Shown one piece after another: positions 1-64,000 of a stretch of DNA of 64,000 nucleotides (positions are counted from its first letter, which is position 1; the number at the start of each line of letters is the position of its first letter). Position numbers and translations under genes: made by a program. The notes below the pieces were generated by a model that was not told the origin of the DNA, did not search any database, and saw only the letters and a list, made by a program, of their open reading frames with translations. This stretch comes from Candidatus Falkowbacteria bacterium (GTDB lineage: Bacteria; Patescibacteriota; Patescibacteriia; Patescibacteriales; WJLG01): positions 5,618 through 69,617 of the forward strand of contig CAVVFV010000010.1 of NCBI GenBank assembly GCA_963747695.1, read 5' to 3'.

Positions 1-50
1 TTAGTCATAACATTTTTATTATTTTTTTATATATTAATAATTATAGCATA

Positions 51-560
51 AAAATCCTAAATTTAAAATCCTAAATCCTAAACAAATCCAAATGTCCAAA
101 ATTCAAAATTAAAAACCGTTGCGATTAAAGATTATTGCCGGTTATTTTTTTCTGACTTTGTAATAATCGCGCCAAATATTTTCATCAATTCCACTGATTC
201 GTTAATCAACCGTTGTTTCTCTGCTTTTAAACTTAAATTGCTTCCTTCCTCAATCAACTTAAGCCAATAACGGCTTTCCTTGGCTTCCTTGCGGCTTATT
301 TTTATCCTAAAAATAAAGTCTTTTTTGCTTAATGATTCATTGGCCTCGATGTAATTAGCTCCTACAGAGCCGGATGATCTGATTACCTGTTTTGCATCCT
401 CGATATTGGCAATGGAACTCGGAATCACTTTAATAAATTTTCTTACCCGGTCGGCAAATTCCAATGTCCGATTTTCCAGATCATAGTAATTCACCCTCGC
501 TGTTTTGAACATTAGAATTTTGAATTTGTTTAGGATTTAGGATTTCGTGCTTAGAATTTA
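51..560. repeat. class-I hairpin cassette: inverted-repeat arms enclosing four-helix-bundle ORF 132..512
   Basis: 66..87 'aaatcctaaatcctaaacaaat' is the exact reverse complement of 524..545. Simple-sequence flanks (aatcctaaa / tttaggatt) extend the arms. Confidence 0.85.
132..512 (-). CDS. four-helix-bundle protein (23S rRNA intervening-sequence protein / DGR-Avd-like family)
   Basis: 126-aa ATG ORF. Family-typical motifs 'SSGSVGANYIEA' and 'RKEAKESRYWL'. About two-thirds identical by eye to ORF 6556..6930. Enclosed by a perfect 22-nt inverted repeat (66..87 / 524..545). Confidence 0.85.
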   Translation of the reverse strand: MFKTARVNYYDLENRTLEFADRVRKFIKVIPSSIANIEDAKQVIRSSGSVGANYIEANESLSKKDFIFRIKISRKEAKESRYWLKLIEEGSNLSLKAEKQRLINESVELMKIFGAIITKSEKNNRQ

Positions 561-1286
561 TTTGACGATCATCTTCCCGACCGCGCCAAGTTGGCGGTGG
601 CCATCAAAATCGGAATAAAATGTATATTCGCCAAGCTGAGTCGGAGCATTGAAAGGAATCGCCAAAGTTTGCCGCGGTTCCAAGCCCATCGCCACGGCGG
701 CCAAGAGCGGGCTGTCGAATTTAAAAACTTCCACCGAACTGGCAGCGGTAACCGACAACACCACCGCTTGTCCGGCGCTGACCGTGAATTCCGCGGGAAC
801 AATCGAATCGGGATTTATCGTTAATTTTATGGCGCTCGCCGGCAGTTTGCTGGCATCGATCGGCGCCGACTGCAAAGGAGCGTTGGCATCACCGGCCCGC
901 GTGCCGTTGGCCGCCGTTTCCGATCCATCGCGCGTCAAAACTTCGCCGGTTTTTTCCGAGATCGGATTGCTTTGCGGCGCGACCACCACGGCTTGTTCCG
1001 GAGTCGTAGTACCGTCGCCGTTGTCCCGATTAACCGTAATTACTTTGGCAATATTTCCTGCCGCGGGAGTCGAGGCTAAATTTTTCGTTTCCTCAATCAA
1101 TTTTTGTGTGGCTTGTTTGCCCGCTTCAATGCTCGTGGCCGGGGCTTGGCCGGTCTGGGCCGCGGGCGGATTTTTCGTTATGGTCTTCGGCGCAGAAAAA
1201 TTTTTCCAAATAAACAAGCCGGCGATAAAAACAACCAAAACGCCGATGATGACAGACATGATGATGATGGATTTTTTTGTGAACAT
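558..1286 (-). CDS. membrane-anchored secreted protein, C-terminal cupredoxin-like beta-sandwich (tentative)
   Basis: 242-aa ATG ORF. N-terminal TM helix 'IIIMSVIIGVLVVFIAGLFIW', an Ala/Thr/Pro-rich linker, and a C-terminal tail 'EYTFYSDFDGHRQLGAVGKMIVK'. The fold call is by eye only. Confidence 0.6.
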   Translation of the reverse strand: MFTKKSIIIMSVIIGVLVVFIAGLFIWKNFSAPKTITKNPPAAQTGQAPATSIEAGKQATQKLIEETKNLASTPAAGNIAKVITVNRDNGDGTTTPEQAVVVAPQSNPISEKTGEVLTRDGSETAANGTRAGDANAPLQSAPIDASKLPASAIKLTINPDSIVPAEFTVSAGQAVVLSVTAASSVEVFKFDSPLLAAVAMGLEPRQTLAIPFNAPTQLGEYTFYSDFDGHRQLGAVGKMIVK

Positions 1287-1295
1287 GCGGATAAA

Positions 1296-1731
1296 ATTGT
1301 TATATTGTTATACTGCTATATTGTTAATTTATTATTCGTAAAATTTATTAGGTGATAAATTTCTTTCGGTAATTTCGCCAATTCACCAAATATGTACCTA
1401 TACTCATCTTCGTTCAACAACTTTCTCACTCGAGATTTTTCATTCCAATCCAATGATTCTTTCAGAGATCCGATTGAATAACGATAAAACTTAATTTTGT
1501 CTTTTTTACTGTATCGGCCGAAACCTTCGGCAATATTTGCGTAAATGGAATCGGCAGCGGTAACAAATTGCTCCCCCAAAGAACTTTTATTAAAATAATC
1601 CCATTTTACTATTTTGCTCCAAATATAATTGGATAAATTAAAACTTATTTTGTAAGCGTTCAAGTCGTTGAGCGACAAAAATTTCCCCTCCATAAAATTA
1701 TAACAATATAGCAATATGACAATATAACAAT
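1296..1731. repeat. class-II hairpin cassette: inverted-repeat arms enclosing four-helix-bundle ORF 1316..1693
   Basis: 1296..1326 'attgttatattgttatactgctatattgtta' against the reverse complement of 1701..1731 gives 29/31 matches. Confidence 0.85.
1316..1693 (-). CDS. four-helix-bundle protein, divergent member of the IVS/Avd-like family
   Basis: Motif 'ANIAEGFGRYSKKDKIKFYRYSIGSLKESLDW'. The track ORF starts at a TTG (1714) inside the inverted-repeat arm; the ATG at 1693 (MEGKFLS...) is preferred. Confidence 0.8.
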   Translation of the reverse strand: MEGKFLSLNDLNAYKISFNLSNYIWSKIVKWDYFNKSSLGEQFVTAADSIYANIAEGFGRYSKKDKIKFYRYSIGSLKESLDWNEKSRVRKLLNEDEYRYIFGELAKLPKEIYHLINFTNNKLTI

Positions 1732-4032
1732 CTATTTAAGATTAACCAGCGCCATCACCCAGCCTTTGCCCGTATCCGCTTCAAGGGCTTTGCCGATTGC
1801 CGTACCGACTTTGGGGTTGATCGCTTTCATCGCTTCGCCGGAAACTGCCGAAGTCGTCAGCAGATCGCCCGGTTGGATCTTTCCGCCGGTGGCGTTAACC
1901 AAAACTTTTACCACGCCGGTCAAAGCGACGGGCGCGACAAACTTTCCTTCGACTTGGCCGATGACCATGCCCGGCTTTTCAGAAATTACTCCGATCACCG
2001 TCTGATCATAATTTTTATCGCAGGCGCGAGCTGATTTATAGCCCTGGTCGTCCATCACCAAAACCGTACCGGCCGGATAATTTTTGTCAGTATAAAACTC
2101 TTCGGCCACGTCGCCCGAACCGGCCGTGATCTGACCGGCAACTAACAGGTCGCCGGACTTGGTTACTCTTAATACATTAGTCGTGGTTGAGCTCGCCACG
2201 TCAAAAATATCGCTGATACCGGCGGCACCGGCTACCGTTAATTTGGCTGTTGCCGCAGTTGTTCCAACGCCGACGTTACCGGATATATAAGCGTTGCCGG
2301 CGCCGTAATTTGCTCCGGCGGCATTATAACCGACCAACAAAGAAGCGGCAGTTGAAACCTGGAAAGGATGAGTGGCGTCGCCCACGTATCTTATGCCATA
2401 TCCTTCAATGAATTTAGTGATGGCAAAAGTGCCGCTTTCAAATCCCAGCCCGGCTCCGGCAAGACTAATACCGATTGGCCCGTTTACGGTGAGAGTTTCG
2501 GCCGGATTGGTGGATCCGATGCCGACGCTGCCGGAGCCATAAGCTCCGCCGCCATCTAAAATGATGTTATCGTTTTGTTTGATAACAAAATCATAATGAG
2601 AAGTTGCCCCGCTATAAATTGACAGGTCATTAGTGCCAAGAACGGCAGAAGCGATTAAAGCGTAATAGAACGAGCCCTCCTTAGCCAAGTCAAACTCCCC
2701 CCCGCTGGTTCCGCCAGCCCTAATCACCGGCTGCGCTCCGCCGCTCACATGTAATGTTGCCATCGGGTTGGTCGTCCCAATGCCGACGTTGCCGCCGCTT
2801 AATATTGTAACTCTGGTAGTATCGTTAGTTCCCAGTTGCAGCGGATATGCCCCCGATTGATTCATCACAAAGGCATATGGCAATCCGCCGTTTGTTGTAA
2901 ACGCTGTTCCAGCGCTATTTTCAATACCAAAATACGCACCGGGAGTATTTGAAAAACTAAGGAAAGCGGCATTGGTAGCAGTAGTAGAGTGCAAATGTAT
3001 CCGCGCCGTTGCCCCTTCAACCTGTAAAGGAAACAAAGGGTTGGTCGTCCCAATGCCGACGTTGCCGCCGTTCTGAACTATTAAACGGGTAGTTCCAATA
3101 CCGCTGGCAACTGACATAAAATTAAATCCATTGCCATCTTCCCCTAAAAGATAGCCGGTATTGTCGTAAGTCCTGTTCAGTAATATAGCAGGCCAATATT
3201 GTGCCGTTAATTTCAAATTATTAGAAAAACCCTGATTGGTAAAATTATCTGCACTGGATATTATTTCTAATGCGCCGCCGGGATTGGTCGTCCCGATGCC
3301 TACGCCGTTTTTGTTTAAATTAAGTATTGATGAATAAGTCGTTCCGCCATTGATAATATCATATTGCCAACCGATCGTTCCGTTAACTGGATTATTTCCA
3401 TGGAGCTGCAAATAATAATTATTGGGTAAATCAGTTTCGTCCCGCCAAATTTGTCCGGTAACATAGCCATCAACTTCCAATTTAGCGCCAGGATTGGTCG
3501 TCCCAATGCCGACGTTGCCGGTGTTCATATTCCAAATATTTCCCCCCAATGTTCCGCTCCAAAATTTGGAAGATGAAGCCGCCCAGTCGACGTAATATTT
3601 GGAAGCGGCTTCATTGTTATTGATCGGGATGGTCGCCAATCCCACGACCCGATTGCCATCGGCGTCAATGACGTTGACGTTCGGGGCGGACGGACTGCTT
3701 ACCAATAAACTGGCGGCGCCCAGCGAGGAAGAAGCAATGGCTACCTTACCGTTATAAACGAAAAAATTAGATACGATTGACGGCGAAGTGGTACCGAGCT
3801 TCAAAGTCCCGTACTTGGTCTGATCGATCGGTAAAGCAGTGGATCCGGTGAAAATCGGCGGCGTAACATTGCCGCCAGTCGGACTGGCGGTCGGATTGGA
3901 CCAGTCAGCTAAGCCATAAAGCGCGTAAATAAAAACCCCCAACACGACAAAGGCGCCGAGAGCAAAGCCTAAACTCGAATCTTTTAAAGAATTTTGTATT
4001 TTAGTAAAATTGTCTTTTTGGGAAAACTGCAT
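1732..4032 (-). CDS. secreted fibre-like repeat protein (six GIGTTNP-type repeats; phage fibre/appendage-like C-terminal domain, tentative)
   Basis: 766 aa with an N-terminal TM anchor. Six spaced copies of G-[IV]-G-[TS]-T-x-[PA]...L-x-V. The DNA unit 'ggttggtcgtcccaatgccgacgttgcc' recurs near 2766, 3039, 3281 and 3492. The C-terminal 'GDVAEEFYTD...VIGVISEKPGMVIG' resembles autoproteolytic intramolecular-chaperone domains of phage fibres (recollection, unverified). Confidence 0.7.
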   Translation of the reverse strand: MQFSQKDNFTKIQNSLKDSSLGFALGAFVVLGVFIYALYGLADWSNPTASPTGGNVTPPIFTGSTALPIDQTKYGTLKLGTTSPSIVSNFFVYNGKVAIASSSLGAASLLVSSPSAPNVNVIDADGNRVVGLATIPINNNEAASKYYVDWAASSSKFWSGTLGGNIWNMNTGNVGIGTTNPGAKLEVDGYVTGQIWRDETDLPNNYYLQLHGNNPVNGTIGWQYDIINGGTTYSSILNLNKNGVGIGTTNPGGALEIISSADNFTNQGFSNNLKLTAQYWPAILLNRTYDNTGYLLGEDGNGFNFMSVASGIGTTRLIVQNGGNVGIGTTNPLFPLQVEGATARIHLHSTTATNAAFLSFSNTPGAYFGIENSAGTAFTTNGGLPYAFVMNQSGAYPLQLGTNDTTRVTILSGGNVGIGTTNPMATLHVSGGAQPVIRAGGTSGGEFDLAKEGSFYYALIASAVLGTNDLSIYSGATSHYDFVIKQNDNIILDGGGAYGSGSVGIGSTNPAETLTVNGPIGISLAGAGLGFESGTFAITKFIEGYGIRYVGDATHPFQVSTAASLLVGYNAAGANYGAGNAYISGNVGVGTTAATAKLTVAGAAGISDIFDVASSTTTNVLRVTKSGDLLVAGQITAGSGDVAEEFYTDKNYPAGTVLVMDDQGYKSARACDKNYDQTVIGVISEKPGMVIGQVEGKFVAPVALTGVVKVLVNATGGKIQPGDLLTTSAVSGEAMKAINPKVGTAIGKALEADTGKGWVMALVNLK

Positions 4033-4080
4033 AAAAATTTTATAGTCCCCGCTTGACGAAACGTTTTTAGCTCCGGCAGA

Positions 4081-4189
4081 TTTTTTAATTTTGTAATTTT
4101 TAAATTTTTAAAATAAATCCTAATTTTTAATTTTTAAAAATTAAGCCTTAAAAATTCTTTCAAAAATTTAAAAATTAAAAATTAATTTG
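4081..4189. repeat. AT-rich inverted-repeat element, family 'aaaattaaaaatt', copy 1
   Basis: The core at 4115..4169 is ~95% identical to 13366..13421. The outer arms 4081..4109 / 4162..4186 are complementary. Confidence 0.75.
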
Positions 4190-4197
4190 TGGGCTTT

Positions 4198-4554
4198 TCA
4201 AAATAATCCCTCGAAATACGGGACAAATATTATCAATCCGACGGCGATGGCCAAGATTGCGGCGATCATCACGGCCGCGGCCATGATATCTTTGGCGGCC
4301 ATCACCGACTCGTGGATCCTCGGCTTAAGCACGTCGGCCAGCCGTTCAATCGCGCTGTTGACCGTTTCCATCAGGATCACCAAGGCGATGCAGATCAAAA
4401 TGGCGCACCATTGCCAAGGCTGGATCTTAAAAACAAAGCCTAAAGCTATTACAATTATAGCAACTAATGAGTGAATCTGTAAATTTTGCTCCTCGCGAAA
4501 AATTTTGAACAAGCCGCGGAAAGCATAGCCGAAACTCTTGAATAAACGAATCAT
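4198..4554 (-). CDS. dgkA: diacylglycerol kinase / undecaprenol kinase family protein
   Basis: 118 aa with three TM segments. Motif 'EEQNLQIH...ETVNSAIERLAD...AKDIMAAAV' is typical of prokaryotic DAGK. Confidence 0.85.
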   Translation of the reverse strand: MIRLFKSFGYAFRGLFKIFREEQNLQIHSLVAIIVIALGFVFKIQPWQWCAILICIALVILMETVNSAIERLADVLKPRIHESVMAAKDIMAAAVMIAAILAIAVGLIIFVPYFEGLF

Positions 4555-4660
4555 TGTTATATTGTCATACTGTTATATTGCTATATTGCTGCGCAACGAA
4601 ATAAATATTTATTGTAATTTAAGACGTCACTTAACAATATAACAATATAGCAATATAACC
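4553..4660. repeat. 'empty' class-II hairpin between ybeY and dgkA
   Basis: Built from the same caatataacaa/ttgttatattg units as the arms at 1296..1731. A 17-bp perfect stem joins 4572..4588 and 4643..4659. The loop begins 'gcgcaacgaaataaata'. Confidence 0.75.
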
Positions 4661-4664
4661 TTTT

Positions 4665-5081
4665 TTACTTCTTACCTTTTTTTTTCAACTTACCAATAAA
4701 TTTTTCTCCTAAATTAATCATGTGTAGTCGGTCTTTTTCCGTCCGGTCATCGTAGCCGCCGAGGTGCAATAGGCCGTGAACCAGGATAAAGATCAACTCA
4801 TTTTGAAAGGCGTTGCCATTTTCTTTGGCTTGCCGGCGGATTTGCGCGGGATCGATGATAATTTCCCCAAAAAAATCTTCATCTCCACCAAAAGACAACA
4901 CGTCGGTCGGACAATTTTTCTTCCGGTAGCGGAAATTCAGCTGCTTCATCTTGGCATCGCCGATAAAGGCAATCGAAACATCTTGCTTGGACAAATTCCG
5001 GCTCCGCAAAAATTTTTCCGCCACCCCTTTTATCAACCGTTCGTTAATCTTAAATTTAGTCGTGTTATTAATCTCAATCAT
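4665..5081 (-). CDS. ybeY: rRNA maturation endoribonuclease YbeY
   Basis: 138 aa with the zinc motif 'HGLLHLGGYDD'. Confidence 0.9.
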   Translation of the reverse strand: MIEINNTTKFKINERLIKGVAEKFLRSRNLSKQDVSIAFIGDAKMKQLNFRYRKKNCPTDVLSFGGDEDFFGEIIIDPAQIRRQAKENGNAFQNELIFILVHGLLHLGGYDDRTEKDRLHMINLGEKFIGKLKKKGKK

Positions 5082-5087
5082 TTAAAT

Positions 5088-5220
5088 AAATCTGAAATAC
5101 AAAATCCAAAAATAAATTCAAAATCCGAATAACAAAAATTCTAATCGTTTTGAATTTTGAATTTTTAACATTTGAATTTGTTTAGGATTTCGTGCTTAGA
5201 ATTTCGGATTTGATTAGAAT
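5088..5220. repeat. 'empty' class-I hairpin (no ORF in loop) upstream of ybeY
   Basis: 5174..5211 'gaatttgtttaggatttcgtgcttagaatttcggattt' matches the leader motif at 522..559 and 6940..6978. Nested pairings are 5136..5144/5196..5204 (9 bp) and 5119..5129/5203..5212. Confidence 0.7.
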
Positions 5221-5222
5221 AA

Positions 5223-5284
5223 TGTCGGGAATAGACCCTCCCCGTCTCCGCCAGGGGCAGAGCCACCCCTCCCGGGGAGGGGAC
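5223..5284. repeat. GC-rich REP-like hairpin element (intergenic)
   Basis: 'ccaggggcagagccacccctcccggggaggggac' is related to the reverse complement of the 60357.. terminus ('ccaggggctgtccacccctctcaagagggg'). Confidence 0.65.
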
Positions 5285-5288
5285 GTTT

Positions 5289-6413
5289 TTATTTCAGCGT
5301 AAAGCTATTAATCATCATCAAGAAAATATGGTAATAGGCGGGATTGCTGTCTGCTGCCGGCACATAAGAAATGGTATAGATATTATTTTTCCCCGCGTCA
5401 GCCAGATAAAATATTTCTCGATTCTGATGAAAGACGCCTTGCCAGCCGTTCTTGGCGACGACGGCGGCATCGGTGACCGGAGTATCCGGGAACTGGCTGT
5501 TGTACCAATCTTTGATCGACAAGTTGCCGGTATCGGGCATCGCGACGATCTCGATGAAAGAATTATCAGCGGCCGAAAAAATGATCGACTGGCCGCTGTT
5601 CAAATCCTGCGCCTGCCAAATTTTCGGATAATCAATGCTGAATTTGGCGGCCGTGTCCTGATAAACCGCGATATGCGGATTGTCGGTGATCTTGCCCGCG
5701 CCAGCCGGATTGTAAAGACTCAAGACTTCCGCCCCATCGGTATAACCGTCGCCGTCCGTATCGGCTTTATTCGGATCAGTGCCGAAAATAGCTTCTTCGG
5801 CGTCGGAAAGGCCGTCATGATCGGAATCGACTACGTTGGCAGCCAAAGGCAAACCGTCATGGGCTAAAGTGGAAGAGGCCGAAAAAGCGGTGGTGGAGGT
5901 GGCAACCGGCGGAGTGGAAGTGGCTATGATTAGCGCGGTGGAAGAAGAAATAATCGTGGAAGTGGCCGGAGTCGTTGGCGCCGGGGCCGTCGGCGCGCTC
6001 GTGGTCGCCACTATCGGAGGAGTAGTCGAACCGACTGGCGCTGAAACCGGCGGAGGCGTAACCGACGGTTGAGTCACTGTTGGCGGAACAGATACGGCCG
6101 GCGTTTTAACCGCCGGTTTCGGATTGATTAAAAATATATAAGCCAAATAGACAGCCGCGATCATTACCAAAACCCCGACAATCATAATCACTGCTCCGAT
6201 CACGGTGGTTTTTTTATCCCCCGTCTTCGAGCTGATCTTAAACTTGCGCGGCATAGTGCGGATTTTGATATTTTTTTCAATCTCTTCGTCGAGATTGACC
6301 TTGGGCGCGCTGGCAGCCGCCGCCGAAAAAATCCGGCCGCTGTCTTTTTCGTCTGCCGGCGTATTATCCTCCGGCTCCATTATCTGCCCTTTAAATCCAG
6401 ACATAAATTTCAT
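5289..6413 (-). CDS. single-pass membrane protein with Pro/Thr/Ser-rich stalk, TSP3-like Ca-binding repeats and a C-terminal globular domain
   Basis: 374 aa. TM helix 'VIGAVIMIVGVLVMIAAVYLAYIFLI'. Repeat 'DSDHDGLSDAEEAIFGTDPNKADTDGDGYTDGAEV'. Function unknown. Confidence 0.7.
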   Translation of the reverse strand: MKFMSGFKGQIMEPEDNTPADEKDSGRIFSAAAASAPKVNLDEEIEKNIKIRTMPRKFKISSKTGDKKTTVIGAVIMIVGVLVMIAAVYLAYIFLINPKPAVKTPAVSVPPTVTQPSVTPPPVSAPVGSTTPPIVATTSAPTAPAPTTPATSTIISSSTALIIATSTPPVATSTTAFSASSTLAHDGLPLAANVVDSDHDGLSDAEEAIFGTDPNKADTDGDGYTDGAEVLSLYNPAGAGKITDNPHIAVYQDTAAKFSIDYPKIWQAQDLNSGQSIIFSAADNSFIEIVAMPDTGNLSIKDWYNSQFPDTPVTDAAVVAKNGWQGVFHQNREIFYLADAGKNNIYTISYVPAADSNPAYYHIFLMMINSFTLK

Positions 6414-6480
6414 GATTAAATGTATAATGGTAAAACCTATCTTTCCCCTGAAAAATCCTGAAGGGAAATTAAATAATACT

Positions 6481-6978
6481 TTAAATCCGAAGCTAGAAAT
6501 CCGAAATCCGAAACAAATCTAAAATCTCAAATCAGTAAAAACTAAAATTTTAATTTTATTCCTCTTGGGTTGAATTTCTTAAAATAGCTCCGAAAATTTT
6601 CATTAATTCCGTTGCCTCATTGGCTAAAAAATTTCTTTCCCGCGCCGCATTCTCGTAATTTCCGCAATCAATTAAAATTAGCCAGTATCTGCTTTCTTTG
6701 GCCTCCTTGCGACAAATCTTTATTCTTAAGATAAAATCTTTTTTACTTAAAAAATTATTAGCTTCGATATAATTTGCACCCACCGAACCGGACGATCTTG
6801 CCAATTGTTTCGCATCTTCAATATTTGATGTTGAAAACGGAATAACTTTTAGAAAATTTCTAACTTTGGCTGCGAAATTAAGTGTTCTCTCTTCCAAATC
6901 ATAATAATTAATTCTCACTGTTTTGGTCATTGGAATTTTAAATTTGTTTCAGATTTCGTGCTTCGGATTTCGGATTTA
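6481..6978. repeat. class-I hairpin cassette enclosing four-helix-bundle ORF 6556..6930
   Basis: 6497..6512 pairs perfectly (16 bp) with 6962..6977, and 6511..6518 pairs with 6942..6949. The right arm carries the conserved 'aatttgttt.ag.atttcgtgctt.g.attt' motif. Confidence 0.8.
6556..6930 (-). CDS. four-helix-bundle protein (IVS/Avd-like family)
   Basis: 124-aa ATG ORF. 'SSGSVGANYIEANNFLSKKDFILRIKICRKEAKESRYWL'. Bracketed by inverted repeats 6481..6528 / 6932..6978. Confidence 0.85.
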   Translation of the reverse strand: MTKTVRINYYDLEERTLNFAAKVRNFLKVIPFSTSNIEDAKQLARSSGSVGANYIEANNFLSKKDFILRIKICRKEAKESRYWLILIDCGNYENAARERNFLANEATELMKIFGAILRNSTQEE

Positions 6979-7039
6979 TGACATGACTAAAAAAGATTAA
7001 ATTTTCAGATTGATATCGTGCTTTTTTGCTTTCTAATTC

Positions 7040-7867
7040 TTACTTCAGCTTTCCCGGACCGAGCGGATTGTAACCATTCTGGACTTCCGAGCCGTCAGTG
7101 TAGCCGTCGCCGTCGGTGTCCGGATTATTCGGGTCGGTGTGATAGACTTTCACTTCCTGATAATCGGTTAAGCCGTCATTATCCGAATCCGCTTTGTTAG
7201 GATTGGTATGATAGATATTGATCTCATCATAATCGGACAGGCCGTCCCCGTCAGAGTCAAGCGTCGAAGCCGAAGAAGACGCGGAAGATGAAGCGACTAC
7301 CGGAGAAACCGGCGACGTTGTGGCGATTGGTATGACCGGCGTAACGGTCGGCGGGGTCGAGACGACCGGACTCTCTGGAGTCGTCACCGCCGGAGCGGCC
7401 GGTTGTGAAACATTATTCTGATTGACGGGTGATGCCGGAGCGACATTATTGATCACCATCGTTTGGCCGGATTGTTTGGTGAAGATGCCGCTCAAATCGG
7501 AAAATTTGCTTGCCCAGCTCGACGGGTTAGTGATCTCCACTCCCATAAATTTTCCGGCGATGAAAATTGCCAGACCGATAATAAGCAAAATTATTACGAT
7601 CGTTATGACCGCTCCCCAGACTTTGCCGGAAGATTTTTCCCTCGGCACGGACGGAATTTTTGCGGCGGGCGAAGCGGCGCCCGGCATTTTCGGCGCGGCG
7701 CCGATATCCTTGACGCCGGCAAACATATCTTCAACCGGCGCGGTTTTTGGAGCCGGAAAAGATCCGGCCGCCGGCATTGCCGGAGCATTACTCCCCGCTC
7801 CCGGAGCCGAAGCCGTGGTTTTACCGGTTAAATTTTGCCCCTGATTTTGATCTAAATTTTCAAACAT
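7040..7867 (-). CDS. single-pass membrane protein with TSP3-like Ca-binding repeats
   Basis: 275 aa. TM helix 'VWGAVITIVIILLIIGLAIFIAG'. Three DxDxDGxxDxxE repeats ('DSDGDGLSDYDE', 'DSDNDGLTDYQE', 'DTDGDGYTDGSE'). Same architecture as 5289..6413. Confidence 0.7.
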   Translation of the reverse strand: MFENLDQNQGQNLTGKTTASAPGAGSNAPAMPAAGSFPAPKTAPVEDMFAGVKDIGAAPKMPGAASPAAKIPSVPREKSSGKVWGAVITIVIILLIIGLAIFIAGKFMGVEITNPSSWASKFSDLSGIFTKQSGQTMVINNVAPASPVNQNNVSQPAAPAVTTPESPVVSTPPTVTPVIPIATTSPVSPVVASSSASSSASTLDSDGDGLSDYDEINIYHTNPNKADSDNDGLTDYQEVKVYHTDPNNPDTDGDGYTDGSEVQNGYNPLGPGKLK

Positions 7868-8008
7868 AACGATTTATTTAGCATGCGACATATTAAATGC
7901 GACATGTAATATTAATATTTTTTATTTTATTCACTAAGATCAGGGAACATAGAACATGGATCAAAGATCATTTTTTATTGTTCTTTGCTCTATGATCTAT
8001 GCTCTTCG

Positions 8009-11000
8009 CTATTGGCTCTGGCAGGTTCCATTGGTACCGCAGGACGAACCGGCGGCTTTGCCATTACAGGCGTTTTTAGCGGCAGCCGGATCGGAACAGA
8101 CAATATTCTTACCGAAAAAATAAGATTCTTTCAGCAAGTCTTGGCAAGTTCCGCCCGCGCCGCAAGCCGCGCCGACCGGCAAACCGGTGCAGGTACCCGG
8201 AGCGTTAGTATCAGTACAATCCAAATTCGAACCAAGCGAAGTGACCGGATTGGTTACCGTGGGCAGATCGGCAGCGCTGCCGCCATTGTCGCGGCAATAA
8301 TACAATTCATAATTCATCGGATTGCAGACGGAATTCAGCGGATTCGTCGGGGACTTGACGCAGCCGCCGCCCAAAACCGCATCCAAAGTATCAAACCAGG
8401 GGCGCCAAGGAATTCCTTGCGACTGCAGATTATCCGGCCAGGTGGAAGAACACATAAAGACATAAACATCAGCCGTGCTTGAGGCGTTAGGATTTGGCAC
8501 GCTTTGATTGACATCCGTGAAAGTTCGAGTGTCGGTCAGATAAACTTTGGCTAAAAGCTGGGCTTGGGCATCGACAACTCCCGCTACCGCCCGAACCAAT
8601 TGCTCCGGAGCAACATAATCAAAAGGCTGAATAATGCCATTGTTGTTATTATTAACGAAATTGACCGCCAGGGTATTGCCGTTCTGCCAACTCCAAGTCC
8701 AGGAATATCCCTTTACCGGATGAAGGACCTGATCGTCGGCGGACAAGGCGGCGGCGGTGAAAGCTTTATCGTTGTCGGCAGCCGTATCAAAAGTCTTCGA
8801 GGTAGGATCGTTGTCGTTTTCATTCAAATCACTGTTGGAGTGATTGATCAGATAAGAATCGGGGGAAATAGAAACGTGGTCAATGCCGCAAATGCCGTCA
8901 TCTTCGCCGCTGGCTTGTTTGGTCTTGAACCACCAAAGGTAAGAATTAGTGAAAGCGACACCGTCAAATTGAGAGTAATTGGCCACCGGACTAGCGGAAC
9001 CAAAAACATTCAAGCCGATATCCCAGTAACTTAATACGGCGCCGGTAGTGGTGGACAGATCATGCACACCCCTGACCACGGCATAATAAACAGTGTCCGG
9101 TTCAAGGACGATCGAAGGTTGGAAATTAAGGATCGTCTTATTATCCCCTTCCTCGGCGCTGGAAACATTTCCCGGCACGGAGCAATAAAGATGAGAATTA
9201 TCCGGCACATTCGCGAGGCTCTGCTTACCAAACAGCCAGGTTAAATGTTCGCGCGCATCAGCCAGCAATTTGTCGTAAGTTTTCTCAAAAATATTTTTAT
9301 TCTGCAGGCTCACGTTCGCCGTTCCGATCTGGGTCGTGCCCGAGGCGCACTTGGCGTCGCCCGCCACTTCCTCGATTAAAATAAAATCATCATTAAAACT
9401 TCCGGTGTCCATCTTTTGATTGAAAGACACGCCCAAGTCGGCGTTGGTGCAAACATTGGTTACGCCGTTATCAGGCGTGATGGTGGAAACGCTGGGACGG
9501 GCGCGGCAGCAGGAATCCATGCCGCAGCCTTGATAATCCGGTGTTGCTCCCGGCGGAACGCAGCTGTCATTGCCTTGGCAGCCGCAGCAAAGTCCGCGGC
9601 TATCGCCCGAGCAAGGAGTCTGATTCTTTCGGCAGGACAAAGCGGAATTCAAACCCAAATCATGACAAGCGTCGTAAGTGGAGGCATCGGTTTTATCCGC
9701 TCCGATTTTAGTCGGATCGCAGCAGCAGAAGCCGCAACCGGCCGCGGCCGGTTTATCCGGAGCTTTCGCTCCGTTGTCGAGGAGACAACTGAAAGGACCG
9801 GAGCAGATGCCTAAATTGCAAGTATCAGGCTGGTTCTGATTTTGGCAGCTGACGCCCAAGAGAGAATTGGAAGATCCGCATTTATCATTGCACTCGGCCG
9901 AGGAAGGGAAGAATGGGCTGGCCGGCAAACTGGTCGGAGTCGAACAGCCGGCGGCATTATCGCCGCACTGAAAATAACCGCAAAAAGTACTGCCTTGATA
10001 ATTCACGATCGGTAATATATCGCCCAATGTATTGTCATAAGATAAATTCTTACAATTGCCGCTTTGCCGATCAACGCAGCAAGCGCCGGAATGATCGCGG
10101 CAGGAAGCGGCATCGGACATCGCCGCGCAATCGCGGCAAACTCCGTCGGGAAAATTAGTAGTGTCAGAGGTATCGCAGAATTGCCCGGTATGCGCGGCGC
10201 AACTGCAGGCCGCATCGGAACCGGCAACGTCTACCTGGCCGGCATTCGGACCGGAAGAGAAAAGTTTTTTGCAGCCGCCGCAAGAACCGTAAGTCGTCGG
10301 ATTGGCCTTGCCGACATCGCTGCCGCAAGTCCCCTCGCATTTCAAGGGAGCACAACAATCCTGGTTGGCATTGGCTTTCTGACAGCAGCAAGGACAAGTA
10401 TTCCCTGGAGCTTTTTCGCATTGTCCGCTGACGCAAGTTGAACCGCCGGCGCAGACCTCACTCGCCGAACCGCAAACGCCTTGATGCGAAGCGGGCTGGC
10501 TCGGATCGGCCAAACAGTCTTGCTTGGCATTGAGGCAGATCGAGCACGGGGTCGCGGTGTCGACACAAACCGGGATGCCCTGAACATCAATGCCGCGAAG
10601 ATTGAATTTTGCCGAACAGCGGGGACCGGCCTTATACATATAATAGTAGAAGAGATTATTGCTCACATCTTTATAAGCGCCGCAATAAGTATCATGAGAG
10701 TTGCCCAAATCATCGACGGTGGTGCTGGCTAAATCGCAAACCTCGCTATGGCCGCCGGTATTTTCCACACATCTGTTGAGTTGAGAACTATAAACGCAGG
10801 TGCCGGAGTCACAACCGGGCTGATCCTGGCAATGCGAATCATCGCAATTAACTGTCGGCGAAAAAGGCTGCAAAACAGGACTGCCGGTTAAAGGCGAACA
10901 CTCGCCCGGAACATTGGGACAAGTCAGTCCCAAAGTGCAGGCGCCGGTCGCGTTACTTATTTCCTCACAGCTTCCCGGAGCAGTCGGGGAAGCAATCGGC

Positions 11001-13333
11001 GTAACATTGGTGCTGAATTTGAATTCGTAAACCGAGGTCGAAGCGGTCGCCGAACAATCAGTGGTTAGGTTAGCCACGCAAGTGCCGGCTTTGGCGGTAT
11101 CAGCCCCGCAGCAATGTTCGTCCGCGCCGCAAGCCGTATCCTGTTTCGGCGCGTCAAGACAACTGCCGACGGAAAAATTCAAGCCATTGCCTTCCAAAGC
11201 GTTGGCGGGCGAGGAAGCATTTTTGACTACGGTCACCGGACCGGTGGCGGCCGACGACGGTACAGCCGTGGTGATCGTATTCGGCGTGTTATCGCCATCC
11301 CAGGTAAGCTTGGCAGCGCCGCTCACTGGTTGATTATGAAAAAATCTGACCAGACTGTTGGATTCATCAAAGGTGGAAAAATATTCTCCCCAGAGATTAA
11401 CTTGCGTACCGACAACTCCGATTACCGGGCTGATCTTGCAGAGCGACGGCTTCAACGGCAAGCTCGTGTCAACTTTGAAACTTTGCGGCGTCGCGCCCGC
11501 CGAGGTCAGCGTCTGGCCGTTTTCCAATTTGACCGTTAAAATATCATTAAAATTCGAAAACTTTGGATCAGTACTGACTGGCACCTTAACAATAATCTGC
11601 TGATCGCTCCAAGTACTATCTTTGCAGACAGGTGGGAAATCGAGATCGGCTAGCGTACCATTAGTGACGGTGCCGAAATAGACCTGGCTCTTACCCTGGA
11701 TGTTGCCGAAGCCGTTGCCGCGGATGGTAACGTATTGTCCGATATTGCCGGTAACCGGTTCAAAGGATGAAATAAAAGCGCCCAAGGCCGGCGTAGAACT
11801 GTTGGTAAAAGCGAGATAGTTGCTATTCTGCTGGCTGTCGGAATTATAGACAAAGGTGGTGGTCTGGCCCGGATTGAAATTAGGAACGATCGCCGAGCCG
11901 GCATTGCTGCCGAAAGCCGAATTGACCCCCATAATCGAGGCGCCGTAACTGCCGAAATCGGCCGCGGCCGCCGAGCTGAAATTGACGCCATTATAAAAAA
12001 CGCTGCTGCCCAGTTTGCCTTCGGGCGTTACCTGGCAAAGGCCGGGCCGGGTTATCGAATTCACGACAAAATCTTTTATTTTCGGTCCGCGCGAATCATT
12101 GGTTAAATCGGTTTTGTCATCAATGGTGGTTACCCTGATCGGTCCGTCTTTGGCGCCTACCGGAACGACGATGATGATCTGATTGGCAGCCCAGGACGAA
12201 ACGCAATTGCGATTGGCGGTTTTAGGAAGATCGCCGGCCACGAAACCGCCGGCGCCGTTGGAAAATTCCACTGTGCCGGTAGCATCGCCGAAATATTGTC
12301 CGCCGAGAGAAATAATATTACCCACGGCGCCGTTGGGCGCGGCAGTATCACAAGTCGAACCCGGACAATCAGTATCTTTAGTACAAATCTTATTATGGTC
12401 GCTATCGCAAAAACCGCCGACCGGACTCACCCAATCGATGACCGGATATTCCTCGCAAGTGCAAGCTTTAGCGCCGGTGGTTTCGCAGGTCAAATTATTG
12501 GAGCAAAGATTACTGTCCGGCCGGCAAACTCCGGCCGTGGTAGTGGCATTACAGGGAGCGCCGACTCCGACCGAAGGAGCGCATTGGCAAGTGCCAAAAT
12601 CGCAAGCCGAATTATTATAGCAATTATCAATCGCTTGGCAGCCGGGCGCCGAATTCACATCACAGGGTCCGCCGTCGTTCGCTTGCGGCTGGCAAGTACA
12701 AGGGTCGGCCGCGTTAGGATCGCAAAAATGGGTGCTATCGCAAGCGCCGTTATCTTCACATACTCCGGGCGTAGTCGCGCCATTGCATGAAGTTCCGGTG
12801 CCGCCGGCCGTCGGGCACAAGCAAGTAGACATATCGCAAGAACCGACATCGCAGACGCCGCCGCAGGCGCCCAACGCCGCGGTGCCGCCGCACGGCTGGC
12901 CGGCTCCGCCCGTTCCGGGTAAGATCGAACCGCCGCCGCCGGTAGTAGTGCCGGTGGTGCTGACGCCGGTCGCATTTAAAATTGAGTTAAGGATAAAGGT
13001 GGCGATGGCGAAAGCCGAAAGGATGATCAGTAAACCGATCACTGCCGAAACCAGAACTTTTTTGGCCGTGGTGATCTTTTCTTCGTCGCCGGAGGCCGTC
13101 ATCCATAAAAATCCGCCGTAGATTATCAAGCCGATGGCGATCACGCCTAAAAATCCCAAAGCGATCCGGATAATATTGCCGACGATCAGCCGCGGATCGG
13201 TCGCCACCAATCCGGTGGCATTGCCATAGCTTAAGCCCAAATCCGCCCCCTGGGCCAACGCCAAACCGGCAAAGGCGAAAAGGCCAGCTAAAAGAGTTAG
13301 GGCTATAATTATTTTTTTTGATGGTTCAGACAT
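8009..13333 (-). CDS. giant cysteine-rich surface protein with N-terminal TrbC/VirB2-like 'pilin' module and IPT/TIG- and SbsA-like Ig domains
   Basis: 1,774 aa from the ATG at 13333 (the track start at 13339 is GTG). N-terminus 'YGNATGL..TDPRLI...YGGFLWMTASGDEEKITTAKKVL..IGLLIILSAFAIATFILN'. Two Cys-dense blocks at about 12440..12900 and 9500..11160. Ig-like segments lie between them. Confidence 0.85.
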   Translation of the reverse strand: MSEPSKKIIIALTLLAGLFAFAGLALAQGADLGLSYGNATGLVATDPRLIVGNIIRIALGFLGVIAIGLIIYGGFLWMTASGDEEKITTAKKVLVSAVIGLLIILSAFAIATFILNSILNATGVSTTGTTTGGGGSILPGTGGAGQPCGGTAALGACGGVCDVGSCDMSTCLCPTAGGTGTSCNGATTPGVCEDNGACDSTHFCDPNAADPCTCQPQANDGGPCDVNSAPGCQAIDNCYNNSACDFGTCQCAPSVGVGAPCNATTTAGVCRPDSNLCSNNLTCETTGAKACTCEEYPVIDWVSPVGGFCDSDHNKICTKDTDCPGSTCDTAAPNGAVGNIISLGGQYFGDATGTVEFSNGAGGFVAGDLPKTANRNCVSSWAANQIIIVVPVGAKDGPIRVTTIDDKTDLTNDSRGPKIKDFVVNSITRPGLCQVTPEGKLGSSVFYNGVNFSSAAAADFGSYGASIMGVNSAFGSNAGSAIVPNFNPGQTTTFVYNSDSQQNSNYLAFTNSSTPALGAFISSFEPVTGNIGQYVTIRGNGFGNIQGKSQVYFGTVTNGTLADLDFPPVCKDSTWSDQQIIVKVPVSTDPKFSNFNDILTVKLENGQTLTSAGATPQSFKVDTSLPLKPSLCKISPVIGVVGTQVNLWGEYFSTFDESNSLVRFFHNQPVSGAAKLTWDGDNTPNTITTAVPSSAATGPVTVVKNASSPANALEGNGLNFSVGSCLDAPKQDTACGADEHCCGADTAKAGTCVANLTTDCSATASTSVYEFKFSTNVTPIASPTAPGSCEEISNATGACTLGLTCPNVPGECSPLTGSPVLQPFSPTVNCDDSHCQDQPGCDSGTCVYSSQLNRCVENTGGHSEVCDLASTTVDDLGNSHDTYCGAYKDVSNNLFYYYMYKAGPRCSAKFNLRGIDVQGIPVCVDTATPCSICLNAKQDCLADPSQPASHQGVCGSASEVCAGGSTCVSGQCEKAPGNTCPCCCQKANANQDCCAPLKCEGTCGSDVGKANPTTYGSCGGCKKLFSSGPNAGQVDVAGSDAACSCAAHTGQFCDTSDTTNFPDGVCRDCAAMSDAASCRDHSGACCVDRQSGNCKNLSYDNTLGDILPIVNYQGSTFCGYFQCGDNAAGCSTPTSLPASPFFPSSAECNDKCGSSNSLLGVSCQNQNQPDTCNLGICSGPFSCLLDNGAKAPDKPAAAGCGFCCCDPTKIGADKTDASTYDACHDLGLNSALSCRKNQTPCSGDSRGLCCGCQGNDSCVPPGATPDYQGCGMDSCCRARPSVSTITPDNGVTNVCTNADLGVSFNQKMDTGSFNDDFILIEEVAGDAKCASGTTQIGTANVSLQNKNIFEKTYDKLLADAREHLTWLFGKQSLANVPDNSHLYCSVPGNVSSAEEGDNKTILNFQPSIVLEPDTVYYAVVRGVHDLSTTTGAVLSYWDIGLNVFGSASPVANYSQFDGVAFTNSYLWWFKTKQASGEDDGICGIDHVSISPDSYLINHSNSDLNENDNDPTSKTFDTAADNDKAFTAAALSADDQVLHPVKGYSWTWSWQNGNTLAVNFVNNNNNGIIQPFDYVAPEQLVRAVAGVVDAQAQLLAKVYLTDTRTFTDVNQSVPNPNASSTADVYVFMCSSTWPDNLQSQGIPWRPWFDTLDAVLGGGCVKSPTNPLNSVCNPMNYELYYCRDNGGSAADLPTVTNPVTSLGSNLDCTDTNAPGTCTGLPVGAACGAGGTCQDLLKESYFFGKNIVCSDPAAAKNACNGKAAGSSCGTNGTCQSQ

Positions 13334-13342
13334 TGACACGCT

Positions 13343-13440
13343 TTATAATTTTTTAATTTTTAAAGAAATCCTAATTTTTAATTTTTTTAAAAATTAAGCC
13401 TTAAAAATTCTTTAAAAATTACAAAATTACAAAATTAAAT
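13343..13440. repeat. AT-rich inverted-repeat element, copy 2
   Basis: Shares its core with copy 1. Shares both termini with copy 3 ('ttataattttttaatttttaaa' and 'tttaaaaattacaaaatt'). Confidence 0.75.
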
Positions 13441-13446
13441 CTTCTC

Positions 13447-16400
13447 CTAGGGGCAATCTCCGTTGGCGTCCAATTTACTCGTCGCCACGCCGTAACAGCA
13501 GGAAGGCTGCGTTGTCGAAACATTCTTGCAGGTCGACTGATCGCCGGACGGTTTGAAACAATTTTCATGGATATCGCGCACCGCCGAACCGGCCTGGGCG
13601 CGGTAATCGGAAGATTCGCCGAAATCGCTATGCTTGATGATCGCATTGGTCTGGATCGGCGCGTTACCGCCAAAAAGCGTTTCGGTTTGGATCCAATAGC
13701 CGATCGGATTATCCGCCACATTCCAGAGGTTGATATTCTTATGAGTAACTGGCCCTTGGCCGGTATCAATCACAGTCGAGCCGGTAACCAAAGTGGAAGC
13801 CATCATCAATTTATTGAAATTGATTTTGATATCCTGGCTCAACTTCGGCACTTCGCCCGCGGCCGGTGAAACCGACGTCACGATCGGCGCCGAAATATCC
13901 ATCTGATCATTGACATAAAAACTCCAGGAAAAATTATCGCCGTTGGCGCAATAATAAGTAGGGATATTCACCTGGCCACAAGTGGCGGAACTGACCGCGT
14001 CTTGTCGGCAAGCGACATAACCTGGTTCATTTTCGTTCTCGTCAAAGATAAAAAGATTTCCCGAGCTATCTTTGACGGCGCCAGGCAAACCGATGTCTTT
14101 CATTTCCTTATTCATCAAATTCAGGCATCCCGTCGCACCTAGGGCGGTACATCCACCGACAGTATAATATTTGTAATTTCCGGCGTCGGGGCCGGTAATT
14201 TCTCCCAATACTTTGTCCTGTTTGATTCGGGCGGCGATCACGGCCTGGATGATCGTTGAAAAATTATCCTGGCAAGACTGATTATTGGAATAGATCGGCG
14301 GATTATCGCTGTAAGTCGCGGCCGGACCGTCGGCAAAACTATTCCGGTCGCCGTCCAAAGAATTGAAAGCCGCGTCAGTCACGCCATCCGGCCCGCCAGC
14401 TGGCGCGGCCTGAATATTGGCCGCGGGATAGCGGCGGACTTCGGGAGCGGTGGCAGCATAATTGCCGCCCAGATTCTCACTGCAAATATTATTGATGCAT
14501 TGATCGTAGGCTTTGCCATTGACATTCTTAGCGGCGCAATCGGCATTAGTATCGCAATGCGCCAAACTCGCCGCTTTGATAACGACTTCAAGGTGGCTGT
14601 TGGGCGGCAGACAATAGATCGGTTCGCCGCAACCATTGACGCCGCAAGGGACATTACTGGTGAACTCCACGGTCTGATAAAGATTGGCGATGGCGAAAGT
14701 TCCTTGCAAATATTCGTTGCTGCCGGCGCAAATTTTATTGGAACAAGTGAAAGATTTACAGTCAGCGGCCTGCGCGCAACCGCCGCCAGCGGACTTGGCG
14801 TTCGGATCGGCATTGACCACTTGAATTGCTGAAGCGTCAGTGGCGGCCCCGGCCACATTGGACGGCAAGATCGGCTCATTGAAATTTATCTGGATGACCG
14901 TGTTCATCGGCTGGTCAGGCTGGTTGCCGGCCGTGCTGACGTTGGGGTCGGCCGTGCTTGAACCGTCATCGCCGCCTTTCATATTAGTAATCGAGAGCGC
15001 GCCGGAATTATCCGGAGAATTAAAAGATAGGTTGATATTATTACCGGCCGCGCCGGCAGCGGCCGCCGAAACCGTTACTTGAGCGCCGGAAACCGCAACC
15101 GTGATGTCGGTCTGTTTGCCTAAAGCGGCGGCAATATTATTCGCCGTATCCGCGGCTGTCGCGCCCACGGCGATTTCATTATCCTGAGTCGATTTTTTTA
15201 CAAAAGTATAAACGAGCGATCCTGCTTGCAAAGAATCGGCCTGTCGGGCGGCCGTAATCGTAACTGTCCAGGCATCGCCGGCCTTGACATCAGCGTGAGC
15301 AGTCAGAGAAAAAGGATATTTACCGGTAAAGAAAACTGTCCGGCCGCTAAAGATGGCTGAGCCTAAATTTGATCCGTCAATCAATGTCGCCGTAGCAGTT
15401 AATCCGTCCGGCAAAACAACTACTTTGATAACTGCGCTTAAATCGGCATTTTGATTCACCGTGGTATCAGCGTCAGGAGTAGGCGAAGCTGAAACTGTTT
15501 TGGCCGCCGAACTGGTAGCTGCCACAAAATATTGCGGCGGTTTGCGGCAGATGCCGGCATTGACCGTGATTGAGCCGACCGCGCGCGCGGCGAAAACCAG
15601 GTTAGCATTATCCCGGCCGTTGTCCGGCGGCGGAAAGACTCCGCTTGAAACAACCTGCGGCGGAGTAAGATCGATCTTATTGGAAACTTGGAATTGCCAA
15701 TTCAAACTGCCGGCGCAACCGGAACCGCTAAAAGCCGAGCTATGGTCGCTCGTCCGCGTAATCCCGCCGAGCAGATTGACCGTGTACCAGACATTGTCCG
15801 TTTCCGAACCCAAATATTGCGCGGGAATAAAAGTAAATGTTTTATTATTATCGGAAGATATTACTTTGGTATCAATTAAAGGATTGCCGCTGTCGCTGGA
15901 TTTATAAATTTGGACGTTGGTCGTATTGATCGTCGAACCGGCGGCGCAATTTCCACTGGCATCGACGGAAGCGCAAACGGTTTTTGCATCGACCGATTCC
16001 TTGAAAGTGATGAAGATCGCCGTATTCCGCGGCACTGCCATCTGATTGGGCACCGGATAGACATTCTGGACGCTGCATTCGCCGATCGCTCCGGCGCCGT
16101 TGATCCCTCCCCCGGGCGGTCCGGAGGGATTATTGCCGGCTCCTCCGCCGGCTCCGGTCGCGCCCAACAATTGGTTCAAAATAAAAGTCGCGATGGCAAA
16201 AGCGGAAAGGATGATCAGCAAACCGATAATGGCGCTGACCAAAGTCCGCTTGGCCCGGTCGATCTGCTCCTCATTGCCGGCCGCCGTCATCCACAAGAAC
16301 CCGCCGTAAACTATCAAGCCGAGGGCGATGACTCCCAAAAAACCCAAAAAGATCTGGATGATCCGGCCGATGATCAGCCGCGGATCGGTCGCGCCAAGGC

Positions 16401-16518
16401 CGGTGGCATTGCCGTATTCCATGCCCAGGTTGATCTGCGCGGAAGCCAAATGAAAAACAAAAAACACTCCAACCAAAAGAGTTAGCGCGCTAATTATTTT
16501 TTTTGCGGACTTAGGCAT
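13447..16518 (-). CDS. large surface protein, paralog of 8009..13333 (same pilin-like N-terminal module)
   Basis: 1,023 aa from the ATG at 16518 ('MPKSAKKIISALTLL', which aligns with 'MSEPSKKIIIALTLL' of the neighbour). The track start at 16614 runs through the intergenic repeat. The first ~125 aa are about 80% identical by eye to the neighbour. SbsA-like Ig segments and a Cys-containing C-terminus follow. Confidence 0.85.
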   Translation of the reverse strand: MPKSAKKIISALTLLVGVFFVFHLASAQINLGMEYGNATGLGATDPRLIIGRIIQIFLGFLGVIALGLIVYGGFLWMTAAGNEEQIDRAKRTLVSAIIGLLIILSAFAIATFILNQLLGATGAGGGAGNNPSGPPGGGINGAGAIGECSVQNVYPVPNQMAVPRNTAIFITFKESVDAKTVCASVDASGNCAAGSTINTTNVQIYKSSDSGNPLIDTKVISSDNNKTFTFIPAQYLGSETDNVWYTVNLLGGITRTSDHSSAFSGSGCAGSLNWQFQVSNKIDLTPPQVVSSGVFPPPDNGRDNANLVFAARAVGSITVNAGICRKPPQYFVAATSSAAKTVSASPTPDADTTVNQNADLSAVIKVVVLPDGLTATATLIDGSNLGSAIFSGRTVFFTGKYPFSLTAHADVKAGDAWTVTITAARQADSLQAGSLVYTFVKKSTQDNEIAVGATAADTANNIAAALGKQTDITVAVSGAQVTVSAAAAGAAGNNINLSFNSPDNSGALSITNMKGGDDGSSTADPNVSTAGNQPDQPMNTVIQINFNEPILPSNVAGAATDASAIQVVNADPNAKSAGGGCAQAADCKSFTCSNKICAGSNEYLQGTFAIANLYQTVEFTSNVPCGVNGCGEPIYCLPPNSHLEVVIKAASLAHCDTNADCAAKNVNGKAYDQCINNICSENLGGNYAATAPEVRRYPAANIQAAPAGGPDGVTDAAFNSLDGDRNSFADGPAATYSDNPPIYSNNQSCQDNFSTIIQAVIAARIKQDKVLGEITGPDAGNYKYYTVGGCTALGATGCLNLMNKEMKDIGLPGAVKDSSGNLFIFDENENEPGYVACRQDAVSSATCGQVNIPTYYCANGDNFSWSFYVNDQMDISAPIVTSVSPAAGEVPKLSQDIKINFNKLMMASTLVTGSTVIDTGQGPVTHKNINLWNVADNPIGYWIQTETLFGGNAPIQTNAIIKHSDFGESSDYRAQAGSAVRDIHENCFKPSGDQSTCKNVSTTQPSCCYGVATSKLDANGDCP

Positions 16519-16520
16519 TA

Positions 16521-16713
16521 TCGTATTTCGTATTTCGTATTTCGTATTTTGACTGCCCAGCGATTTGCTCTTGAATTTTGGGCGTAAAAATACAAAAAAC
16601 GCCAGACGAATCATTGACTAATCCCCACTGTTGTTATTAAATTAGATTATACCATAAAATGCCAAGAGAATAAAATATACGAAATACCAAATACGAAATA
16701 CGATATACGAATT
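16521..16713. repeat. 'cgtatttcg/cgaaatacg' inverted simple repeats flanking the divergent promoter region
   Basis: Left arm 16521..16550 ((tcgtattt)n). Right arm 16672..16713 (its imperfect complement), abutting the rel ATG. Confidence 0.7.
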
Positions 16714-18192
16714 ATGACTATTGATCAAATAGTGGAAAAAGTGAAGGAAAATAACCCAAAAGCCGACGTCGATCTGGTCAGGCTGGCTTATGATTTTGCC
16801 GCCATCGCCCACGAAGGCCAGATCAGGAAAAGCGGCGAACCTTATATCCAGCACAGCCTGCACACGGCCTTTGTTTTGGCGCAGATGAAAGCCGATTTGA
16901 ATACCATTATCGCCGGCTTGCTCCACGATGTGCCGGAAGATACGAGCTATACTTTCGCTGATGTGGAAAAAAATTTCGGCCGCGAAGTCAGCAATCTGGT
17001 CAAGGGCGTGACCAAAGTGGGAAAAATAAAATACCGCGGCATCCAGCGCTATCGGGAAAATTTAAGAAAAATGTTTCTGGCGCTGGCTTCCGACGTGCGC
17101 ATTGTCATGATCAAGTTCAGCGACCGCTTGCATAACCTGCGCACCATCGACGCTTTGCCCAAGGACAAGCAGGAACGGATTGCCAAAGAAAGCTTGGAAA
17201 TTTACGTGCCGATCGCCGAACTTTTAGGCATTTGGGAACTGAAATGGCAAATCGAAGATATCTGTTTCAAAATCCTTTTCCCCGAAGACTTCAAAAAGCT
17301 GCAATATAAATATGAAGTCGAGCGCAAAGCGGAAAACAACCAATATATCCAAAAGATAAAGAATATTCTCGGCGCTGAATTAAAAACTTCCGGAGTTGAG
17401 CATGAAATTGTCGGACGCTTCAAACACCTTTATAGCATTTATCTGAAGATGCAGGAAAAAAATTATGCCTTCGACGAGATCCATGACGTCTTCGCTCTCC
17501 GGGTGCTGGTCAACCATATTTCCGATTGCTATAAAACTTTGGGTATCATCCATTCGCTCTGGAAACCGAAAGCCGGCCGCTTCAAGGATTATATCGCCTT
17601 GCCCAAACCGAACGGGTACCGTTCCTTGCACACCACGGTTTTCGGACCGGAAGGCAAATCAGTGGAATTTCAGATCCGCACCGAAGAAATGAACGACGAG
17701 GCGCTTTACGGTATCGCCGCCCATTGGTATTACAAAAGAAAATATGCCGGCGAAGATCGCCAGCAGCCCAAATGGGTGGACGAAATCCTCGAACTGCAGA
17801 AGCAGATCAAAAATACCGCCGATTTCATCAAGAACATCCAGCTCGATGTCTTTCAACATCGCATTTTTGTTCTAAGTCCCAAGGGCGATGCCTTCGAATT
17901 ACCGGAAGGTTCGACGCCGGTCGATTTCGCTTATGCGGTACACACCGATATCGGTAATCGGGCGGTCGGCGCCAAAGTCAACGAGCAGATCGCCACCTTG
18001 GACCAGGAATTGAAAAACGGCGATATGGTGGAAATCGTCACGGAAAAAAATAAACGCGGCCCGAGCTACAACTGGATGAATTTCGTCAAATCCAAGCGCG
18101 CCAAGGAAAAGATCAAACAGAACGCCGAAAAATATTCCATCTTCGGCAAATTCATGCCCAAGTTCAAAGACAAGGAAAAGGATAAAAAATAA
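16714..18192 (+). CDS. rel: RelA/SpoT-family (p)ppGpp synthetase/hydrolase (HD + synthetase + TGS; no ACT/RRM tail)
   Basis: 492 aa. HD motif 'HDVPEDT', synthetase region 'GYRSLHTTV', TGS region 'IFVLSPKGDAFELPEGSTPVDFAYAVHTDIG'. Confidence 0.9.
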   Translation: MTIDQIVEKVKENNPKADVDLVRLAYDFAAIAHEGQIRKSGEPYIQHSLHTAFVLAQMKADLNTIIAGLLHDVPEDTSYTFADVEKNFGREVSNLVKGVTKVGKIKYRGIQRYRENLRKMFLALASDVRIVMIKFSDRLHNLRTIDALPKDKQERIAKESLEIYVPIAELLGIWELKWQIEDICFKILFPEDFKKLQYKYEVERKAENNQYIQKIKNILGAELKTSGVEHEIVGRFKHLYSIYLKMQEKNYAFDEIHDVFALRVLVNHISDCYKTLGIIHSLWKPKAGRFKDYIALPKPNGYRSLHTTVFGPEGKSVEFQIRTEEMNDEALYGIAAHWYYKRKYAGEDRQQPKWVDEILELQKQIKNTADFIKNIQLDVFQHRIFVLSPKGDAFELPEGSTPVDFAYAVHTDIGNRAVGAKVNEQIATLDQELKNGDMVEIVTEKNKRGPSYNWMNFVKSKRAKEKIKQNAEKYSIFGKFMPKFKDKEKDKK

Positions 18193-18195
18193 ATG

Positions 18196-18229
18196 TAAAA
18201 AAATACCGCCACTTGAGGCGGTATTTTTA
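18196..18229. terminator. bidirectional intrinsic terminator between convergent rel and rpsU
   Basis: Stem aaataccgcc/ggcggtattt with A and T tracts on both sides. Confidence 0.75.
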
Positions 18230-18235
18230 ATATCT

Positions 18236-18475
18236 TTATCTGCGATAAGTTGTTTCTTCTTCCGGGAGTTTGCCGATCTTGCGCAAGTAGTTCTTCTGTT
18301 TCCGGAGCTCTAAACTTTTCAGAGCGTATCTTTTCGTTTTAAGTTTGCTTTTCTTGGGCACCAAAACGCGCTTCTCGCGGGCGATATTCAAAGTTTTGCT
18401 GTTACGCAAACCTTTGTTAAAACGCCGCAAAAAACTCTCGAAACTTTCTCCTTTCTTTCTTTTAAATTCTGTCAT
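18236..18475 (-). CDS. rpsU: 30S ribosomal protein S21
   Basis: 79 aa, basic. 'GESFESFLRRFNKGLRNS'. A GGAGGTG Shine-Dalgarno lies upstream. Confidence 0.85.
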   Translation of the reverse strand: MTEFKRKKGESFESFLRRFNKGLRNSKTLNIAREKRVLVPKKSKLKTKRYALKSLELRKQKNYLRKIGKLPEEETTYRR

Positions 18476-18496
18476 AGTGAAACACCTCCAATCAAT

Positions 18497-18599
18497 ATTC
18501 GTATCTCGTATTCGGTATTTCGTATTTCGTATATATTTTCAGCAACATTCTGTCCAAAAACATACACGAAATACGAAATACGATCTACGAAATACGATT
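18497..18599. repeat. 'cgtatttcg' family hairpin between hisS and rpsU
   Basis: Arms 18497..18534 and 18562..18599 are ~85% complementary, with a 27-nt loop. Confidence 0.75.
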
Positions 18600-19971
18600 A
18601 AATAGTATTAATTCTCTTCTCGACTTCTGCCTTTACTTTTTTATAATCAACAATCTCTTGATTGCCTGATTCCATATCGCGGAGCATGATCGTCTTGTCA
18701 TTCATTTCCTTCTGGCCTAAGATCAAAGTCAATTTGGCGCCCAAAGCATTGGCTTCTTCCAGCTGATCCTTCAAGCTGTCACGGGTAAAAGCCTGTTTGA
18801 CTTTCAGACCGGACTTGCGCAATTCCTCGAACAAACCCATGGCTTTGCGGCGGGCCGCATCGCCTAATTGAGCGATAAAAATTATATTCTTGTCATCTTT
18901 TTCCAAAGGGATGCCGGCGGTTTTTATTTTCGCGACAGTGCGCTCGATGCCAACGGCGAAGCCGCAAGTCGGAGTCGGCCGGCCGCCGAAAAATTCCACC
19001 AAAGTGTCATACCGTCCGCCGCCGCCCAAAGACAATTGGCCATTGGGATTCTTGTCCCCTTCTTCCTTGGCGGTGATCTCAAAAACCGTGCCGGTATAAT
19101 AATCCAAGCCGCGGACCAGACTCAAATTCAAATTATAAGGAATGTTCATTTCATCGAGATATTCCAAAACGCGGGTGAATTTCTTCTTGCAATCCTCGCA
19201 GAGGAAATCGACGATCGGCGGCGCGCCTTCTTTCAAAGCGATGCAATTAGGTTCTTTACAATCTAAAAGGCGTAAGGGATTTTTTTCCAACCGGCGCTTG
19301 CAATCATTGCAGAGTCGCGAACGGTTACCCCTTTCTTTATAATAAGCGGTCAGCTTCTTGATATATTCGCCGCGGCATTGCTTGCAGCCGATATTATTAA
19401 CCTGTAATTCGATATCGATCTGCAATTCGCTGAAAAGATTATAAGCGATGAGCATCAAGAGGAAATCGGCCACCGGGCTGGCTTCGCCGAAAATTTCCAT
19501 ATCAAACTGATGCGACTGGCGGTATCGTCCGGCTTGCGGTTTTTCGTGGCGGAAGATCGGACCGTAAGAATACATCTTCACCGGATGCGGCATATTCAGC
19601 ATGCCGTTCTCGATATAAGCGCGGACCAAGCTCGGCGTGATTTCCGGACGTAAGGCGATCTTTTCACCGTTCTTATCGACAAAAGCGTACATTTCTTTGG
19701 AAACGATATCGCTCGATTCGCCGGTGGATTTGCGGTAAAGCTCCAATTGCTCGAGGATCGGAGTTTGGATTTTCTTGAAACCGTAAATTTCCGCCAAGTC
19801 GGAAGCTTTCTTGATCACCAGATCCCAATATTTATTTTCGTCAAAAATAATATCCTTCATCCCTCTTAAGCGGACGAATTTTTCCGAAAGGCCTTTCTGC
19901 TTCAATTCCTCTTTGTGGAAAGGATCCCGGTGGTGATGATTGTTATTTTGATTATTTTTTCGACGAGGCAT
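18598..19971 (-). CDS. hisS: histidine--tRNA ligase
   Basis: 457 aa. 'RGMKD', 'LRPEITPSLVRAY', 'YGPIFRHEKPQAGRYRQSHQFDMEIFG'. Confidence 0.92.
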   Translation of the reverse strand: MPRRKNNQNNNHHHRDPFHKEELKQKGLSEKFVRLRGMKDIIFDENKYWDLVIKKASDLAEIYGFKKIQTPILEQLELYRKSTGESSDIVSKEMYAFVDKNGEKIALRPEITPSLVRAYIENGMLNMPHPVKMYSYGPIFRHEKPQAGRYRQSHQFDMEIFGEASPVADFLLMLIAYNLFSELQIDIELQVNNIGCKQCRGEYIKKLTAYYKERGNRSRLCNDCKRRLEKNPLRLLDCKEPNCIALKEGAPPIVDFLCEDCKKKFTRVLEYLDEMNIPYNLNLSLVRGLDYYTGTVFEITAKEEGDKNPNGQLSLGGGGRYDTLVEFFGGRPTPTCGFAVGIERTVAKIKTAGIPLEKDDKNIIFIAQLGDAARRKAMGLFEELRKSGLKVKQAFTRDSLKDQLEEANALGAKLTLILGQKEMNDKTIMLRDMESGNQEIVDYKKVKAEVEKRINTI

Positions 19972-19980
19972 ATTCTTATT

Positions 19981-20118
19981 AATTTAAATTTTATAATTTT
20001 TTAATTTTTAAATAGTTTTTAAACTCTAATTTTTTAATTTTTTAAAGGCCAATTTAAATGATAATTTTAAAAATTAAAAATTTGGATTTATTTAAAAATT
20101 ACAAAATTTAAAAATTTC
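19981..20118. repeat. AT-rich inverted-repeat element, copy 3
   Basis: 19991..20012 is identical to 13344..13365, and 20091..20108 is identical to 13411..13428. Confidence 0.75.
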
Positions 20119-20122
20119 TATA

Positions 20123-20689
20123 CTAATACTGATAAATGGGGGTTTGGAAAACCGTAATTCTATTTACCGGCCAGCCGCGGAACATTACCCGGCCGATCAG
20201 GAAACTCTTATCCACCGGTCCGAAGCTGCGCGAATCTTTGGATTCATTGCGATTGTCGCCCAAGACGTAATATTCGTTCGGCCCGAGCGTCACCGATTCC
20301 GTGCCGGTGTTGGCGAAAGTCTTCACGGTAGAGGACAAATAAGTTTCATCAAGCGCCACGCCGTCTTTGTATTGTTGGTTATAGATATAAACTTGTCCGT
20401 CTTTGATCTCCACTTTTTCGCCGGGCAGACCGATTACTCGCTTAATGAAATATTCTTGCGGATCTTTGGGATAACGGAAGACGATAATATCGCCTCGCTG
20501 GACAGGATGCAAACGATAGCCGATCTCATCGATGATCAAATATTCGCGATCGTAGAAAGTCGGCTCCATCGACGCGCCCTTGACGTAAAACGGCTGAATA
20601 AGAAAGTACCGGACCGGGATGATAATTACCAAGGAAATAACGACTACTTTCACTAACTCCCAGGTAAACGCAAGAATCTTTTTTAACAT
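20123..20689 (-). CDS. lepB: signal peptidase I
   Basis: 188 aa. 'GASMEPTF', 'GDIIVFRYP', 'IKRVIGLPGE', 'GDNRNESKDSR'. Confidence 0.92.
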   Translation of the reverse strand: MLKKILAFTWELVKVVVISLVIIIPVRYFLIQPFYVKGASMEPTFYDREYLIIDEIGYRLHPVQRGDIIVFRYPKDPQEYFIKRVIGLPGEKVEIKDGQVYIYNQQYKDGVALDETYLSSTVKTFANTGTESVTLGPNEYYVLGDNRNESKDSRSFGPVDKSFLIGRVMFRGWPVNRITVFQTPIYQY

Positions 20690-20809
20690 TGTTTTTAAAA
20701 AATAATATCCCCTCCTTGTTTTATGGGGGAGTTTTGCGAGTAATTTAACTTATACCCAATATAACATTAAAAAATACGGCAGTCAACCCTAAAAAATAAT
20801 CCGAACCTG

Positions 20810-20888
20810 CGAAATATCCGAATACTACGAACCCTGCAAATCGAAAAAAAATTCGTTGTATTCGCGTATAATTCGTAGTATTCGTATT
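20810..20888. repeat. 'cgaatac' family hairpin upstream of lepB
   Basis: 13-bp perfect stem 20819..20831 / 20872..20884, with an inner palindrome 'tcgaaaaaaaattcg'. Confidence 0.7.
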
Positions 20889-20920
20889 ATCTGACCGAGC
20901 AAATTAGAAAGTAAGCAGTG

Positions 20921-21004
20921 AATACAAAACCGGCCCGCTAAAAGCAGGCCGGTTTTTGTTTTCCCGAATGAAGTCGACTTGTCTAAATTAGCCAACTCAT
21001 CCTG
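20921..21004 (-). ncRNA. candidate ~83-nt small RNA (own promoter and intrinsic terminator)
   Basis: Near-consensus promoter at 21011..21039. The stem aaaaccggcc/ggccggtttt (20926..20956) is followed by UUUUGUAUU on the minus strand. No family recognised. Confidence 0.4.
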
Positions 21005-21010
21005 TGGATA

Positions 21011-21039
21011 ATTATAGCAAACCCGCGGGTCACGGTCAA
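21011..21039 (-). promoter_or_regulatory. sigma-70-type promoter TTGACC-N17-TATAAT
   Basis: Minus-strand read: -35 TTGACC (21039..21034), 17-nt spacer, -10 TATAAT (21016..21011). Confidence 0.55.
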
Positions 21040-21090
21040 GCCATTTATCAACAGCGGCAAACAACCAGAGACAAAGTAATTAAAAAAAAT

Positions 21091-21192
21091 GTTATACTGC
21101 CAAATTGTTATATTGTTACGCAACGAAATAAATAACAATGGTGTTTATTAAAATCGTTGCGTAACAATATAACAATTTAACAATATGACAAT
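21091..21192. repeat. 'empty' class-II hairpin, 25-bp perfect stem
   Basis: 21102..21126 'aaattgttatattgttacgcaacga' is the exact reverse complement of 21154..21178. The 27-nt loop begins 'aataaata', as in 4553..4660. Confidence 0.85.
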
Positions 21193-21248
21193 GCATTAAT
21201 AAAACACAAAAGAGGCCCTTGCGAGCCTCTTAGTGCTATATGAAAAAT

Positions 21249-22409
21249 TTATTTCTTGACTTGGTATTTCTCCCCGACCTTTTCAAAGACTTCTTTATCC
21301 ATTAAGGCGAGGTTGATGGTGGTGTTCTTGACCATCCGGTTCTCCAAGACTTTCTTGATGATCTCGTCTTTGGAGAGCGGACCGCTTTCGACTAAGATAT
21401 CGCGGATCACATCGGCGACGACGCCTTCTTTATAACCCCATTCCTTCAAACCGTAGATGCCGCGGCCGATCAAAACGTATTTCGGATCCAGGATCAATTC
21501 ATTGTGGACAGTGGCCGGATTGGCGGTCTTATGATCGAAGCTTACTTCGTTGATGCGCTTGGCAATATCCACGAAATGCATCGGCTTGCCCTGATTCTTC
21601 AACACCAGATAAATCTTATGATTGATGGTCTTGGGCGCCACTTCTTCCGAATTATAGACTCCCCAGAAACCGAATTTATTCTGCTCAATGTCCTTGACGG
21701 CCACCAGCAAAGAATAGAGGATCTTATTGTTATTGATCAATTCCGAATCTTCATCGAACAAAGCTCCATCCCAATAGCTGGAAACGTCGACCTCGGACGG
21801 CACATCCAATTTATCTTTGTGTTCGCCGTAAACATCAGTCTTGGTGACGAGGTCGATCGCCTCGTTGGTTTTGATCACTTGTTTCAGATTGGAAATTCCT
21901 CTGACCATTTCTCTGGCCAAAGCTTCCAGATGATCCAAAGATTCGCACTTCAATTTATAAGAGGTCTTGAAGATATCGGAATCTTTGATCTCTTCGAATT
22001 CATCGTGCAGCAAGCGGGAAAGCATAAAATCATACTGATTCTTTTCCACTTCATAATCATCGCTTCTGTATTCGACCGGAGAGAAAGTATTCAAAAGGTG
22101 GAATAAATATTCCTTTTCCGCCAAGCCGCCGTGCTCAACCAAAAGCTTATTGGTGATTTCCCGCAGATCAACCAGCTCCTCCTTCAATTCCTTGACCTCG
22201 CGCAATTTCTTGATGGTGGCATTCTCAATCTGGCGAATGCGCTCGCGAGTCAGATTGTGCAGGCCGCCAACCGCTTCGAGAGTTTCCTTCTCACTGTCCT
22301 TCAAACCGAACCGACGGGTGATGATATCCCGTTCTTTCTTGGAAAGCCTCGCCAAAAGACTTTTCACAATTTCGTTGGTGTTTAATTTTGTGCTGCTTTC
22401 GTTAGACAT
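21249..22409 (-). CDS. sigma-70 region-4-like HTH protein with C-terminal winged-helix (HARE-HTH-like) domain
   Basis: 386 aa. 'ERDIITRRFGL...TLEAVGGLHNLTRERIRQIENATIKKLR' matches sigma region 4. No region 2 was seen, so it is probably not a canonical sigma factor. Confidence 0.6.
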   Translation of the reverse strand: MSNESSTKLNTNEIVKSLLARLSKKERDIITRRFGLKDSEKETLEAVGGLHNLTRERIRQIENATIKKLREVKELKEELVDLREITNKLLVEHGGLAEKEYLFHLLNTFSPVEYRSDDYEVEKNQYDFMLSRLLHDEFEEIKDSDIFKTSYKLKCESLDHLEALAREMVRGISNLKQVIKTNEAIDLVTKTDVYGEHKDKLDVPSEVDVSSYWDGALFDEDSELINNNKILYSLLVAVKDIEQNKFGFWGVYNSEEVAPKTINHKIYLVLKNQGKPMHFVDIAKRINEVSFDHKTANPATVHNELILDPKYVLIGRGIYGLKEWGYKEGVVADVIRDILVESGPLSKDEIIKKVLENRMVKNTTINLALMDKEVFEKVGEKYQVKK

Positions 22410-22663
22410 ATTTACTGAACAAGAGCTTGGGGTTCTTGTCTTATAAAAATTTATATTTTAAATAAAATAATAATGAATAATAATGAAGTAGAATAATATC
22501 ATTAATAATAAAATTAGTCAAGGGCAAACAATGATTGTATCCTACCAGCTTCTGGTAAAGCTGTAAAGGGCCAACAGAAAAATAAAACAAAAATTAGCTA
22601 ATATTAAAACTAAAATAACGATGTATTTGGCAACTTTTTACCATAAAAAGGACAAAAAATCCA

Positions 22664-22686
22664 TCAAAAAAGCCCCGGAGAGGGCT
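22664..22686 (-). terminator. intrinsic terminator after ruvC
   Basis: Minus-strand agccc-tctccg-gggct followed by TTTTTT. An additional 9-bp hairpin (22696..22723) spans the stop codon. Confidence 0.6.
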
Positions 22687-22719
22687 TAGGCAAAAGTAGG
22701 AACGCAAGATTTTCCGTTC

Positions 22720-23202
22720 CTACGATTTTAATTCGTTAACCGAACTGATGGCGATCGCCAGGGCGTCGGCGGCGTCATCGGGCCGCGGAATCTCTTTTAA
22801 GTTAAGCAAGAGCTTAACCATTTTTTGGACTTGCGCCTTTCCCGCCTGGCCGTAACCCGCGATTGTCTGCTTGACTTGCAACGGCGTCATCTCGGTGAGC
22901 GGAATTTTATTTTTACGGCAGGTCAAGAGAATGACTCCCCTGGCCTGGCCGACCGCGATCGCGGTCTTGGCATTATTATAAAAAAATAATTCTTCAACGG
23001 CCGCCAAAGCCGGCTGATATTTCTTGATGATCTTTTCCAATTCATTATTCAGAGTTTCCAAACGTTCGGCGATCGGCAATCCGGCTTTGGTCTTGATTGA
23101 ACCATAAGCGAGGCAGGAAATCTTGCCGCCCTGGCCTTTTTCAATCAAGCCATAACCGGTATCGGCTATTCCCGGGTCTACACCCAGTATTATTTTAGAC
23201 AT
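22720..23202 (-). CDS. ruvC: crossover junction endodeoxyribonuclease RuvC
   Basis: 'ILGVDPGIADTGYG...DAADALAIAI'. The track start at 23214 is a TTG inside a hairpin arm; the ATG at 23202 is preferred. Confidence 0.9.
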   Translation of the reverse strand: MSKIILGVDPGIADTGYGLIEKGQGGKISCLAYGSIKTKAGLPIAERLETLNNELEKIIKKYQPALAAVEELFFYNNAKTAIAVGQARGVILLTCRKNKIPLTEMTPLQVKQTIAGYGQAGKAQVQKMVKLLLNLKEIPRPDDAADALAIAISSVNELKS

Positions 23203-23203
23203 G

Positions 23204-23293
23204 AAAATATCCAATAAACAATATCAAATATCCAAAAAATATTAAAATATTTAAATATTTTTTAAAATATTGGCTATTTGATATTGGATATTT
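23204..23293. repeat. 'aaatatccaata' hairpin filling the yebC-ruvC gap
   Basis: 12-bp perfect stem 23205..23216 / 23282..23293 with an imperfect extension. The arms touch the ruvC start and the yebC stop. Confidence 0.7.
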
Positions 23294-24011
23294 ATTTAAG
23301 ATTCGAGTAGTGGTCTGAGATATCCTCATTATCATCCATCGCCGCCATCAAGCCTTCGATCTTGGCGGCATCTTCGCCTGAGACTTCGATGGTATCTTTG
23401 GCAACGTATTCGATTTCGGCTGATTCGGTGGCAACGCCCTTGCCTTCCAGATATGTTTTAACTTTCTGTAAATTTGCGCCTGGTGTCAGGATCGTCAGGC
23501 CTTCGGCTTCTTTTTTGACATCATCCGCTCCGGCATCGATCAGTTCCAGCTGGCCTTCATCGCTATCGATCCCTTTAGCCGCAGCCACTTCCGCCGAGAC
23601 ACGGATCACGCCTTTCAAATCGAAATTCCAAAGCACCGCGCCCATCGCGCCGCCATGAGCGGCGAGCAAGTGGCGGACTTCCGCGGCCGTGCGATTCTTA
23701 TTATCAGTCAAGATCTTAATGACAAATTGGGAGTTGGCCGGGCCGACCGCCTCGTAAACCAATTCATCAAGCGTTGCGCCTTCCAATTCTCCCGTGCCGC
23801 GCTTGATCGCCCGTTCAATGTTTTCTTTCGGCATATTGGCCGCTTTGGCGCGGCTGACCGCGGTGCTCAAAGCAAAGTTTGAAGCCGGATCACCGCCTTT
23901 GCGGGCCGCGATCGTAATGACATTGGAAATCTTAGTGAAAGCGGCGCCGCGCTTGGCGTCGACGATTTCTTTAGCTCGATGAGTGGTCGCCCACTTGGAA
24001 TGTCCGGACAT
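23292..24011 (-). CDS. yebC: YebC/PmpR-family DNA-binding transcriptional regulator
   Basis: 239 aa with the N-terminus 'MSGHSKWATTHRAKEIVDAKRG'. Confidence 0.92.
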   Translation of the reverse strand: MSGHSKWATTHRAKEIVDAKRGAAFTKISNVITIAARKGGDPASNFALSTAVSRAKAANMPKENIERAIKRGTGELEGATLDELVYEAVGPANSQFVIKILTDNKNRTAAEVRHLLAAHGGAMGAVLWNFDLKGVIRVSAEVAAAKGIDSDEGQLELIDAGADDVKKEAEGLTILTPGANLQKVKTYLEGKGVATESAEIEYVAKDTIEVSGEDAAKIEGLMAAMDDNEDISDHYSNLK

Positions 24012-24161
24012 ATCGATATCGATTAAAAATTAAAAGTGAAAAATTAAAAATAATTGAATAAAAAACGGCATTAGTTGCTATTGGTTGGCCGTAAAGATAT
24101 ATTATCCCAGGATTACAAAAAAATCAATCAAGTGTCATTACTGCCGGCGCGGAAATGGCGA

Positions 24162-24195
24162 GGAAAATAAAATGGGGGAGAAAATTTTCTCCCCC
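24162..24195 (-). terminator. strong intrinsic terminator in the giant-gene/yebC spacer
   Basis: Stem gggggag-aaaatttt-ctccccc followed on the minus strand by ATTTTATTTT. Confidence 0.7.
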
Positions 24196-24306
24196 GCGAT
24201 TTTGGGGCCGAATCGATAGCCTGGGCGGTTTTTTCCGCCTTGATTGAAAAGGAGTTGCCATTTCAATCGCCATCTGATTCGGGGAAGGATCGCTTCACTC
24301 CCCTGT

Positions 24307-24471
24307 TTACCTCACTAATTCGGTTTGCGGCCAACAATAATGGACTTGCTTCAAAATCCTTTTCACCTCGGAATTATCGTCCGTTTGTTCCGCGCGCATC
24401 AATCTTTCCGGCAAAGAAAGGTCGTCTGCTTTTACCGCTACTACACTGACTTCGGCCGCTCCATCGTCCAT
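24307..24471 (-). CDS. candidate small protein (54 aa), unknown function
   Basis: Not in the ORF track because it is under 60 aa. An ATG preceded by GGAGAGG at 5-nt spacing. 'MDDGAAEVSVVAVKADDLSLPERLMRAEQTDDNSEVKRILKQVHYCWPQTELVR'. A strong terminator lies about 110 nt downstream. Confidence 0.3.
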   Translation of the reverse strand: MDDGAAEVSVVAVKADDLSLPERLMRAEQTDDNSEVKRILKQVHYCWPQTELVR

Positions 24472-24509
24472 GCAAACCTCCATGGGTTAAAGAAAGAACA
24501 CGAGGACTG

Positions 24510-24560
24510 AAAAACTTTAAAGGCCACTTCCTGTTTTTGGAAGTGGCCTTTATTTATTTG
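24510..24560. terminator. bidirectional hairpin terminator ~190 nt downstream of the giant ORF
   Basis: 12-bp stem aaggccacttcc/ggaagtggcctt with T-rich runs on both strands. Confidence 0.6.
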
Positions 24561-24584
24561 ATCCCGCCTGGGCGGGACTGATTC

Positions 24585-24674
24585 CTAGAAAACGTTTGAG
24601 CCACTTCCAAAAACATCGACGGTAACGACGACCAACAAGCTGACAATAATGTTTTTGGTGGTGGATTTATTCAT
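24585..24674 (-). CDS. candidate 29-aa hydrophobic peptide immediately downstream of the giant gene
   Basis: 'MNKSTTKNIIVSLLVVVTVDVFGSGSNVF'. No clear Shine-Dalgarno. Read by eye and speculative. Confidence 0.15.
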   Translation of the reverse strand: MNKSTTKNIIVSLLVVVTVDVFGSGSNVF

Positions 24675-24740
24675 AGCTTCTTATATTATATGGCGATGGT
24701 TTAAAAACGTCAAGCGTTTAGGGTCATCGGCACCGAATCG

Positions 24741-27700
24741 CTATCTTTTCGCTCCGCTGTAAGCGATGGCGCGGACCGCGTCCCAGGCGCGGGCGGTTAC
24801 CGGATTATGCTTGAAGAAATAATAATAAGCCTTGATGGCGATCTTTTCATTGGTCTGATTCCTTTGGGCCGGACGCAAGCCATAAGCCATGATGGTGACG
24901 GCGTTGTTATCATAAGTATTATTCATATTCGCAGGGCGGCCATAAATAGTCTTGAAGCTTTCTTGCGCCGTCTTAATCGCTCCCGGACTTTGTTTGGTCG
25001 GCCAGCGGCCATTGCCGATCTTCAACACATCTTGCCAATCAGCCAAAGTTACGGGCAGATAACCGTAAGCGGATTGGAAAGAAGAAACCGAACCGCCGCG
25101 TTCTCCCGCGCCAAGAATGTGGGTGGTCGGCGTGCCGACATGGATGAAATAGGCAATCGTGATCTTTTCTTGAGCCGTTAACGGCGCCGTAGCCAAAGCG
25201 ATCACTCTTTGATAGACCGACAATTCCACCGCCGGAAGAGCGACATATTGAGCGTTGGCTAACAGAGTGTCGGCTTCGTCGGCGGTAACTTGATTGACGA
25301 CCGCGCTGCTCGCGCCGATCAAACTGGTAACAACGCCGCCGGAACTGCTGCCGCTAGCCGGAACGACCACGGAAGGCGGCAAAATATCCACCGGCGTAAC
25401 GACGGTCGCTTGTCCCGAACCGGCCGTCGCCGCGGTTGTCCGGGCCGTAGAATAATTTAAATTATTATCGTACGAGTAGATTGAGTAATAATAAGTTTGA
25501 CCGTTGGACAAACCAGAGTCCACGAATTTTTGCGCATTGCCAAGATAAATTACCGAGGCTAAAGGATCGGTGTAACCGGAAAGCGGCGACCCGAGTTTAT
25601 GATAGATCTTCACGCCGGCAAAATCACTGTCGCTCGGATTCGTCCAAGACAGCGTAATCTGGCCGTCGGAACTGGTGGCAAAAAGATTACTTACCAGGCC
25701 GGGCGGAGTCGTGTCTGGCGGCTTGACCGGGGCCGAAGCTCCGCCGCCGCCTCCGCCGCCTCCTCCCCCGCTGCCGCTTCCATTTCCACTATTATGAACA
25801 GTAGCGCAAGAAACTAAAATATTATTGACGTCAGCGTCAGCCACAATCCCTTGGCCGGAAGATATTGTACAAGTCTGACTGCCGGGATTGGTCAAAACTG
25901 TTACGTTATATCCAGCCGCATCATCCAGCTCGGTGGCAAAATTAAATACGCCGTTGGCCGAGATGATGAGATTATCGCCGCCGTTATTCTGCAAAATAAC
26001 CGTACCGCTCAATCCGGAAACCCTGCCGCCGATCACATAAGTATCGGCGCCGGCATCGCTGGCGTAAGCCGCCGAAACAACATGGTTGGCTTGGATATTA
26101 TTAATAATGTAGGTCGAACTCGTACTGACTAAAACCGAATCGACCAAAATGCCGGTGACGTGATAGCCGGTGGTGGCAGTAACCGTGTAACCTTGACTCT
26201 CGCCATAATTTTTGGTGGTGATACCCGAGGGAGCGATCGTGCCGTATGAGCTGCTGGAAGCGGTGATCGTATAAGTGTTGATAGCAAAACCGGCGCTGAC
26301 GGAAATATTTCCGGCAACATTAAGGTCCTTTCTCGGATTGGCCGTTGAACTATCGCTCCAGAGAGTAAAATGATAACCGGCAATCGGTTCAGCCGTGACG
26401 GCGGCGCCATCGGCGCCCGGCGCGACCGATTGGTTTGAGTTGCCCAAGATCGATCCGTTGGCTCCGGCGGAATAAGCCAGCGTGTAAGGAGACAAGGCCG
26501 TTTGAAAAGTGAAATCAGTCGTCGTGGCCGAATCGCCGGAAGAATCATCGGCAATGATCTGAAAATGATAAATATTATTCGGCGTCAGTCCACTAAGCGT
26601 CACGGAATTGGAAGTTGATGACGGAGTGGAAGAAGAAACCGAACCATAATTTTCGTCTGGGCCGTAATTGACCGCCGAGTCCGCCGCGACATTGGTCAAC
26701 CAGGAAATCGTCGCCGTGTAAGCGGTTGTCGAAGAAGAAATCTGATAGATGACCAGCGGTGCCGAAATATCCTCACAGGAAATATTAATATCAGAGACAG
26801 CTGCTCCGGCAATAGTTCCGTAATAATGATCCACCGAACAGAGCTGACCGGACGGCTGATTCAAAACCGTCACATTATAAGCGGCGCCATCGTTCAAAGC
26901 CGTGGCAAAAGCATACGGCCCATTGCTGGTAAGATCCAAATCATCGCTGCCGTTATTCTGCAAAGTGACCGTGCCGGAAAGTCCGCTGACCGATCCGCCG
27001 ACGGTATAAGTCGGCAGCGTTACCGTGACCGGCGCGCTGGCCGAAGCGGAAATATTTCCTGCCGCGTCGCGAGCCCAGGCATAAAGAGTCTTACTTCCCG
27101 CGTCGGCAAAAGTATAAGTCGTGGTAGCGGTTGATCTCCACTCCGGATCATCGGCGGACGGGATAGCCGAAAATTCGTTGACCAGATAACCGGTAACGCC
27201 GGTATCGTCGCTCGCGGTAAGAACAATCGGAACGGAAAGCGAGGCGGAAGTCGAAGATACTACGAAAGAATCGATGGTCGGCGGCGTGTTATCCGAAGGC
27301 GGTCCGCCTCCCCCGCTCTCCGCGGTGGTGAAAGTATGGTCGCTCGAAGTCGCGCGGTTGCCGGCAGCATCGGTCGATCCGATCTGAAAATGATAAATCG
27401 TATCGGCTTCAAGGCCGCGCAAAGTTATCGAGTGTTCCGTTTCAAGAGAATCAGAAGATGAAGCCAGACCATAGCCGGAATCAAGGCCATAACTGACCGA
27501 TGAAGTCGCCGGCTCATCGGTCGTCCAGGTGATGGTGGCGGAATCGGCCGTAGTGGAAGTGCCGGTCAAAGTAATCACCGGCGGAGTAATATCCGAAGAC
27601 GAAGAAATATTATTATCGGCCGGCCGGAAAACGGCGATCGCGGCGCTATTATTTACATCACCGGTAACCGTCCAGGTCGGATCATAGCTATCGGTATCCG

Positions 27701-30700
27701 GCGCGATATAATAAGCCATCGCCCCGTCCATATCGCTCCAATTATGTTCGCTGTCGGAAATATTGAATCCGCTATCGATGCCGAAATCGGTTCCGTTGGA
27801 ATCGCCGCTTGAGAAAGCACTGATCAATAATTCTCCAGCTGAAGCGGGTGCGACGCTGCCGGTCGAAATCGTATTGCCGGAATTCGTGGTGCTGCCGTTG
27901 CCCGTGTCATAAGGATCACTGTCAGTGGCTATGCCGCTCCAAGCCGTTACGGTCAGAACCGGATAGTTTGATGACGCGCCGTTGACGGAAAAAGTCTGCT
28001 CCGGACTGGTGGTCGGGTGATAGGCATACCAGATCTGCGCATAACCGTTATAGCCGGAATTATCCCCTCCTGCTGAAGTGCCATAAGCCTTTAAGTGATG
28101 CCAAATATTATTCATGCTATCGGTAATGCTGACGGTGGAAGTGGAATTATAAACATGCAGACCGACGACGATCAAACTGGCGCCGGTGGTATTGATAGCC
28201 GGCGTGGTCACTCCTTCACCTTCGTCGCCGCTGTCGATTACACCAGTCGAGGCTAGCAAACGGATGCTGGTCGAAAAAGTTGTGAAGGTATGATCGGCGG
28301 AAACAGTCTCACTGCCGTCGGCATCGGTAGTTTTTATGCGATAGTGATAAGTGGCGGGAACATCCAGGCCGCGCAGCGTGATCGAATGTTCAGTGACGAA
28401 AGCATCGGAAGATGAGGCATTGCCGTAAGCGTCAGTCAAGCCATATTCGACGGTGGAAGTGGCGGCTTCGTCGGTTATCCACGTTATAGTGGCGGTCGCG
28501 CCGGCCGTGGAAGTGCCAATGGCTAAAATTATCGGAGCGACAAATTGATCCGCGCCGATATCCCAAACCGAGCCGCGAGCTTGGCCGTCGATGTCGTCGG
28601 AGAAAGGAAGGTAAGGATCGCTAGATAAATTAATTCCCGCCCCGATAGCAGTCGTGTCGTCGGCGGACAAATGATAATCATTATTAGCGATACTGATAAA
28701 CGAAACTGTGGCGGAATCTTTAGAATGAGCGCCCGGAGCATCGTTCAAATTGGAAATATTATAATCACCGGAAATATTTCCTGAATATCCAGAAGATATG
28801 GCATTTTGTACGATATTATTTTCCGCCTCAATCGTGCCGGTAGCCTCCGCAAATATGCTTTGATCGCAATTTACCAAAGTATTGCTATAAGAATAAATAT
28901 TGCCGTCGCTAAGACCAAAGCCGTAACTATTATGGTTAGCGCTTGAATAATCATAGAACAAGCTGTTCCAAACTTTAATATTCGCTGGTGAATCCCAGCT
29001 TGAATTGCTTAAAGCAGTCCCGCCGTTTATTAAACCGGTAAAATTAGCCCGGCTAATATTGTCAGACACTCTAATATCAGAATTAATGTCATTAGGATAA
29101 ATTTCATAGGTTGTCGCCCAAGCATTTCCACTTCTAATAATTTCAGTCTGTAAGCCGTCAAGCCGAACAAATTTAGAATTAACAGTGATCAATTCGTTTT
29201 GAGTGTTATTGTCGATCAAGGCATATTTAGTTTCGTCCCATTTCCCAGAATGCCGCTGAGTCTGATTTACTTGCGAAGTAGTGTTATTTGGCGCGTATAT
29301 ATTTATGTAATTACTCGAGCCGGTATTCCAGCCATCAATGGTGACGGCGGACGTGTCCGGACCAGAATCGTAATAGCAAGGGATGTTTAAAATATAATTT
29401 CCGGCGACCAGGTCGGAAGTATCAAGATAATTAGCGCCCGAAGAGCCGGACACGGCGTTTTCTAGTGAAGCAAACGCGTGGGCGATGGAATCGACTGACG
29501 CGCCGGAAATATCAGCGGGCGTCGCGCCGAGCGCGGTAACCAAAGTCCATTGCGTGGTGGAAATCTTGCCAGCTATATAAGCGACATTATTCGTATCATA
29601 GGTCACTTCATCGCCTACTCCCATATTGGTCGCCGTTTGCGCCACGGAAAAAGTTCCGACGCCATCACTGATGGTTAAAGTCGGCGAGCCCGTCTTATGA
29701 TCATCAGTATTCTGGCCGACGGAATAATAAACATTGGTAGTTGTCGCCACATATTCATCCGCGCCGATATCCCAAGCGCCGGTAGCCGGCCGCGAATTGC
29801 CGGCCAAATCACTATTGAAAGCATAATCAGGATCAGAGGTCAGATTTGCACCCATGCCGATCACCGGAGAGCCGGCCTTAAGCCGATAATCATCATCGGC
29901 CGGATTGGCAAAAATATCACCAGCTGCACAAGCCGAACCGCCACATGCCGTATTTAAGTCCAATAAGTTGGTGCTAAAATCTTCACCGTAATAATTAAAA
30001 TTTCCAGCATTATTTGTCGAGCCCGAGACCGAAGCATCAAGCTCGCCGGGATTACCGAAGAAAATATTATTTTTAGCGGTAAAATTTATCACGCTGCCTT
30101 CCGCCGCGTAATTGTAATAAGTGTAGGTGTTATTGGCAAAAGTATCATTGTAAATAAATGCGTCGGTGGTAGAAACATCTTCTCCGCCGCGAATCCTAAG
30201 GCCAGCGCCAAAATCGTAGATCAAATTATTTATCACATAAGCCCGGTGGCCTTCAGCCAATGATCCGCTGACAATCCCAAAACTTTGAGCTATGGCGTGC
30301 CCCTTGAGGATATTATCAAGAATATAGTGATTTCCCGCGGCACCGCTAACTCCAAGGGCATTTTGCCCGCTTGACTGTAGATCGCTCGTCCCTTCGATTT
30401 GCAAACCATCAATAATCAAATAGTCCACGCCCGATCCTGAGATAGTCGAATCGTTTGTGTTAGGAGAAACATGATATTTAGCCGGATCCCAAATTGCGCC
30501 GTGGCGCTGGCTCACGCCAACCTCGGAAGATAAATAAGGAGCATAGATGCGCAAATAATTTTCCGGACCGGTCACCCAGCCGGCAGCAAAATTTACAGCT
30601 GCCGTGTCAGTCGCGTCGCCATAGCAAGCGATATTCCAATATTCATTATTAGCCACCAGGTCGCGGCCGGAATCGGCAAAATTATCGCTCGGTACGACCA

Positions 30701-33700
30701 GTGAAGGATTAAGAATGCCGTTAACTGCGTCGTTCAACGAAACATAAGAGCGATAGATTTCCCATTTGCTTTGGCCGGAGGTGCCGACCGGTGTCTGGCC
30801 AAGATGATCCTTAACTACATATTCAGTCGTGGAAATCCGGCCCTGGATGAAAACGATCTCGTCGCCCGAATCAATTATGCCGTTGCTGTTGGCATCAAAT
30901 TCAATCGCGTCGCCAACGCCGATCTTGTCCGGCAGAGCCGAAGAGAAAGTGGCGACGCTACCGGAAATAGTCAGAGTGTTGGCGAGACTGCCGGAAACTA
31001 GTGCGCCGGTACTACCCGGGCCGACCGAACGGTAAATTGGCGTGGCGGTTGCCTGGACATATTGATCCGCGCCAACATCCCAGGATGTGCCGCGAGTCTG
31101 GCCGTCGATATCAGTAGAGAAGGCGATTTCGGAATCCGCCGACAAATTTGTACCTTGGCCGATGGCCGCGGTATCGCTCGCCACCAAATGGAAATCACCA
31201 TTGTTGGCATTGACGAAAGTTATCCGAGCATCATTCTGCGGATCGGAACCGAACGCGCCGGACTGCGTCGGACCGGAAAGGTTGTCAGTTGAGGAGGCAG
31301 TAAAATCTTCTCCGACATAATTAGTCACATTGTCATAAGAAATATTATTCTTGGCGGCAAAATTTCCGCCATAGGCGATCACGCCGCCGTTGGATTGATA
31401 AACGGTATTGTTGTAGGCATAACAATTTCCCGAATCGCAATAGATGCCGCCCTGGTAGCTGTTGTAAGGCGCATAGCCGAATCCGTAAATAATATTATTC
31501 CAAGCGTAAACGGTGCTGTTATCGTCCTGATCATGGGCGCCGATGCCTTCAATGTATCCATCTTGAGTCAATACTCCCCAGATAATATTGTCAGAAAACC
31601 AAGCCGCGCCGGCCACGCTATTGCCCCGGTCCAAACCGCAGCCGTATTGACCAAGGAAGGTTGATTTTATCTGCAGGCCCTCGATTTTGACATAACCGAC
31701 TGATTGGACGCTGATAGCGGAAACATCGGTACCCGATATTTGCAGATTGTATTTGCTATCATCCCATTTGCCCTGGTGCCTTTGCGACAAATTAACCTCG
31801 GTCGCCACATTGTCCGGCGTATAGATTTTCAGGTAATTACTCGGGCCGGTATTCCAGCCATCAATGGTGACGGCGGACGTGTCCGGACCGGAATCGTAAT
31901 AGCAAGGGATGTTTAAAATATAATTTCCCGCGACCAAGTCGGAAGTATCAAGATGATCCGTGTCGGCTGCGCCGCCCACCATATCTTCCAGTGAAGCGAA
32001 AGCATGAGTGATGGAATTAACCGTCGCACCGGAAATATCCGCTGGCGTAGCGCCAGTAGCGGTAGTGAGAGTCCATTGCGAAGTGGAAATCTTGCCGGAA
32101 ATATAAGCGACTTGATCAGCATCATAAGTCACCTTGTCGCCTACTCCCATATCGGCGGCTGTTTGCGCCACGGAGAAAGTTCCGACTCCGCTAGCGATGG
32201 TTAAAGTGGGATTACCGGTTTTGTGATCATCCGTGTTCTGCCCGACCGAATAATAAACCGGCTTGGGCGCGGAAAAAGTTATGGTCACAGTCGAGCTAGC
32301 TGGCGCGGACAGATTACCGTCGGCGTCGCGTACCCAGGCATAAAGTTTGTGGAACCCGAAGGAAGAGAACGCGTAAGAAACCGGAACCGTGCTTGACCAT
32401 TTTTTATCATTGAGCTGCGGAGTGGAAGATGATTCGCTGACAAAATAGCCGGTAACACCAGTATCGTCGCTGGCGGAAAAAGTCAACGGCACCGTTAAAA
32501 GATAGGTGGCTGCCGGAATTGAGAAAGCGGTGATGGTCGGCGCGACAATATCCAGCGAAGTGAAAGTCTGATCGCCGTAAGTCGTACCGCTCATCTCGAA
32601 ATGATAAACAGTTTTCGGAGCCAATCCTTTGATGGTGATCGAGTGTGCAGTAACGACGGCCGCTGATGAAGATGATAAGCCATAACTTTCGGCCGTGCCA
32701 TAATTTATTAACGAGCTGGTCGCTTCATCGGTAGACCAGATGATCGTAGCGCTATTATTTCCCCGAATCACTTGGAAGGAATAATCAACCGCACCGATAT
32801 CCCACTCTCCTGCCGGACGAATCGCGCCGGTAATATCATCGGTAAAAGCTAATTCCGGATCGGCGGAAAGATCAGCGCCCTGGCCTTTAACCGGCGAACC
32901 GGCCGCGAGACGAAAATCATTATTAAGCGGATCGGTAAAAATTGCCGTTGCGGGATAAGAAGATAGATCCAAAGCATCCACAGCCGGCGCGTTGCCATTG
33001 GCATAAGCGTTATTGGTAGAGGAAGCATTGATAGAGTTGCCATAATAATCATAACGGTTGCCGTAAGAAATATTATTTTTTTCCAGCGTATCCGAGCCAT
33101 TCAATATGCCAACCCCGCAATCGGATACGGTATTGTTATAGATCCGGGAAACGACAGTCGCATCCCCGGAATTTCCAGCTATTCCGGTGCCGTCATCTTT
33201 ATTATCGAACCCGTAAATAATATTATTCCAAACATCGAAATATCTGATCGGATCACCAGCGTTGTTATAATAATTCATACTGATGCCGGATCCGCCATAG
33301 CTTTTTCCGCTCACGACGCCGGCAATAATATTGTCAGATAGCCAAATGTGGGCGCCGCCGTCAACGCCGTCGGTCGTAAAACCGGAAGCTTCATAAGCGT
33401 TGGAATCAATCGTTTTAAGTTGTAAGCCGTCAATTTTAAGAAAATCAGCAGCATCATCAATGACAGCATCGTCGGTTACCGTTAGGGCGAACTTTTCATC
33501 ATCCCATTTACCGTTATTCCGCTGTGATCGATTGGACTGGTTAGCGATATCGTCCGGGGTGTAAATATTGATGTAATTACTCAGCCCAGTCGTCCATCCG
33601 GTTATATACACTGCAGCTGTATCCGGACCGGAATCGTAATAGCAAGGTATATTCAAAATATAATTTCCCGCGACCAAATCGTTGGTATCAAGATGATTAG

Positions 33701-36700
33701 CGTCTGAAGCGCCGGTGACGGCATTTTCCAAAGAACTGAAAACATGAGCGATGGAATTAACCGTCGCGTTGGCAACATCGGCTGGCATTCCGCCGGTCGC
33801 CGTGACCAAAGTCCATTGCGAGGTGGAAATCTTGCCGGAGATATAAGCGGCCTGATCGGTATCATAAGTTACTTCATCGCCCACGCCCATATTCACCGCC
33901 GTTTGGGCCACAGAGAAAGTGCCGATGCCATCAGTAATGTTAAGAGTCGGCGAACCGGTTTTGTGGTCATCGGTATTCTGGCCGACGGAATAATAAACAT
34001 TGATGGCGGTATTTTGATATTCAGACGCGCCGATATCCCAAGCTGTTCCTTGCGGACGAACCGTTCCGGTAATGTCATTATCAAAAGCCAAGTCTGGATC
34101 AGCGGAAAGATTCGCACCCTGGCCGATCACCGGCGAACCAGCCTTGAGCCGATAATCATCATCGGCCGGATCGGCAAAAATGGTCGTCGAAGCGTAGCTG
34201 GAAAGATCGACACTGTTTGTGCCGGGATCAGCACCGATAGAATAAGCATTGTTGGTCGACTCATCGTCGCCCATGATCGTCACACCATAATCCGAATCGG
34301 TGCCACCATAGACAAGATTATTTTTAAGCTTCAGCAGATAATCAGTGGTGCCGCCGTTATCATTGACGATGCCATCAAAAGCGTTAACCACTGTATTATT
34401 GTCGATAGCCAATTTAGAACCTGGGCCATAAGCCGTGATCAGGATCCCGTAATTATTGACGCTGTGCGCCGGAGCAATGATTATATTATTAAAAATATAA
34501 TCATAGTAATCAGCTTGCGACCGCACTGGAGCAGAAATCTCCTCATGAGCGGTATTCTGCGCCGGGCCGCTGTCTTTGATGATATTGTCGCTCAAATAAA
34601 CACCTTGGGCATAACCGTCATAATCGGTCTGCAACCCGATGCCATAATCATAATCATATCCGATATCATCGATCTGCAATCCTTCCACGCGGGTATAATC
34701 GCGCCAAATAATCAGCGATTCCGTATTGGAAACCGGCTCGATCCGGTATTTGCTATCATCCCACTTGCCATTCGCGCGCTGACTGACGCCGACCTGGCTG
34801 GGCAGATACGGGGTAAAGATATTGACATAGTTGCGGGCGCTAACCGTCCAGCCGTCCACCTCGGCCTTATCGTCGGGCGCATCGGCATAGCAAGCGACAT
34901 TCCAAACCGAATTCGGCGTGACCAAGTCACGATTGTTTTCATTCGGATCAGTGTCAGTCGGGAAATTATCGAAAGGAACCGGAATGGAAGTATTGATAGC
35001 AGTGTACCAGCCCACGGCATTCCACAGCGAAGTGTAGGCTCGATAAACCGCCCAATGCGAAGCATTCGTTATATTAATGGTAGATGAAGAACCGTGCTCG
35101 GTTTGTACACCGTAAGAAGAATCGGAATTGCGGTGATCGATAAAAACGATCGAATCGCCGGAATCCAGACTACCATTATCGTTGCTGTCATAAACGATCG
35201 CATCGCCGACGCCGGAATTGTCCGGCAAGGAGCCGCCGGAAAAAGTCGCCGCGCCGTTATTGATGGTCAAAGTGAATGATTCAGTGCTGGAAGCCAACGC
35301 AGTAGTGCGGCCTGGACCGACCGAACGATAGATTTGCGTCGGCGCAGTCAGGGTAATATCCACGAATGTGCTGGCGCGATCGGAAATATTGCCGCTGAAA
35401 TCTTTAGCCCAGGCATAAAGATTTTTATGGCCGCCGGTCAAAAAATTATGAGTGAACGGAACAGTTGCCGACCAATCCGGATTATCACTTACCGGAGTTG
35501 AAGATGATTCACTAACCAAATAACCATTAATGCCGGCATCGTCGGTCGCCGTCAAGGAGGTTATGGAAACATTCAGGCGAGATGAAGAAGTGGCGATTGA
35601 GAACGAGGTGATTACCGGCGGTGAAACATCTAACGTCTGAAAGGTCTGATCTCCGTAAATACTAGAGTCGATCTGAAAATGATAAATAGTATTGGCTGAC
35701 AACCCCTTCAAGTTGATAGTATGCAAAGTAACGATTGCGGCGGAGGAAGAAGACAAGCCGTAGCCAGTAGATTCACCATAATCAACCTGCGATGATTCGG
35801 CGTCCGCGGTCTGCCAGATTATTGTGGCGGTTGTTGCTCCAGGAATTATCTGATAATCAAATTCCTGCGCGCCAATATCCCAAACGCCGGAAGCGGGTCT
35901 GGCCTGGCTGACAAAATCAGAATCGAGAGGCAGAACCGAATCGTCGGTAAGATTGGCGCCCATGCCGATTACCGGCGAACCAGGCTTGAGGCGGAAATCT
36001 TGGTCGGCCGGGTCGGCAAAAATTGAAGTTGAGGCATAACCGGAAATATCCAGGTCGCTTGCGCCAGGATAGCCATGATCCCAAGAAGTATAGGCATTAT
36101 TATTCTCTGTACCTCCATCGACAACATCATCGGCGAAATCCCAGCTGGAGCTGTCATAAATCAAATTGTTTTTCAATTCCAAACGATAATCAGTGACACC
36201 CGGCAGATAATCATCAATGCCGTCGCCCATACCGACGATGGTATTGTTATAAATGGCAATCTTAGTACTGCTCGACACTGGGTCATTATCGCCGCCGTGG
36301 ATGGAGATTCCGGGAATATCAAGGCGGTTCACGGAATCATAGAGCAGATTATTAAAAATGTAATCATAATAATCTGTTTGCGACCGGAGCGCAACTTCGA
36401 TCAAGCGGGAATTCGAATCAGCACCCCCTTCTTTAAGAATATTATCGTCGACGTAAATTCCTTGCACGGCCAAACCGTCATTGCCATCGGTCCGCAGCTC
36501 GATATCGTCAATCCATTGCGTGCCGGCGGTCGTCGATCTGATCTGTAAACCTTCAATCCTGGTAAAATTCTGCCCGACGTATATGATGTCATTGGAATTA
36601 GTCGGATAAACATTCGCCGGCGACAGATGATATTTGCTGTCATCCCATTTGCCGGCGTGACGTTGGGAAACTCCAACTTCCGTAGGCAGATAAGGAGTAT

Positions 36701-39700
36701 AGATTCTGACGTAATCATTCGCATTAGTAACCCAACCCTCGACTCTCGCAACATTAGAGTCAACCGCATCACCATAACAAGCGATATTCCAATCCCAGTT
36801 CGGCGTGACTAAATCGCGATCAGAAAGATTGGACCAGGACACGTCGAAAGAAACCGGAATCGAAGGATTCGGAATTAGGTTCCAATCAACGGCATTGCCC
36901 AGCGAAGTATAGGCGCGATAAACCGCCCAATGCTGTTTATTGGAAACATTGACCATGGTGGAAGTGGCACCGTCTTCGGTTTGCACTTCATAAGACGAGT
37001 CGGAATAGCGGCGCATGATAAAGACGATCGAATCGCCAGAATCCAGACTGCCGTTATCGTTGCTGTCATAAACGATCGCGTCTCCGACTCCGGCATTGTC
37101 CGGCAAAGTGCCACCGGAAAAAGTCGCCGCGCCGTGATCAATCGTCAGCGTAAATGATCCATCACCGGAAGCAAGCGCGTCAGTATTATCCGGTCCGACC
37201 GAACGGTAAATCTGCGCCGGCGTGGTCGTGGCCGGCGTTTCGTTCTCATTTTCAGCCGGTTTAAAAGCCGCGATGGCCACGCTATTTTGAACCATGCCAC
37301 CGGCTACCGTCCAGTTGGGATCAATGCTGTCGGTCGTCGAGGCAACCAGGTAAGCCATCACTCCGACCATCGAATTGCCGTTATTAATTTCTTTGCTGAT
37401 GGCAAAACTATCGCTTATTTGCGGATTAGCATCGTCATCATAAGGATTAGTAAGCAGGCTGATTAAAAGTTCACCGTTTACGGCCGGCGTAACGCTGCCA
37501 GTATTAATTGTATTGCTGGTGGTAGTCGTGTTGCCATTCTCGGCATCGAAGACATCGCTCCCCGTAGCTGTGCCGCTCCAGGCGCTGACCGTCAAAGCCG
37601 GCCAATTATTACTGGCGGCGTTAACGGAAAAAGTTTGCGCGGCGCTAGTGGTGGCATTATAGGCATACCAGATCTGCGCGAATCCTCCGGCATTCGAATT
37701 ACCATAAGCTTTGAGAGGATGCCAGATATTATCCAGGCTGTCAGTTATGCTCAAAGTTGAAGTTGATTGATTAACATGAAGACCGACGACCAGTAGCGTG
37801 GCGCCAGTGGTATTGATCGGCAACGTCGTGACGCTATCATCGGAACCGCCTCCGGCCACGGTAGAAGCTATCCGGGAAATTTTACCGGCAGAAACGATAA
37901 CCGAAGATGAAGAAAATTCATCCGCGCCGATATCCCAGGCACCTGTTCGGGTTTGATTTTTTACGTCAACCGAAAACGCTAAATCTAGGTCGGCGGAAAG
38001 GTCAGTGCCCTGATCAATCGCCGGAGAATCTTTAGTTAAGAGAAAATCATCATCGCTCGGGTCGGCAAAAACATCAACCGCCGCATAACCGGCAAGATCC
38101 AAATTATCCGAACCGCCCGGATCAGAACCGACCGTATAAGCATTATGACTGGAAGCGGCGGCAAATGAACCGATATAATCCGTGACATTGCCGTAAAGCA
38201 GGTTGTTCTTGAACAAGTTACTGGTGCTCCCCTGATTTATCCCCTGATTACAATCAGTGATCGTATTAGCATAGACATCGGAAGAAGTGCCGGAAGTGGA
38301 ATTAAGATAAAGTCCGATCCCCTGATCGGCGTCAAAACCGTAGATTATGTTGTCAAAAACATAGCCGTGTTGCGAACCGGTCGAAGAATAATTAATGCCT
38401 CGGCCGCCAGAAGTATTACCGCTCCCTTCTGTTATGAGATTTCCGCTAATGCGGACATCAACCACGGACTGATCGGAGTTATAAACATAAATTCCGCGAT
38501 TGTAATTAAAAACATAGGTCGGCGTTTTAAGCTGCAGCCCTTCGATTCTCGTATAACTGTCTTCCACTAAGATGGTATTCTCTGCTGTCTCGGTTATTGG
38601 CGGCACGATATTGTATTTGCCATTATCCCATTTGCCACGGTGGCGTTGAGATACATTTACTTCAGTCGAAGTACTATTCGGGGTGTAGATTTTAAGATAA
38701 TTATCCTCGCCAGTTGTCCAGCCGCTGATCGTTACCGCGGTTTGATCCGGCCCTGAGTCATAGTAACAAGGAATATTCAAAACATAATCTCCCCCGACCA
38801 AGTCGGTGGTGTTAAGATAATTCGCGCCGGAAGCGCCGGTCACGGCATTGGCCAAAGAAGAAAAAACGTGAGAAATTTTCAAAACTTCAGCAGTGGTTGT
38901 TGCTTCCGGTTCACCGCCAGTGGCGGTAATGACGTTCCAAACCGTATTTGATTGCTTGGCCGAAATATAAACTGTCGTTGTCGCACTGGCATCGCCATAG
39001 GAAATTTTGTCGCCCACGCCCATATTGGTGGCAGTCTGGGCGGCAGAAAAAGTCGCGACGCCGTCGGAAATGGTGATGGTCGGCGAGCCGGTTTTGTGAT
39101 CGTCAGTATTTTGACCGACGGAATAATAAACATTGAGTGTTATTGGCACATATTCATCGGCGCCGATGTCCCAGGCAGCACCTTGCGGACGAGTTATCCC
39201 GGCAAGATCATAGTTAAAAGAAAATTCTGAATCGTTAGCAAGATCGGCGCCTTGATCGATCACCGGCGAATCCGCCTTAAGACGGAAATCATCATCGGCC
39301 GGATCGGTAAAGATATCACCGGCGGTGCAGGCCGAACCGCCGCAAGCAGTTGTCAGATCAACTAATCCCGCGGCAAAATCATCACCATGCCGCTCGGAAT
39401 CAACGGCATTATTTTCGGTTGAAGTAGCCAAAGAGGCGTCATACCAGTCGGGATTGTTGAATAGAATATTATTTTTGGCGGTGAGATTGATTTTCTGGCC
39501 GGTGTCCTGCCAGGCATCGAGAGAATTACCATTATTAACAATTGTATTGTTATAGATAAATACATTGGTGACATAAGCCCCGTTTTCCTGCCCGACTGCT
39601 ATTCCTTCATCAAAATCATAAATGATGTTATTTGCTATTTGAGCTTTATATCCCGGCGCCACATTATCAAGAGCAATCCCCCGGCTTTCCGAAATATTAT

Positions 39701-42700
39701 GCCCTTTAATAATATTATCGGTAAAAGATTGGTCGCCAGCGCCGGGACGAAACAACACCGCGTAATTCCAGTCGGGTATGGGATAAGTCGTCCCCTCGAT
39801 CTGTAAGCCGTCGATAATCAAATAATCCGTATCGACATCAAAACCACTATCCCCGGCTTCAATCGTTAGCGAATCAGCACTGGGAGAAATGTGATATTTG
39901 GCCGGATCCCAAACCGCGCCGTGGCGCTGGCTCGCGCCGACTTCGGAAGATAAATATGGAGTATAGATGCGTAAATAATTTTTCGGTCCAGTTACCCAGC
40001 CGGCGGCAAAATTAACCGCCGTCGTGTCAGTAGCGTCGCCGTAACAGGCGATGTTCCAATATTCATTATTGGCGACCAGATCACGGCCCGAGCCGGCGAA
40101 GTTATCGCTCGACACGACCAGTGAAGGATTAGGATTACCGTTGACCGCGTCATTCAGAGAAGTATAAGCACGATAAATTTCCCATTTACTTTGATCGGAA
40201 ACGCCGACTGGCGTCTGGCCAAGATGATCTTTAATAGTATATTCGGTCGAAGAAATTCTGCCCTGGATGAAAACAATTTCGTCGCCTGAATCAATCGAGC
40301 CGTTACTGTTGGCATCGAATTCGATCGTGTCGCCCACGCCGACCTTGTCCGGCAGTGGCTCCGAGAAAGTCGCGGTGTCGCCCGAGATGGACAAAGTATT
40401 TTCCGCCGAACCGGAAACTAGTGCGCCAGTACTGCCCGGACCGACTGAGCGATAGATTGGCGTGGCGGTTGCCTGAACATATTCATCAGCGCCGATATCC
40501 CAAGCCGCACCTGGCGGACGGACTGTACCGGCAATATCATTATTGAAAGACAGATTAGGATCGGCGGAAAGATTGGCGCCCTGACCAATTGCCGGTGAGC
40601 CAGACTTGAGACGATAATCCGCGATAGCCGGATCTTTAAAAACAGTGGTCGAAGCGACATCGGACAAATCCAAACCGTTGGCATTGTGCGCTCCGTCGCC
40701 GTATTCGTAAAAAGACGGTGAAGAGCTGGCCCAGGCATCATGATCAGAATCTCCGGTAAAGACTCCGGTGTAATCAATGCGATTGCCCATCACCAAATCA
40801 TTTTTGGCATCGGCCATCTCCCAACCGGAATTGATTCCGCAATATGAATCGGAAATCGTATTATTATAAACGCTCGTCAGGCCCATATCCCAGACACCAT
40901 CCGATTGGTCGCCGCTAAAACCATAAATCAAATTATTATAAATACTCGTGCCGTCCTGAGCTACGGCGATGCCGGCAGAGTGCGCACTGGCCGGACTGCC
41001 GGACTTGATAATATCATCGCTGATGATTACCCCGCCCGCCGGCGCATTATCATCATCATAATCGATATTTATTCCGCCGCTATCGCCATTGTCGGATGTC
41101 TGCGGTGATTCGATCTGCAGGCCCTGAACCCTGACATAATTAGTGAATACATCGATTATATTAGTGCTTTCGTTTTCAGGACTGTCGCTGTTGCTATCGA
41201 TAATATTATATTTGCTTTCGTCCCACTTCCCCTGATGCCGCTGACTGACACCGACCTCGGAAGGAAGATATGGCGTATAGATCCTCAGATAATTATATTT
41301 ATCGGTGATCCAGCCATGCGTCTCGACTCCGCTACCGTCGTTGTCGTCCGGGGCATCGCCATAGCAAGCGACGTTCCAAATTTTATTTGACGCGGCGATA
41401 TTCTTTAGGCCAGCCTGATAATCGAATGGAACCATTATCGCTGAATCGGGTGTCAAATTAGGATTATCCGCCCAATAATCATTGAAGTTGCCAACCGCGT
41501 CAGCCAAAGAAGTGTAGGCGCGACGGATTATCCAGTGCTGAGAATCGATTACCGAAGTGGTTGTGGCCAGGCCGGCCGCAGTCTCTACAGAATATTGCGT
41601 ACTGGAAATCCTGCCGTCGATAAATAGAATCGTATCTCCGGAATCAATCGCATCATTGCCATTCGTATCGATTTCTAAAGCATCGCCGACACCGATGCGG
41701 TCAGGCAAAGGCGAAGTGAAAGTTATCGTGCCGGCGCTCAAAGTCAATAAATTATCGCTGCCGCCTTGCGCCAGCGCGGCGGTGTTTCCCGGACCGACCG
41801 AACGATAAATTTGCGCCGGGCTAGAAGTAACTAATTGATCCGCGCCGATGTCCCAGGTTGTGCCGCGGGACTGGCCGTCGATATCGGTTGAGAAAGATAA
41901 ACTCGGATCGGCGGACAGATCCGCGCCTTGACCGATGGCGGCGGTGTCGCCCGCCACCAGATGGAAATCATCATTGGCTGCGTCTGTAAAAGTTATCGCC
42001 GCATCATTCTGCGGATTGGAACCAGGCGCATCGGTTAATGTCGGGCCGGAAAGATTATTGGTGGAAGATGCTAGAAAATAAATCCCTTCTTCTCCGCCTC
42101 CTCTTCCATAGTTGACGAAATTATTATAAGCCAGATTATTTTTGGCGATATATTTTCCATTCTCGTCGATAAACCCCATGTTCGAATCGTAAACGGTATT
42201 ATTGTAGACATAGCAGCTGCCGACATCGCAATAAATGCCTCCGGCATAAGCATTACCGGCATAATTCAAAAAACCATAGACGATATTATTCCAGGCGTAA
42301 AGATCGAAATTATTGTCGGTTCCAGCAGCATCGTGTCGCTGAATGCCGTCCGAATTACTATTATAGTTCAACACTCCCCAAACTATATTATTGGAAACCC
42401 ATAATTTGCTGTTGGTTACGCCGGAATAATCATCACCGATGCCATCAACTTCATTGCCATTGGCAGGCGAAACAACTTTTACTTGCAGTCCGTCGATTTT
42501 GGCGAAAGGTCCAAGCACATCAATGCCTTCCACTTCCCCGCCGCCCGACGTTATTTCCAGACGATATTTATTAGTACTCCAAACACCTGAATGCCGTTGC
42601 GACAGATTTACTTCAGAAGCCGTGTCAAAAGGCGTGTAAATTCTCAAATAGTCGCTCGCACTGGTATTCCAATCGGAAACAGTGACAGCGGAAGTATCCG

Positions 42701-44432
42701 GTCCGGAATCGTAATAGCACGGGATATTCAAAATATAATTTCCGGCCACCAGATCGGAAGTGTTAAGATATTTTGCGCCGGAAGCGCCGGTAACAGCATC
42801 TTCCAAAGACGAGAAAGCATGCGAAATTTTTAAAACTTCAACGGAAGTTGTCGCCTCCGGCTCGCTGCCGGTGGCGGTGACCACGTCCCAAACGGTTTGC
42901 GACTGCTTGGCGGAAATATAAACTGTGGTGGTGGCGCCGGCATCGCCAAAAGAAATTTTATCGCCTACTCCCATATTAGTCGCCGTCTGGGCAACAGAGA
43001 AAGTGGCGACGCCGCCGGAAATGGTTACCGTCGGCGAGCCGGTTTTGTGATCATTGGTATTCTGACCAACGGAATAATAGATGCTGGTGGTGGCGTTCAC
43101 AAATTCATCCGCGCCGATATCCCAGGTACCGGTGCGGGCCTGGCCGTCGATGTCGGTATCAAATGCCAGATTAGTATCGGCGTGTAAATCCGCACCTTTG
43201 TCTATGGCATCAGTATCGGCAGAGACGAGATGAAAATTTTCTGTTCCTGCTCCAGTATTAACGAAAGTGAGCGTCTTACCTGTGTAATAAGTATTGAATG
43301 GTGGCGCAGTTCCGTCTTCAGAAAGATTGTTGGTGCTGGAAGAATTAAAAGAACCAGAATAATCAATGGTGTTATTGTAAGCGATGTTATTTTTGACAAT
43401 TACTTTCCCTCCACCATTATAAAGCACTCCTGTTCCACAACCATATACCGTATTATTGTAAATATAATCAGTGTCTGACGATGATCCGCCATAACTTATG
43501 CCAATACATTTAGTAGCGAAACCATAGACAATATTATTCCATACCTCGTAAGTAGTTTTATAAGCATAGTCATAATCAAAAGGAACTATCCCAAAAAGCC
43601 CACTTCGATTAGTGTTGGTTTGGCGAACAATGTTGTTAGAAATCTTTATAACACCCCCGTCAGATTGATTGTTTTCAGCCCACATTGCGCCATTATCACC
43701 GCCCCCAGTTCCAGTTAGTTCTATCTGAAGACCATCAATCCATAAAGATTTAACAGCAGAATAAATAACATGCCCTACGCTTTCAGGGGCGACAAGCCGG
43801 TATTTCCCCATATCCCATTTCCCTTCATGCCTTTGCGAACTGTTGGCTTCCGTCGAAGTATCATCAGGAGTATATATTTTAATATAATTATCCGCACCGG
43901 TCATGTAACCGCTAATCGTGACAGCGTTTGTATCTGCAGCGGAATCATAATAACAAGGGATATTTAAAATATAATTTCCGGTAACGAGATTGGAAGTATT
44001 AAGATAACTTACGCCGGAAGCGCCAGTGATAGCAGCCTCCAAAGAATTAAAAACGTGAGAAATTTTCAAGACTGTGGCCGAAGTTGTCGCAGTCGGCTGG
44101 CCGCCGGTTTTAGTTTCCACATTCCAAACGGTTTGTGATTGTTTGGCGGAAATATAAACTGTGGTGGTGGCGCCGGCATCACCATAAGAGATCTTGTCAC
44201 CCACACCCATATTACTAGCCGTTTGCGCTTCGGAAAAAGTGGCGACGCCGTCGGAAATCGTGATGGTCGGCGTGCCGGTCTTGTGGTCGGAAGTATTCTG
44301 ACCGACGGAATAATAGATATTGGTCGCGGCTTGCGCGGCTCCGGCCGGTAAAAAAATAAAAAAGAAAACAATAAAACCGCCAACGCAAAAAATTGGTGCG
44401 AAATAACGCCAGTTTGAACTTCCTTTAGTCAT
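24741..44432 (-). CDS. giant (6,563 aa) secreted modular protein: 11 parallel-beta-helix modules plus FN3, Ig-like, duplicated beta-sandwich, InlB-B-repeat-like and conserved C-terminal domains
   Basis: Uninterrupted 19,692-nt ORF. AGGAGG Shine-Dalgarno 5 nt before the ATG. N-terminal TM/signal 'FAPIFCVGGFIVFFFIFLPAGAAQA'. Each module ends in 'D[IL][DA]G..R....WD[IV]GA', as in choice-of-anchor-Q / pectate-lyase-like beta-helices. FN3-like 'ATI.W.T.E...S.V.YG......YHF' units are present. Confidence 0.9.
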   Translation of the reverse strand: MTKGSSNWRYFAPIFCVGGFIVFFFIFLPAGAAQAATNIYYSVGQNTSDHKTGTPTITISDGVATFSEAQTASNMGVGDKISYGDAGATTTVYISAKQSQTVWNVETKTGGQPTATTSATVLKISHVFNSLEAAITGASGVSYLNTSNLVTGNYILNIPCYYDSAADTNAVTISGYMTGADNYIKIYTPDDTSTEANSSQRHEGKWDMGKYRLVAPESVGHVIYSAVKSLWIDGLQIELTGTGGGDNGAMWAENNQSDGGVIKISNNIVRQTNTNRSGLFGIVPFDYDYAYKTTYEVWNNIVYGFATKCIGISYGGSSSDTDYIYNNTVYGCGTGVLYNGGGKVIVKNNIAYNNTIDYSGSFNSSSTNNLSEDGTAPPFNTYYTGKTLTFVNTGAGTENFHLVSADTDAIDKGADLHADTNLAFDTDIDGQARTGTWDIGADEFVNATTSIYYSVGQNTNDHKTGSPTVTISGGVATFSVAQTATNMGVGDKISFGDAGATTTVYISAKQSQTVWDVVTATGSEPEATTSVEVLKISHAFSSLEDAVTGASGAKYLNTSDLVAGNYILNIPCYYDSGPDTSAVTVSDWNTSASDYLRIYTPFDTASEVNLSQRHSGVWSTNKYRLEITSGGGEVEGIDVLGPFAKIDGLQVKVVSPANGNEVDGIGDDYSGVTNSKLWVSNNIVWGVLNYNSNSDGIQRHDAAGTDNNFDLYAWNNIVYGFLNYAGNAYAGGIYCDVGSCYVYNNTVYDSNMGFIDENGKYIAKNNLAYNNFVNYGRGGGEEGIYFLASSTNNLSGPTLTDAPGSNPQNDAAITFTDAANDDFHLVAGDTAAIGQGADLSADPSLSFSTDIDGQSRGTTWDIGADQLVTSSPAQIYRSVGPGNTAALAQGGSDNLLTLSAGTITFTSPLPDRIGVGDALEIDTNGNDAIDSGDTILFIDGRISSTQYSVETAAGLATTTSVIDSQHWIIRRAYTSLADAVGNFNDYWADNPNLTPDSAIMVPFDYQAGLKNIAASNKIWNVACYGDAPDDNDGSGVETHGWITDKYNYLRIYTPYLPSEVGVSQRHQGKWDESKYNIIDSNSDSPENESTNIIDVFTNYVRVQGLQIESPQTSDNGDSGGINIDYDDDNAPAGGVIISDDIIKSGSPASAHSAGIAVAQDGTSIYNNLIYGFSGDQSDGVWDMGLTSVYNNTISDSYCGINSGWEMADAKNDLVMGNRIDYTGVFTGDSDHDAWASSSPSFYEYGDGAHNANGLDLSDVASTTVFKDPAIADYRLKSGSPAIGQGANLSADPNLSFNNDIAGTVRPPGAAWDIGADEYVQATATPIYRSVGPGSTGALVSGSAENTLSISGDTATFSEPLPDKVGVGDTIEFDANSNGSIDSGDEIVFIQGRISSTEYTIKDHLGQTPVGVSDQSKWEIYRAYTSLNDAVNGNPNPSLVVSSDNFAGSGRDLVANNEYWNIACYGDATDTTAVNFAAGWVTGPKNYLRIYTPYLSSEVGASQRHGAVWDPAKYHISPSADSLTIEAGDSGFDVDTDYLIIDGLQIEGTTYPIPDWNYAVLFRPGAGDQSFTDNIIKGHNISESRGIALDNVAPGYKAQIANNIIYDFDEGIAVGQENGAYVTNVFIYNNTIVNNGNSLDAWQDTGQKINLTAKNNILFNNPDWYDASLATSTENNAVDSERHGDDFAAGLVDLTTACGGSACTAGDIFTDPADDDFRLKADSPVIDQGADLANDSEFSFNYDLAGITRPQGAAWDIGADEYVPITLNVYYSVGQNTDDHKTGSPTITISDGVATFSAAQTATNMGVGDKISYGDASATTTVYISAKQSNTVWNVITATGGEPEATTTAEVLKISHVFSSLANAVTGASGANYLNTTDLVGGDYVLNIPCYYDSGPDQTAVTISGWTTGEDNYLKIYTPNSTSTEVNVSQRHRGKWDNGKYNIVPPITETAENTILVEDSYTRIEGLQLKTPTYVFNYNRGIYVYNSDQSVVDVRISGNLITEGSGNTSGGRGINYSSTGSQHGYVFDNIIYGFDADQGIGLYLNSTSGTSSDVYANTITDCNQGINQGSTSNLFKNNLLYGNVTDYIGSFAAASSHNAYTVGSDPGGSDNLDLAGYAAVDVFADPSDDDFLLTKDSPAIDQGTDLSADLDLAFSVDVKNQTRTGAWDIGADEFSSSSVIVSAGKISRIASTVAGGGSDDSVTTLPINTTGATLLVVGLHVNQSTSTLSITDSLDNIWHPLKAYGNSNAGGFAQIWYAYNATTSAAQTFSVNAASNNWPALTVSAWSGTATGSDVFDAENGNTTTTSNTINTGSVTPAVNGELLISLLTNPYDDDANPQISDSFAISKEINNGNSMVGVMAYLVASTTDSIDPNWTVAGGMVQNSVAIAAFKPAENENETPATTTPAQIYRSVGPDNTDALASGDGSFTLTIDHGAATFSGGTLPDNAGVGDAIVYDSNDNGSLDSGDSIVFIMRRYSDSSYEVQTEDGATSTMVNVSNKQHWAVYRAYTSLGNAVDWNLIPNPSIPVSFDVSWSNLSDRDLVTPNWDWNIACYGDAVDSNVARVEGWVTNANDYVRIYTPYLPTEVGVSQRHAGKWDDSKYHLSPANVYPTNSNDIIYVGQNFTRIEGLQIRSTTAGTQWIDDIELRTDGNDGLAVQGIYVDDNILKEGGADSNSRLIEVALRSQTDYYDYIFNNLLYDSVNRLDIPGISIHGGDNDPVSSSTKIAIYNNTIVGMGDGIDDYLPGVTDYRLELKNNLIYDSSSWDFADDVVDGGTENNNAYTSWDHGYPGASDLDISGYASTSIFADPADQDFRLKPGSPVIGMGANLTDDSVLPLDSDFVSQARPASGVWDIGAQEFDYQIIPGATTATIIWQTADAESSQVDYGESTGYGLSSSSAAIVTLHTINLKGLSANTIYHFQIDSSIYGDQTFQTLDVSPPVITSFSIATSSSRLNVSITSLTATDDAGINGYLVSESSSTPVSDNPDWSATVPFTHNFLTGGHKNLYAWAKDFSGNISDRASTFVDITLTAPTQIYRSVGPGRTTALASSTESFTLTINNGAATFSGGSLPDNSGVGDAIVYDSNDNGSLDSGDSIVFIDHRNSDSSYGVQTEHGSSSTINITNASHWAVYRAYTSLWNAVGWYTAINTSIPVPFDNFPTDTDPNENNRDLVTPNSVWNVACYADAPDDKAEVDGWTVSARNYVNIFTPYLPSQVGVSQRANGKWDDSKYRIEPVSNTESLIIWRDYTRVEGLQIDDIGYDYDYGIGLQTDYDGYAQGVYLSDNIIKDSGPAQNTAHEEISAPVRSQADYYDYIFNNIIIAPAHSVNNYGILITAYGPGSKLAIDNNTVVNAFDGIVNDNGGTTDYLLKLKNNLVYGGTDSDYGVTIMGDDESTNNAYSIGADPGTNSVDLSSYASTTIFADPADDDYRLKAGSPVIGQGANLSADPDLAFDNDITGTVRPQGTAWDIGASEYQNTAINVYYSVGQNTDDHKTGSPTLNITDGIGTFSVAQTAVNMGVGDEVTYDTDQAAYISGKISTSQWTLVTATGGMPADVANATVNSIAHVFSSLENAVTGASDANHLDTNDLVAGNYILNIPCYYDSGPDTAAVYITGWTTGLSNYINIYTPDDIANQSNRSQRNNGKWDDEKFALTVTDDAVIDDAADFLKIDGLQLKTIDSNAYEASGFTTDGVDGGAHIWLSDNIIAGVVSGKSYGGSGISMNYYNNAGDPIRYFDVWNNIIYGFDNKDDGTGIAGNSGDATVVSRIYNNTVSDCGVGILNGSDTLEKNNISYGNRYDYYGNSINASSTNNAYANGNAPAVDALDLSSYPATAIFTDPLNNDFRLAAGSPVKGQGADLSADPELAFTDDITGAIRPAGEWDIGAVDYSFQVIRGNNSATIIWSTDEATSSLINYGTAESYGLSSSSAAVVTAHSITIKGLAPKTVYHFEMSGTTYGDQTFTSLDIVAPTITAFSIPAATYLLTVPLTFSASDDTGVTGYFVSESSSTPQLNDKKWSSTVPVSYAFSSFGFHKLYAWVRDADGNLSAPASSTVTITFSAPKPVYYSVGQNTDDHKTGNPTLTIASGVGTFSVAQTAADMGVGDKVTYDADQVAYISGKISTSQWTLTTATGATPADISGATVNSITHAFASLEDMVGGAADTDHLDTSDLVAGNYILNIPCYYDSGPDTSAVTIDGWNTGPSNYLKIYTPDNVATEVNLSQRHQGKWDDSKYNLQISGTDVSAISVQSVGYVKIEGLQIKSTFLGQYGCGLDRGNSVAGAAWFSDNIIWGVLTQDGYIEGIGAHDQDDNSTVYAWNNIIYGFGYAPYNSYQGGIYCDSGNCYAYNNTVYQSNGGVIAYGGNFAAKNNISYDNVTNYVGEDFTASSTDNLSGPTQSGAFGSDPQNDARITFVNANNGDFHLVASDTAAIGQGTNLSADSEIAFSTDIDGQTRGTSWDVGADQYVQATATPIYRSVGPGSTGALVSGSLANTLTISGSVATFSSALPDKIGVGDAIEFDANSNGIIDSGDEIVFIQGRISTTEYVVKDHLGQTPVGTSGQSKWEIYRSYVSLNDAVNGILNPSLVVPSDNFADSGRDLVANNEYWNIACYGDATDTAAVNFAAGWVTGPENYLRIYAPYLSSEVGVSQRHGAIWDPAKYHVSPNTNDSTISGSGVDYLIIDGLQIEGTSDLQSSGQNALGVSGAAGNHYILDNILKGHAIAQSFGIVSGSLAEGHRAYVINNLIYDFGAGLRIRGGEDVSTTDAFIYNDTFANNTYTYYNYAAEGSVINFTAKNNIFFGNPGELDASVSGSTNNAGNFNYYGEDFSTNLLDLNTACGGSACAAGDIFANPADDDYRLKAGSPVIGMGANLTSDPDYAFNSDLAGNSRPATGAWDIGADEYVATTTNVYYSVGQNTDDHKTGSPTLTISDGVGTFSVAQTATNMGVGDEVTYDTNNVAYIAGKISTTQWTLVTALGATPADISGASVDSIAHAFASLENAVSGSSGANYLDTSDLVAGNYILNIPCYYDSGPDTSAVTIDGWNTGSSNYINIYAPNNTTSQVNQTQRHSGKWDETKYALIDNNTQNELITVNSKFVRLDGLQTEIIRSGNAWATTYEIYPNDINSDIRVSDNISRANFTGLINGGTALSNSSWDSPANIKVWNSLFYDYSSANHNSYGFGLSDGNIYSYSNTLVNCDQSIFAEATGTIEAENNIVQNAISSGYSGNISGDYNISNLNDAPGAHSKDSATVSFISIANNDYHLSADDTTAIGAGINLSSDPYLPFSDDIDGQARGSVWDIGADQFVAPIILAIGTSTAGATATITWITDEAATSTVEYGLTDAYGNASSSDAFVTEHSITLRGLDVPATYHYRIKTTDADGSETVSADHTFTTFSTSIRLLASTGVIDSGDEGEGVTTPAINTTGASLIVVGLHVYNSTSTVSITDSMNNIWHHLKAYGTSAGGDNSGYNGYAQIWYAYHPTTSPEQTFSVNGASSNYPVLTVTAWSGIATDSDPYDTGNGSTTNSGNTISTGSVAPASAGELLISAFSSGDSNGTDFGIDSGFNISDSEHNWSDMDGAMAYYIAPDTDSYDPTWTVTGDVNNSAAIAVFRPADNNISSSSDITPPVITLTGTSTTADSATITWTTDEPATSSVSYGLDSGYGLASSSDSLETEHSITLRGLEADTIYHFQIGSTDAAGNRATSSDHTFTTAESGGGGPPSDNTPPTIDSFVVSSTSASLSVPIVLTASDDTGVTGYLVNEFSAIPSADDPEWRSTATTTYTFADAGSKTLYAWARDAAGNISASASAPVTVTLPTYTVGGSVSGLSGTVTLQNNGSDDLDLTSNGPYAFATALNDGAAYNVTVLNQPSGQLCSVDHYYGTIAGAAVSDINISCEDISAPLVIYQISSSTTAYTATISWLTNVAADSAVNYGPDENYGSVSSSTPSSTSNSVTLSGLTPNNIYHFQIIADDSSGDSATTTDFTFQTALSPYTLAYSAGANGSILGNSNQSVAPGADGAAVTAEPIAGYHFTLWSDSSTANPRKDLNVAGNISVSAGFAINTYTITASSSSYGTIAPSGITTKNYGESQGYTVTATTGYHVTGILVDSVLVSTSSTYIINNIQANHVVSAAYASDAGADTYVIGGRVSGLSGTVILQNNGGDNLIISANGVFNFATELDDAAGYNVTVLTNPGSQTCTISSGQGIVADADVNNILVSCATVHNSGNGSGSGGGGGGGGGGASAPVKPPDTTPPGLVSNLFATSSDGQITLSWTNPSDSDFAGVKIYHKLGSPLSGYTDPLASVIYLGNAQKFVDSGLSNGQTYYYSIYSYDNNLNYSTARTTAATAGSGQATVVTPVDILPPSVVVPASGSSSGGVVTSLIGASSAVVNQVTADEADTLLANAQYVALPAVELSVYQRVIALATAPLTAQEKITIAYFIHVGTPTTHILGAGERGGSVSSFQSAYGYLPVTLADWQDVLKIGNGRWPTKQSPGAIKTAQESFKTIYGRPANMNNTYDNNAVTIMAYGLRPAQRNQTNEKIAIKAYYYFFKHNPVTARAWDAVRAIAYSGAKR
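28545..44330 (-). repeat. 11 tandem ~400-450-aa beta-helix modules inside the giant ORF
   Basis: Module-terminal WD[IV]GA codons lie near 43126, 41855, 40503, 39173, 37937, 35883, 34040, 32804, 31083, 29774 and 28565. Two N-terminal flavours occur: 'IYYSVGQNT.DHKTG' (modules 1, 2, 5, 8, 9, 11) and 'IYRSVGPG' (modules 3, 4, 6, 7, 10). Confidence 0.85.
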
Positions 44433-44457
44433 TTTTCCTCCTCTTAATCCTTCAATA

Positions 44458-44466
44458 ATTATAGCA
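44458..44466 (-). promoter_or_regulatory. extended -10 promoter element (TGcTATAAT) upstream of the giant ORF
   Basis: Minus-strand 'TGCTATAAT' about 26 nt upstream of the giant-gene ATG. No good -35. Lies just downstream of the ndk terminator. Confidence 0.45.
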
Positions 44467-44505
44467 CAATTTTGGCTGAATTGCTGTGGAAAAATTGATC
44501 AATTT

Positions 44506-44543
44506 TTTTAAACAAAAACCGCCGCTTTAATAAGGCGGCGGTT
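44506..44543 (-). terminator. intrinsic terminator after ndk
   Basis: Stem aaccgccgc/gcggcggtt followed by TTTTGTTT on the minus strand. Confidence 0.7.
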
Positions 44544-44559
44544 AAAAAAAATCCCCTGT

Positions 44560-45171
44560 TTATTCCTTGATCCCGTCCAGATTCACGTCATACAACATTC
44601 CGTCTTGGATACTGTTATATTCCAATAATTCTTCATCTTTGAACCAAATCTTAATTTCCTTGGCCGATTCGATCGGGTTGCCGGAAGCGTGGATCAGATT
44701 GCGCACTGAGCGCTGGTCGATATCAGCCGCCTGATAAGAATCAATGGTAAAATCGCCGCGGATCGTGCCGACATCGCTCGAAAGCGGTTCGGTTCCGCCG
44801 GTAATCTTACGAACAATGGCGCAGGCTTGAGCGCCTTCCCAAACCATGCAGAACACCGGTCCGGCCGACAAATATTTGGCGTTGGCTTTCAAAACCGCCC
44901 AGCCGTTATCTTTGTTGGTCTTGTAAGGCGATTCCATCCCCTTCTTTTCATAAGCAGCCCGGGCTTTGGCGCCGACTGATTCCAGCCATTCATCCCCGCC
45001 GACTTCATGATAATGCTTGATGGCGAACTCTTCCGTCGGGATGATCATTTTCGCCCCAACCAATTTCAAACCGGTCCGCTCATAACGGCTGATGATCTCA
45101 CCGACCAGCGAGCGCTGCACGCCGTCCGGCTTAATGATAACCAAAGTTCTTTCTCGTTTGACGATAGCCAT
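44560..45171 (-). CDS. ndk: nucleoside-diphosphate kinase (long form)
   Basis: 203 aa. 'ERTLVIIKPDGVQRSLVGEIISRYE', 'NLIHASG'. It carries insertions relative to the usual ~140-150 aa. Confidence 0.85.
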   Translation of the reverse strand: MAIVKRERTLVIIKPDGVQRSLVGEIISRYERTGLKLVGAKMIIPTEEFAIKHYHEVGGDEWLESVGAKARAAYEKKGMESPYKTNKDNGWAVLKANAKYLSAGPVFCMVWEGAQACAIVRKITGGTEPLSSDVGTIRGDFTIDSYQAADIDQRSVRNLIHASGNPIESAKEIKIWFKDEELLEYNSIQDGMLYDVNLDGIKE

Positions 45172-45257
45172 AAAATTATAATTAGTTAAAAAAATAATTG
45201 GTTCAAAACCAATCGACTTCCACTGCTAATATATTAGATGAAAAAAAGTAAAAATGC

Positions 45258-45290
45258 AAGAAAAAAGCCCGACCGTTATAAGGTCGGGCT
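45258..45290 (-). terminator. intrinsic terminator after purF
   Basis: 9-bp stem agcccgacc/ggtcgggct followed by TTTTTT on the minus strand. Confidence 0.75.
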
Positions 45291-45312
45291 TATTAAAAGA
45301 CCAAAACATACT

Positions 45313-46764
45313 TTAGGCAGGATAATTTCCCGAATAGCAGGCTCCGCAAACTCCGCAATTAAGGAGCTTTTTGGTTACTTTTTCCAGAATATCCGGATAA
45401 AGATAAAAAAGCCAATCAACGCCGATTTTTTCCTTTATTTGCGGAATACTTTTCCCGACTGCCACCAGCTGGCTCACCGACTGGAAATCCATCCCGTTGT
45501 GGCAGGGATTAACAATGGGCGCAAAACCCGAGGCATAAAAAACCTTTGCTACTCCGGCCTGGCGAGATATTCCCGTGATCACTTCGCAAGTATTCGCCCG
45601 CACGATCGAGTCATCGGCAAAAATCGGATTTTTGCCGGCGATCAGATCGGGCCGCAAATGCAGTTTGCGCCGAATAGCCATTCTTCTCTCTTCCGTGGTG
45701 GTGGCGGTAAAAGAACGATTCTGATTGCCACCGCGCGGATTCCTGGTGCGGAAAAAAGCTTCGACATACGGCAAGCCAAGACCGTCCGCTAATCCTCTGG
45801 CGAAATATTCTCCCGAATCCATTATCGGCACAACGCAATCGGCGCCTTCTGACCGTGCTTTATCTTTTATTCGCGCCGCCATAGCTAAACCCAAGTGACG
45901 GCGAAAATCTTCCACATAAACGCCGTTGATCCGGGAACGGGGATGCATGAAATATACCGGTTCAAAAACGCACAAACGGGATTCGGCTTCAGCATAACGC
46001 ACCGAATGATATTGACAGCCGGATTCAAAGACTACCATTTCGCCCGGCTCGACGTCCCGCCAATATCGGGCGTCCATCTGGTCAAACGGAAATGTTTCCG
46101 AAGCGATGATATAACCGCCTTTCAGATAAGCCATGCTCAATGGCCGGACGCCATAGCGATCGCGGATGGCATAAATCTTTCCACCCGCCATAATCAGAAA
46201 AGAATAAGCGGCTTTAATTTCGGCCAAAGCAGCCAAGATCCTCTTTTCCAAATTATCGCCGTCGGAGCGGGAAATCAGATGGGCAAAAACCTCCGTGTCC
46301 GTGGTGGTAGTAAAGACCGCACCTTGCTTTTTAAGGTCAGCCCTGGCTTGTTCAATGGCTACCAGAGTACCATTATGCCCGATTGCCATATCGCCAAAAG
46401 GCATGTGAAACAAAAATGGCTGGACATTTTCCGGAGAATCCGGATCGCCCTTGGTCGCATAACGGCAGTGGCCAATCGCCATGCTGCCAGGCAATTCCTC
46501 GGCGCAAAGCACATTGTCATATTCGCGAAATTGAACACTGACCGGCCCCACTCTGCGTCGTTGATGGGGTTTGCCGTCGTTATCAGTGATAATGCCGGCG
46601 CCTCTTTCGCCGCGCGGTTCGAGACCGATCAGTCCATCGAGGACATAACACGAAGCTGTCGGAATGCCGATTGCGCCGACCAAACCGCACTTTTCCTGAA
46701 AAAAATCACGCATCGTAAAGTCTAGCTCATCGTCAATACTGCCAAACAAATAAGGATAGTTCAT
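45313..46764 (-). CDS. purF: amidophosphoribosyltransferase
   Basis: 483 aa. A 25-aa propeptide precedes the catalytic 'CGLVGAIG'. PRTase region present. C-terminal Cys cluster 'CGVCGACYSGNYP'. Confidence 0.85.
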   Translation of the reverse strand: MNYPYLFGSIDDELDFTMRDFFQEKCGLVGAIGIPTASCYVLDGLIGLEPRGERGAGIITDNDGKPHQRRRVGPVSVQFREYDNVLCAEELPGSMAIGHCRYATKGDPDSPENVQPFLFHMPFGDMAIGHNGTLVAIEQARADLKKQGAVFTTTTDTEVFAHLISRSDGDNLEKRILAALAEIKAAYSFLIMAGGKIYAIRDRYGVRPLSMAYLKGGYIIASETFPFDQMDARYWRDVEPGEMVVFESGCQYHSVRYAEAESRLCVFEPVYFMHPRSRINGVYVEDFRRHLGLAMAARIKDKARSEGADCVVPIMDSGEYFARGLADGLGLPYVEAFFRTRNPRGGNQNRSFTATTTEERRMAIRRKLHLRPDLIAGKNPIFADDSIVRANTCEVITGISRQAGVAKVFYASGFAPIVNPCHNGMDFQSVSQLVAVGKSIPQIKEKIGVDWLFYLYPDILEKVTKKLLNCGVCGACYSGNYPA

Positions 46765-46900
46765 GGCTAATTCCTTTCCGGGAAATAATCAATTGATAAA
46801 GAACTGGAACTTTTAATTTTATGCTTATAATATAAAAATATCAAGAGCCTTTCTTGATTGCTTGATAACTTTAAACTTTTAACTTTTTACTTATTACTTT

Positions 46901-47812
46901 TTATTCCTGTTCTTTTAAGGTTTGCTTCGGGGACGAGCCGGGTAAAGCTGAATTCTTATCGATTTTATTTTCTACCCGCAGGGTTAGGCCGTCGGTCTTG
47001 ATTTTTACCGTGCCGTTTAAATCAGTGCGGAATATCTGGGCGCCGACTTTGCCGAGGCGCCAGAGCGTATCGGTTTTGGGGAAACCGAATTGATTATTCA
47101 AGCCGCATTCAATCACGGCGATCCTGGGAGCGACTGCTTGTAAAAAATTAAGCGAAGAAGCGGTTTCCGAGCCATGATGGCCGACTTTCAAAACATCGGC
47201 CTGCACATTTATCTTATCCGCCAATAATTCAGTTTCAGTCGGCACGCCGGCATCGCCGGTGAATAAAAAGGCTTCGTTCTTATAAACCAGCCGGGCCACG
47301 ACCGAATCTTCGTTCAAATCCGCGCCAATATCATTCTTGCCGGGATGAATTATCTGTAAAACCAAATCCGGCCCTAAAGTGATATTTTCCGCTCCGGCGA
47401 CGATGTTCACCGGAGTTTTCTTCTTGGCGATAGTTTTTAAAAATTCTTGGAATGGCGGCGCGTTGCTTTCGGCGCGGCTCATTAGAATTCTGGCGACGCG
47501 ATATTTTTGCAGCACATCGATCAGGCCGGAAACGTGATCGTCATGCGGATGAGTATCAATAATTAAATCAATTCTTCTATCCAGCCAGGGCAGATTTCTC
47601 CCCAATTCAGCTAAAACTTTATTGTCCGGACCGCCATCAATCAAAATCGTCTGGCCATACGGCGTCTTGATCAATTCCGAATCACCCTGCCCGACATTTA
47701 AAAAATCCACTTCTAATAATTTCGCCGGATGATAAAAAAATAAAAAAAGGCAAAGGCTTAACAGAGCCGTTGCCGCGCCTAAAAATAAAAAAATCTTCCC
47801 CCTCCTTGACAT
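46901..47812 (-). CDS. ComEC/Rec2-type metallo-beta-lactamase domain protein (stand-alone, membrane-anchored)
   Basis: 'NVGQGDS', 'HPHDDHVSGL', 'LKVGHHGS'. The track start at 47839 is TTG; the ATG at 47812 is preferred. Confidence 0.8.
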   Translation of the reverse strand: MSRRGKIFLFLGAATALLSLCLFLFFYHPAKLLEVDFLNVGQGDSELIKTPYGQTILIDGGPDNKVLAELGRNLPWLDRRIDLIIDTHPHDDHVSGLIDVLQKYRVARILMSRAESNAPPFQEFLKTIAKKKTPVNIVAGAENITLGPDLVLQIIHPGKNDIGADLNEDSVVARLVYKNEAFLFTGDAGVPTETELLADKINVQADVLKVGHHGSETASSLNFLQAVAPRIAVIECGLNNQFGFPKTDTLWRLGKVGAQIFRTDLNGTVKIKTDGLTLRVENKIDKNSALPGSSPKQTLKEQE

Positions 47813-47868
47813 AAAATAATTATAACAAAAAATGAACAAACAAATAAGTCTCTTAAAAAATGAAAATA

Positions 47869-47916
47869 GATCCCTGCCTGCCGGCAGGCAGGCTTTGCGA
47901 CACGCTCAGGATGACA
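47869..47916. repeat. GC-rich REP-like palindrome ('cctgcctgccggcaggcagg') with 'caggatgaca' end
   Basis: Perfect 20-nt palindrome at 47873..47892. The end motif is shared with 58056..58088 and 61295..61344. Confidence 0.65.
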
Positions 47917-47953
47917 AAAAAGAAAAAAGCCGCCTTAGTTAACCAAGGCGGCT
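47916..47953 (-). terminator. intrinsic terminator after purA
   Basis: Stem agccgcctt/aaggcggct followed by TTTTTCTTTTTT on the minus strand. Confidence 0.75.
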
Positions 47954-47974
47954 TTGAAAATAATACTTGAAAGA

Positions 47975-49525
47975 TCAGACGATAATCGTTCCTTCCCGAT
48001 CGGCTGAAATGGAAGCGATCCTTATTCGGCCACCGGTTTGGGCAGTGACAAAATCAGCAATATCGGTGAGCTCTTCGGGAAAGCCGCGATATTCGGTGAT
48101 TCCGGCCAAACTCTTGAGCCAGCCCGGGAACGATTGATAATGCGCTTGGCAACATTCCAAGACTTCAGCCGCGGGGATCGCTACATCGATTAGGTCACCG
48201 CGATGCAATATTTTGTTACCATAGAAATAGGTATCGCCCTGGTAAACATAATAATCACAGACCTTGATGACCTCAACCTCGTCGAGCACGTCCAGCTTGG
48301 TCAGCGCCAGATCTTTCGTCGACCAGCGCATCGCGTGACGCAAAAGCGGCAGATCCAGCCAGCCGGTTCTTCTCGGCCGCTTGGTCGTCGCCCCGAATTC
48401 ATGTCCAGCGCGGCGCAGAGCGATGCCCTGGCGGAATTCGTCGGCGTCATTGACGGTGACATCCGGATAATCACGTTCTTCTATCTCGCGGGTGATCTTC
48501 CCTGAACTGCGGCCGTTGCACCAATCATCCGATCTCTTGCCGCCCAGTTCGGTCGGGAACGGGCCCGCGCCGACTCTGGTCATATAGAACCCTTTGATGA
48601 TCCCCAAACCCAGAAGACTAGGATCCGAAAGACCCAAACCTGAACCGGCGAGAAGCCCGTCCAAAGTACAATCGGAAGAAGTCACATACGGGTAAGTCCC
48701 ATGAAGGATGCTCAACAGAGCGCCCTGCGCCCCTTCGAAAAGGATTCTCTTCCTGCCGATGTTTTCCTTCATGATCTCATCAGTGTCCCGGACCAGGGGT
48801 GCCAATCTTTTGCCGTACTCGTCGACATACTTGGCAACGATGGCCTCGACATTGAAAATATTCTTGGGATCATAATAGATACCTTTCCCCAGACAATCGG
48901 CGTGCATCACTTCTTTGAGGATTTCCGGATCATAGCTGCGCAAAATCCGCAGATTATGCTTCAGATTATTCTTCAACTTTGAGACAAAAACATCCTTGTT
49001 CAACAAGTCGTTGATTACCAGGCCGCGCCTGCCGTCCAGATCGACGTAAGTCGGGCCGATCCCCTTGCCGGTCGTGCCGATTCCTTTTCCCCCCTTGGCT
49101 ACTTCACTGACTATATCCAAGGCAATGTGCACCGGCAAGGTTAGGTTGGCCCGTTGCGACAGATACAGGTGGTTATAGCTGAGTTTATTTTTTTCGAGAA
49201 AGGCCAATTCGCTATCGACCAAAATGGCCGGATCAATGACCATTCCCGAATCCATGATATTCATCTTGCCATCCTTATCATAAAGGATTCCGCAAGGAAT
49301 CAAATGGAGAATAAACTCGGTCAGCTTGCTCATTATGGTTACTACAACCGAATGACCGGCATTGCCGCCGCCCTTGCGGCGAAAGATAATTTCGGCCCAG
49401 TCAGAAAAAAAATCGACTAATTTCCCTTTGCCCGTATCTCCCCACTGGAGGCAGGTGACGGCGACGGTTTTCTTTCCCGCCGTCAGCCGAGAAATTCCTT
49501 TTGCCAAACGTGCTGATAGACTCAT
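47975..49525 (-). CDS. purA: adenylosuccinate synthase (long, atypical form)
   Basis: 'QWGDTGKGKLVDFF', 'GGNAGHSVV', 'GTTGKGIGPTY'. ATG at 49525 with a GGGAGA upstream. The alternative TTG at 49555 overlaps the guaB stop by 4 nt. Confidence 0.85.
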   Translation of the reverse strand: MSLSARLAKGISRLTAGKKTVAVTCLQWGDTGKGKLVDFFSDWAEIIFRRKGGGNAGHSVVVTIMSKLTEFILHLIPCGILYDKDGKMNIMDSGMVIDPAILVDSELAFLEKNKLSYNHLYLSQRANLTLPVHIALDIVSEVAKGGKGIGTTGKGIGPTYVDLDGRRGLVINDLLNKDVFVSKLKNNLKHNLRILRSYDPEILKEVMHADCLGKGIYYDPKNIFNVEAIVAKYVDEYGKRLAPLVRDTDEIMKENIGRKRILFEGAQGALLSILHGTYPYVTSSDCTLDGLLAGSGLGLSDPSLLGLGIIKGFYMTRVGAGPFPTELGGKRSDDWCNGRSSGKITREIEERDYPDVTVNDADEFRQGIALRRAGHEFGATTKRPRRTGWLDLPLLRHAMRWSTKDLALTKLDVLDEVEVIKVCDYYVYQGDTYFYGNKILHRGDLIDVAIPAAEVLECCQAHYQSFPGWLKSLAGITEYRGFPEELTDIADFVTAQTGGRIRIASISADREGTIIV

Positions 49526-49551
49526 AAGCAATTTCTCCCTCGGATAAGGTT

Positions 49552-51081
49552 TCAACGTTTGTAGTTCGGCGCGTCTTTCATATTGAGCAGTCCATGCGGA
49601 TGAGATTCGGCCAGGCCGGCGCCGGAGATCCGGAAGAAATCAGCTTTCTGCTGAAATTCCCGGATATTTCTGGCTCCAACATAACCCATACTGCTTCTGA
49701 TCCCGCCGGTAAGCTGATAAATCACGCCGGTAACGTCACCTTTGTATTCAACTTCTCCCTCCACTCCTTCCGGCACCAATTTATCGCTGGCTACTCCGCC
49801 TTGGCCGTAACGCTCGCGTGAGGCTTTGAAATCCAGCATCGCTCCCAGCGAACCCATCCCGCGGTAAATCTTGAAAGATCGTCCATCGTGATAGATTACC
49901 TGACCCGGCGATTCGGTGGTTCCAGCAACCATCCCCCCTACCATGACCGAACTGCCTCCGGCCGCAATGCCGATTGCCGCGTCTCCGGAATATTCAATGC
50001 CGCCGTCGGCGCATACTGGAATATTCATTCCTCGTACTGCCTGCTCGCAATTGTGAATTGCAGTGACTTGTGGACAGCCAACGCCGGCAGTGATTCTGGT
50101 AGTACAGATACGTCCCGGACCTTGCCCGACGCGTAAACCGTCAGCTCCGGCCCGAGCCAATCTTCTGGCCCCGTCGGCTTCGGAAATATTTCCGGCTACG
50201 ACATCAATCTGCGGATAATTTCTTTTGCAAAATTTAACCGTATCTCTGATCGCCTCAACCACGCCGCGAGAATTGCCGTGAGCAGTGTCAATCACTACCA
50301 CGTCAATTTTTTTCGGGCAAAGCAGTTCCATCCTTTCTTCCGCGTCTGCTCCGACTCCGATGCCCGCTCCGGCTCGCAAGCTTCCATCCGCATCGACATT
50401 ATAGCCGGTACGACTGCCGCTCAAGATGCGCTCGACGTCCTTCAGGGTAAAAATCCCTTTTAGCTTTCCGCCGCCGTTCAAGACGGGCAGGATCTTTTTC
50501 CGCCGTTTCATCATCAGCCGATATGCTTCCTGGATCGACATTCCTGCCTTGCCGGTAACGATATCCGTGGACATTATTTCCGAAATCTTTCTGCTCTTGT
50601 CCTCGCAGAATCGCAAATCACTGCGCGCTATCAAGCCAATAACTTTTCCCGTGGAATCAACTACCGGAAAACTGAAAAAATTATAGTCTTTTTCAGTTCG
50701 CATTTTCATTACTTGCTCGACCGTATCGTCAGGCGAAACTGTGATCGGATCAACGATGAAAGCACTCAAATAATGCTTTACCCGTCCGACCGCCGAAGCC
50801 TGATCCTTGGGCGATAACCCTTTGTGAATGATCCCCAGACCGCCAAGTTTGGCCATGACAATCGCCATTTCTGTTTCAGTAACCGTGTCCATCGGTGAAC
50901 TGACGATGGGAATATTCAAAGGCACGTTCCGCGAAAATTTGGTCTTTAAGCAAACATCGGGCGGCAAAACCTCTGAGTAAGCAGTCCTGATACGCACGTC
51001 ATTAAAACTCAAAGCCAATCCGGTGCGATCGATTTTTTTGAAAAAATCATCGCAAAGCCTTTTCTCCACTTTCTTTTTCAT
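49552..51081 (-). CDS. guaB: IMP dehydrogenase
   Basis: 'SSPMDTVTE', 'GGLGIIHK', a CBS pair, '[11 protein letters not shown]'. The ATG at 51081 has an AAGGAG Shine-Dalgarno 6 nt upstream, so it is preferred over the track start at 51141. Confidence 0.9.
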
Positions 51082-51274
51082 CTGCAACTCCTTCCGTTGA
51101 TTTGATTGTTTATTGTAACGAACGCAATTTATATTCTTCATATAAATTAACCGCTAATCTTACAATATCCGGATCAAAATGTCAAAACCAAATTTTCTTA
51201 ATATCATCGATGTTGCCAAAATAAAAAGGGTTCTGCGTTAACAGAACCCCTGACTTACTAGACATCACGGAAAC

Positions 51275-53008
51275 TCAGCCGTGCCAGCAGAAACCGCGGT
51301 ACTTTGAATCCGGTCCGGTGACCAGAGCGACGTTGCTGTCTCGGCACAAAGCGAAAAAGTTTTCGTCATTTTTTGAACCGCTGGTGGCGAAAATCGCCGC
51401 AATTCCGGCATCGATAAGTATTTGCGGCCCGTCATTGAACGGAAAGAACGAATCACTGGCTGCGACAGCTCCTTTGGTAATATTGAGCCAATACTTCGTA
51501 TACAGCTCCGCGCACTCCCCGGCGTTATAGCACGCTGATCGGCAAGCGCGTTTTCTGGAGGTTTCGCAATCGCCCAAACCGATCAGTCGGCAGTCCTTCA
51601 CTACGGAAACGGTATTACTATTAGCGGAACGCGCGACCCCATCGGCCAAGAGCAGATCTTTTTTCTGCGAATCCGTAAGCGATCCGATACTCCGGTCCAG
51701 ATCGGCAGCTTCCAAATCTAGGACACAGGAATAGTTGGACTGGGCAAGAAAACCGCCGCGCAACTGACGATACATTATCGCCGGATTCAAGGTCAGTTCT
51801 CTCAGCGCCGGCAGAGCCATCAGCGGACACTTGCCCGTTTTCCTTTTGAATAACTCCGCTGCCTCGGCTGTAAAGCTGGGGGCGATCAGTCCGTCGGCCA
51901 TGCGCTTTTTGTCGCCTTTCATCATGTAATGCAACATGATGTCGGCCACTGCGGCATCGACTTCAAAATTGACCCCGCCGATGAAACCATAGATTGATTC
52001 CAGATCGCCGATGATCATATTTTTCAGAGCTTCATCCTTGCTCTCGTAACTGAACGCCGCCCCGAAAGGATTGCCATGCTTTACTCCGATGGCCAGATAG
52101 GGAACCGTCTCGAAATTTGCCTCGAAATTTGCCGAAGTCTGCACCAGCGAGGCGATCAGGCGGTTGAAGTCGGTCATATTGACATAGCCGGGTATTCCTC
52201 CGCCTTCCAAACGGCAATTGACCACGGAAAGCGGATCGGCGGCCGCAATAACATCGCGATACATTTTTGCCCACTGGTAGGCATTTTCCCCATACTTGAG
52301 ATTACTGACCAGTTCGCCGAGCATTCCCGCATATTTACCCTTGCCCCAATAGAACGAAGAGATAGCCCGATAGGTTGCCACGGTGAATTCCACCTTGGCC
52401 GCCAGCTCGGTAATAAATTCTTCTTTGTTCGGTTCGCCGGCTTTGAGCCAATCAATCACTTTTTTGCGGTCGGCAGGATCGCAGATGACGATCCGGCGTC
52501 CCTTGGCCCCTGAGCAAACCATTGTCGGTCCGCCGATGTCAGTCTTTTCCAGGACCGAAGCAGGCGTACTACTGGGATTATCGATCTCGGCTTGCAGCGT
52601 GTAAAAATCCACGCAAACCAAATCGATATAAGGAATGCCCATTTGTTCCATTTCCGCTTCATGCTCCGGCGTGTGTTTGGCCAACAGCCCGGCATGAACT
52701 TCCGGGATGAGAGTGACGACGCGATGGCCAAGCATCTGGCCGCTCGAAAGCAGCTTCGCCACTTCGGCGACAGAAGTCCCGGCGGCGCTGAACTTTTCTT
52801 CCAGTCCCGCGTCGCGGAACCTTTTTTCCGCTCTGATGCAGGAGAGTTCGGCCGTGTCCGTAACTGCGACACCGGCCGTCCGCAGAGTTCTGCCCGAACC
52901 GTCAGAAGCGATAATGCCGAAATTGAGCTTGACCAGCTCCCTGGCAAAATCCTCAATTCCATCTTTGGCCGTAACCGAAATCAACGCCCATCTTCTCTTG
53001 GAATCCAT
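51275..53008 (-). CDS. purH: bifunctional AICAR transformylase / IMP cyclohydrolase, divergent
   Basis: 577 aa. 'ALISVTAKDGI', 'RVVTLIPEVHAGLL', 'DIGGPTMV', 'KYGEN', 'VKHGNPFG', 'ASDSFFPFNDG'. These align by eye with E. coli PurH landmarks. Confidence 0.8.
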   Translation of the reverse strand: MDSKRRWALISVTAKDGIEDFARELVKLNFGIIASDGSGRTLRTAGVAVTDTAELSCIRAEKRFRDAGLEEKFSAAGTSVAEVAKLLSSGQMLGHRVVTLIPEVHAGLLAKHTPEHEAEMEQMGIPYIDLVCVDFYTLQAEIDNPSSTPASVLEKTDIGGPTMVCSGAKGRRIVICDPADRKKVIDWLKAGEPNKEEFITELAAKVEFTVATYRAISSFYWGKGKYAGMLGELVSNLKYGENAYQWAKMYRDVIAAADPLSVVNCRLEGGGIPGYVNMTDFNRLIASLVQTSANFEANFETVPYLAIGVKHGNPFGAAFSYESKDEALKNMIIGDLESIYGFIGGVNFEVDAAVADIMLHYMMKGDKKRMADGLIAPSFTAEAAELFKRKTGKCPLMALPALRELTLNPAIMYRQLRGGFLAQSNYSCVLDLEAADLDRSIGSLTDSQKKDLLLADGVARSANSNTVSVVKDCRLIGLGDCETSRKRACRSACYNAGECAELYTKYWLNITKGAVAASDSFFPFNDGPQILIDAGIAAIFATSGSKNDENFFALCRDSNVALVTGPDSKYRGFCWHG

Positions 53009-53178
53009 ACAAACCCCTTTCTGTGGGTTATAGATTAGCGTTTATTTACTAATCAATCGATTAAATTTTCCAAAGGACAGCTTTCCAAATTATCATAGGA
53101 AAAGTAAAAAGTCAAAACAAACAAATCGGAGGCGGCTGAAATTAAAAAAGCATTTCCTGTGAAATGCTTTAGCTTGAA

Positions 53179-53760
53179 TTATCCGAGGACCGCCTTTTTA
53201 AAAAGCGGGCGGACGAATAAAATGTACATCATAGTAGTTTGGATCGAGAGAAAAACTATTGGTTGGGCTGCTTCCGCAAATGTCCAGTGCTCTACGGCGG
53301 CGATTTGAACCAGACAGCTGACCCACATGATCGTCCAACCCAGCCCATTTTCAGCCTGGGGATTCTTCCAGGCGGATTCGCAGGTCGGGTAAGATGCGAT
53401 AAGATTGGCGGCGAGACAGGTGATGATGCCAAAATTCGAATCGCGGAAAATCAGCCAAAGAATTATGCCGACGCCCGCGCTGCCGAGGCAAAACATATCC
53501 ATCCGCTTCCAACCGGGATAGCCGAACTTGAGGACTAGGAAAAAAATTATCCAGTTTCCGAAAAAAGCGGCGGCGATTTGGGCGTTGACCGTTCCCTGGT
53601 TGATCATTCCGGCAAAAATGATTGAATCGAGAATCGACCAGATCAACCACGATATTTTTTTAGGCTCACTTTGACGGCGGCAAACGGCAATGCCGTAAGG
53701 AATCAGGCCGCCAAAAAATATCAAGCCGGCGATCGTCGTCAAAGAAAAAACACTTTTCAT
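53179..53760 (-). CDS. polytopic membrane protein, unknown function
   Basis: 193 aa with about 6 hydrophobic segments. No recognised motif. Confidence 0.6.
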   Translation of the reverse strand: MKSVFSLTTIAGLIFFGGLIPYGIAVCRRQSEPKKISWLIWSILDSIIFAGMINQGTVNAQIAAAFFGNWIIFFLVLKFGYPGWKRMDMFCLGSAGVGIILWLIFRDSNFGIITCLAANLIASYPTCESAWKNPQAENGLGWTIMWVSCLVQIAAVEHWTFAEAAQPIVFLSIQTTMMYILFVRPLFKKAVLG

Positions 53761-53880
53761 GGCAGCCTCCTTTCTGAGAATTTGGATTTGAATTTTTTAG
53801 CCGATAATTATGAACGTTCAATCAAGGATGTTAGAAATTAACATATTTGAATTAAAAAGTCAATGGCTGATTCTTAAAAC

Positions 53881-53903
53881 AAAAAAACGCCCGGTTAAGG
53901 GCG
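53881..53903 (-). terminator. intrinsic terminator after rpsT
   Basis: Stem cgccc-ttaacc-gggcg followed by TTTTTTT on the minus strand. Confidence 0.65.
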
Positions 53904-53951
53904 ATTTTTAGTCGCAGTCCCGAAACGGAGACCGCGACGGGGCAAAAATTA

Positions 53952-54221
53952 TTATTTGGCTTTTTTCATCTTGTTCAAGCGCAGATTGAGGCGTGATTTT
54001 TTGCGGGCGGCGGTATTTTTCTTGATGACGCCTTTTTGAGCGGCCTTGTCGAGCGCTTTCATAGTTTGCTTGACCAGGTCGGCGGCCTTGGCATTCTTGG
54101 CTTCGATCGCCTTCTGCGATTTCTTGATCAAGTCCTGGATATGAACCTCAATATTGTTATTGAAGGCGCGGCGCTTGATATTCTTGCGATATTCTTTCGC
54201 GGCGGATTTAATATTCGGCAT
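53952..54221 (-). CDS. rpsT: 30S ribosomal protein S20
   Basis: 89 aa. 'MPNIKSAAKEYRKNIKRR...AARKKSRL'. Confidence 0.9.
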   Translation of the reverse strand: MPNIKSAAKEYRKNIKRRAFNNNIEVHIQDLIKKSQKAIEAKNAKAADLVKQTMKALDKAAQKGVIKKNTAARKKSRLNLRLNKMKKAK

Positions 54222-54242
54222 AAATATTTTAATTAATAATTA

Positions 54243-54330
54243 AAAATGTAAATCTCAAAATGCAAAATTATAGAATTCGCCTGAGGCAAAAAAATACTAA
54301 TTAATTTTTCATTTTGACATTTTCATTTTA
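54243..54330. repeat. 'aaaatgNaaat' hairpin immediately downstream of tRNA-Pro
   Basis: Arms 54243..54269 / 54303..54330 are imperfectly complementary. Same family as 54796..54847. Confidence 0.7.
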
Positions 54331-54340
54331 CACTACTTTG

Positions 54341-54411
54341 TCGGGCTGCTGGGAATTGAACCCAGTCTACATGCTCCCAAAGCACGCGTACTACCGGTAT
54401 ACGACAGCCCG
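54341..54411 (-). tRNA. tRNA-Pro (anticodon TGG)
   Basis: Cloverleaf built by hand. Acceptor CGGGCTG/CAGCCCG, anticodon stem CGTGC/GCATG, loop TTTGGGA, T-arm CTGGG-TTCAATT-CCCAG. No encoded CCA. Confidence 0.8.
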
Positions 54412-54550
54412 TCTTCGTCACCCTGCGGGCGACTTCGACGGGTAGAGCCCGCGTAACCCGCACTAATCTATTAACCATTATTTATTTAGAAAAATAATTT
54501 CCGTTATGGCCGTTTTCGTCACAAGGATTTAATAAGGTCCCATCGGAAAT

Positions 54551-54708
54551 GTGATTTTGGAAGGCATCGTTTCCGTAGCGAAACCGAAAAAATCAGAGAT
54601 AGAATTTTTTGGATTTTTCGAGACGTACTCGCGTACGTTGAGAAAATCCGAAAAATTATAGCCTGATTTTTACGGTTGCAGCAGGAAAAAGATGCCTTCC
54701 AAAATCAC
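54551..54708. repeat. 158-nt long imperfect hairpin 5 nt downstream of tRNA-Phe
   Basis: 18-bp perfect basal stem 54551..54568 / 54691..54708. Apical palindrome acgtac-tcgc-gtacgt centred at ~54630. Confidence 0.8.
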
Positions 54709-54713
54709 CCCTG

Positions 54714-54785
54714 TGCCGAGGGTGAGAATCGGACTCACAACACAGCGATTTTCAGTCGCTTGCTCTACCACTGAGCTACCTCGGC
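54714..54785 (-). tRNA. tRNA-Phe (anticodon GAA)
   Basis: Acceptor GCCGAGG/CCTCGGC, D-arm GCTC-AGTGGTA-GAGC, anticodon loop CTGAAAA, T-arm GTGAG-TCCGATT-CTCAC. No encoded CCA. Confidence 0.85.
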
Positions 54786-54795
54786 GAAAATACTG

Positions 54796-54847
54796 TAAAA
54801 TGCAAATCTCAAAATGAAAAATTTTTCATTTTGACTTTTTCATTTTA
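54796..54847. repeat. 52-nt palindrome immediately downstream of tRNA-fMet
   Basis: 54796..54821 against the reverse complement of 54822..54847, with few mismatches. The 13-bp core 'tcaaaatgaaaaa/tttttcattttga' is perfect. Confidence 0.8.
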
Positions 54848-54858
54848 AACTACTGTTG

Positions 54859-54930
54859 TTGCGGGGGCCGGATTTGAACCGGCGACCTCCAGGTTATGGG
54901 CCTGGCGAGCTGCCACTGCTCTACCCCGCG
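54859..54930 (-). tRNA. initiator tRNA-fMet (anticodon CAT)
   Basis: C1/A72 mismatch, A11:T24, anticodon loop CCCATAA, T-arm GCCGG-TTCAAAT-CCGGC. Very similar to E. coli tRNA-fMet. No encoded CCA. Confidence 0.85.
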
Positions 54931-54941
54931 ATGTTCAGATC

Positions 54942-55010
54942 GAAAGATAAGAGAGAATAGATAAGAGATATTTAAATCCCCGTTCATTATCTCTTCTCTC
55001 TTATCTTTAA
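54942..55010. repeat. 'aagataagaga' hairpin between tRNA-Ile and tRNA-fMet
   Basis: Left arm 54942..54970 and right arm ~54988..55008 are complementary. Confidence 0.7.
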
Positions 55011-55030
55011 TCTGCTCTCTGTTTAAGGTG

Positions 55031-55104
55031 TGGGCAATGATGGAATCGAACCATCGACCTCGTCATTATCAGTGACGCGCTCTAGCCATCTGAGCTAATT
55101 GCCC
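55031..55104 (-). tRNA. tRNA-Ile (anticodon GAT)
   Basis: Acceptor GGGCAAT/ATTGCCC, anticodon loop CTGATAA, T-arm GATGG-TTCGATT-CCATC. No encoded CCA. Confidence 0.9.
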
Positions 55105-55318
55105 GAAAAAATAATGCTAATTTTCGAATGATGCGAATCTACGAATATAATAATTCGCCTGTTCCCGATTCACATTTAAAGGTGCTTTAAATTCCGCAAA
55201 TGTCATAACTCGCCTTAAGCCAAATTGTACATACGAAAAAAAGCCCCCATAAAGCTGATGTCAATATAACAAGAAGTCATGGAAAAAGCAAGCTAATTTT
55301 AGACGATATTTATTGTAT

Positions 55319-55355
55319 AAAAAAAAGGCTTATCCGTCAATGACGAATAAGCCTT
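55319..55355 (-). terminator. intrinsic terminator after ORF 55362..56021
   Basis: Stem aaggcttat/ataagcctt followed by TTTTTTTT on the minus strand. Confidence 0.75.
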
Positions 55356-55361
55356 AACCGT

Positions 55362-56021
55362 TTAATACTTGGCGATACGATCCTGCGACATCGGGAATGT
55401 ATCGCTTAAAAAATTCACTCCGATAACCAGAGTGTCTTTCCGGAATTGAGTCGTCGCCACCTGGTCTTTTCCTGCCAGCGACCAGGAACATCGCGTCTTA
55501 TTGATTTGATCGAGATGTCCGCTGTTTTCCCTGTACCACTTGAGATGGTAAAGCATCATATGGCGCAGGGCCAGAGTCTGGATATTTTCAGCTCTGATCT
55601 TTTTGGCGGTTGTCTCCCGGCGCAAACATCTTTTACCGATATCGGACAGGTCTTCGCAGCGAACGGCATGCGGCTCAACAAAACCCGGCCACTCTCTTTC
55701 AGTAACACCGTTCAGGCTATCCGAAAATTCAATCTCAACCGGATAGACTCTTCGCGAAACGAACAGCAGCTTCTCATAAGAAAGGATTTTTGAGCCTGGG
55801 TCAAAAATGACGCGATTATAGCCCCCTTCGCTTTCCGGAAGCTTAACGCTGGAAAAAGGGAACCTGATGCCGAAATCACTGCAAAAAAAACCATACCAAT
55901 CTTCCGACAGATCGCCAAAAAGTTTCGCCTCGGCCATGGATTTTTGCGACTCCGCCCGGCAAGATTCGATCTTCAAATCCTGGGCTGACTTTTTTCTGAA
56001 TGGATTCCAAAAAGGTTTCAT
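55362..56021 (-). CDS. hypothetical protein (orphan by eye)
   Basis: 219 aa. ATG with a GGAGG Shine-Dalgarno 7 nt upstream. Its own terminator lies at 55319..55355. No motif recognised. Confidence 0.6.
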   Translation of the reverse strand: MKPFWNPFRKKSAQDLKIESCRAESQKSMAEAKLFGDLSEDWYGFFCSDFGIRFPFSSVKLPESEGGYNRVIFDPGSKILSYEKLLFVSRRVYPVEIEFSDSLNGVTEREWPGFVEPHAVRCEDLSDIGKRCLRRETTAKKIRAENIQTLALRHMMLYHLKWYRENSGHLDQINKTRCSWSLAGKDQVATTQFRKDTLVIGVNFLSDTFPMSQDRIAKY

Positions 56022-56202
56022 TGGCTACCTCCAATTACGTTTAAGATATAAAGGACATTAAAAATCTTTATAAATTACCAAATTTTGGCTATTTTGTCAA
56101 TCATAGTTATCCACAATTGGTAAATATTATCGCTAATATTAAGTAAATAAAATTAGCTTGCCTGACGGCAAACTAATTTTTTTATCACAAATTAGTGCAA
56201 TT

Positions 56203-58029
56203 CTATAATTTTATCAACTTACTGAATTCCTCCTCCTGCTGAAACGGCCCGATCACGGCCAGATTCAATTTTTCATTCTGGAAGATATCTTTGGCGACCC
56301 GGCGGATGTCTTCAGCCTTGACCTTGTCGACCTTGGCGAAATATTCTTCGGGGGTCAGTAGATTTTCCTTGAGCACTTCCCGCTGCGCGTACCAATTGGC
56401 GACATTATCCGAAGCCTCAAAACCGATCACGGTGCGGCCTTTGATCAAATCTTTAGCGCGTTTCAGTTCGGCGGCACTCACTGGTTTGGTTTTTAATTTT
56501 TTATATTCTCCCAAGATTAATTTGATCGCCTGTTCCTGTTTGCCGACCGGAATCCCCGCTTGCGTGGTCAGATAACCGGTATCAGTATAAGTTTCCACGG
56601 TCGTATGGACGAAATAAGCCAAGCCTCTCTTTTCCCGCAATTCGCTGAACATCCGCGAACTCATCGACCCGCCCAGCAGCACCGACAAAACTTTTGAAAT
56701 TATTTTATCTTCATGATAAGTGTCATAAGCGCGCACCCCTAAAGAGATGATCGCCTGATTACCTTCCTTATAATGGATCCGAACCGCCGGCGCCTTTTGC
56801 GCGTCCGGAATGCGGATCTTGTCTTTGAAAGGCGAACGGGTCATCTTGCCGAAATAGCGGGCGGCCAGACGCTCGGTCTTCTCGCCGATATCTCCGGCCA
56901 GACAAAGCACCGCCGAGTTGGCGCCGTATTGCGAAGTGAAATAGTTTACGAAATTCTGGCGCTTGAAAGCCAGGATATTGGCTTTCGTACCGGCAATCTC
57001 GCGGCCGGCCGGCGTATCGCCGTAAAGGCAGGCTTCAAAAACGTCTTCAATATACATCATCGGATTTTCGTGATACATATTGATCTCCTCGACGATCACG
57101 CCTCTTTCTTTATTGATCTCCGTGCTGGAAAATTCCGAATTCAAAAGCATATCGGATAAAATATCCAAAGCCATCGCGATCTTGGAACTGTCGACCTTGA
57201 TATAATAACCGGTATATTCTTTGGCGGTAAAAGCGTTATATTCGCATCCCAGCGCATCTAATTCGCTGGAAATTTTCTGGGCGTTCGGCCTTTTTTTCGT
57301 CCCCTTGAAAAACATATGCTCGAGAAAATGCGAAAGCCCGCTCATCGACAAGCTTTCGTATTTCGCGCCCGTGCCGAACATCACCAGCGCGGTGATGGTC
57401 TTGGTGCCTCCGATCGGCGCCATGATCAATTTCAAACCGTTGTCCAGAAGACTGCGATGATATGAGCCGGCCGCGGCTGTCTGGCAGGCTTCCGGCCGGG
57501 CGATTTCCACGCCATCGCCGGGCTTGATCCTTAACGAAGTCCGTTCGGCGATTTTTTCGGCAAAGGATTTCCCGACGACTGCGGTTTCCGCCGTCTTCCG
57601 GCCCCGGGCTCCGCTTCGAATCGGCACTTGCCGCAAATTTACCGCTCCGCCAGCCGGTGAAATTTCCCGTTCGTCAGCAAGCCGTTTCGGCCTGGCGCTT
57701 CGGATCGCCACCTCTTGATTCGGCGGTTCCGCCGCTCTTTCGCGCAAGTCTAAATTACTCGTCTCGCGTCTCGATTCATTCGAATCATTATTAAGCCGGG
57801 AAAGTTTTTTCTCGACTTTGCTTAAGAATGAATGAGACGGCGCAATTTCGCCCGGACCAAGTTCCGCTTCGGACTGCCGCAACGCCTGCCAATCATCGGC
57901 CTCCTCGCTGGCTCTCTGCCGCTGTCCTTGCCCGGAAATCCTGACCTGAACTTGCCGCTGCACCGAAGGGCGCTCCGCTTCGGGATCTTTTCGGCGCAAA
58001 TCCAACTTATCAATTTTTACCTTAGCCAT
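56203..58029 (-). CDS. M16 (pitrilysin) family zinc peptidase with ~190-aa charged/disordered N-terminal extension
   Basis: 608 aa with the inverted zinc motif 'HFLEHMFFKGT'. The canonical domain starts near 'YHRSLLDNGLKLI'. Confidence 0.85.
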   Translation of the reverse strand: MAKVKIDKLDLRRKDPEAERPSVQRQVQVRISGQGQRQRASEEADDWQALRQSEAELGPGEIAPSHSFLSKVEKKLSRLNNDSNESRRETSNLDLRERAAEPPNQEVAIRSARPKRLADEREISPAGGAVNLRQVPIRSGARGRKTAETAVVGKSFAEKIAERTSLRIKPGDGVEIARPEACQTAAAGSYHRSLLDNGLKLIMAPIGGTKTITALVMFGTGAKYESLSMSGLSHFLEHMFFKGTKKRPNAQKISSELDALGCEYNAFTAKEYTGYYIKVDSSKIAMALDILSDMLLNSEFSSTEINKERGVIVEEINMYHENPMMYIEDVFEACLYGDTPAGREIAGTKANILAFKRQNFVNYFTSQYGANSAVLCLAGDIGEKTERLAARYFGKMTRSPFKDKIRIPDAQKAPAVRIHYKEGNQAIISLGVRAYDTYHEDKIISKVLSVLLGGSMSSRMFSELREKRGLAYFVHTTVETYTDTGYLTTQAGIPVGKQEQAIKLILGEYKKLKTKPVSAAELKRAKDLIKGRTVIGFEASDNVANWYAQREVLKENLLTPEEYFAKVDKVKAEDIRRVAKDIFQNEKLNLAVIGPFQQEEEFSKLIKL

Positions 58030-58077
58030 AATATTAAATGATAGTTCCTTTTCTTCTCCCGCCAGAGCAGGATCCGT

Positions 58078-59568
58078 TTAGGATGACAATGTATTTTTAA
58101 ATGTAAAACCCATTAATCCCCAAAACAACAAGACGCCGAAATGCAAACTCCAAAAATAATGGTCGAACATCATTATTATAACTAAAATCAAGAGTATCGA
58201 CAAGTTTAAAATATTCTTTTTGTTCCACGATTTGACAAACAGATAAACCAATAAGACGGCAAAGAATAATAATCCAAAAATTCCGGTCTCCGCCCAGACC
58301 AGCAGAAAGACATTGTGCACCGGATTAAGCGTGTCCCAGGCGCGCTGCGGATCATTGACGGCGAGCGCTTTGGTGTAATTTCCGATACCTGAGCCGAATA
58401 GCCAATTTTTCCGGATCAGCCCGAGTGAATCATCCTGATAGGTCTTCCTTTCCGAAATTGATTTAAGCTCCAGCCGGGACGAAACCTGGGCGCGGGTGAT
58501 GAATAAATTCTCGTAACTAACAAAAATGACTCCGAATAAGAACGCCGCGATGACGGCGATCAATCCCAGCCGCTTTAAGGCCGCCCAATCCCGGTTGAAC
58601 CAATAAAAAATGGCCATCAAGATCAAACCGCCGGCCAGAGCCAGCGCGGCCGACCGCGAAAAGGTAAAGACGAAAGCAGACGATAAAGTAAGAAGTAAGA
58701 AGTAAAAAGTAAAAATATTTATAATTTTTAACTTTTCGCTTTTAACAATATCTCGCTTGAAGTAACCGCTTAAATAAATATAAACCAATATTATTAACCC
58801 GATCGCCAAAAGGCCGCCCAGAATATTCGGGTGATCCAGGGATCCGTAGGCTCGCAGCCAGCGTTCGGAAATACCGTTCGCTCCGGCGGTTTCGATCACC
58901 GCCGTGCCAAGATCTTTTGAAGAATGAGCGGCCAAACCCAGCCATTTATCCGCGAAGGTTCCCTGCAGCAAGAATTGCCCGATCGCCAAACCGGACTGGA
59001 TCAGCAGACCAGAAAAAAAGGCCGCGGCCAATTTAACCTGACTGTAGCGAGCCTTGACGATCAGCCAGAATAATCCCAGGCCGAGCAAAAAAATCAGATA
59101 GCGATAAACCGCCAAGATGGTATCGGATGCGAAAAAAATCGAGATAAAAACAAATAAATCCAAGCCTGACAAAATCATCCAAATCCCCGCTCCTTTCCAA
59201 GGATCCCCCCTCCTTTCCAAGGAGGGTTTTAGGGGTGGTTCTGGTTGGTGGTTCTCGAGTTGGTCTATTCCCGGAATAAGTTCATTGCGTTTCTGCGCCT
59301 TGGTTCGCCATGACCAAATAAAATATAAAATCAATAAACCGATCAATAAAATATCCGTCCCGTACAGCGCGATCGTCCCGTATTCCCAAACGCCGCCGCC
59401 CAGCTGCGTCTGGCGCAAAATCAACTTTGTCTGCCAAGGAAGCAAAAATACTAACAAATACAAACCATATTCGAGTAAATTTTCAATTTTCAATTTACAA
59501 TTTTCCCTGGCCGCGTCCCGCGTCCGCGGGCAGGCAAACAATTTTAAAATTTTAAATTTTTTAAACAT
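58078..59568 (-). CDS. O-antigen ligase / polymerase-like (Wzy_C-type) polytopic membrane protein
   Basis: 496 aa with more than 10 TM segments. 'FSRSAALALAGGLILM' resembles the Wzy_C loop region. The ATG directly abuts the upstream stop (TAAATG). Confidence 0.7.
   Translation of the reverse strand: MFKKFKILKLFACPRTRDAARENCKLKIENLLEYGLYLLVFLLPWQTKLILRQTQLGGGVWEYGTIALYGTDILLIGLLILYFIWSWRTKAQKRNELIPGIDQLENHQPEPPLKPSLERRGDPWKGAGIWMILSGLDLFVFISIFFASDTILAVYRYLIFLLGLGLFWLIVKARYSQVKLAAAFFSGLLIQSGLAIGQFLLQGTFADKWLGLAAHSSKDLGTAVIETAGANGISERWLRAYGSLDHPNILGGLLAIGLIILVYIYLSGYFKRDIVKSEKLKIINIFTFYFLLLTLSSAFVFTFSRSAALALAGGLILMAIFYWFNRDWAALKRLGLIAVIAAFLFGVIFVSYENLFITRAQVSSRLELKSISERKTYQDDSLGLIRKNWLFGSGIGNYTKALAVNDPQRAWDTLNPVHNVFLLVWAETGIFGLLFFAVLLVYLFVKSWNKKNILNLSILLILVIIMMFDHYFWSLHFGVLLFWGLMGFTFKNTLSS
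59185..59259. repeat. GC-rich hairpin/direct-repeat element in frame in the ligase-like ORF
   Basis: 'ctcctttccaagga' occurs twice (59190..59203, 59210..59223). Hairpin ccctcc-ttggaaa-ggaggg. Translated 'PPLKPSLERRGDPWKG'. Confidence 0.6.
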
Positions 59569-60627
59569 TTAGTTTATTCTTAATTCTTCTTTCTTAATTC
59601 TTAATTGTTCGCGAAACTCTCGCCTGCGGTCATTCTCATGGAACTTCAGCATTTTATCATTGATCACCACCCTGGTGTCGCCTGTCGCCGCCATCGCTTT
59701 GATTTGAGGATTAATTTTCCACCACTGGATCGTTTGGGCTGATTTTTCCAGCCAATCGCCCAACACGCCTGATAAAAAAAATGTCCGGATTCTTTTAATC
59801 GTTCCTGAAAAGGCATTATCGGCAACGCACCGGATTTTTACCGGCTGTTTCGGCAGAATGTTAGGAAAAAAATTCTTGATCCATGAATTGGCAACCCAGA
59901 GTCTTTCATAACATTCCAGGCCGTAAATCGGCTCCAAAAAACCGAGCCAGTAACAAAAATAGGGGTCGGCCAGATCGGTAGGCCCGCAATATTTTGCGGG
60001 CTTTAAAGCGATTTCTTCTAAATTCAAATTATCTTCGCTTAAATAAAAACTTAAACAAACCCGATCCGCGGTTTTCTGGCCGCGGGCGCGCAGGCGAAAT
60101 AAATCCAAAATTATCGTGGCGCAAAATCTGGTCAGCCATAAACGTTTCGGCGCGGTGATGATGAAAAAATCAATATCCGATTCGGGGCGATAATAAAAAT
60201 TATTGCAAATTGCCACCATCTTGACGGTCGGAATAAAATGCAGCAGCCAGGCCGCGCGCTTGGCGATCTTGAATTTCTTCTCGGATAAATAAAAAAATTC
60301 TCGCCTTTTTTCGATCAACCCCTCACGTCCAGCCAAAAAATAAAAACCGTTTAATTCCCCTCTTGAGAGGGGTGGACAGCCCCTGGCTGGACGGGGTGTG
60401 TTAAGGTTGGGCGAAAAAAATAAGCTTGATGTGTTCCCCATCGTAACACACCCCGCCTCGCCGGGCTCGGCACCCCTCTCGAGAGGGGACTTTTCGCCAA
60501 GCACTTGTAGTAATTCTCCCAATTCCGCCTTCACTGGCAAAAACCGCCAGATTTCCATGGCGGTCAGCGGATAATCGAAAATATCCAGAAAAAGCAAGGG
60601 TTTTATAATGTCTTCTTGGCTAACCAT
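59569..60627 (-). CDS. conserved hypothetical protein; possible nucleotidyltransferase-fold ('SDIDFFIIT'), tentative
   Basis: The 354-aa track ORF starts at a TTG (60633); an ATG lies at 60627. It contains a ~135-nt GC-rich palindromic insertion read in frame. Confidence 0.6.
   Translation of the reverse strand: MVSQEDIIKPLLFLDIFDYPLTAMEIWRFLPVKAELGELLQVLGEKSPLERGAEPGEAGCVTMGNTSSLFFSPNLNTPRPARGCPPLSRGELNGFYFLAGREGLIEKRREFFYLSEKKFKIAKRAAWLLHFIPTVKMVAICNNFYYRPESDIDFFIITAPKRLWLTRFCATIILDLFRLRARGQKTADRVCLSFYLSEDNLNLEEIALKPAKYCGPTDLADPYFCYWLGFLEPIYGLECYERLWVANSWIKNFFPNILPKQPVKIRCVADNAFSGTIKRIRTFFLSGVLGDWLEKSAQTIQWWKINPQIKAMAATGDTRVVINDKMLKFHENDRRREFREQLRIKKEELRIN
60355..60490. repeat. GC-rich palindromic element inserted in frame in ORF 59569..60627
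   Basis: The termini 'cccctcttgagaggggtgg' (60357..) and 'ggcacccctctcgagagggg' (..60488) are inverted copies. An inner 11-bp inverted repeat joins 60393..60403 and 60444..60454. Translated as 'SPLERG...PPLSRGE'. Confidence 0.75.
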
Positions 60628-60698
60628 TGACAAAATTAATATAATATGTAAGAATCAAGTGTCAAAGAATGTCCATTAACCTCAAAAAGGGAGATATC

Positions 60699-60914
60699 AT
60701 GCGATTCACTTTATACGCCGCCATCGTCCTTACCGTTTTAACAATTATAGAATTAATAGTTGGGACAATACTATTTGTTCTGCCCGCGACCCACAATTCG
60801 CCATTGGGATTTACGGCGAGCATGGCATCTATTTTATTTCCATTTCCCACAATAATCCTTTGGGCGATCTATCTCTCGGCGAGAGATATCCTTAAGAAGG
60901 TGGAAAAAAAATAA
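60699..60914 (+). CDS. small two-TM membrane protein
   Basis: The ATG at 60699 is preceded by AGGGAG. The track ORF starts earlier, at 60669. It has two hydrophobic helices. Confidence 0.5.
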   Translation: MRFTLYAAIVLTVLTIIELIVGTILFVLPATHNSPLGFTASMASILFPFPTIILWAIYLSARDILKKVEKK

Positions 60915-60979
60915 TCGTAAAACATATCTCCCGAACCACGCAAATAGCCCTCACCTTCAACTCACAAAGGAGACAATGT

Positions 60980-61180
60980 ATGAAAGGAACATTAACGATC
61001 ACCGGCGCAACAAAGCAGCAAATCGCCAGATTGGAATCATTATTTCCCGGTAAACTGCTTTTCGACTCTGCACAAAAAAAAGAAATTACCGTAGTCCTGT
61101 TCAGCACCGACAGTCCAGACGATCAGCAGGAGGCAGCCGCGGCAGTATTCGTTCTCGAGAATACTATTCAAAAACAATGA
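60980..61180 (+). CDS. small hypothetical protein (66 aa)
   Basis: ATG preceded by an AAGGAG. Followed by the plus-strand terminator at 61206..61237. Confidence 0.5.
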   Translation: MKGTLTITGATKQQIARLESLFPGKLLFDSAQKKEITVVLFSTDSPDDQQEAAAAVFVLENTIQKQ

Positions 61181-61205
61181 ATGGAAGATCAAGTTACGAT
61201 TCGAC

Positions 61206-61237
61206 GGCCTTCAAATCACTGAAGGCTGTTTTTATTT
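61206..61237 (+). terminator. intrinsic terminator of the small plus-strand gene pair
   Basis: Stem ggccttca/tgaaggc followed by TGTTTTTATTT. Confidence 0.65.
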
Positions 61238-61294
61238 GATGCCATAATCCTTGCTACTTTTTAAATAAACGCGGCAAAGACTTTTACGATGATA

Positions 61295-61344
61295 GATTCC
61301 TCGCCGCGCCGGCTCCGCCCAAGGCGGACGCAGTCGGAATGACA
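61295..61344. repeat. GC-rich REP-like element ('gattcc...ccgcccaaggcgg...ggaatgaca')
   Basis: Internal hairpin ccgcc-caa-ggcgg. The ends gattcc/ggaatg are complementary. Confidence 0.55.
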
Positions 61345-61389
61345 GGGGGAAGGTTAAACCTTCTTACTTCTTACTTTTTACTTGTTACT

Positions 61390-62529
61390 TCATTCTTCCC
61401 CTTTCGGCCTTTCCAATTCCAGCACTTCTATTTTTGATTCCTCGCCGGTTATCCTAATTACATCTTTATCGACTTTCTTGAATTCTTTATACGCCGAATT
61501 GTAATGATTAACAGTCGTACACAAAGAATTGCCGAGCTTCTGGAAATATTCATCATAAGAATTAAGATGCCGGCCGAGTTTTTCGACGTTGGCCTGGATT
61601 TCCTTGGCCGTTTCTTCGATCTTCATCGCCTTCAAACCTTGCAGGACGGTTTGCAGATAAGCCAGGAAAGAAGTCGGTGAAACGATAATAACTTTGCGGT
61701 CGCGGAAGGCGTATTCGATCAAATCGCGAGTATTTATTTTAACGGCGCCGACTTTGTTGATCAACAGATCATAATAGATCGCTTCAGAAGGGATGAACAT
61801 AAACGCGAAATCCATCGTCCCCTTCTCCGGTTTGATATATTTGGAAGTCTCATCAATGCGATTTTTAAGATCCTGGCGGAAAACTTTTTCCAGATTTTCC
61901 CGCTCGGTAGCGTCAGTGGCATCCAGAATACGTTGATAATTTTCCAGAGAAAATTTGGCATCGATCGGAATGATCTTGTCTTTGACAAAGACGACGGCAT
62001 CGACGATCAAATCGGCCGCGCCATTCTTATCCTTGCCCAATTTATATTGCATCTCGTAAGCGCCGGGCGGCAAAACATTCTTCAAAGTTTCTTCCAAAAA
62101 ATATTCTCCCAAGACGCCGCGCTGTTTCGGATTCTGTAAAATATCCTGCAAATTCTGCAATTGGCCAGAAAAATTTATTACTTGCTTATTCGTTTCATCC
62201 AGCTTTGCCAGTTTTTCCGAAACTTCAGTGATCACTTTCTGCGATTGGGTATGCATTTCCATCATCATCTTATTCGCCTGGCCGGTCACGCCCTGCATCA
62301 ACCCGGCCGTCTTGCCGAACTGATCCTGTGTCGTCTTGTAAGCTTCAGAAAGTTTGGCGTCGAGCGCTTTACGCATTTCTTCATTCTGAGCGCCTAAGTT
62401 GGCCAAACGCTCCATCATCACCGCAATCTTTTCATCACCCACCCCGCCTTTTTTATTGAGTAAAAAATAAACGACCGCCGCCAGGCCCAAAAGGACTAAA
62501 ATCAATAAAACAATAGTTAACAGCTGCAT
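61390..62529 (-). CDS. rmuC: DNA recombination protein RmuC
   Basis: 379 aa. N-terminal TM, a long coiled-coil region, and a C-terminal 'FMFIPSEAIYYDL...VIIVSPTSFLAYL'. Confidence 0.85.
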   Translation of the reverse strand: MQLLTIVLLILVLLGLAAVVYFLLNKKGGVGDEKIAVMMERLANLGAQNEEMRKALDAKLSEAYKTTQDQFGKTAGLMQGVTGQANKMMMEMHTQSQKVITEVSEKLAKLDETNKQVINFSGQLQNLQDILQNPKQRGVLGEYFLEETLKNVLPPGAYEMQYKLGKDKNGAADLIVDAVVFVKDKIIPIDAKFSLENYQRILDATDATERENLEKVFRQDLKNRIDETSKYIKPEKGTMDFAFMFIPSEAIYYDLLINKVGAVKINTRDLIEYAFRDRKVIIVSPTSFLAYLQTVLQGLKAMKIEETAKEIQANVEKLGRHLNSYDEYFQKLGNSLCTTVNHYNSAYKEFKKVDKDVIRITGEESKIEVLELERPKGEE

Positions 62530-62633
62530 ATTATGATAATTAATTTATTTGAATTATTACTAAATTTTAGCATTTTAGCGGCCCAAAATCAAGTCAAACA
62601 AAAAACTGCTTATTCGTATAGTTAAGCAGTTAT

Positions 62634-62840
62634 TTATTCAAGATATTTGAACCGCGGCACGATCTTCCCGTCAACTTCCACGCTTTCCAGAAACATTGCC
62701 AGCGGCCGAACCCAGAGGCCGCCGTCATCATATAATTTCTTATAAACGACCAGCTCTTCCTCGGTCTCACTATGCCTGGCCACGCCCAAAACTTCATACC
62801 GCTTGCCTTTATAATGCTGATAAACTCCCAATTTAAGCAC
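62634..62840 (-). CDS. DUF1653 domain protein
   Basis: 68 aa, GTG start. 'YQHYKGKRYEVLGVARHSETEEELVVYKKLYDDGGLWVRPLAMF'. Confidence 0.8.
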   Translation of the reverse strand: MLKLGVYQHYKGKRYEVLGVARHSETEEELVVYKKLYDDGGLWVRPLAMFLESVEVDGKIVPRFKYLE

Positions 62841-62852
62841 AAGACTAAAAAA

Positions 62853-63362
62853 TTATTTCAAGCATCTTAACTCGAAATATATTTCATCATAAATATTAAA
62901 CAAAAAAATCTTCCAAAATTTCTTCCCGGGGAGCAAATTTCTCAACTTGTGCCGCCAATCGACTGAATAATTATAAAACTCCGCCTTTTCCACTTTGAAA
63001 CGGGCCGAAGAATAAAAAGAGAAATAATGATCGCTGGAAAAATAAGAGAAAGTGTCCTCGGTAAAAAAATTGCGGTGGGTCGGATCCTTAAAGGCCGCGT
63101 CGCTCTTGGCATACGGCACGCGAATCTTTACCAGCCCGTTAGGTTCGAGGAGCCGGTGGATTTCCTCCATTGTCGGCAGCAAAGACGCGACGTGTTCCAG
63201 AACATTATCAGCGACGATCTCAGACACTGAACTGTCGGCAAAAGGATAGGGCCGGACGTCCAGATCGTGGACAATATCAGTCGCTTCAGTTTTTATCCGA
63301 TCGACGCCAAGGTAACCAGGAACCCTTTTTTGGCCGCAGCCGAGATTTAGTTTTATTGTCAT
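62853..63362 (-). CDS. class I SAM-dependent methyltransferase
   Basis: 169 aa. 'LNLGCGQKRVPGYLGVD' (motif I) and 'VADNVLEH'. Confidence 0.8.
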   Translation of the reverse strand: MTIKLNLGCGQKRVPGYLGVDRIKTEATDIVHDLDVRPYPFADSSVSEIVADNVLEHVASLLPTMEEIHRLLEPNGLVKIRVPYAKSDAAFKDPTHRNFFTEDTFSYFSSDHYFSFYSSARFKVEKAEFYNYSVDWRHKLRNLLPGKKFWKIFLFNIYDEIYFELRCLK

Positions 63363-63870
63363 AAAAAAATTTCAAATAGAATTCCCGCAATAATTTGGCA
63401 TCATCCAGCGCATGGTGCTCGCGGTATTTTTTCCAGTCAATGCCCATTTTCTCAAAAGTGCCGTCACGGTCGGCATCGCCGAAATCTTCCGGGTTCTTAC
63501 CTAAGGCGAAGAACATCGAGGAGATATCGATGGTGATCCAGTGGAAAATATTGGTCTTTCCCGGCCCCATGATATTTTTCAGATAGACCGCATCGTAATT
63601 ATCGATGTAAGAAAGCAAGAATGGCGTGCTGGATCCGGCGAATTTTTTTATTTGCTTCAAGGCCTCGCCCGGACTGATCTTGTCGCCGGTCAAAAGTGGA
63701 ATGACATTTTCCTTCACCCATTCATCAGGCTCAACCGTGCTTTCCAATTCCAAATATAATTCCTCGCCGTTCATCTTAACCATGCCGATCGACAAAAGCT
63801 CCCCTCGCTTGGTATCAAAGGAAGAGAATTCCGAATCGTAAAAGATTATATTATCGGAAAAAGGCTCCAT
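63286..63870 (-). CDS. DEDD-family 3'-5' exonuclease-like protein
   Basis: 194 aa. 'IIFYDSEFSS' (Exo I), 'HHALDDAKLL' (Exo III). The 3' end overlaps the next gene by 77 nt. Confidence 0.7.
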   Translation of the reverse strand: MEPFSDNIIFYDSEFSSFDTKRGELLSIGMVKMNGEELYLELESTVEPDEWVKENVIPLLTGDKISPGEALKQIKKFAGSSTPFLLSYIDNYDAVYLKNIMGPGKTNIFHWITIDISSMFFALGKNPEDFGDADRDGTFEKMGIDWKKYREHHALDDAKLLREFYLKFFYDNKTKSRLRPKKGSWLPWRRSDKN

Positions 63871-63900
63871 ACTTTAAAAATATATTTTATAATTCTCCTT

Positions 63901-64000
63901 TTATTTCTTTTTCCAGTCGATTTAAAAAACTCCGGTGATATTCAAGCCGTTCGCGTCCGATTTCTTTGGCCCGCTCAGTCTGCAATTTATCCACCAGAAG
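63901..64000 (-). CDS. 3' end of a truncated ORF that continues beyond the window
   Basis: Open frame to the window edge, ending '...RERLEYHRSFLNRLEKEIK*' (read by eye). No function call. Confidence 0.35.

Follow-up and report, generated by a model that had tools for sequence, protein, structure and literature searches.

The RPEs of Rickettsia, as PMC10969869 relates the work of Ogata et al. (2000, 2002), are repeats of about 100-150 bp that lie in frame within unrelated housekeeping genes. In-frame bacterial MITEs have also been described, including enterobacterial RU/ERIC (PMC2759123) and the Anabaena MITEs, QMITE1, and BOX (reviewed in PMC10969869). Di Nocera et al. (2013; PMC3733652) found single REPs and REP dimers inside ORFs, where they encode 20-80 aa, and reported intragenic REP-type repeats in several other phyla; the in-frame behaviour is thus not unique to Rickettsia. 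The original prediction likened the palindrome to RPEs, in-frame insertions that are not known to have been described for CPR bacteria, and our literature searches on palindromic or in-frame elements in CPR, on REPIN/RAYT in Patescibacteria, and on DUF559 together with repeats likewise returned nothing relevant.

We analysed a stretch of 64,000 nucleotides of Patescibacteria DNA (the window) and conclude that its positions 60356-60489 are probably a gene-less, non-autonomous MITE- or REPIN-like repeat, putatively derived from a DUF559 element and tolerated in a linker of a host protein that is predicted to be disordered. The literature we searched contained no description of such a gene-less linker element, nor of DUF559 mobilisation. 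The relevant features, with the strand where one applies, are as follows.

59569-60633, minus strand: host gene, encoding a conserved Patescibacteria protein without a Pfam family; 354 aa from a TTG start
60356-60489: whole element, a gene-less doublet of inverted units and spacer; its minus-strand translation gives host residues 49-93
60357-60372: left terminal 16-nt palindrome CCCCTCTTGAGAGGGG, the outer hairpin of unit A
60373-60391: variable inner hairpin of unit A (CAGCC-CCT-GGCTG)
60392-60403: left arm of the inner inverted repeat, CGGGGTGTGTTA, 12 nt
60404-60443: spacer of 40 nt, the loop of the long hairpin; its position is that of the DUF559 gene in full-length relatives
60444-60455: right arm of the inner inverted repeat, TAACACACCCCG, 12 nt
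60456-60472: variable part of unit B, CCTCGCCGGGCTCGGCA, near-identical across all four element-bearing homologs
60473-60488: right terminal 16-nt palindrome CCCCTCTCGAGAGGGG, the outer hairpin of unit B
5235-5281, plus strand: diverged single unit of the same family, intergenic (nhmmer E 1.6e-5)
59204-59239, minus strand: unit-like CCACCCC-TAAAA-CCCTCC..GGAGGG-GGGA, in frame in the adjacent Wzy_C / O-antigen-ligase-family gene

The element is a 134-nt near-palindrome in which two inverted units of about 47 nt flank the spacer. The original prediction of a palindrome of some 135 nt, read through in frame, with hairpin-forming inverted copies at its ends, an inner 11-bp inverted repeat, and about 45 added residues, thus proved accurate, the inner repeat being 12 nt long. 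As RNA, either strand folds into one long hairpin (-88.7 and -85.5 kcal/mol; z -7.75 and -8.27), and none of 200 shuffles was equally stable. The pattern of the terminal 16-nt palindrome matched four times against 0.14 expected, a count that no shuffle reached in 100 attempts. Each unit follows the same plan: an outer hairpin CCCCTC-NN-GAGGGG, TG, a lineage-variable inner hairpin, then C/GGGGTGTGT. The variable hairpins, such as CAGCC..GGCTG or GCCGGGCTCGGC, differ among copies yet remain foldable, with a mean of -5.8 kcal/mol against -2.0 for shuffles; in the homologous loci L081 and L082, for instance, CCGCC..GGCGG replaces the CAGCC-CCT-GGCTG hairpin of unit A, so that both sides of the stem have changed and pairing is kept. 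No target-site duplication was seen, the gene-strand flanks (..GAAAAG / element / ATTAAAC..) containing no direct repeat, and the sole flank signal among units is a preference for [A/T]TT after GAGGGGA. A search of the element against Rfam gave sub-threshold miRNA-like hairpin matches only and no family. The same search over the whole window returned four tRNAs.

The host ORF product is identical to a public protein (P0001) across the 352 aa of the latter. It combines an N-terminal helical domain with a domain of weak Pol-beta-type nucleotidyltransferase-like fold, in which S152, D153, and D155 are invariant, and the element falls in the linker that joins the two. The minus-strand ORF runs through the element in frame, and residues 49-93 (SPLERGAEPGEAGCVTMGNTSSLFFSPNLNTPRPARGCPPLSRGE) are element-encoded; GAEPGEAGCVTMGNTSSLFFSPNLNTPR is an example of a peptide that its translation would yield. 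The AlphaFold model has a mean pLDDT of 84 and drops below 50 solely at residues 51-98, the insert region, and the 45 element-encoded residues are predicted to be disordered. Seven insert-bearing loci were retrieved with C-terminal motifs only, and in all of them a single frame joins the N- and C-terminal domains, an outcome with a chance probability, for frame alone, of (1/3)^7 = 4.6e-4. This conservation of frame suggests that the element is translated within the host protein. The element's open frames are themselves unremarkable (three of six are open, and 15% of shuffles match or exceed this). A search for versions of the insert that break the frame and would split the gene yielded loci whose match began only beyond the site, and these were explained by the edge of a contig, a masked run of N, or a divergent N-terminus.

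A comparison with orthologs had been set beforehand as the refuting test, and the insertion survived it: homologs below about 45% identity have a stretch of 30-41 aa at the site, without a homologous segment. In the loci L001-L005, L081, and L082, the site instead holds 62-83 aa composed of recognisable palindromic elements. L001 carries the same element at the same site and in the same orientation, with 85% nucleotide identity, whereas in the syntenic orthologs L081 and L082 it is inverted relative to the gene. In L002-L005 the loop is occupied by palindromic doublets of unrelated sequence, whose ends are GTCAT..ATGAC, and L007 has no palindromic doublet there. The original prediction had proposed a check that insert lengths are multiples of three: measured between the outer ends of its terminal palindromes the window copy spans 132 nt (0 mod 3), and the L081/L082 copy spans 134 nt, with the frame restored by an upstream flank that is 2 nt shorter. 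Both orientations at one loop, in-frame units in other genes, and dispersed copies in metagenomes together show that the sequence is repeat DNA that was inserted, as opposed to native coding sequence. The copies in the four homologs could go back to one ancient insertion followed by later rearrangement.

The unit family extends well beyond this loop. In the window, the intergenic relative that had been placed at 5223-5284 is the diverged single unit at 5235-5281, directly 3' of the minus-strand gene 5289-6413, and the unit-like sequence in the Wzy_C-family gene occupies a variable loop (59176-59307) in which the orthologs have different units. Elsewhere, single units lie in frame at four other gene sites, namely the Wzy_C gene (L081, L003), a Lactamase_B-family gene of metallo-beta-lactamase fold (L081), the gene for the CCA-adding enzyme (L082), and a second location in the host gene, its site 3 (L081, L082). 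A relaxed unit pattern matched 16 times in 1.37 Mb of Patescibacteria loci and never in shuffles; of these 16 units, 14 fall within an ORF of 299 aa or longer. Across general metagenomes the intragenic share is about 10%, and outside this clade the family is mostly extragenic. A strict 25-base pattern recovered at least 120 metagenome stretches, with head-to-head doublets of the same geometry in L127, L144, L146, L148, and L182, and with singlets and tandem clusters as well. The prediction of RPE-like behaviour is therefore accurate in that the element is inserted, dispersed repeat DNA. Within the window, the element was the only strong GC-rich intragenic hairpin that a sliding-window scan detected, and the NDK gene, which Pfam matches in two separate stretches, translates without a unit-like insert. 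The remaining outliers of the scan were AT-rich intergenic palindromes, intergenic GC-rich hairpins, tRNA-region sequence, and weaker matches in coding regions; a scan for GC-rich 50-nt windows is too noisy for repeats in a genome of 47% GC.

The element may be an inert relic, a single ancient insertion inherited vertically, immobile now and without a living partner, an account that we consider rather unlikely. It would fit the single copy in the window, where blastn-short found no second full element, the occurrence of the full in-frame doublet at the host-gene loop only, and the decay of the spacer to about 50% identity with L001. The arms of the same two copies are about 97% identical in an alignment read by eye, which speaks against a relic, although nearby gene sequence is well conserved too (mean column identity is 90% over a 350-nt alignment that includes the element). 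Element orientation does not follow overall protein identity among the homologs, and units have been gained in single lineages, namely the third unit in L081 and the singlet in its Lactamase_B-family gene.

The origin that we favor, a DUF559 element, is indicated by genes of the Vsr-like PD-(D/E)xK endonuclease family DUF559, which in many phyla are bracketed by arms with the geometry of the window element. Among 125 contigs selected by unit pattern, eight carry a gene for DUF559 (PF04480, E 1.6e-33) that lies between units or beside them. Approached from the protein side, the C-terminal tail of 66 among 120 DUF559 homologs runs on into ACACACCCC, where the control count was 0, and both flanks were present in all four DUF559 contigs looked up. 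The left bracketing arm reads TCCCCTC-loop-GAGGGG-TG-hairpin-C/GGGGTGTGT and the inverted right arm ACACACCCC-(hairpin or TAAAT)-CCCCTC-loop-GAGGGGA; both are present in the window element, and in the full-length relatives the CGGGGTGTGTTA motif lies directly against the start codon of DUF559. The 5' flanks of four DUF559 genes, selected by protein alone, were combined into a profile that matched the window solely at the two arms, at 60356-60403 (E 2e-5) and, on the other strand, at 60444-60489 (E 6e-6; compare L190 and L208). Between the window arms the DUF559 gene is absent and the 40-nt spacer stands in its place, which would make the element a gene-less derivative. In the clade of the window itself the analysis found no DUF559 gene of this kind. 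Among the Patescibacteria loci, L058 contains a DUF559 gene, whose flanks are divergent; a Patescibacteria-specific search for a partner that started from it yielded no more than 12 homologs, and these lacked clear unit tails. The portions of the DUF559 literature surveyed link the domain neither to repeats nor to a role in mobility. The flanks could alternatively be regulatory structures of the DUF559 gene instead of transposon ends.

If the arms are element ends, the window copy would have arisen from a DUF559-carrying element through loss of the gene, and a DUF559-type nuclease may have moved it in trans, or caused it to be copied by repair that followed cleavage. Its persistence would be explained by near-neutrality, since a stop-free insert of 3n length in a flexible surface linker is presumably almost without cost and the genome has very little intergenic space. 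The loop itself may be a hotspot, whether through its tolerance of inserts or through hairpins already present that draw further insertions. More tentatively, and at somewhat less than even likelihood, these observations may reflect an undescribed class of mobile element whose autonomous form is a cassette of about 0.5 kb, a DUF559 gene within hairpin-bearing inverted repeats, found in many phyla, with gene-less doublets and singlets copied in trans; it would be the CPR counterpart of Rickettsia RPEs, in frame in at least one Patescibacteria clade.

The element might instead be a classical REP/REPIN that is moved by a RAYT, an IS200/IS605-type Y1 transposase, whose gene would lie elsewhere in the genome, with DUF559 incidental. 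We regard this as improbable. The architecture of two inverted hairpin units and a spacer, accompanied by singlets and tandem clusters, is that of REPINs; in many units, read by eye, the inner stem is preceded by CGTC and followed by CCA, as in the CGTC-tagged REPs of PMC3733652; and our inspection covered 64 kb of the source genome. Yet the GTAG tag is absent, the ORFs adjacent to units in the 125 contigs yielded DUF559 and no RAYT-like cluster, and PMC3733652 reports no dedicated transposase for CGTC REPs. Among the 23 window ORFs scanned against Pfam, there was no RAYT or other Y1 transposase, no transposase of another kind, and no DUF559.

Less probable still is a functional structure, either a programmed inversion switch that yields two isoforms or a hairpin in the host-gene mRNA that acts on its translation or stability and has been retained on that account. 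Both orientations do occur among the homologs, and conservation is much higher in the arms than in the spacer. We rejected programmed inversion, as the flipped element is an open frame in the window and L001 only, and flipping brings stop codons into L081 and L082; no invertase was found among the scanned window ORFs, many homologs have wholly different elements or none at the loop, and the element matches no Rfam family. That the segment is simply a native, fast-evolving linker, palindromic by chance or through generation in situ, agrees with a site that is a variable loop across all homologs but can be set aside with near certainty, given a hairpin z of -7.8, a 47-nt unit that recurs in other genes and in unrelated metagenome stretches, its opposite orientation in syntenic orthologs, and distant homologs that have no such segment.

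An inserted repeat of this kind has consequences beyond this gene. In-frame palindromic 'selfish' DNA is a textbook peculiarity of Rickettsia, and the same behaviour now appears in a Patescibacteria clade, where hotspot loops collect several unrelated element families; this suggests that in-frame repeats are a general outcome of repeat spread in very compact genomes. For annotation, many CPR proteins will bear disordered inserts encoded by repeats, to the detriment of alignments, domain calls, and structure predictions, and recurrent peptides such as THP..PPLSRGE, SPLERG..GCV, and CHPREGGDP..LDSRLRGND are to be read as signatures of DNA repeats and not as protein motifs. The bracketing of DUF559 genes by window-type arms offers testable hypotheses on how REP-like elements could move without RAYT and on the role of a very common domain of unknown function. 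If the cassette reading is true, it would give DUF559 a function and make it the candidate mobilising enzyme for at least this CGTC-like subset of REPs, which have no known transposase.

Set against known systems, the element shares traits with several. It resembles REPs and REPINs (PMC3116915, PMC3337134) in that the inverted hairpin units 60356-60403 and 60444-60489, 40 nt apart, form a long hairpin, in that singlets and clusters also exist, and, as in a REPtron, in that a protein gene is bracketed by units. It differs in that neither window unit contains GTAG, the associated gene encodes a PD-(D/E)xK DUF559 endonuclease and not a Y1 transposase, and the units are intragenic in this clade instead of extragenic. 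The likeness to the CGTC REPs of PMC3733652, with CGTC ahead of the inner stem-loop and a CCA tail behind it in many units, is visible in unit A, whose minus strand reads CCCCGTC-CAGCC-AGG-GGCTG-TCCA, with a stem of just 5 bp. Unit B has CGCC in place of CGTC; many metagenome units, read by eye, fit better; inner stems in the window family are about 5-7 bp, compared with stems of 8-9 bp and loops of 4-5 nt in CGTC REPs; the window-family units have the additional conserved modules CCCCTC..GAGGGG and GGGGTGTGT; and that paper mentions neither Patescibacteria nor a DUF559 link.

With MITEs, the element shares a length below 300 bp, terminal inverted repeats, the lack of a transposase gene, and occasional in-frame fusion with host ORFs; unlike them, it has no visible target-site duplication, and its candidate autonomous partner encodes a Vsr-like nuclease and not a DDE transposase. 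Compared with the loci of DUF559 (PF04480), Vsr-like PD-(D/E)xK endonucleases (PMC3424549), its arms correspond to the sequences conserved on the 5' and 3' sides of the genes, whereas the gene itself is missing. With Rickettsia RPEs it has in common a palindrome within the range of about 100-150 bp that folds as a long hairpin, an in-frame position in a coding gene from which distant homologs lack it, an added peptide segment compatible with the fold, and a small genome with little intergenic space and a high intragenic fraction. In contrast to RPEs, it is GC-rich and modular, with an outer hairpin, a variable inner hairpin, and C4/G4 motifs; its unit family spans many phyla and is mostly extragenic there; and its full-length relatives carry a DUF559 endonuclease gene. 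The likeness to RPEs that we claim is one of behaviour and not of membership, as composition and host phylum differ.

We found that the palindromic element within the conserved Patescibacteria gene at window 59569-60633 (minus strand; hereafter the host gene) is inserted repeat DNA rather than native sequence, and that the reading frame is maintained through it. The element and its relatives in the window are as follows.

60356-60489: the element, an imperfect palindrome of 134 nt
60357-60372: left terminal palindrome, 16 nt, CCCCTCTTGAGAGGGG
60473-60488: right terminal palindrome, 16 nt, CCCCTCTCGAGAGGGG
60392-60403: left arm of the 12-nt inner inverted repeat, CGGGGTGTGTTA
60444-60455: right arm of the 12-nt inner inverted repeat, TAACACACCCCG
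5235-5281: diverged single unit of the same family (E 1.6e-5), intergenic, just 3' of the minus-strand gene 5289-6413
59204-59239, minus strand: unit-like sequence in a loop of the neighboring Wzy_C gene

The original prediction of an in-frame element of about 135 nt with hairpin ends in inverted copies, adding about 45 aa, is thus confirmed: the ORF runs continuously across it, and residues 49-93 of the 354-aa product are element-encoded. Both terminal palindromes are perfect or near-perfect, and their pattern gave 4 matches against 0.14 expected. An inner inverted repeat is also present, although it measures 12 nt instead of the predicted 11 bp, and it encloses a 40-nt spacer. The element is predicted to form a single long hairpin on both strands (-88.7 and -85.5 kcal/mol; z = -7.75 and -8.27), and none of the shuffles was equally stable. 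The outer ends of the terminal palindromes lie 132 nt apart, a multiple of three, as anticipated for an in-frame insert. Three of the six frames are open through the element, which is unremarkable by itself because 15% of shuffles match or surpass it. The 64-kb window holds no second full copy; the related sequence predicted at 5223-5284 is indeed an intergenic relative, in the form of the diverged single unit. The element matches no Rfam family, and no target-site duplication was seen at its ends.

The host protein has 825 homologs; where a source name is attached, it is Patescibacteria or one of its candidate phyla (Buchanan- and Falkowbacteria). Homologs range from 294 to 466 aa (294-427 aa among 42 aligned), and most length variation in this alignment falls in three internal loops and the C-terminus. 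The element occupies the first loop (site 1), between ELGEV.. and NGFYFL, which is a short linker in homologs below about 45% identity, the insert-free comparison that the original prediction called for; nearly every closer relative carries an insert there. Among loci retrieved by C-terminal motifs alone, the segment running from the N-terminal motif up to GFYFL spans 30-41 aa in L006, L007 and other distant loci where measurable, and 62-83 aa in L001-L005 and the syntenic orthologs L081 and L082. The frame is kept in all seven insert-bearing loci, with a chance for frame alone of (1/3)^7 = 4.6e-4.

The proposed resemblance in behavior to Rickettsia palindromic elements (RPEs) is supported by the copies in these relatives. 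L001 carries the same element at the same site and in the same orientation (85% identity over 150 nt), with arms about 97% and spacer about 50% identical as judged by eye. In L081 (GCA_028707065.1) and L082, the element is inverted relative to the gene, so that the sense strand there is equivalent to the plus strand of the window. An explanation by a programmed inversion switch is unlikely, because stop codons would arise in L081 and L082 if the element were flipped. The copy in these two orthologs is 134 nt long against 132 nt in the window and the upstream flank is 2 nt shorter, compensating changes that preserve the frame; L081 has an extra third unit in tandem. The site-1 loop of L002-L005 holds unrelated palindromic doublets with GTCAT..ATGAC termini, that of L007 holds none, and the encoded peptides point to at least eight repeat families at this position across homologs. 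A full doublet in frame was not found anywhere but in this loop.

Several homologs are more complex. In P0014, P0021, P0026, P0031 and others, two or three repeat families are stacked in tandem per loop (in P0014, a CHTG..RRDD doublet, a CHPRE..LRGND doublet and a THP..PLFRGD singlet), and sites 2 and 3 and the C-terminus also hold repeat-derived peptides. By eye, the L001 homolog (L001:1727-2800) looks like a mosaic: its N-terminal half, including the element, is similar to the gene in the window (in a 350-nt aligned region, mean column identity is 90%), and its C-terminal half resembles the insert-free P0023, which could reflect recombination or chimeric metagenome assembly.

No Pfam family was found in the host product. 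An AlphaFold2 model built on the 42-sequence alignment reached a mean pLDDT of 84 and a pTM of 0.82, with pLDDT below 50 only at residues 51-98, that is, the insert and a few flanking residues; the element thus lies in a linker predicted to be disordered. Foldseek matches were weak (best E 0.018) and mostly to Pol-beta-type nucleotidyltransferases (AadA, MNT, CD-NTases), in agreement with the invariant S152, D153 and D155, which suggests a fold of this type. Taken together, the confidence drop and these matches would place the insert in a linker that joins an N-terminal helical domain to the predicted catalytic domain.

Relatives share the gene order of the window (RmuC, a small ORF, the host gene, a Wzy_C-family gene and an M16 peptidase). 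A separate hotspot loop, flanked by predicted membrane segments (window 59176-59307, minus strand), is present in the Wzy_C/O-antigen-ligase-family gene; it carries a different repeat-derived insert in each of the window, L001, L002, L003, L081 and L082 and no insert in L005.

The element is a member of a dispersed repeat family. Alignment of the arms gives a unit roughly 46-50 nt long, made up of (TA)ACMCACCCC-G, a small hairpin that varies, and CACCCCTC-NN-GAGGGG-A, with a strong [A/T]-T-T preference directly downstream of GAGGGGA. The middle segment differs almost every time among 144 distinct units, yet stays hairpin-forming (mean -5.8 versus -2.0 kcal/mol for shuffles; 71% at or below -3). 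With a relaxed pattern, 16 copies were detected in the Patescibacteria loci (1.37 Mb) and the window together, against none in a block-shuffled control; 14 of the 16 are internal to ORFs of 299 aa or more, and these 14 all belong to the clade of the window, L001, L003, L081 and L082. In-frame single units are present in Wzy_C (L081, L003), a Lactamase_B-family gene (L081), a CCA-adding enzyme gene (L082) and host-gene site 3 (L081, L082). At site 3 (10866-10913 in L081/L082, window 59700-59830), the unit replaces a native segment of similar length rather than simply adding to it, implying insertion with deletion or rapid divergence. A strict 25-base pattern matched viral contigs at 5 stretches and metagenome contigs at no fewer than 120. 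The contigs of the matches listed span 32-69% GC; by manual count, about 10% of these copies lie well inside long ORFs, the remainder in short ORFs or none. Head-to-head doublets resembling the window element occur in L127, L144, L146/L154, L148 and L182.

The window contains other repeats. Other GC-rich palindromic families, which have GTCAT ends, are represented by single intergenic units at 61296-61345 and 47869-47916 (one, GTCATTCCGAC.., is 3' of RmuC; the other is GTCATCCTGAGC...), and these families also fill the site-1 loop of L002 and L003. Long AT-rich intergenic palindromes (21090-21190, 4556-4659, 54551-54708, 18490-18613, 16519-16717), some with motifs in common (GTTATATTGT..., CGTATTTCGTATTT...), look like separate repeat families or regulatory structures; that at 21091-21190 gives the strongest hairpin signal of the window (z -7). 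Palindromes of 8-14% GC, composed of AATTTTTAAA-like words, lie between genes at 4082-4188, 13342-13433, 19973-20117 and 23205-23293. Of the long ORFs, 31/32 are on the minus strand; ORFs of 1776 and 1055 aa lie within 8009-16614, and three paralogous small genes lie within 7 kb.

132-512, 1316-1714 and 6556-6930, minus strand: paralogs of the 23S rRNA intervening-sequence protein family (PF05635)
24741-44432, minus strand: single ORF of 6563 aa

The element arms also match the flanks of genes for DUF559, a Vsr-like endonuclease domain of the PD-(D/E)xK type. Clustering of ORFs adjoining units across 125 pattern-selected contigs returned one small protein, present in 8/125, as DUF559 (PF04480, E 1.6e-33).

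Pattern-selected DUF559 contigs: L104, L123, L132, L138, L140, L172, L176, L190
DUF559 contigs looked up from a protein-similarity list: L208, L209, L211, L212

Seven of the eight carry the left arm, [CCCCTC..GAGGGG]TG-hairpin-C GGGGTGTGT, at 0-70 nt before the start codon, with divergence in L132; in L172 the upstream arm has decayed, and the only intact copy follows the gene. At or after the stop codon, 5/8 have ACACACCCC or a diverged version of it, whether or not the remainder of a unit is present. Contigs with both arms have the geometry of the window doublet, the gene replacing the 40-nt spacer. Three tests were independent of the unit pattern. Among 120 homologs retrieved by protein similarity, the C-terminal tail runs into ACACACCCC (xTP/THP) in 66 and continues into PL.RG. 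in 31 (control, 0/120). Both flanks are present at the DNA level in 4/4 looked-up contigs, including two with tail-less proteins. Finally, an nhmmer profile made solely from the 5' flanks of four protein-selected genes matched the window at 60356-60403 (plus, E 2e-5) and 60444-60489 (minus, E 6e-6), with no other significant match in the 64 kb.

In many phyla, DUF559 genes stand between conserved inverted sequences that bear hairpins: TCCCCTC..GAGGGG-TG-hairpin-CGGGGTGTGT precedes the start codon, and ACACACCCC..CCCCTC..GAGGGGA is located at the stop codon. In L172 and L176, two inverted units form a composite, and direct copies of this composite lie on either side of the gene; in L123 and L209, a second copy of the start-of-gene remnant follows it. 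In L058:866-1261 (Patescibacteria), a DUF559 gene lies directly downstream of a host-gene homolog, its start codon preceded by a diverged hairpin (CTCCCC..GGGGGAG), then GGAGGGG. Many retrieved genes are on contigs of 0.5-2 kb, as might be expected of multi-copy DNA breaking assemblies.

The element may be compared with a MITE or REPIN: it could descend from a DUF559-bearing element while lacking the gene, with cleavage by a DUF559-type nuclease acting in trans leading to its movement or copying. A tentative proposal, to which we give rather less than even weight, is that DUF559 cassettes serve as autonomous partners for the family. This view of origin and movement is weakened by the lack of both DUF559 genes and transposases in those window ORFs that were scanned, by a search for a partner in the element's clade that established none, by the absence of a visible target-site duplication, and by the restriction of the full in-frame doublet to one loop. 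The titles and abstract openings of literature mentioning DUF559 draw no link to palindromic repeats or mobility. Persistence may be explained by low cost, since a stop-free insert of 3n length would be cheap in a flexible linker where intergenic regions are tiny; the loop may be a hotspot through tolerance, hairpin-targeted insertion, or both.

Our literature search found no description of in-frame palindromic elements for CPR/Patescibacteria. The element behaves like Rickettsia RPEs and other in-frame MITEs (PMC10969869). Its architecture is like that of REPINs, although it has no GTAG and no RAYT was seen among the window ORFs scanned, and many units of its family are similar to CGTC-tagged REPs (Di Nocera et al., PMC3733652). 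The same study reported intragenic REPs in several phyla, with no dedicated transposase. Given these and the behavior of RPEs and MITEs, in-frame palindromic repeats are an already known phenomenon.
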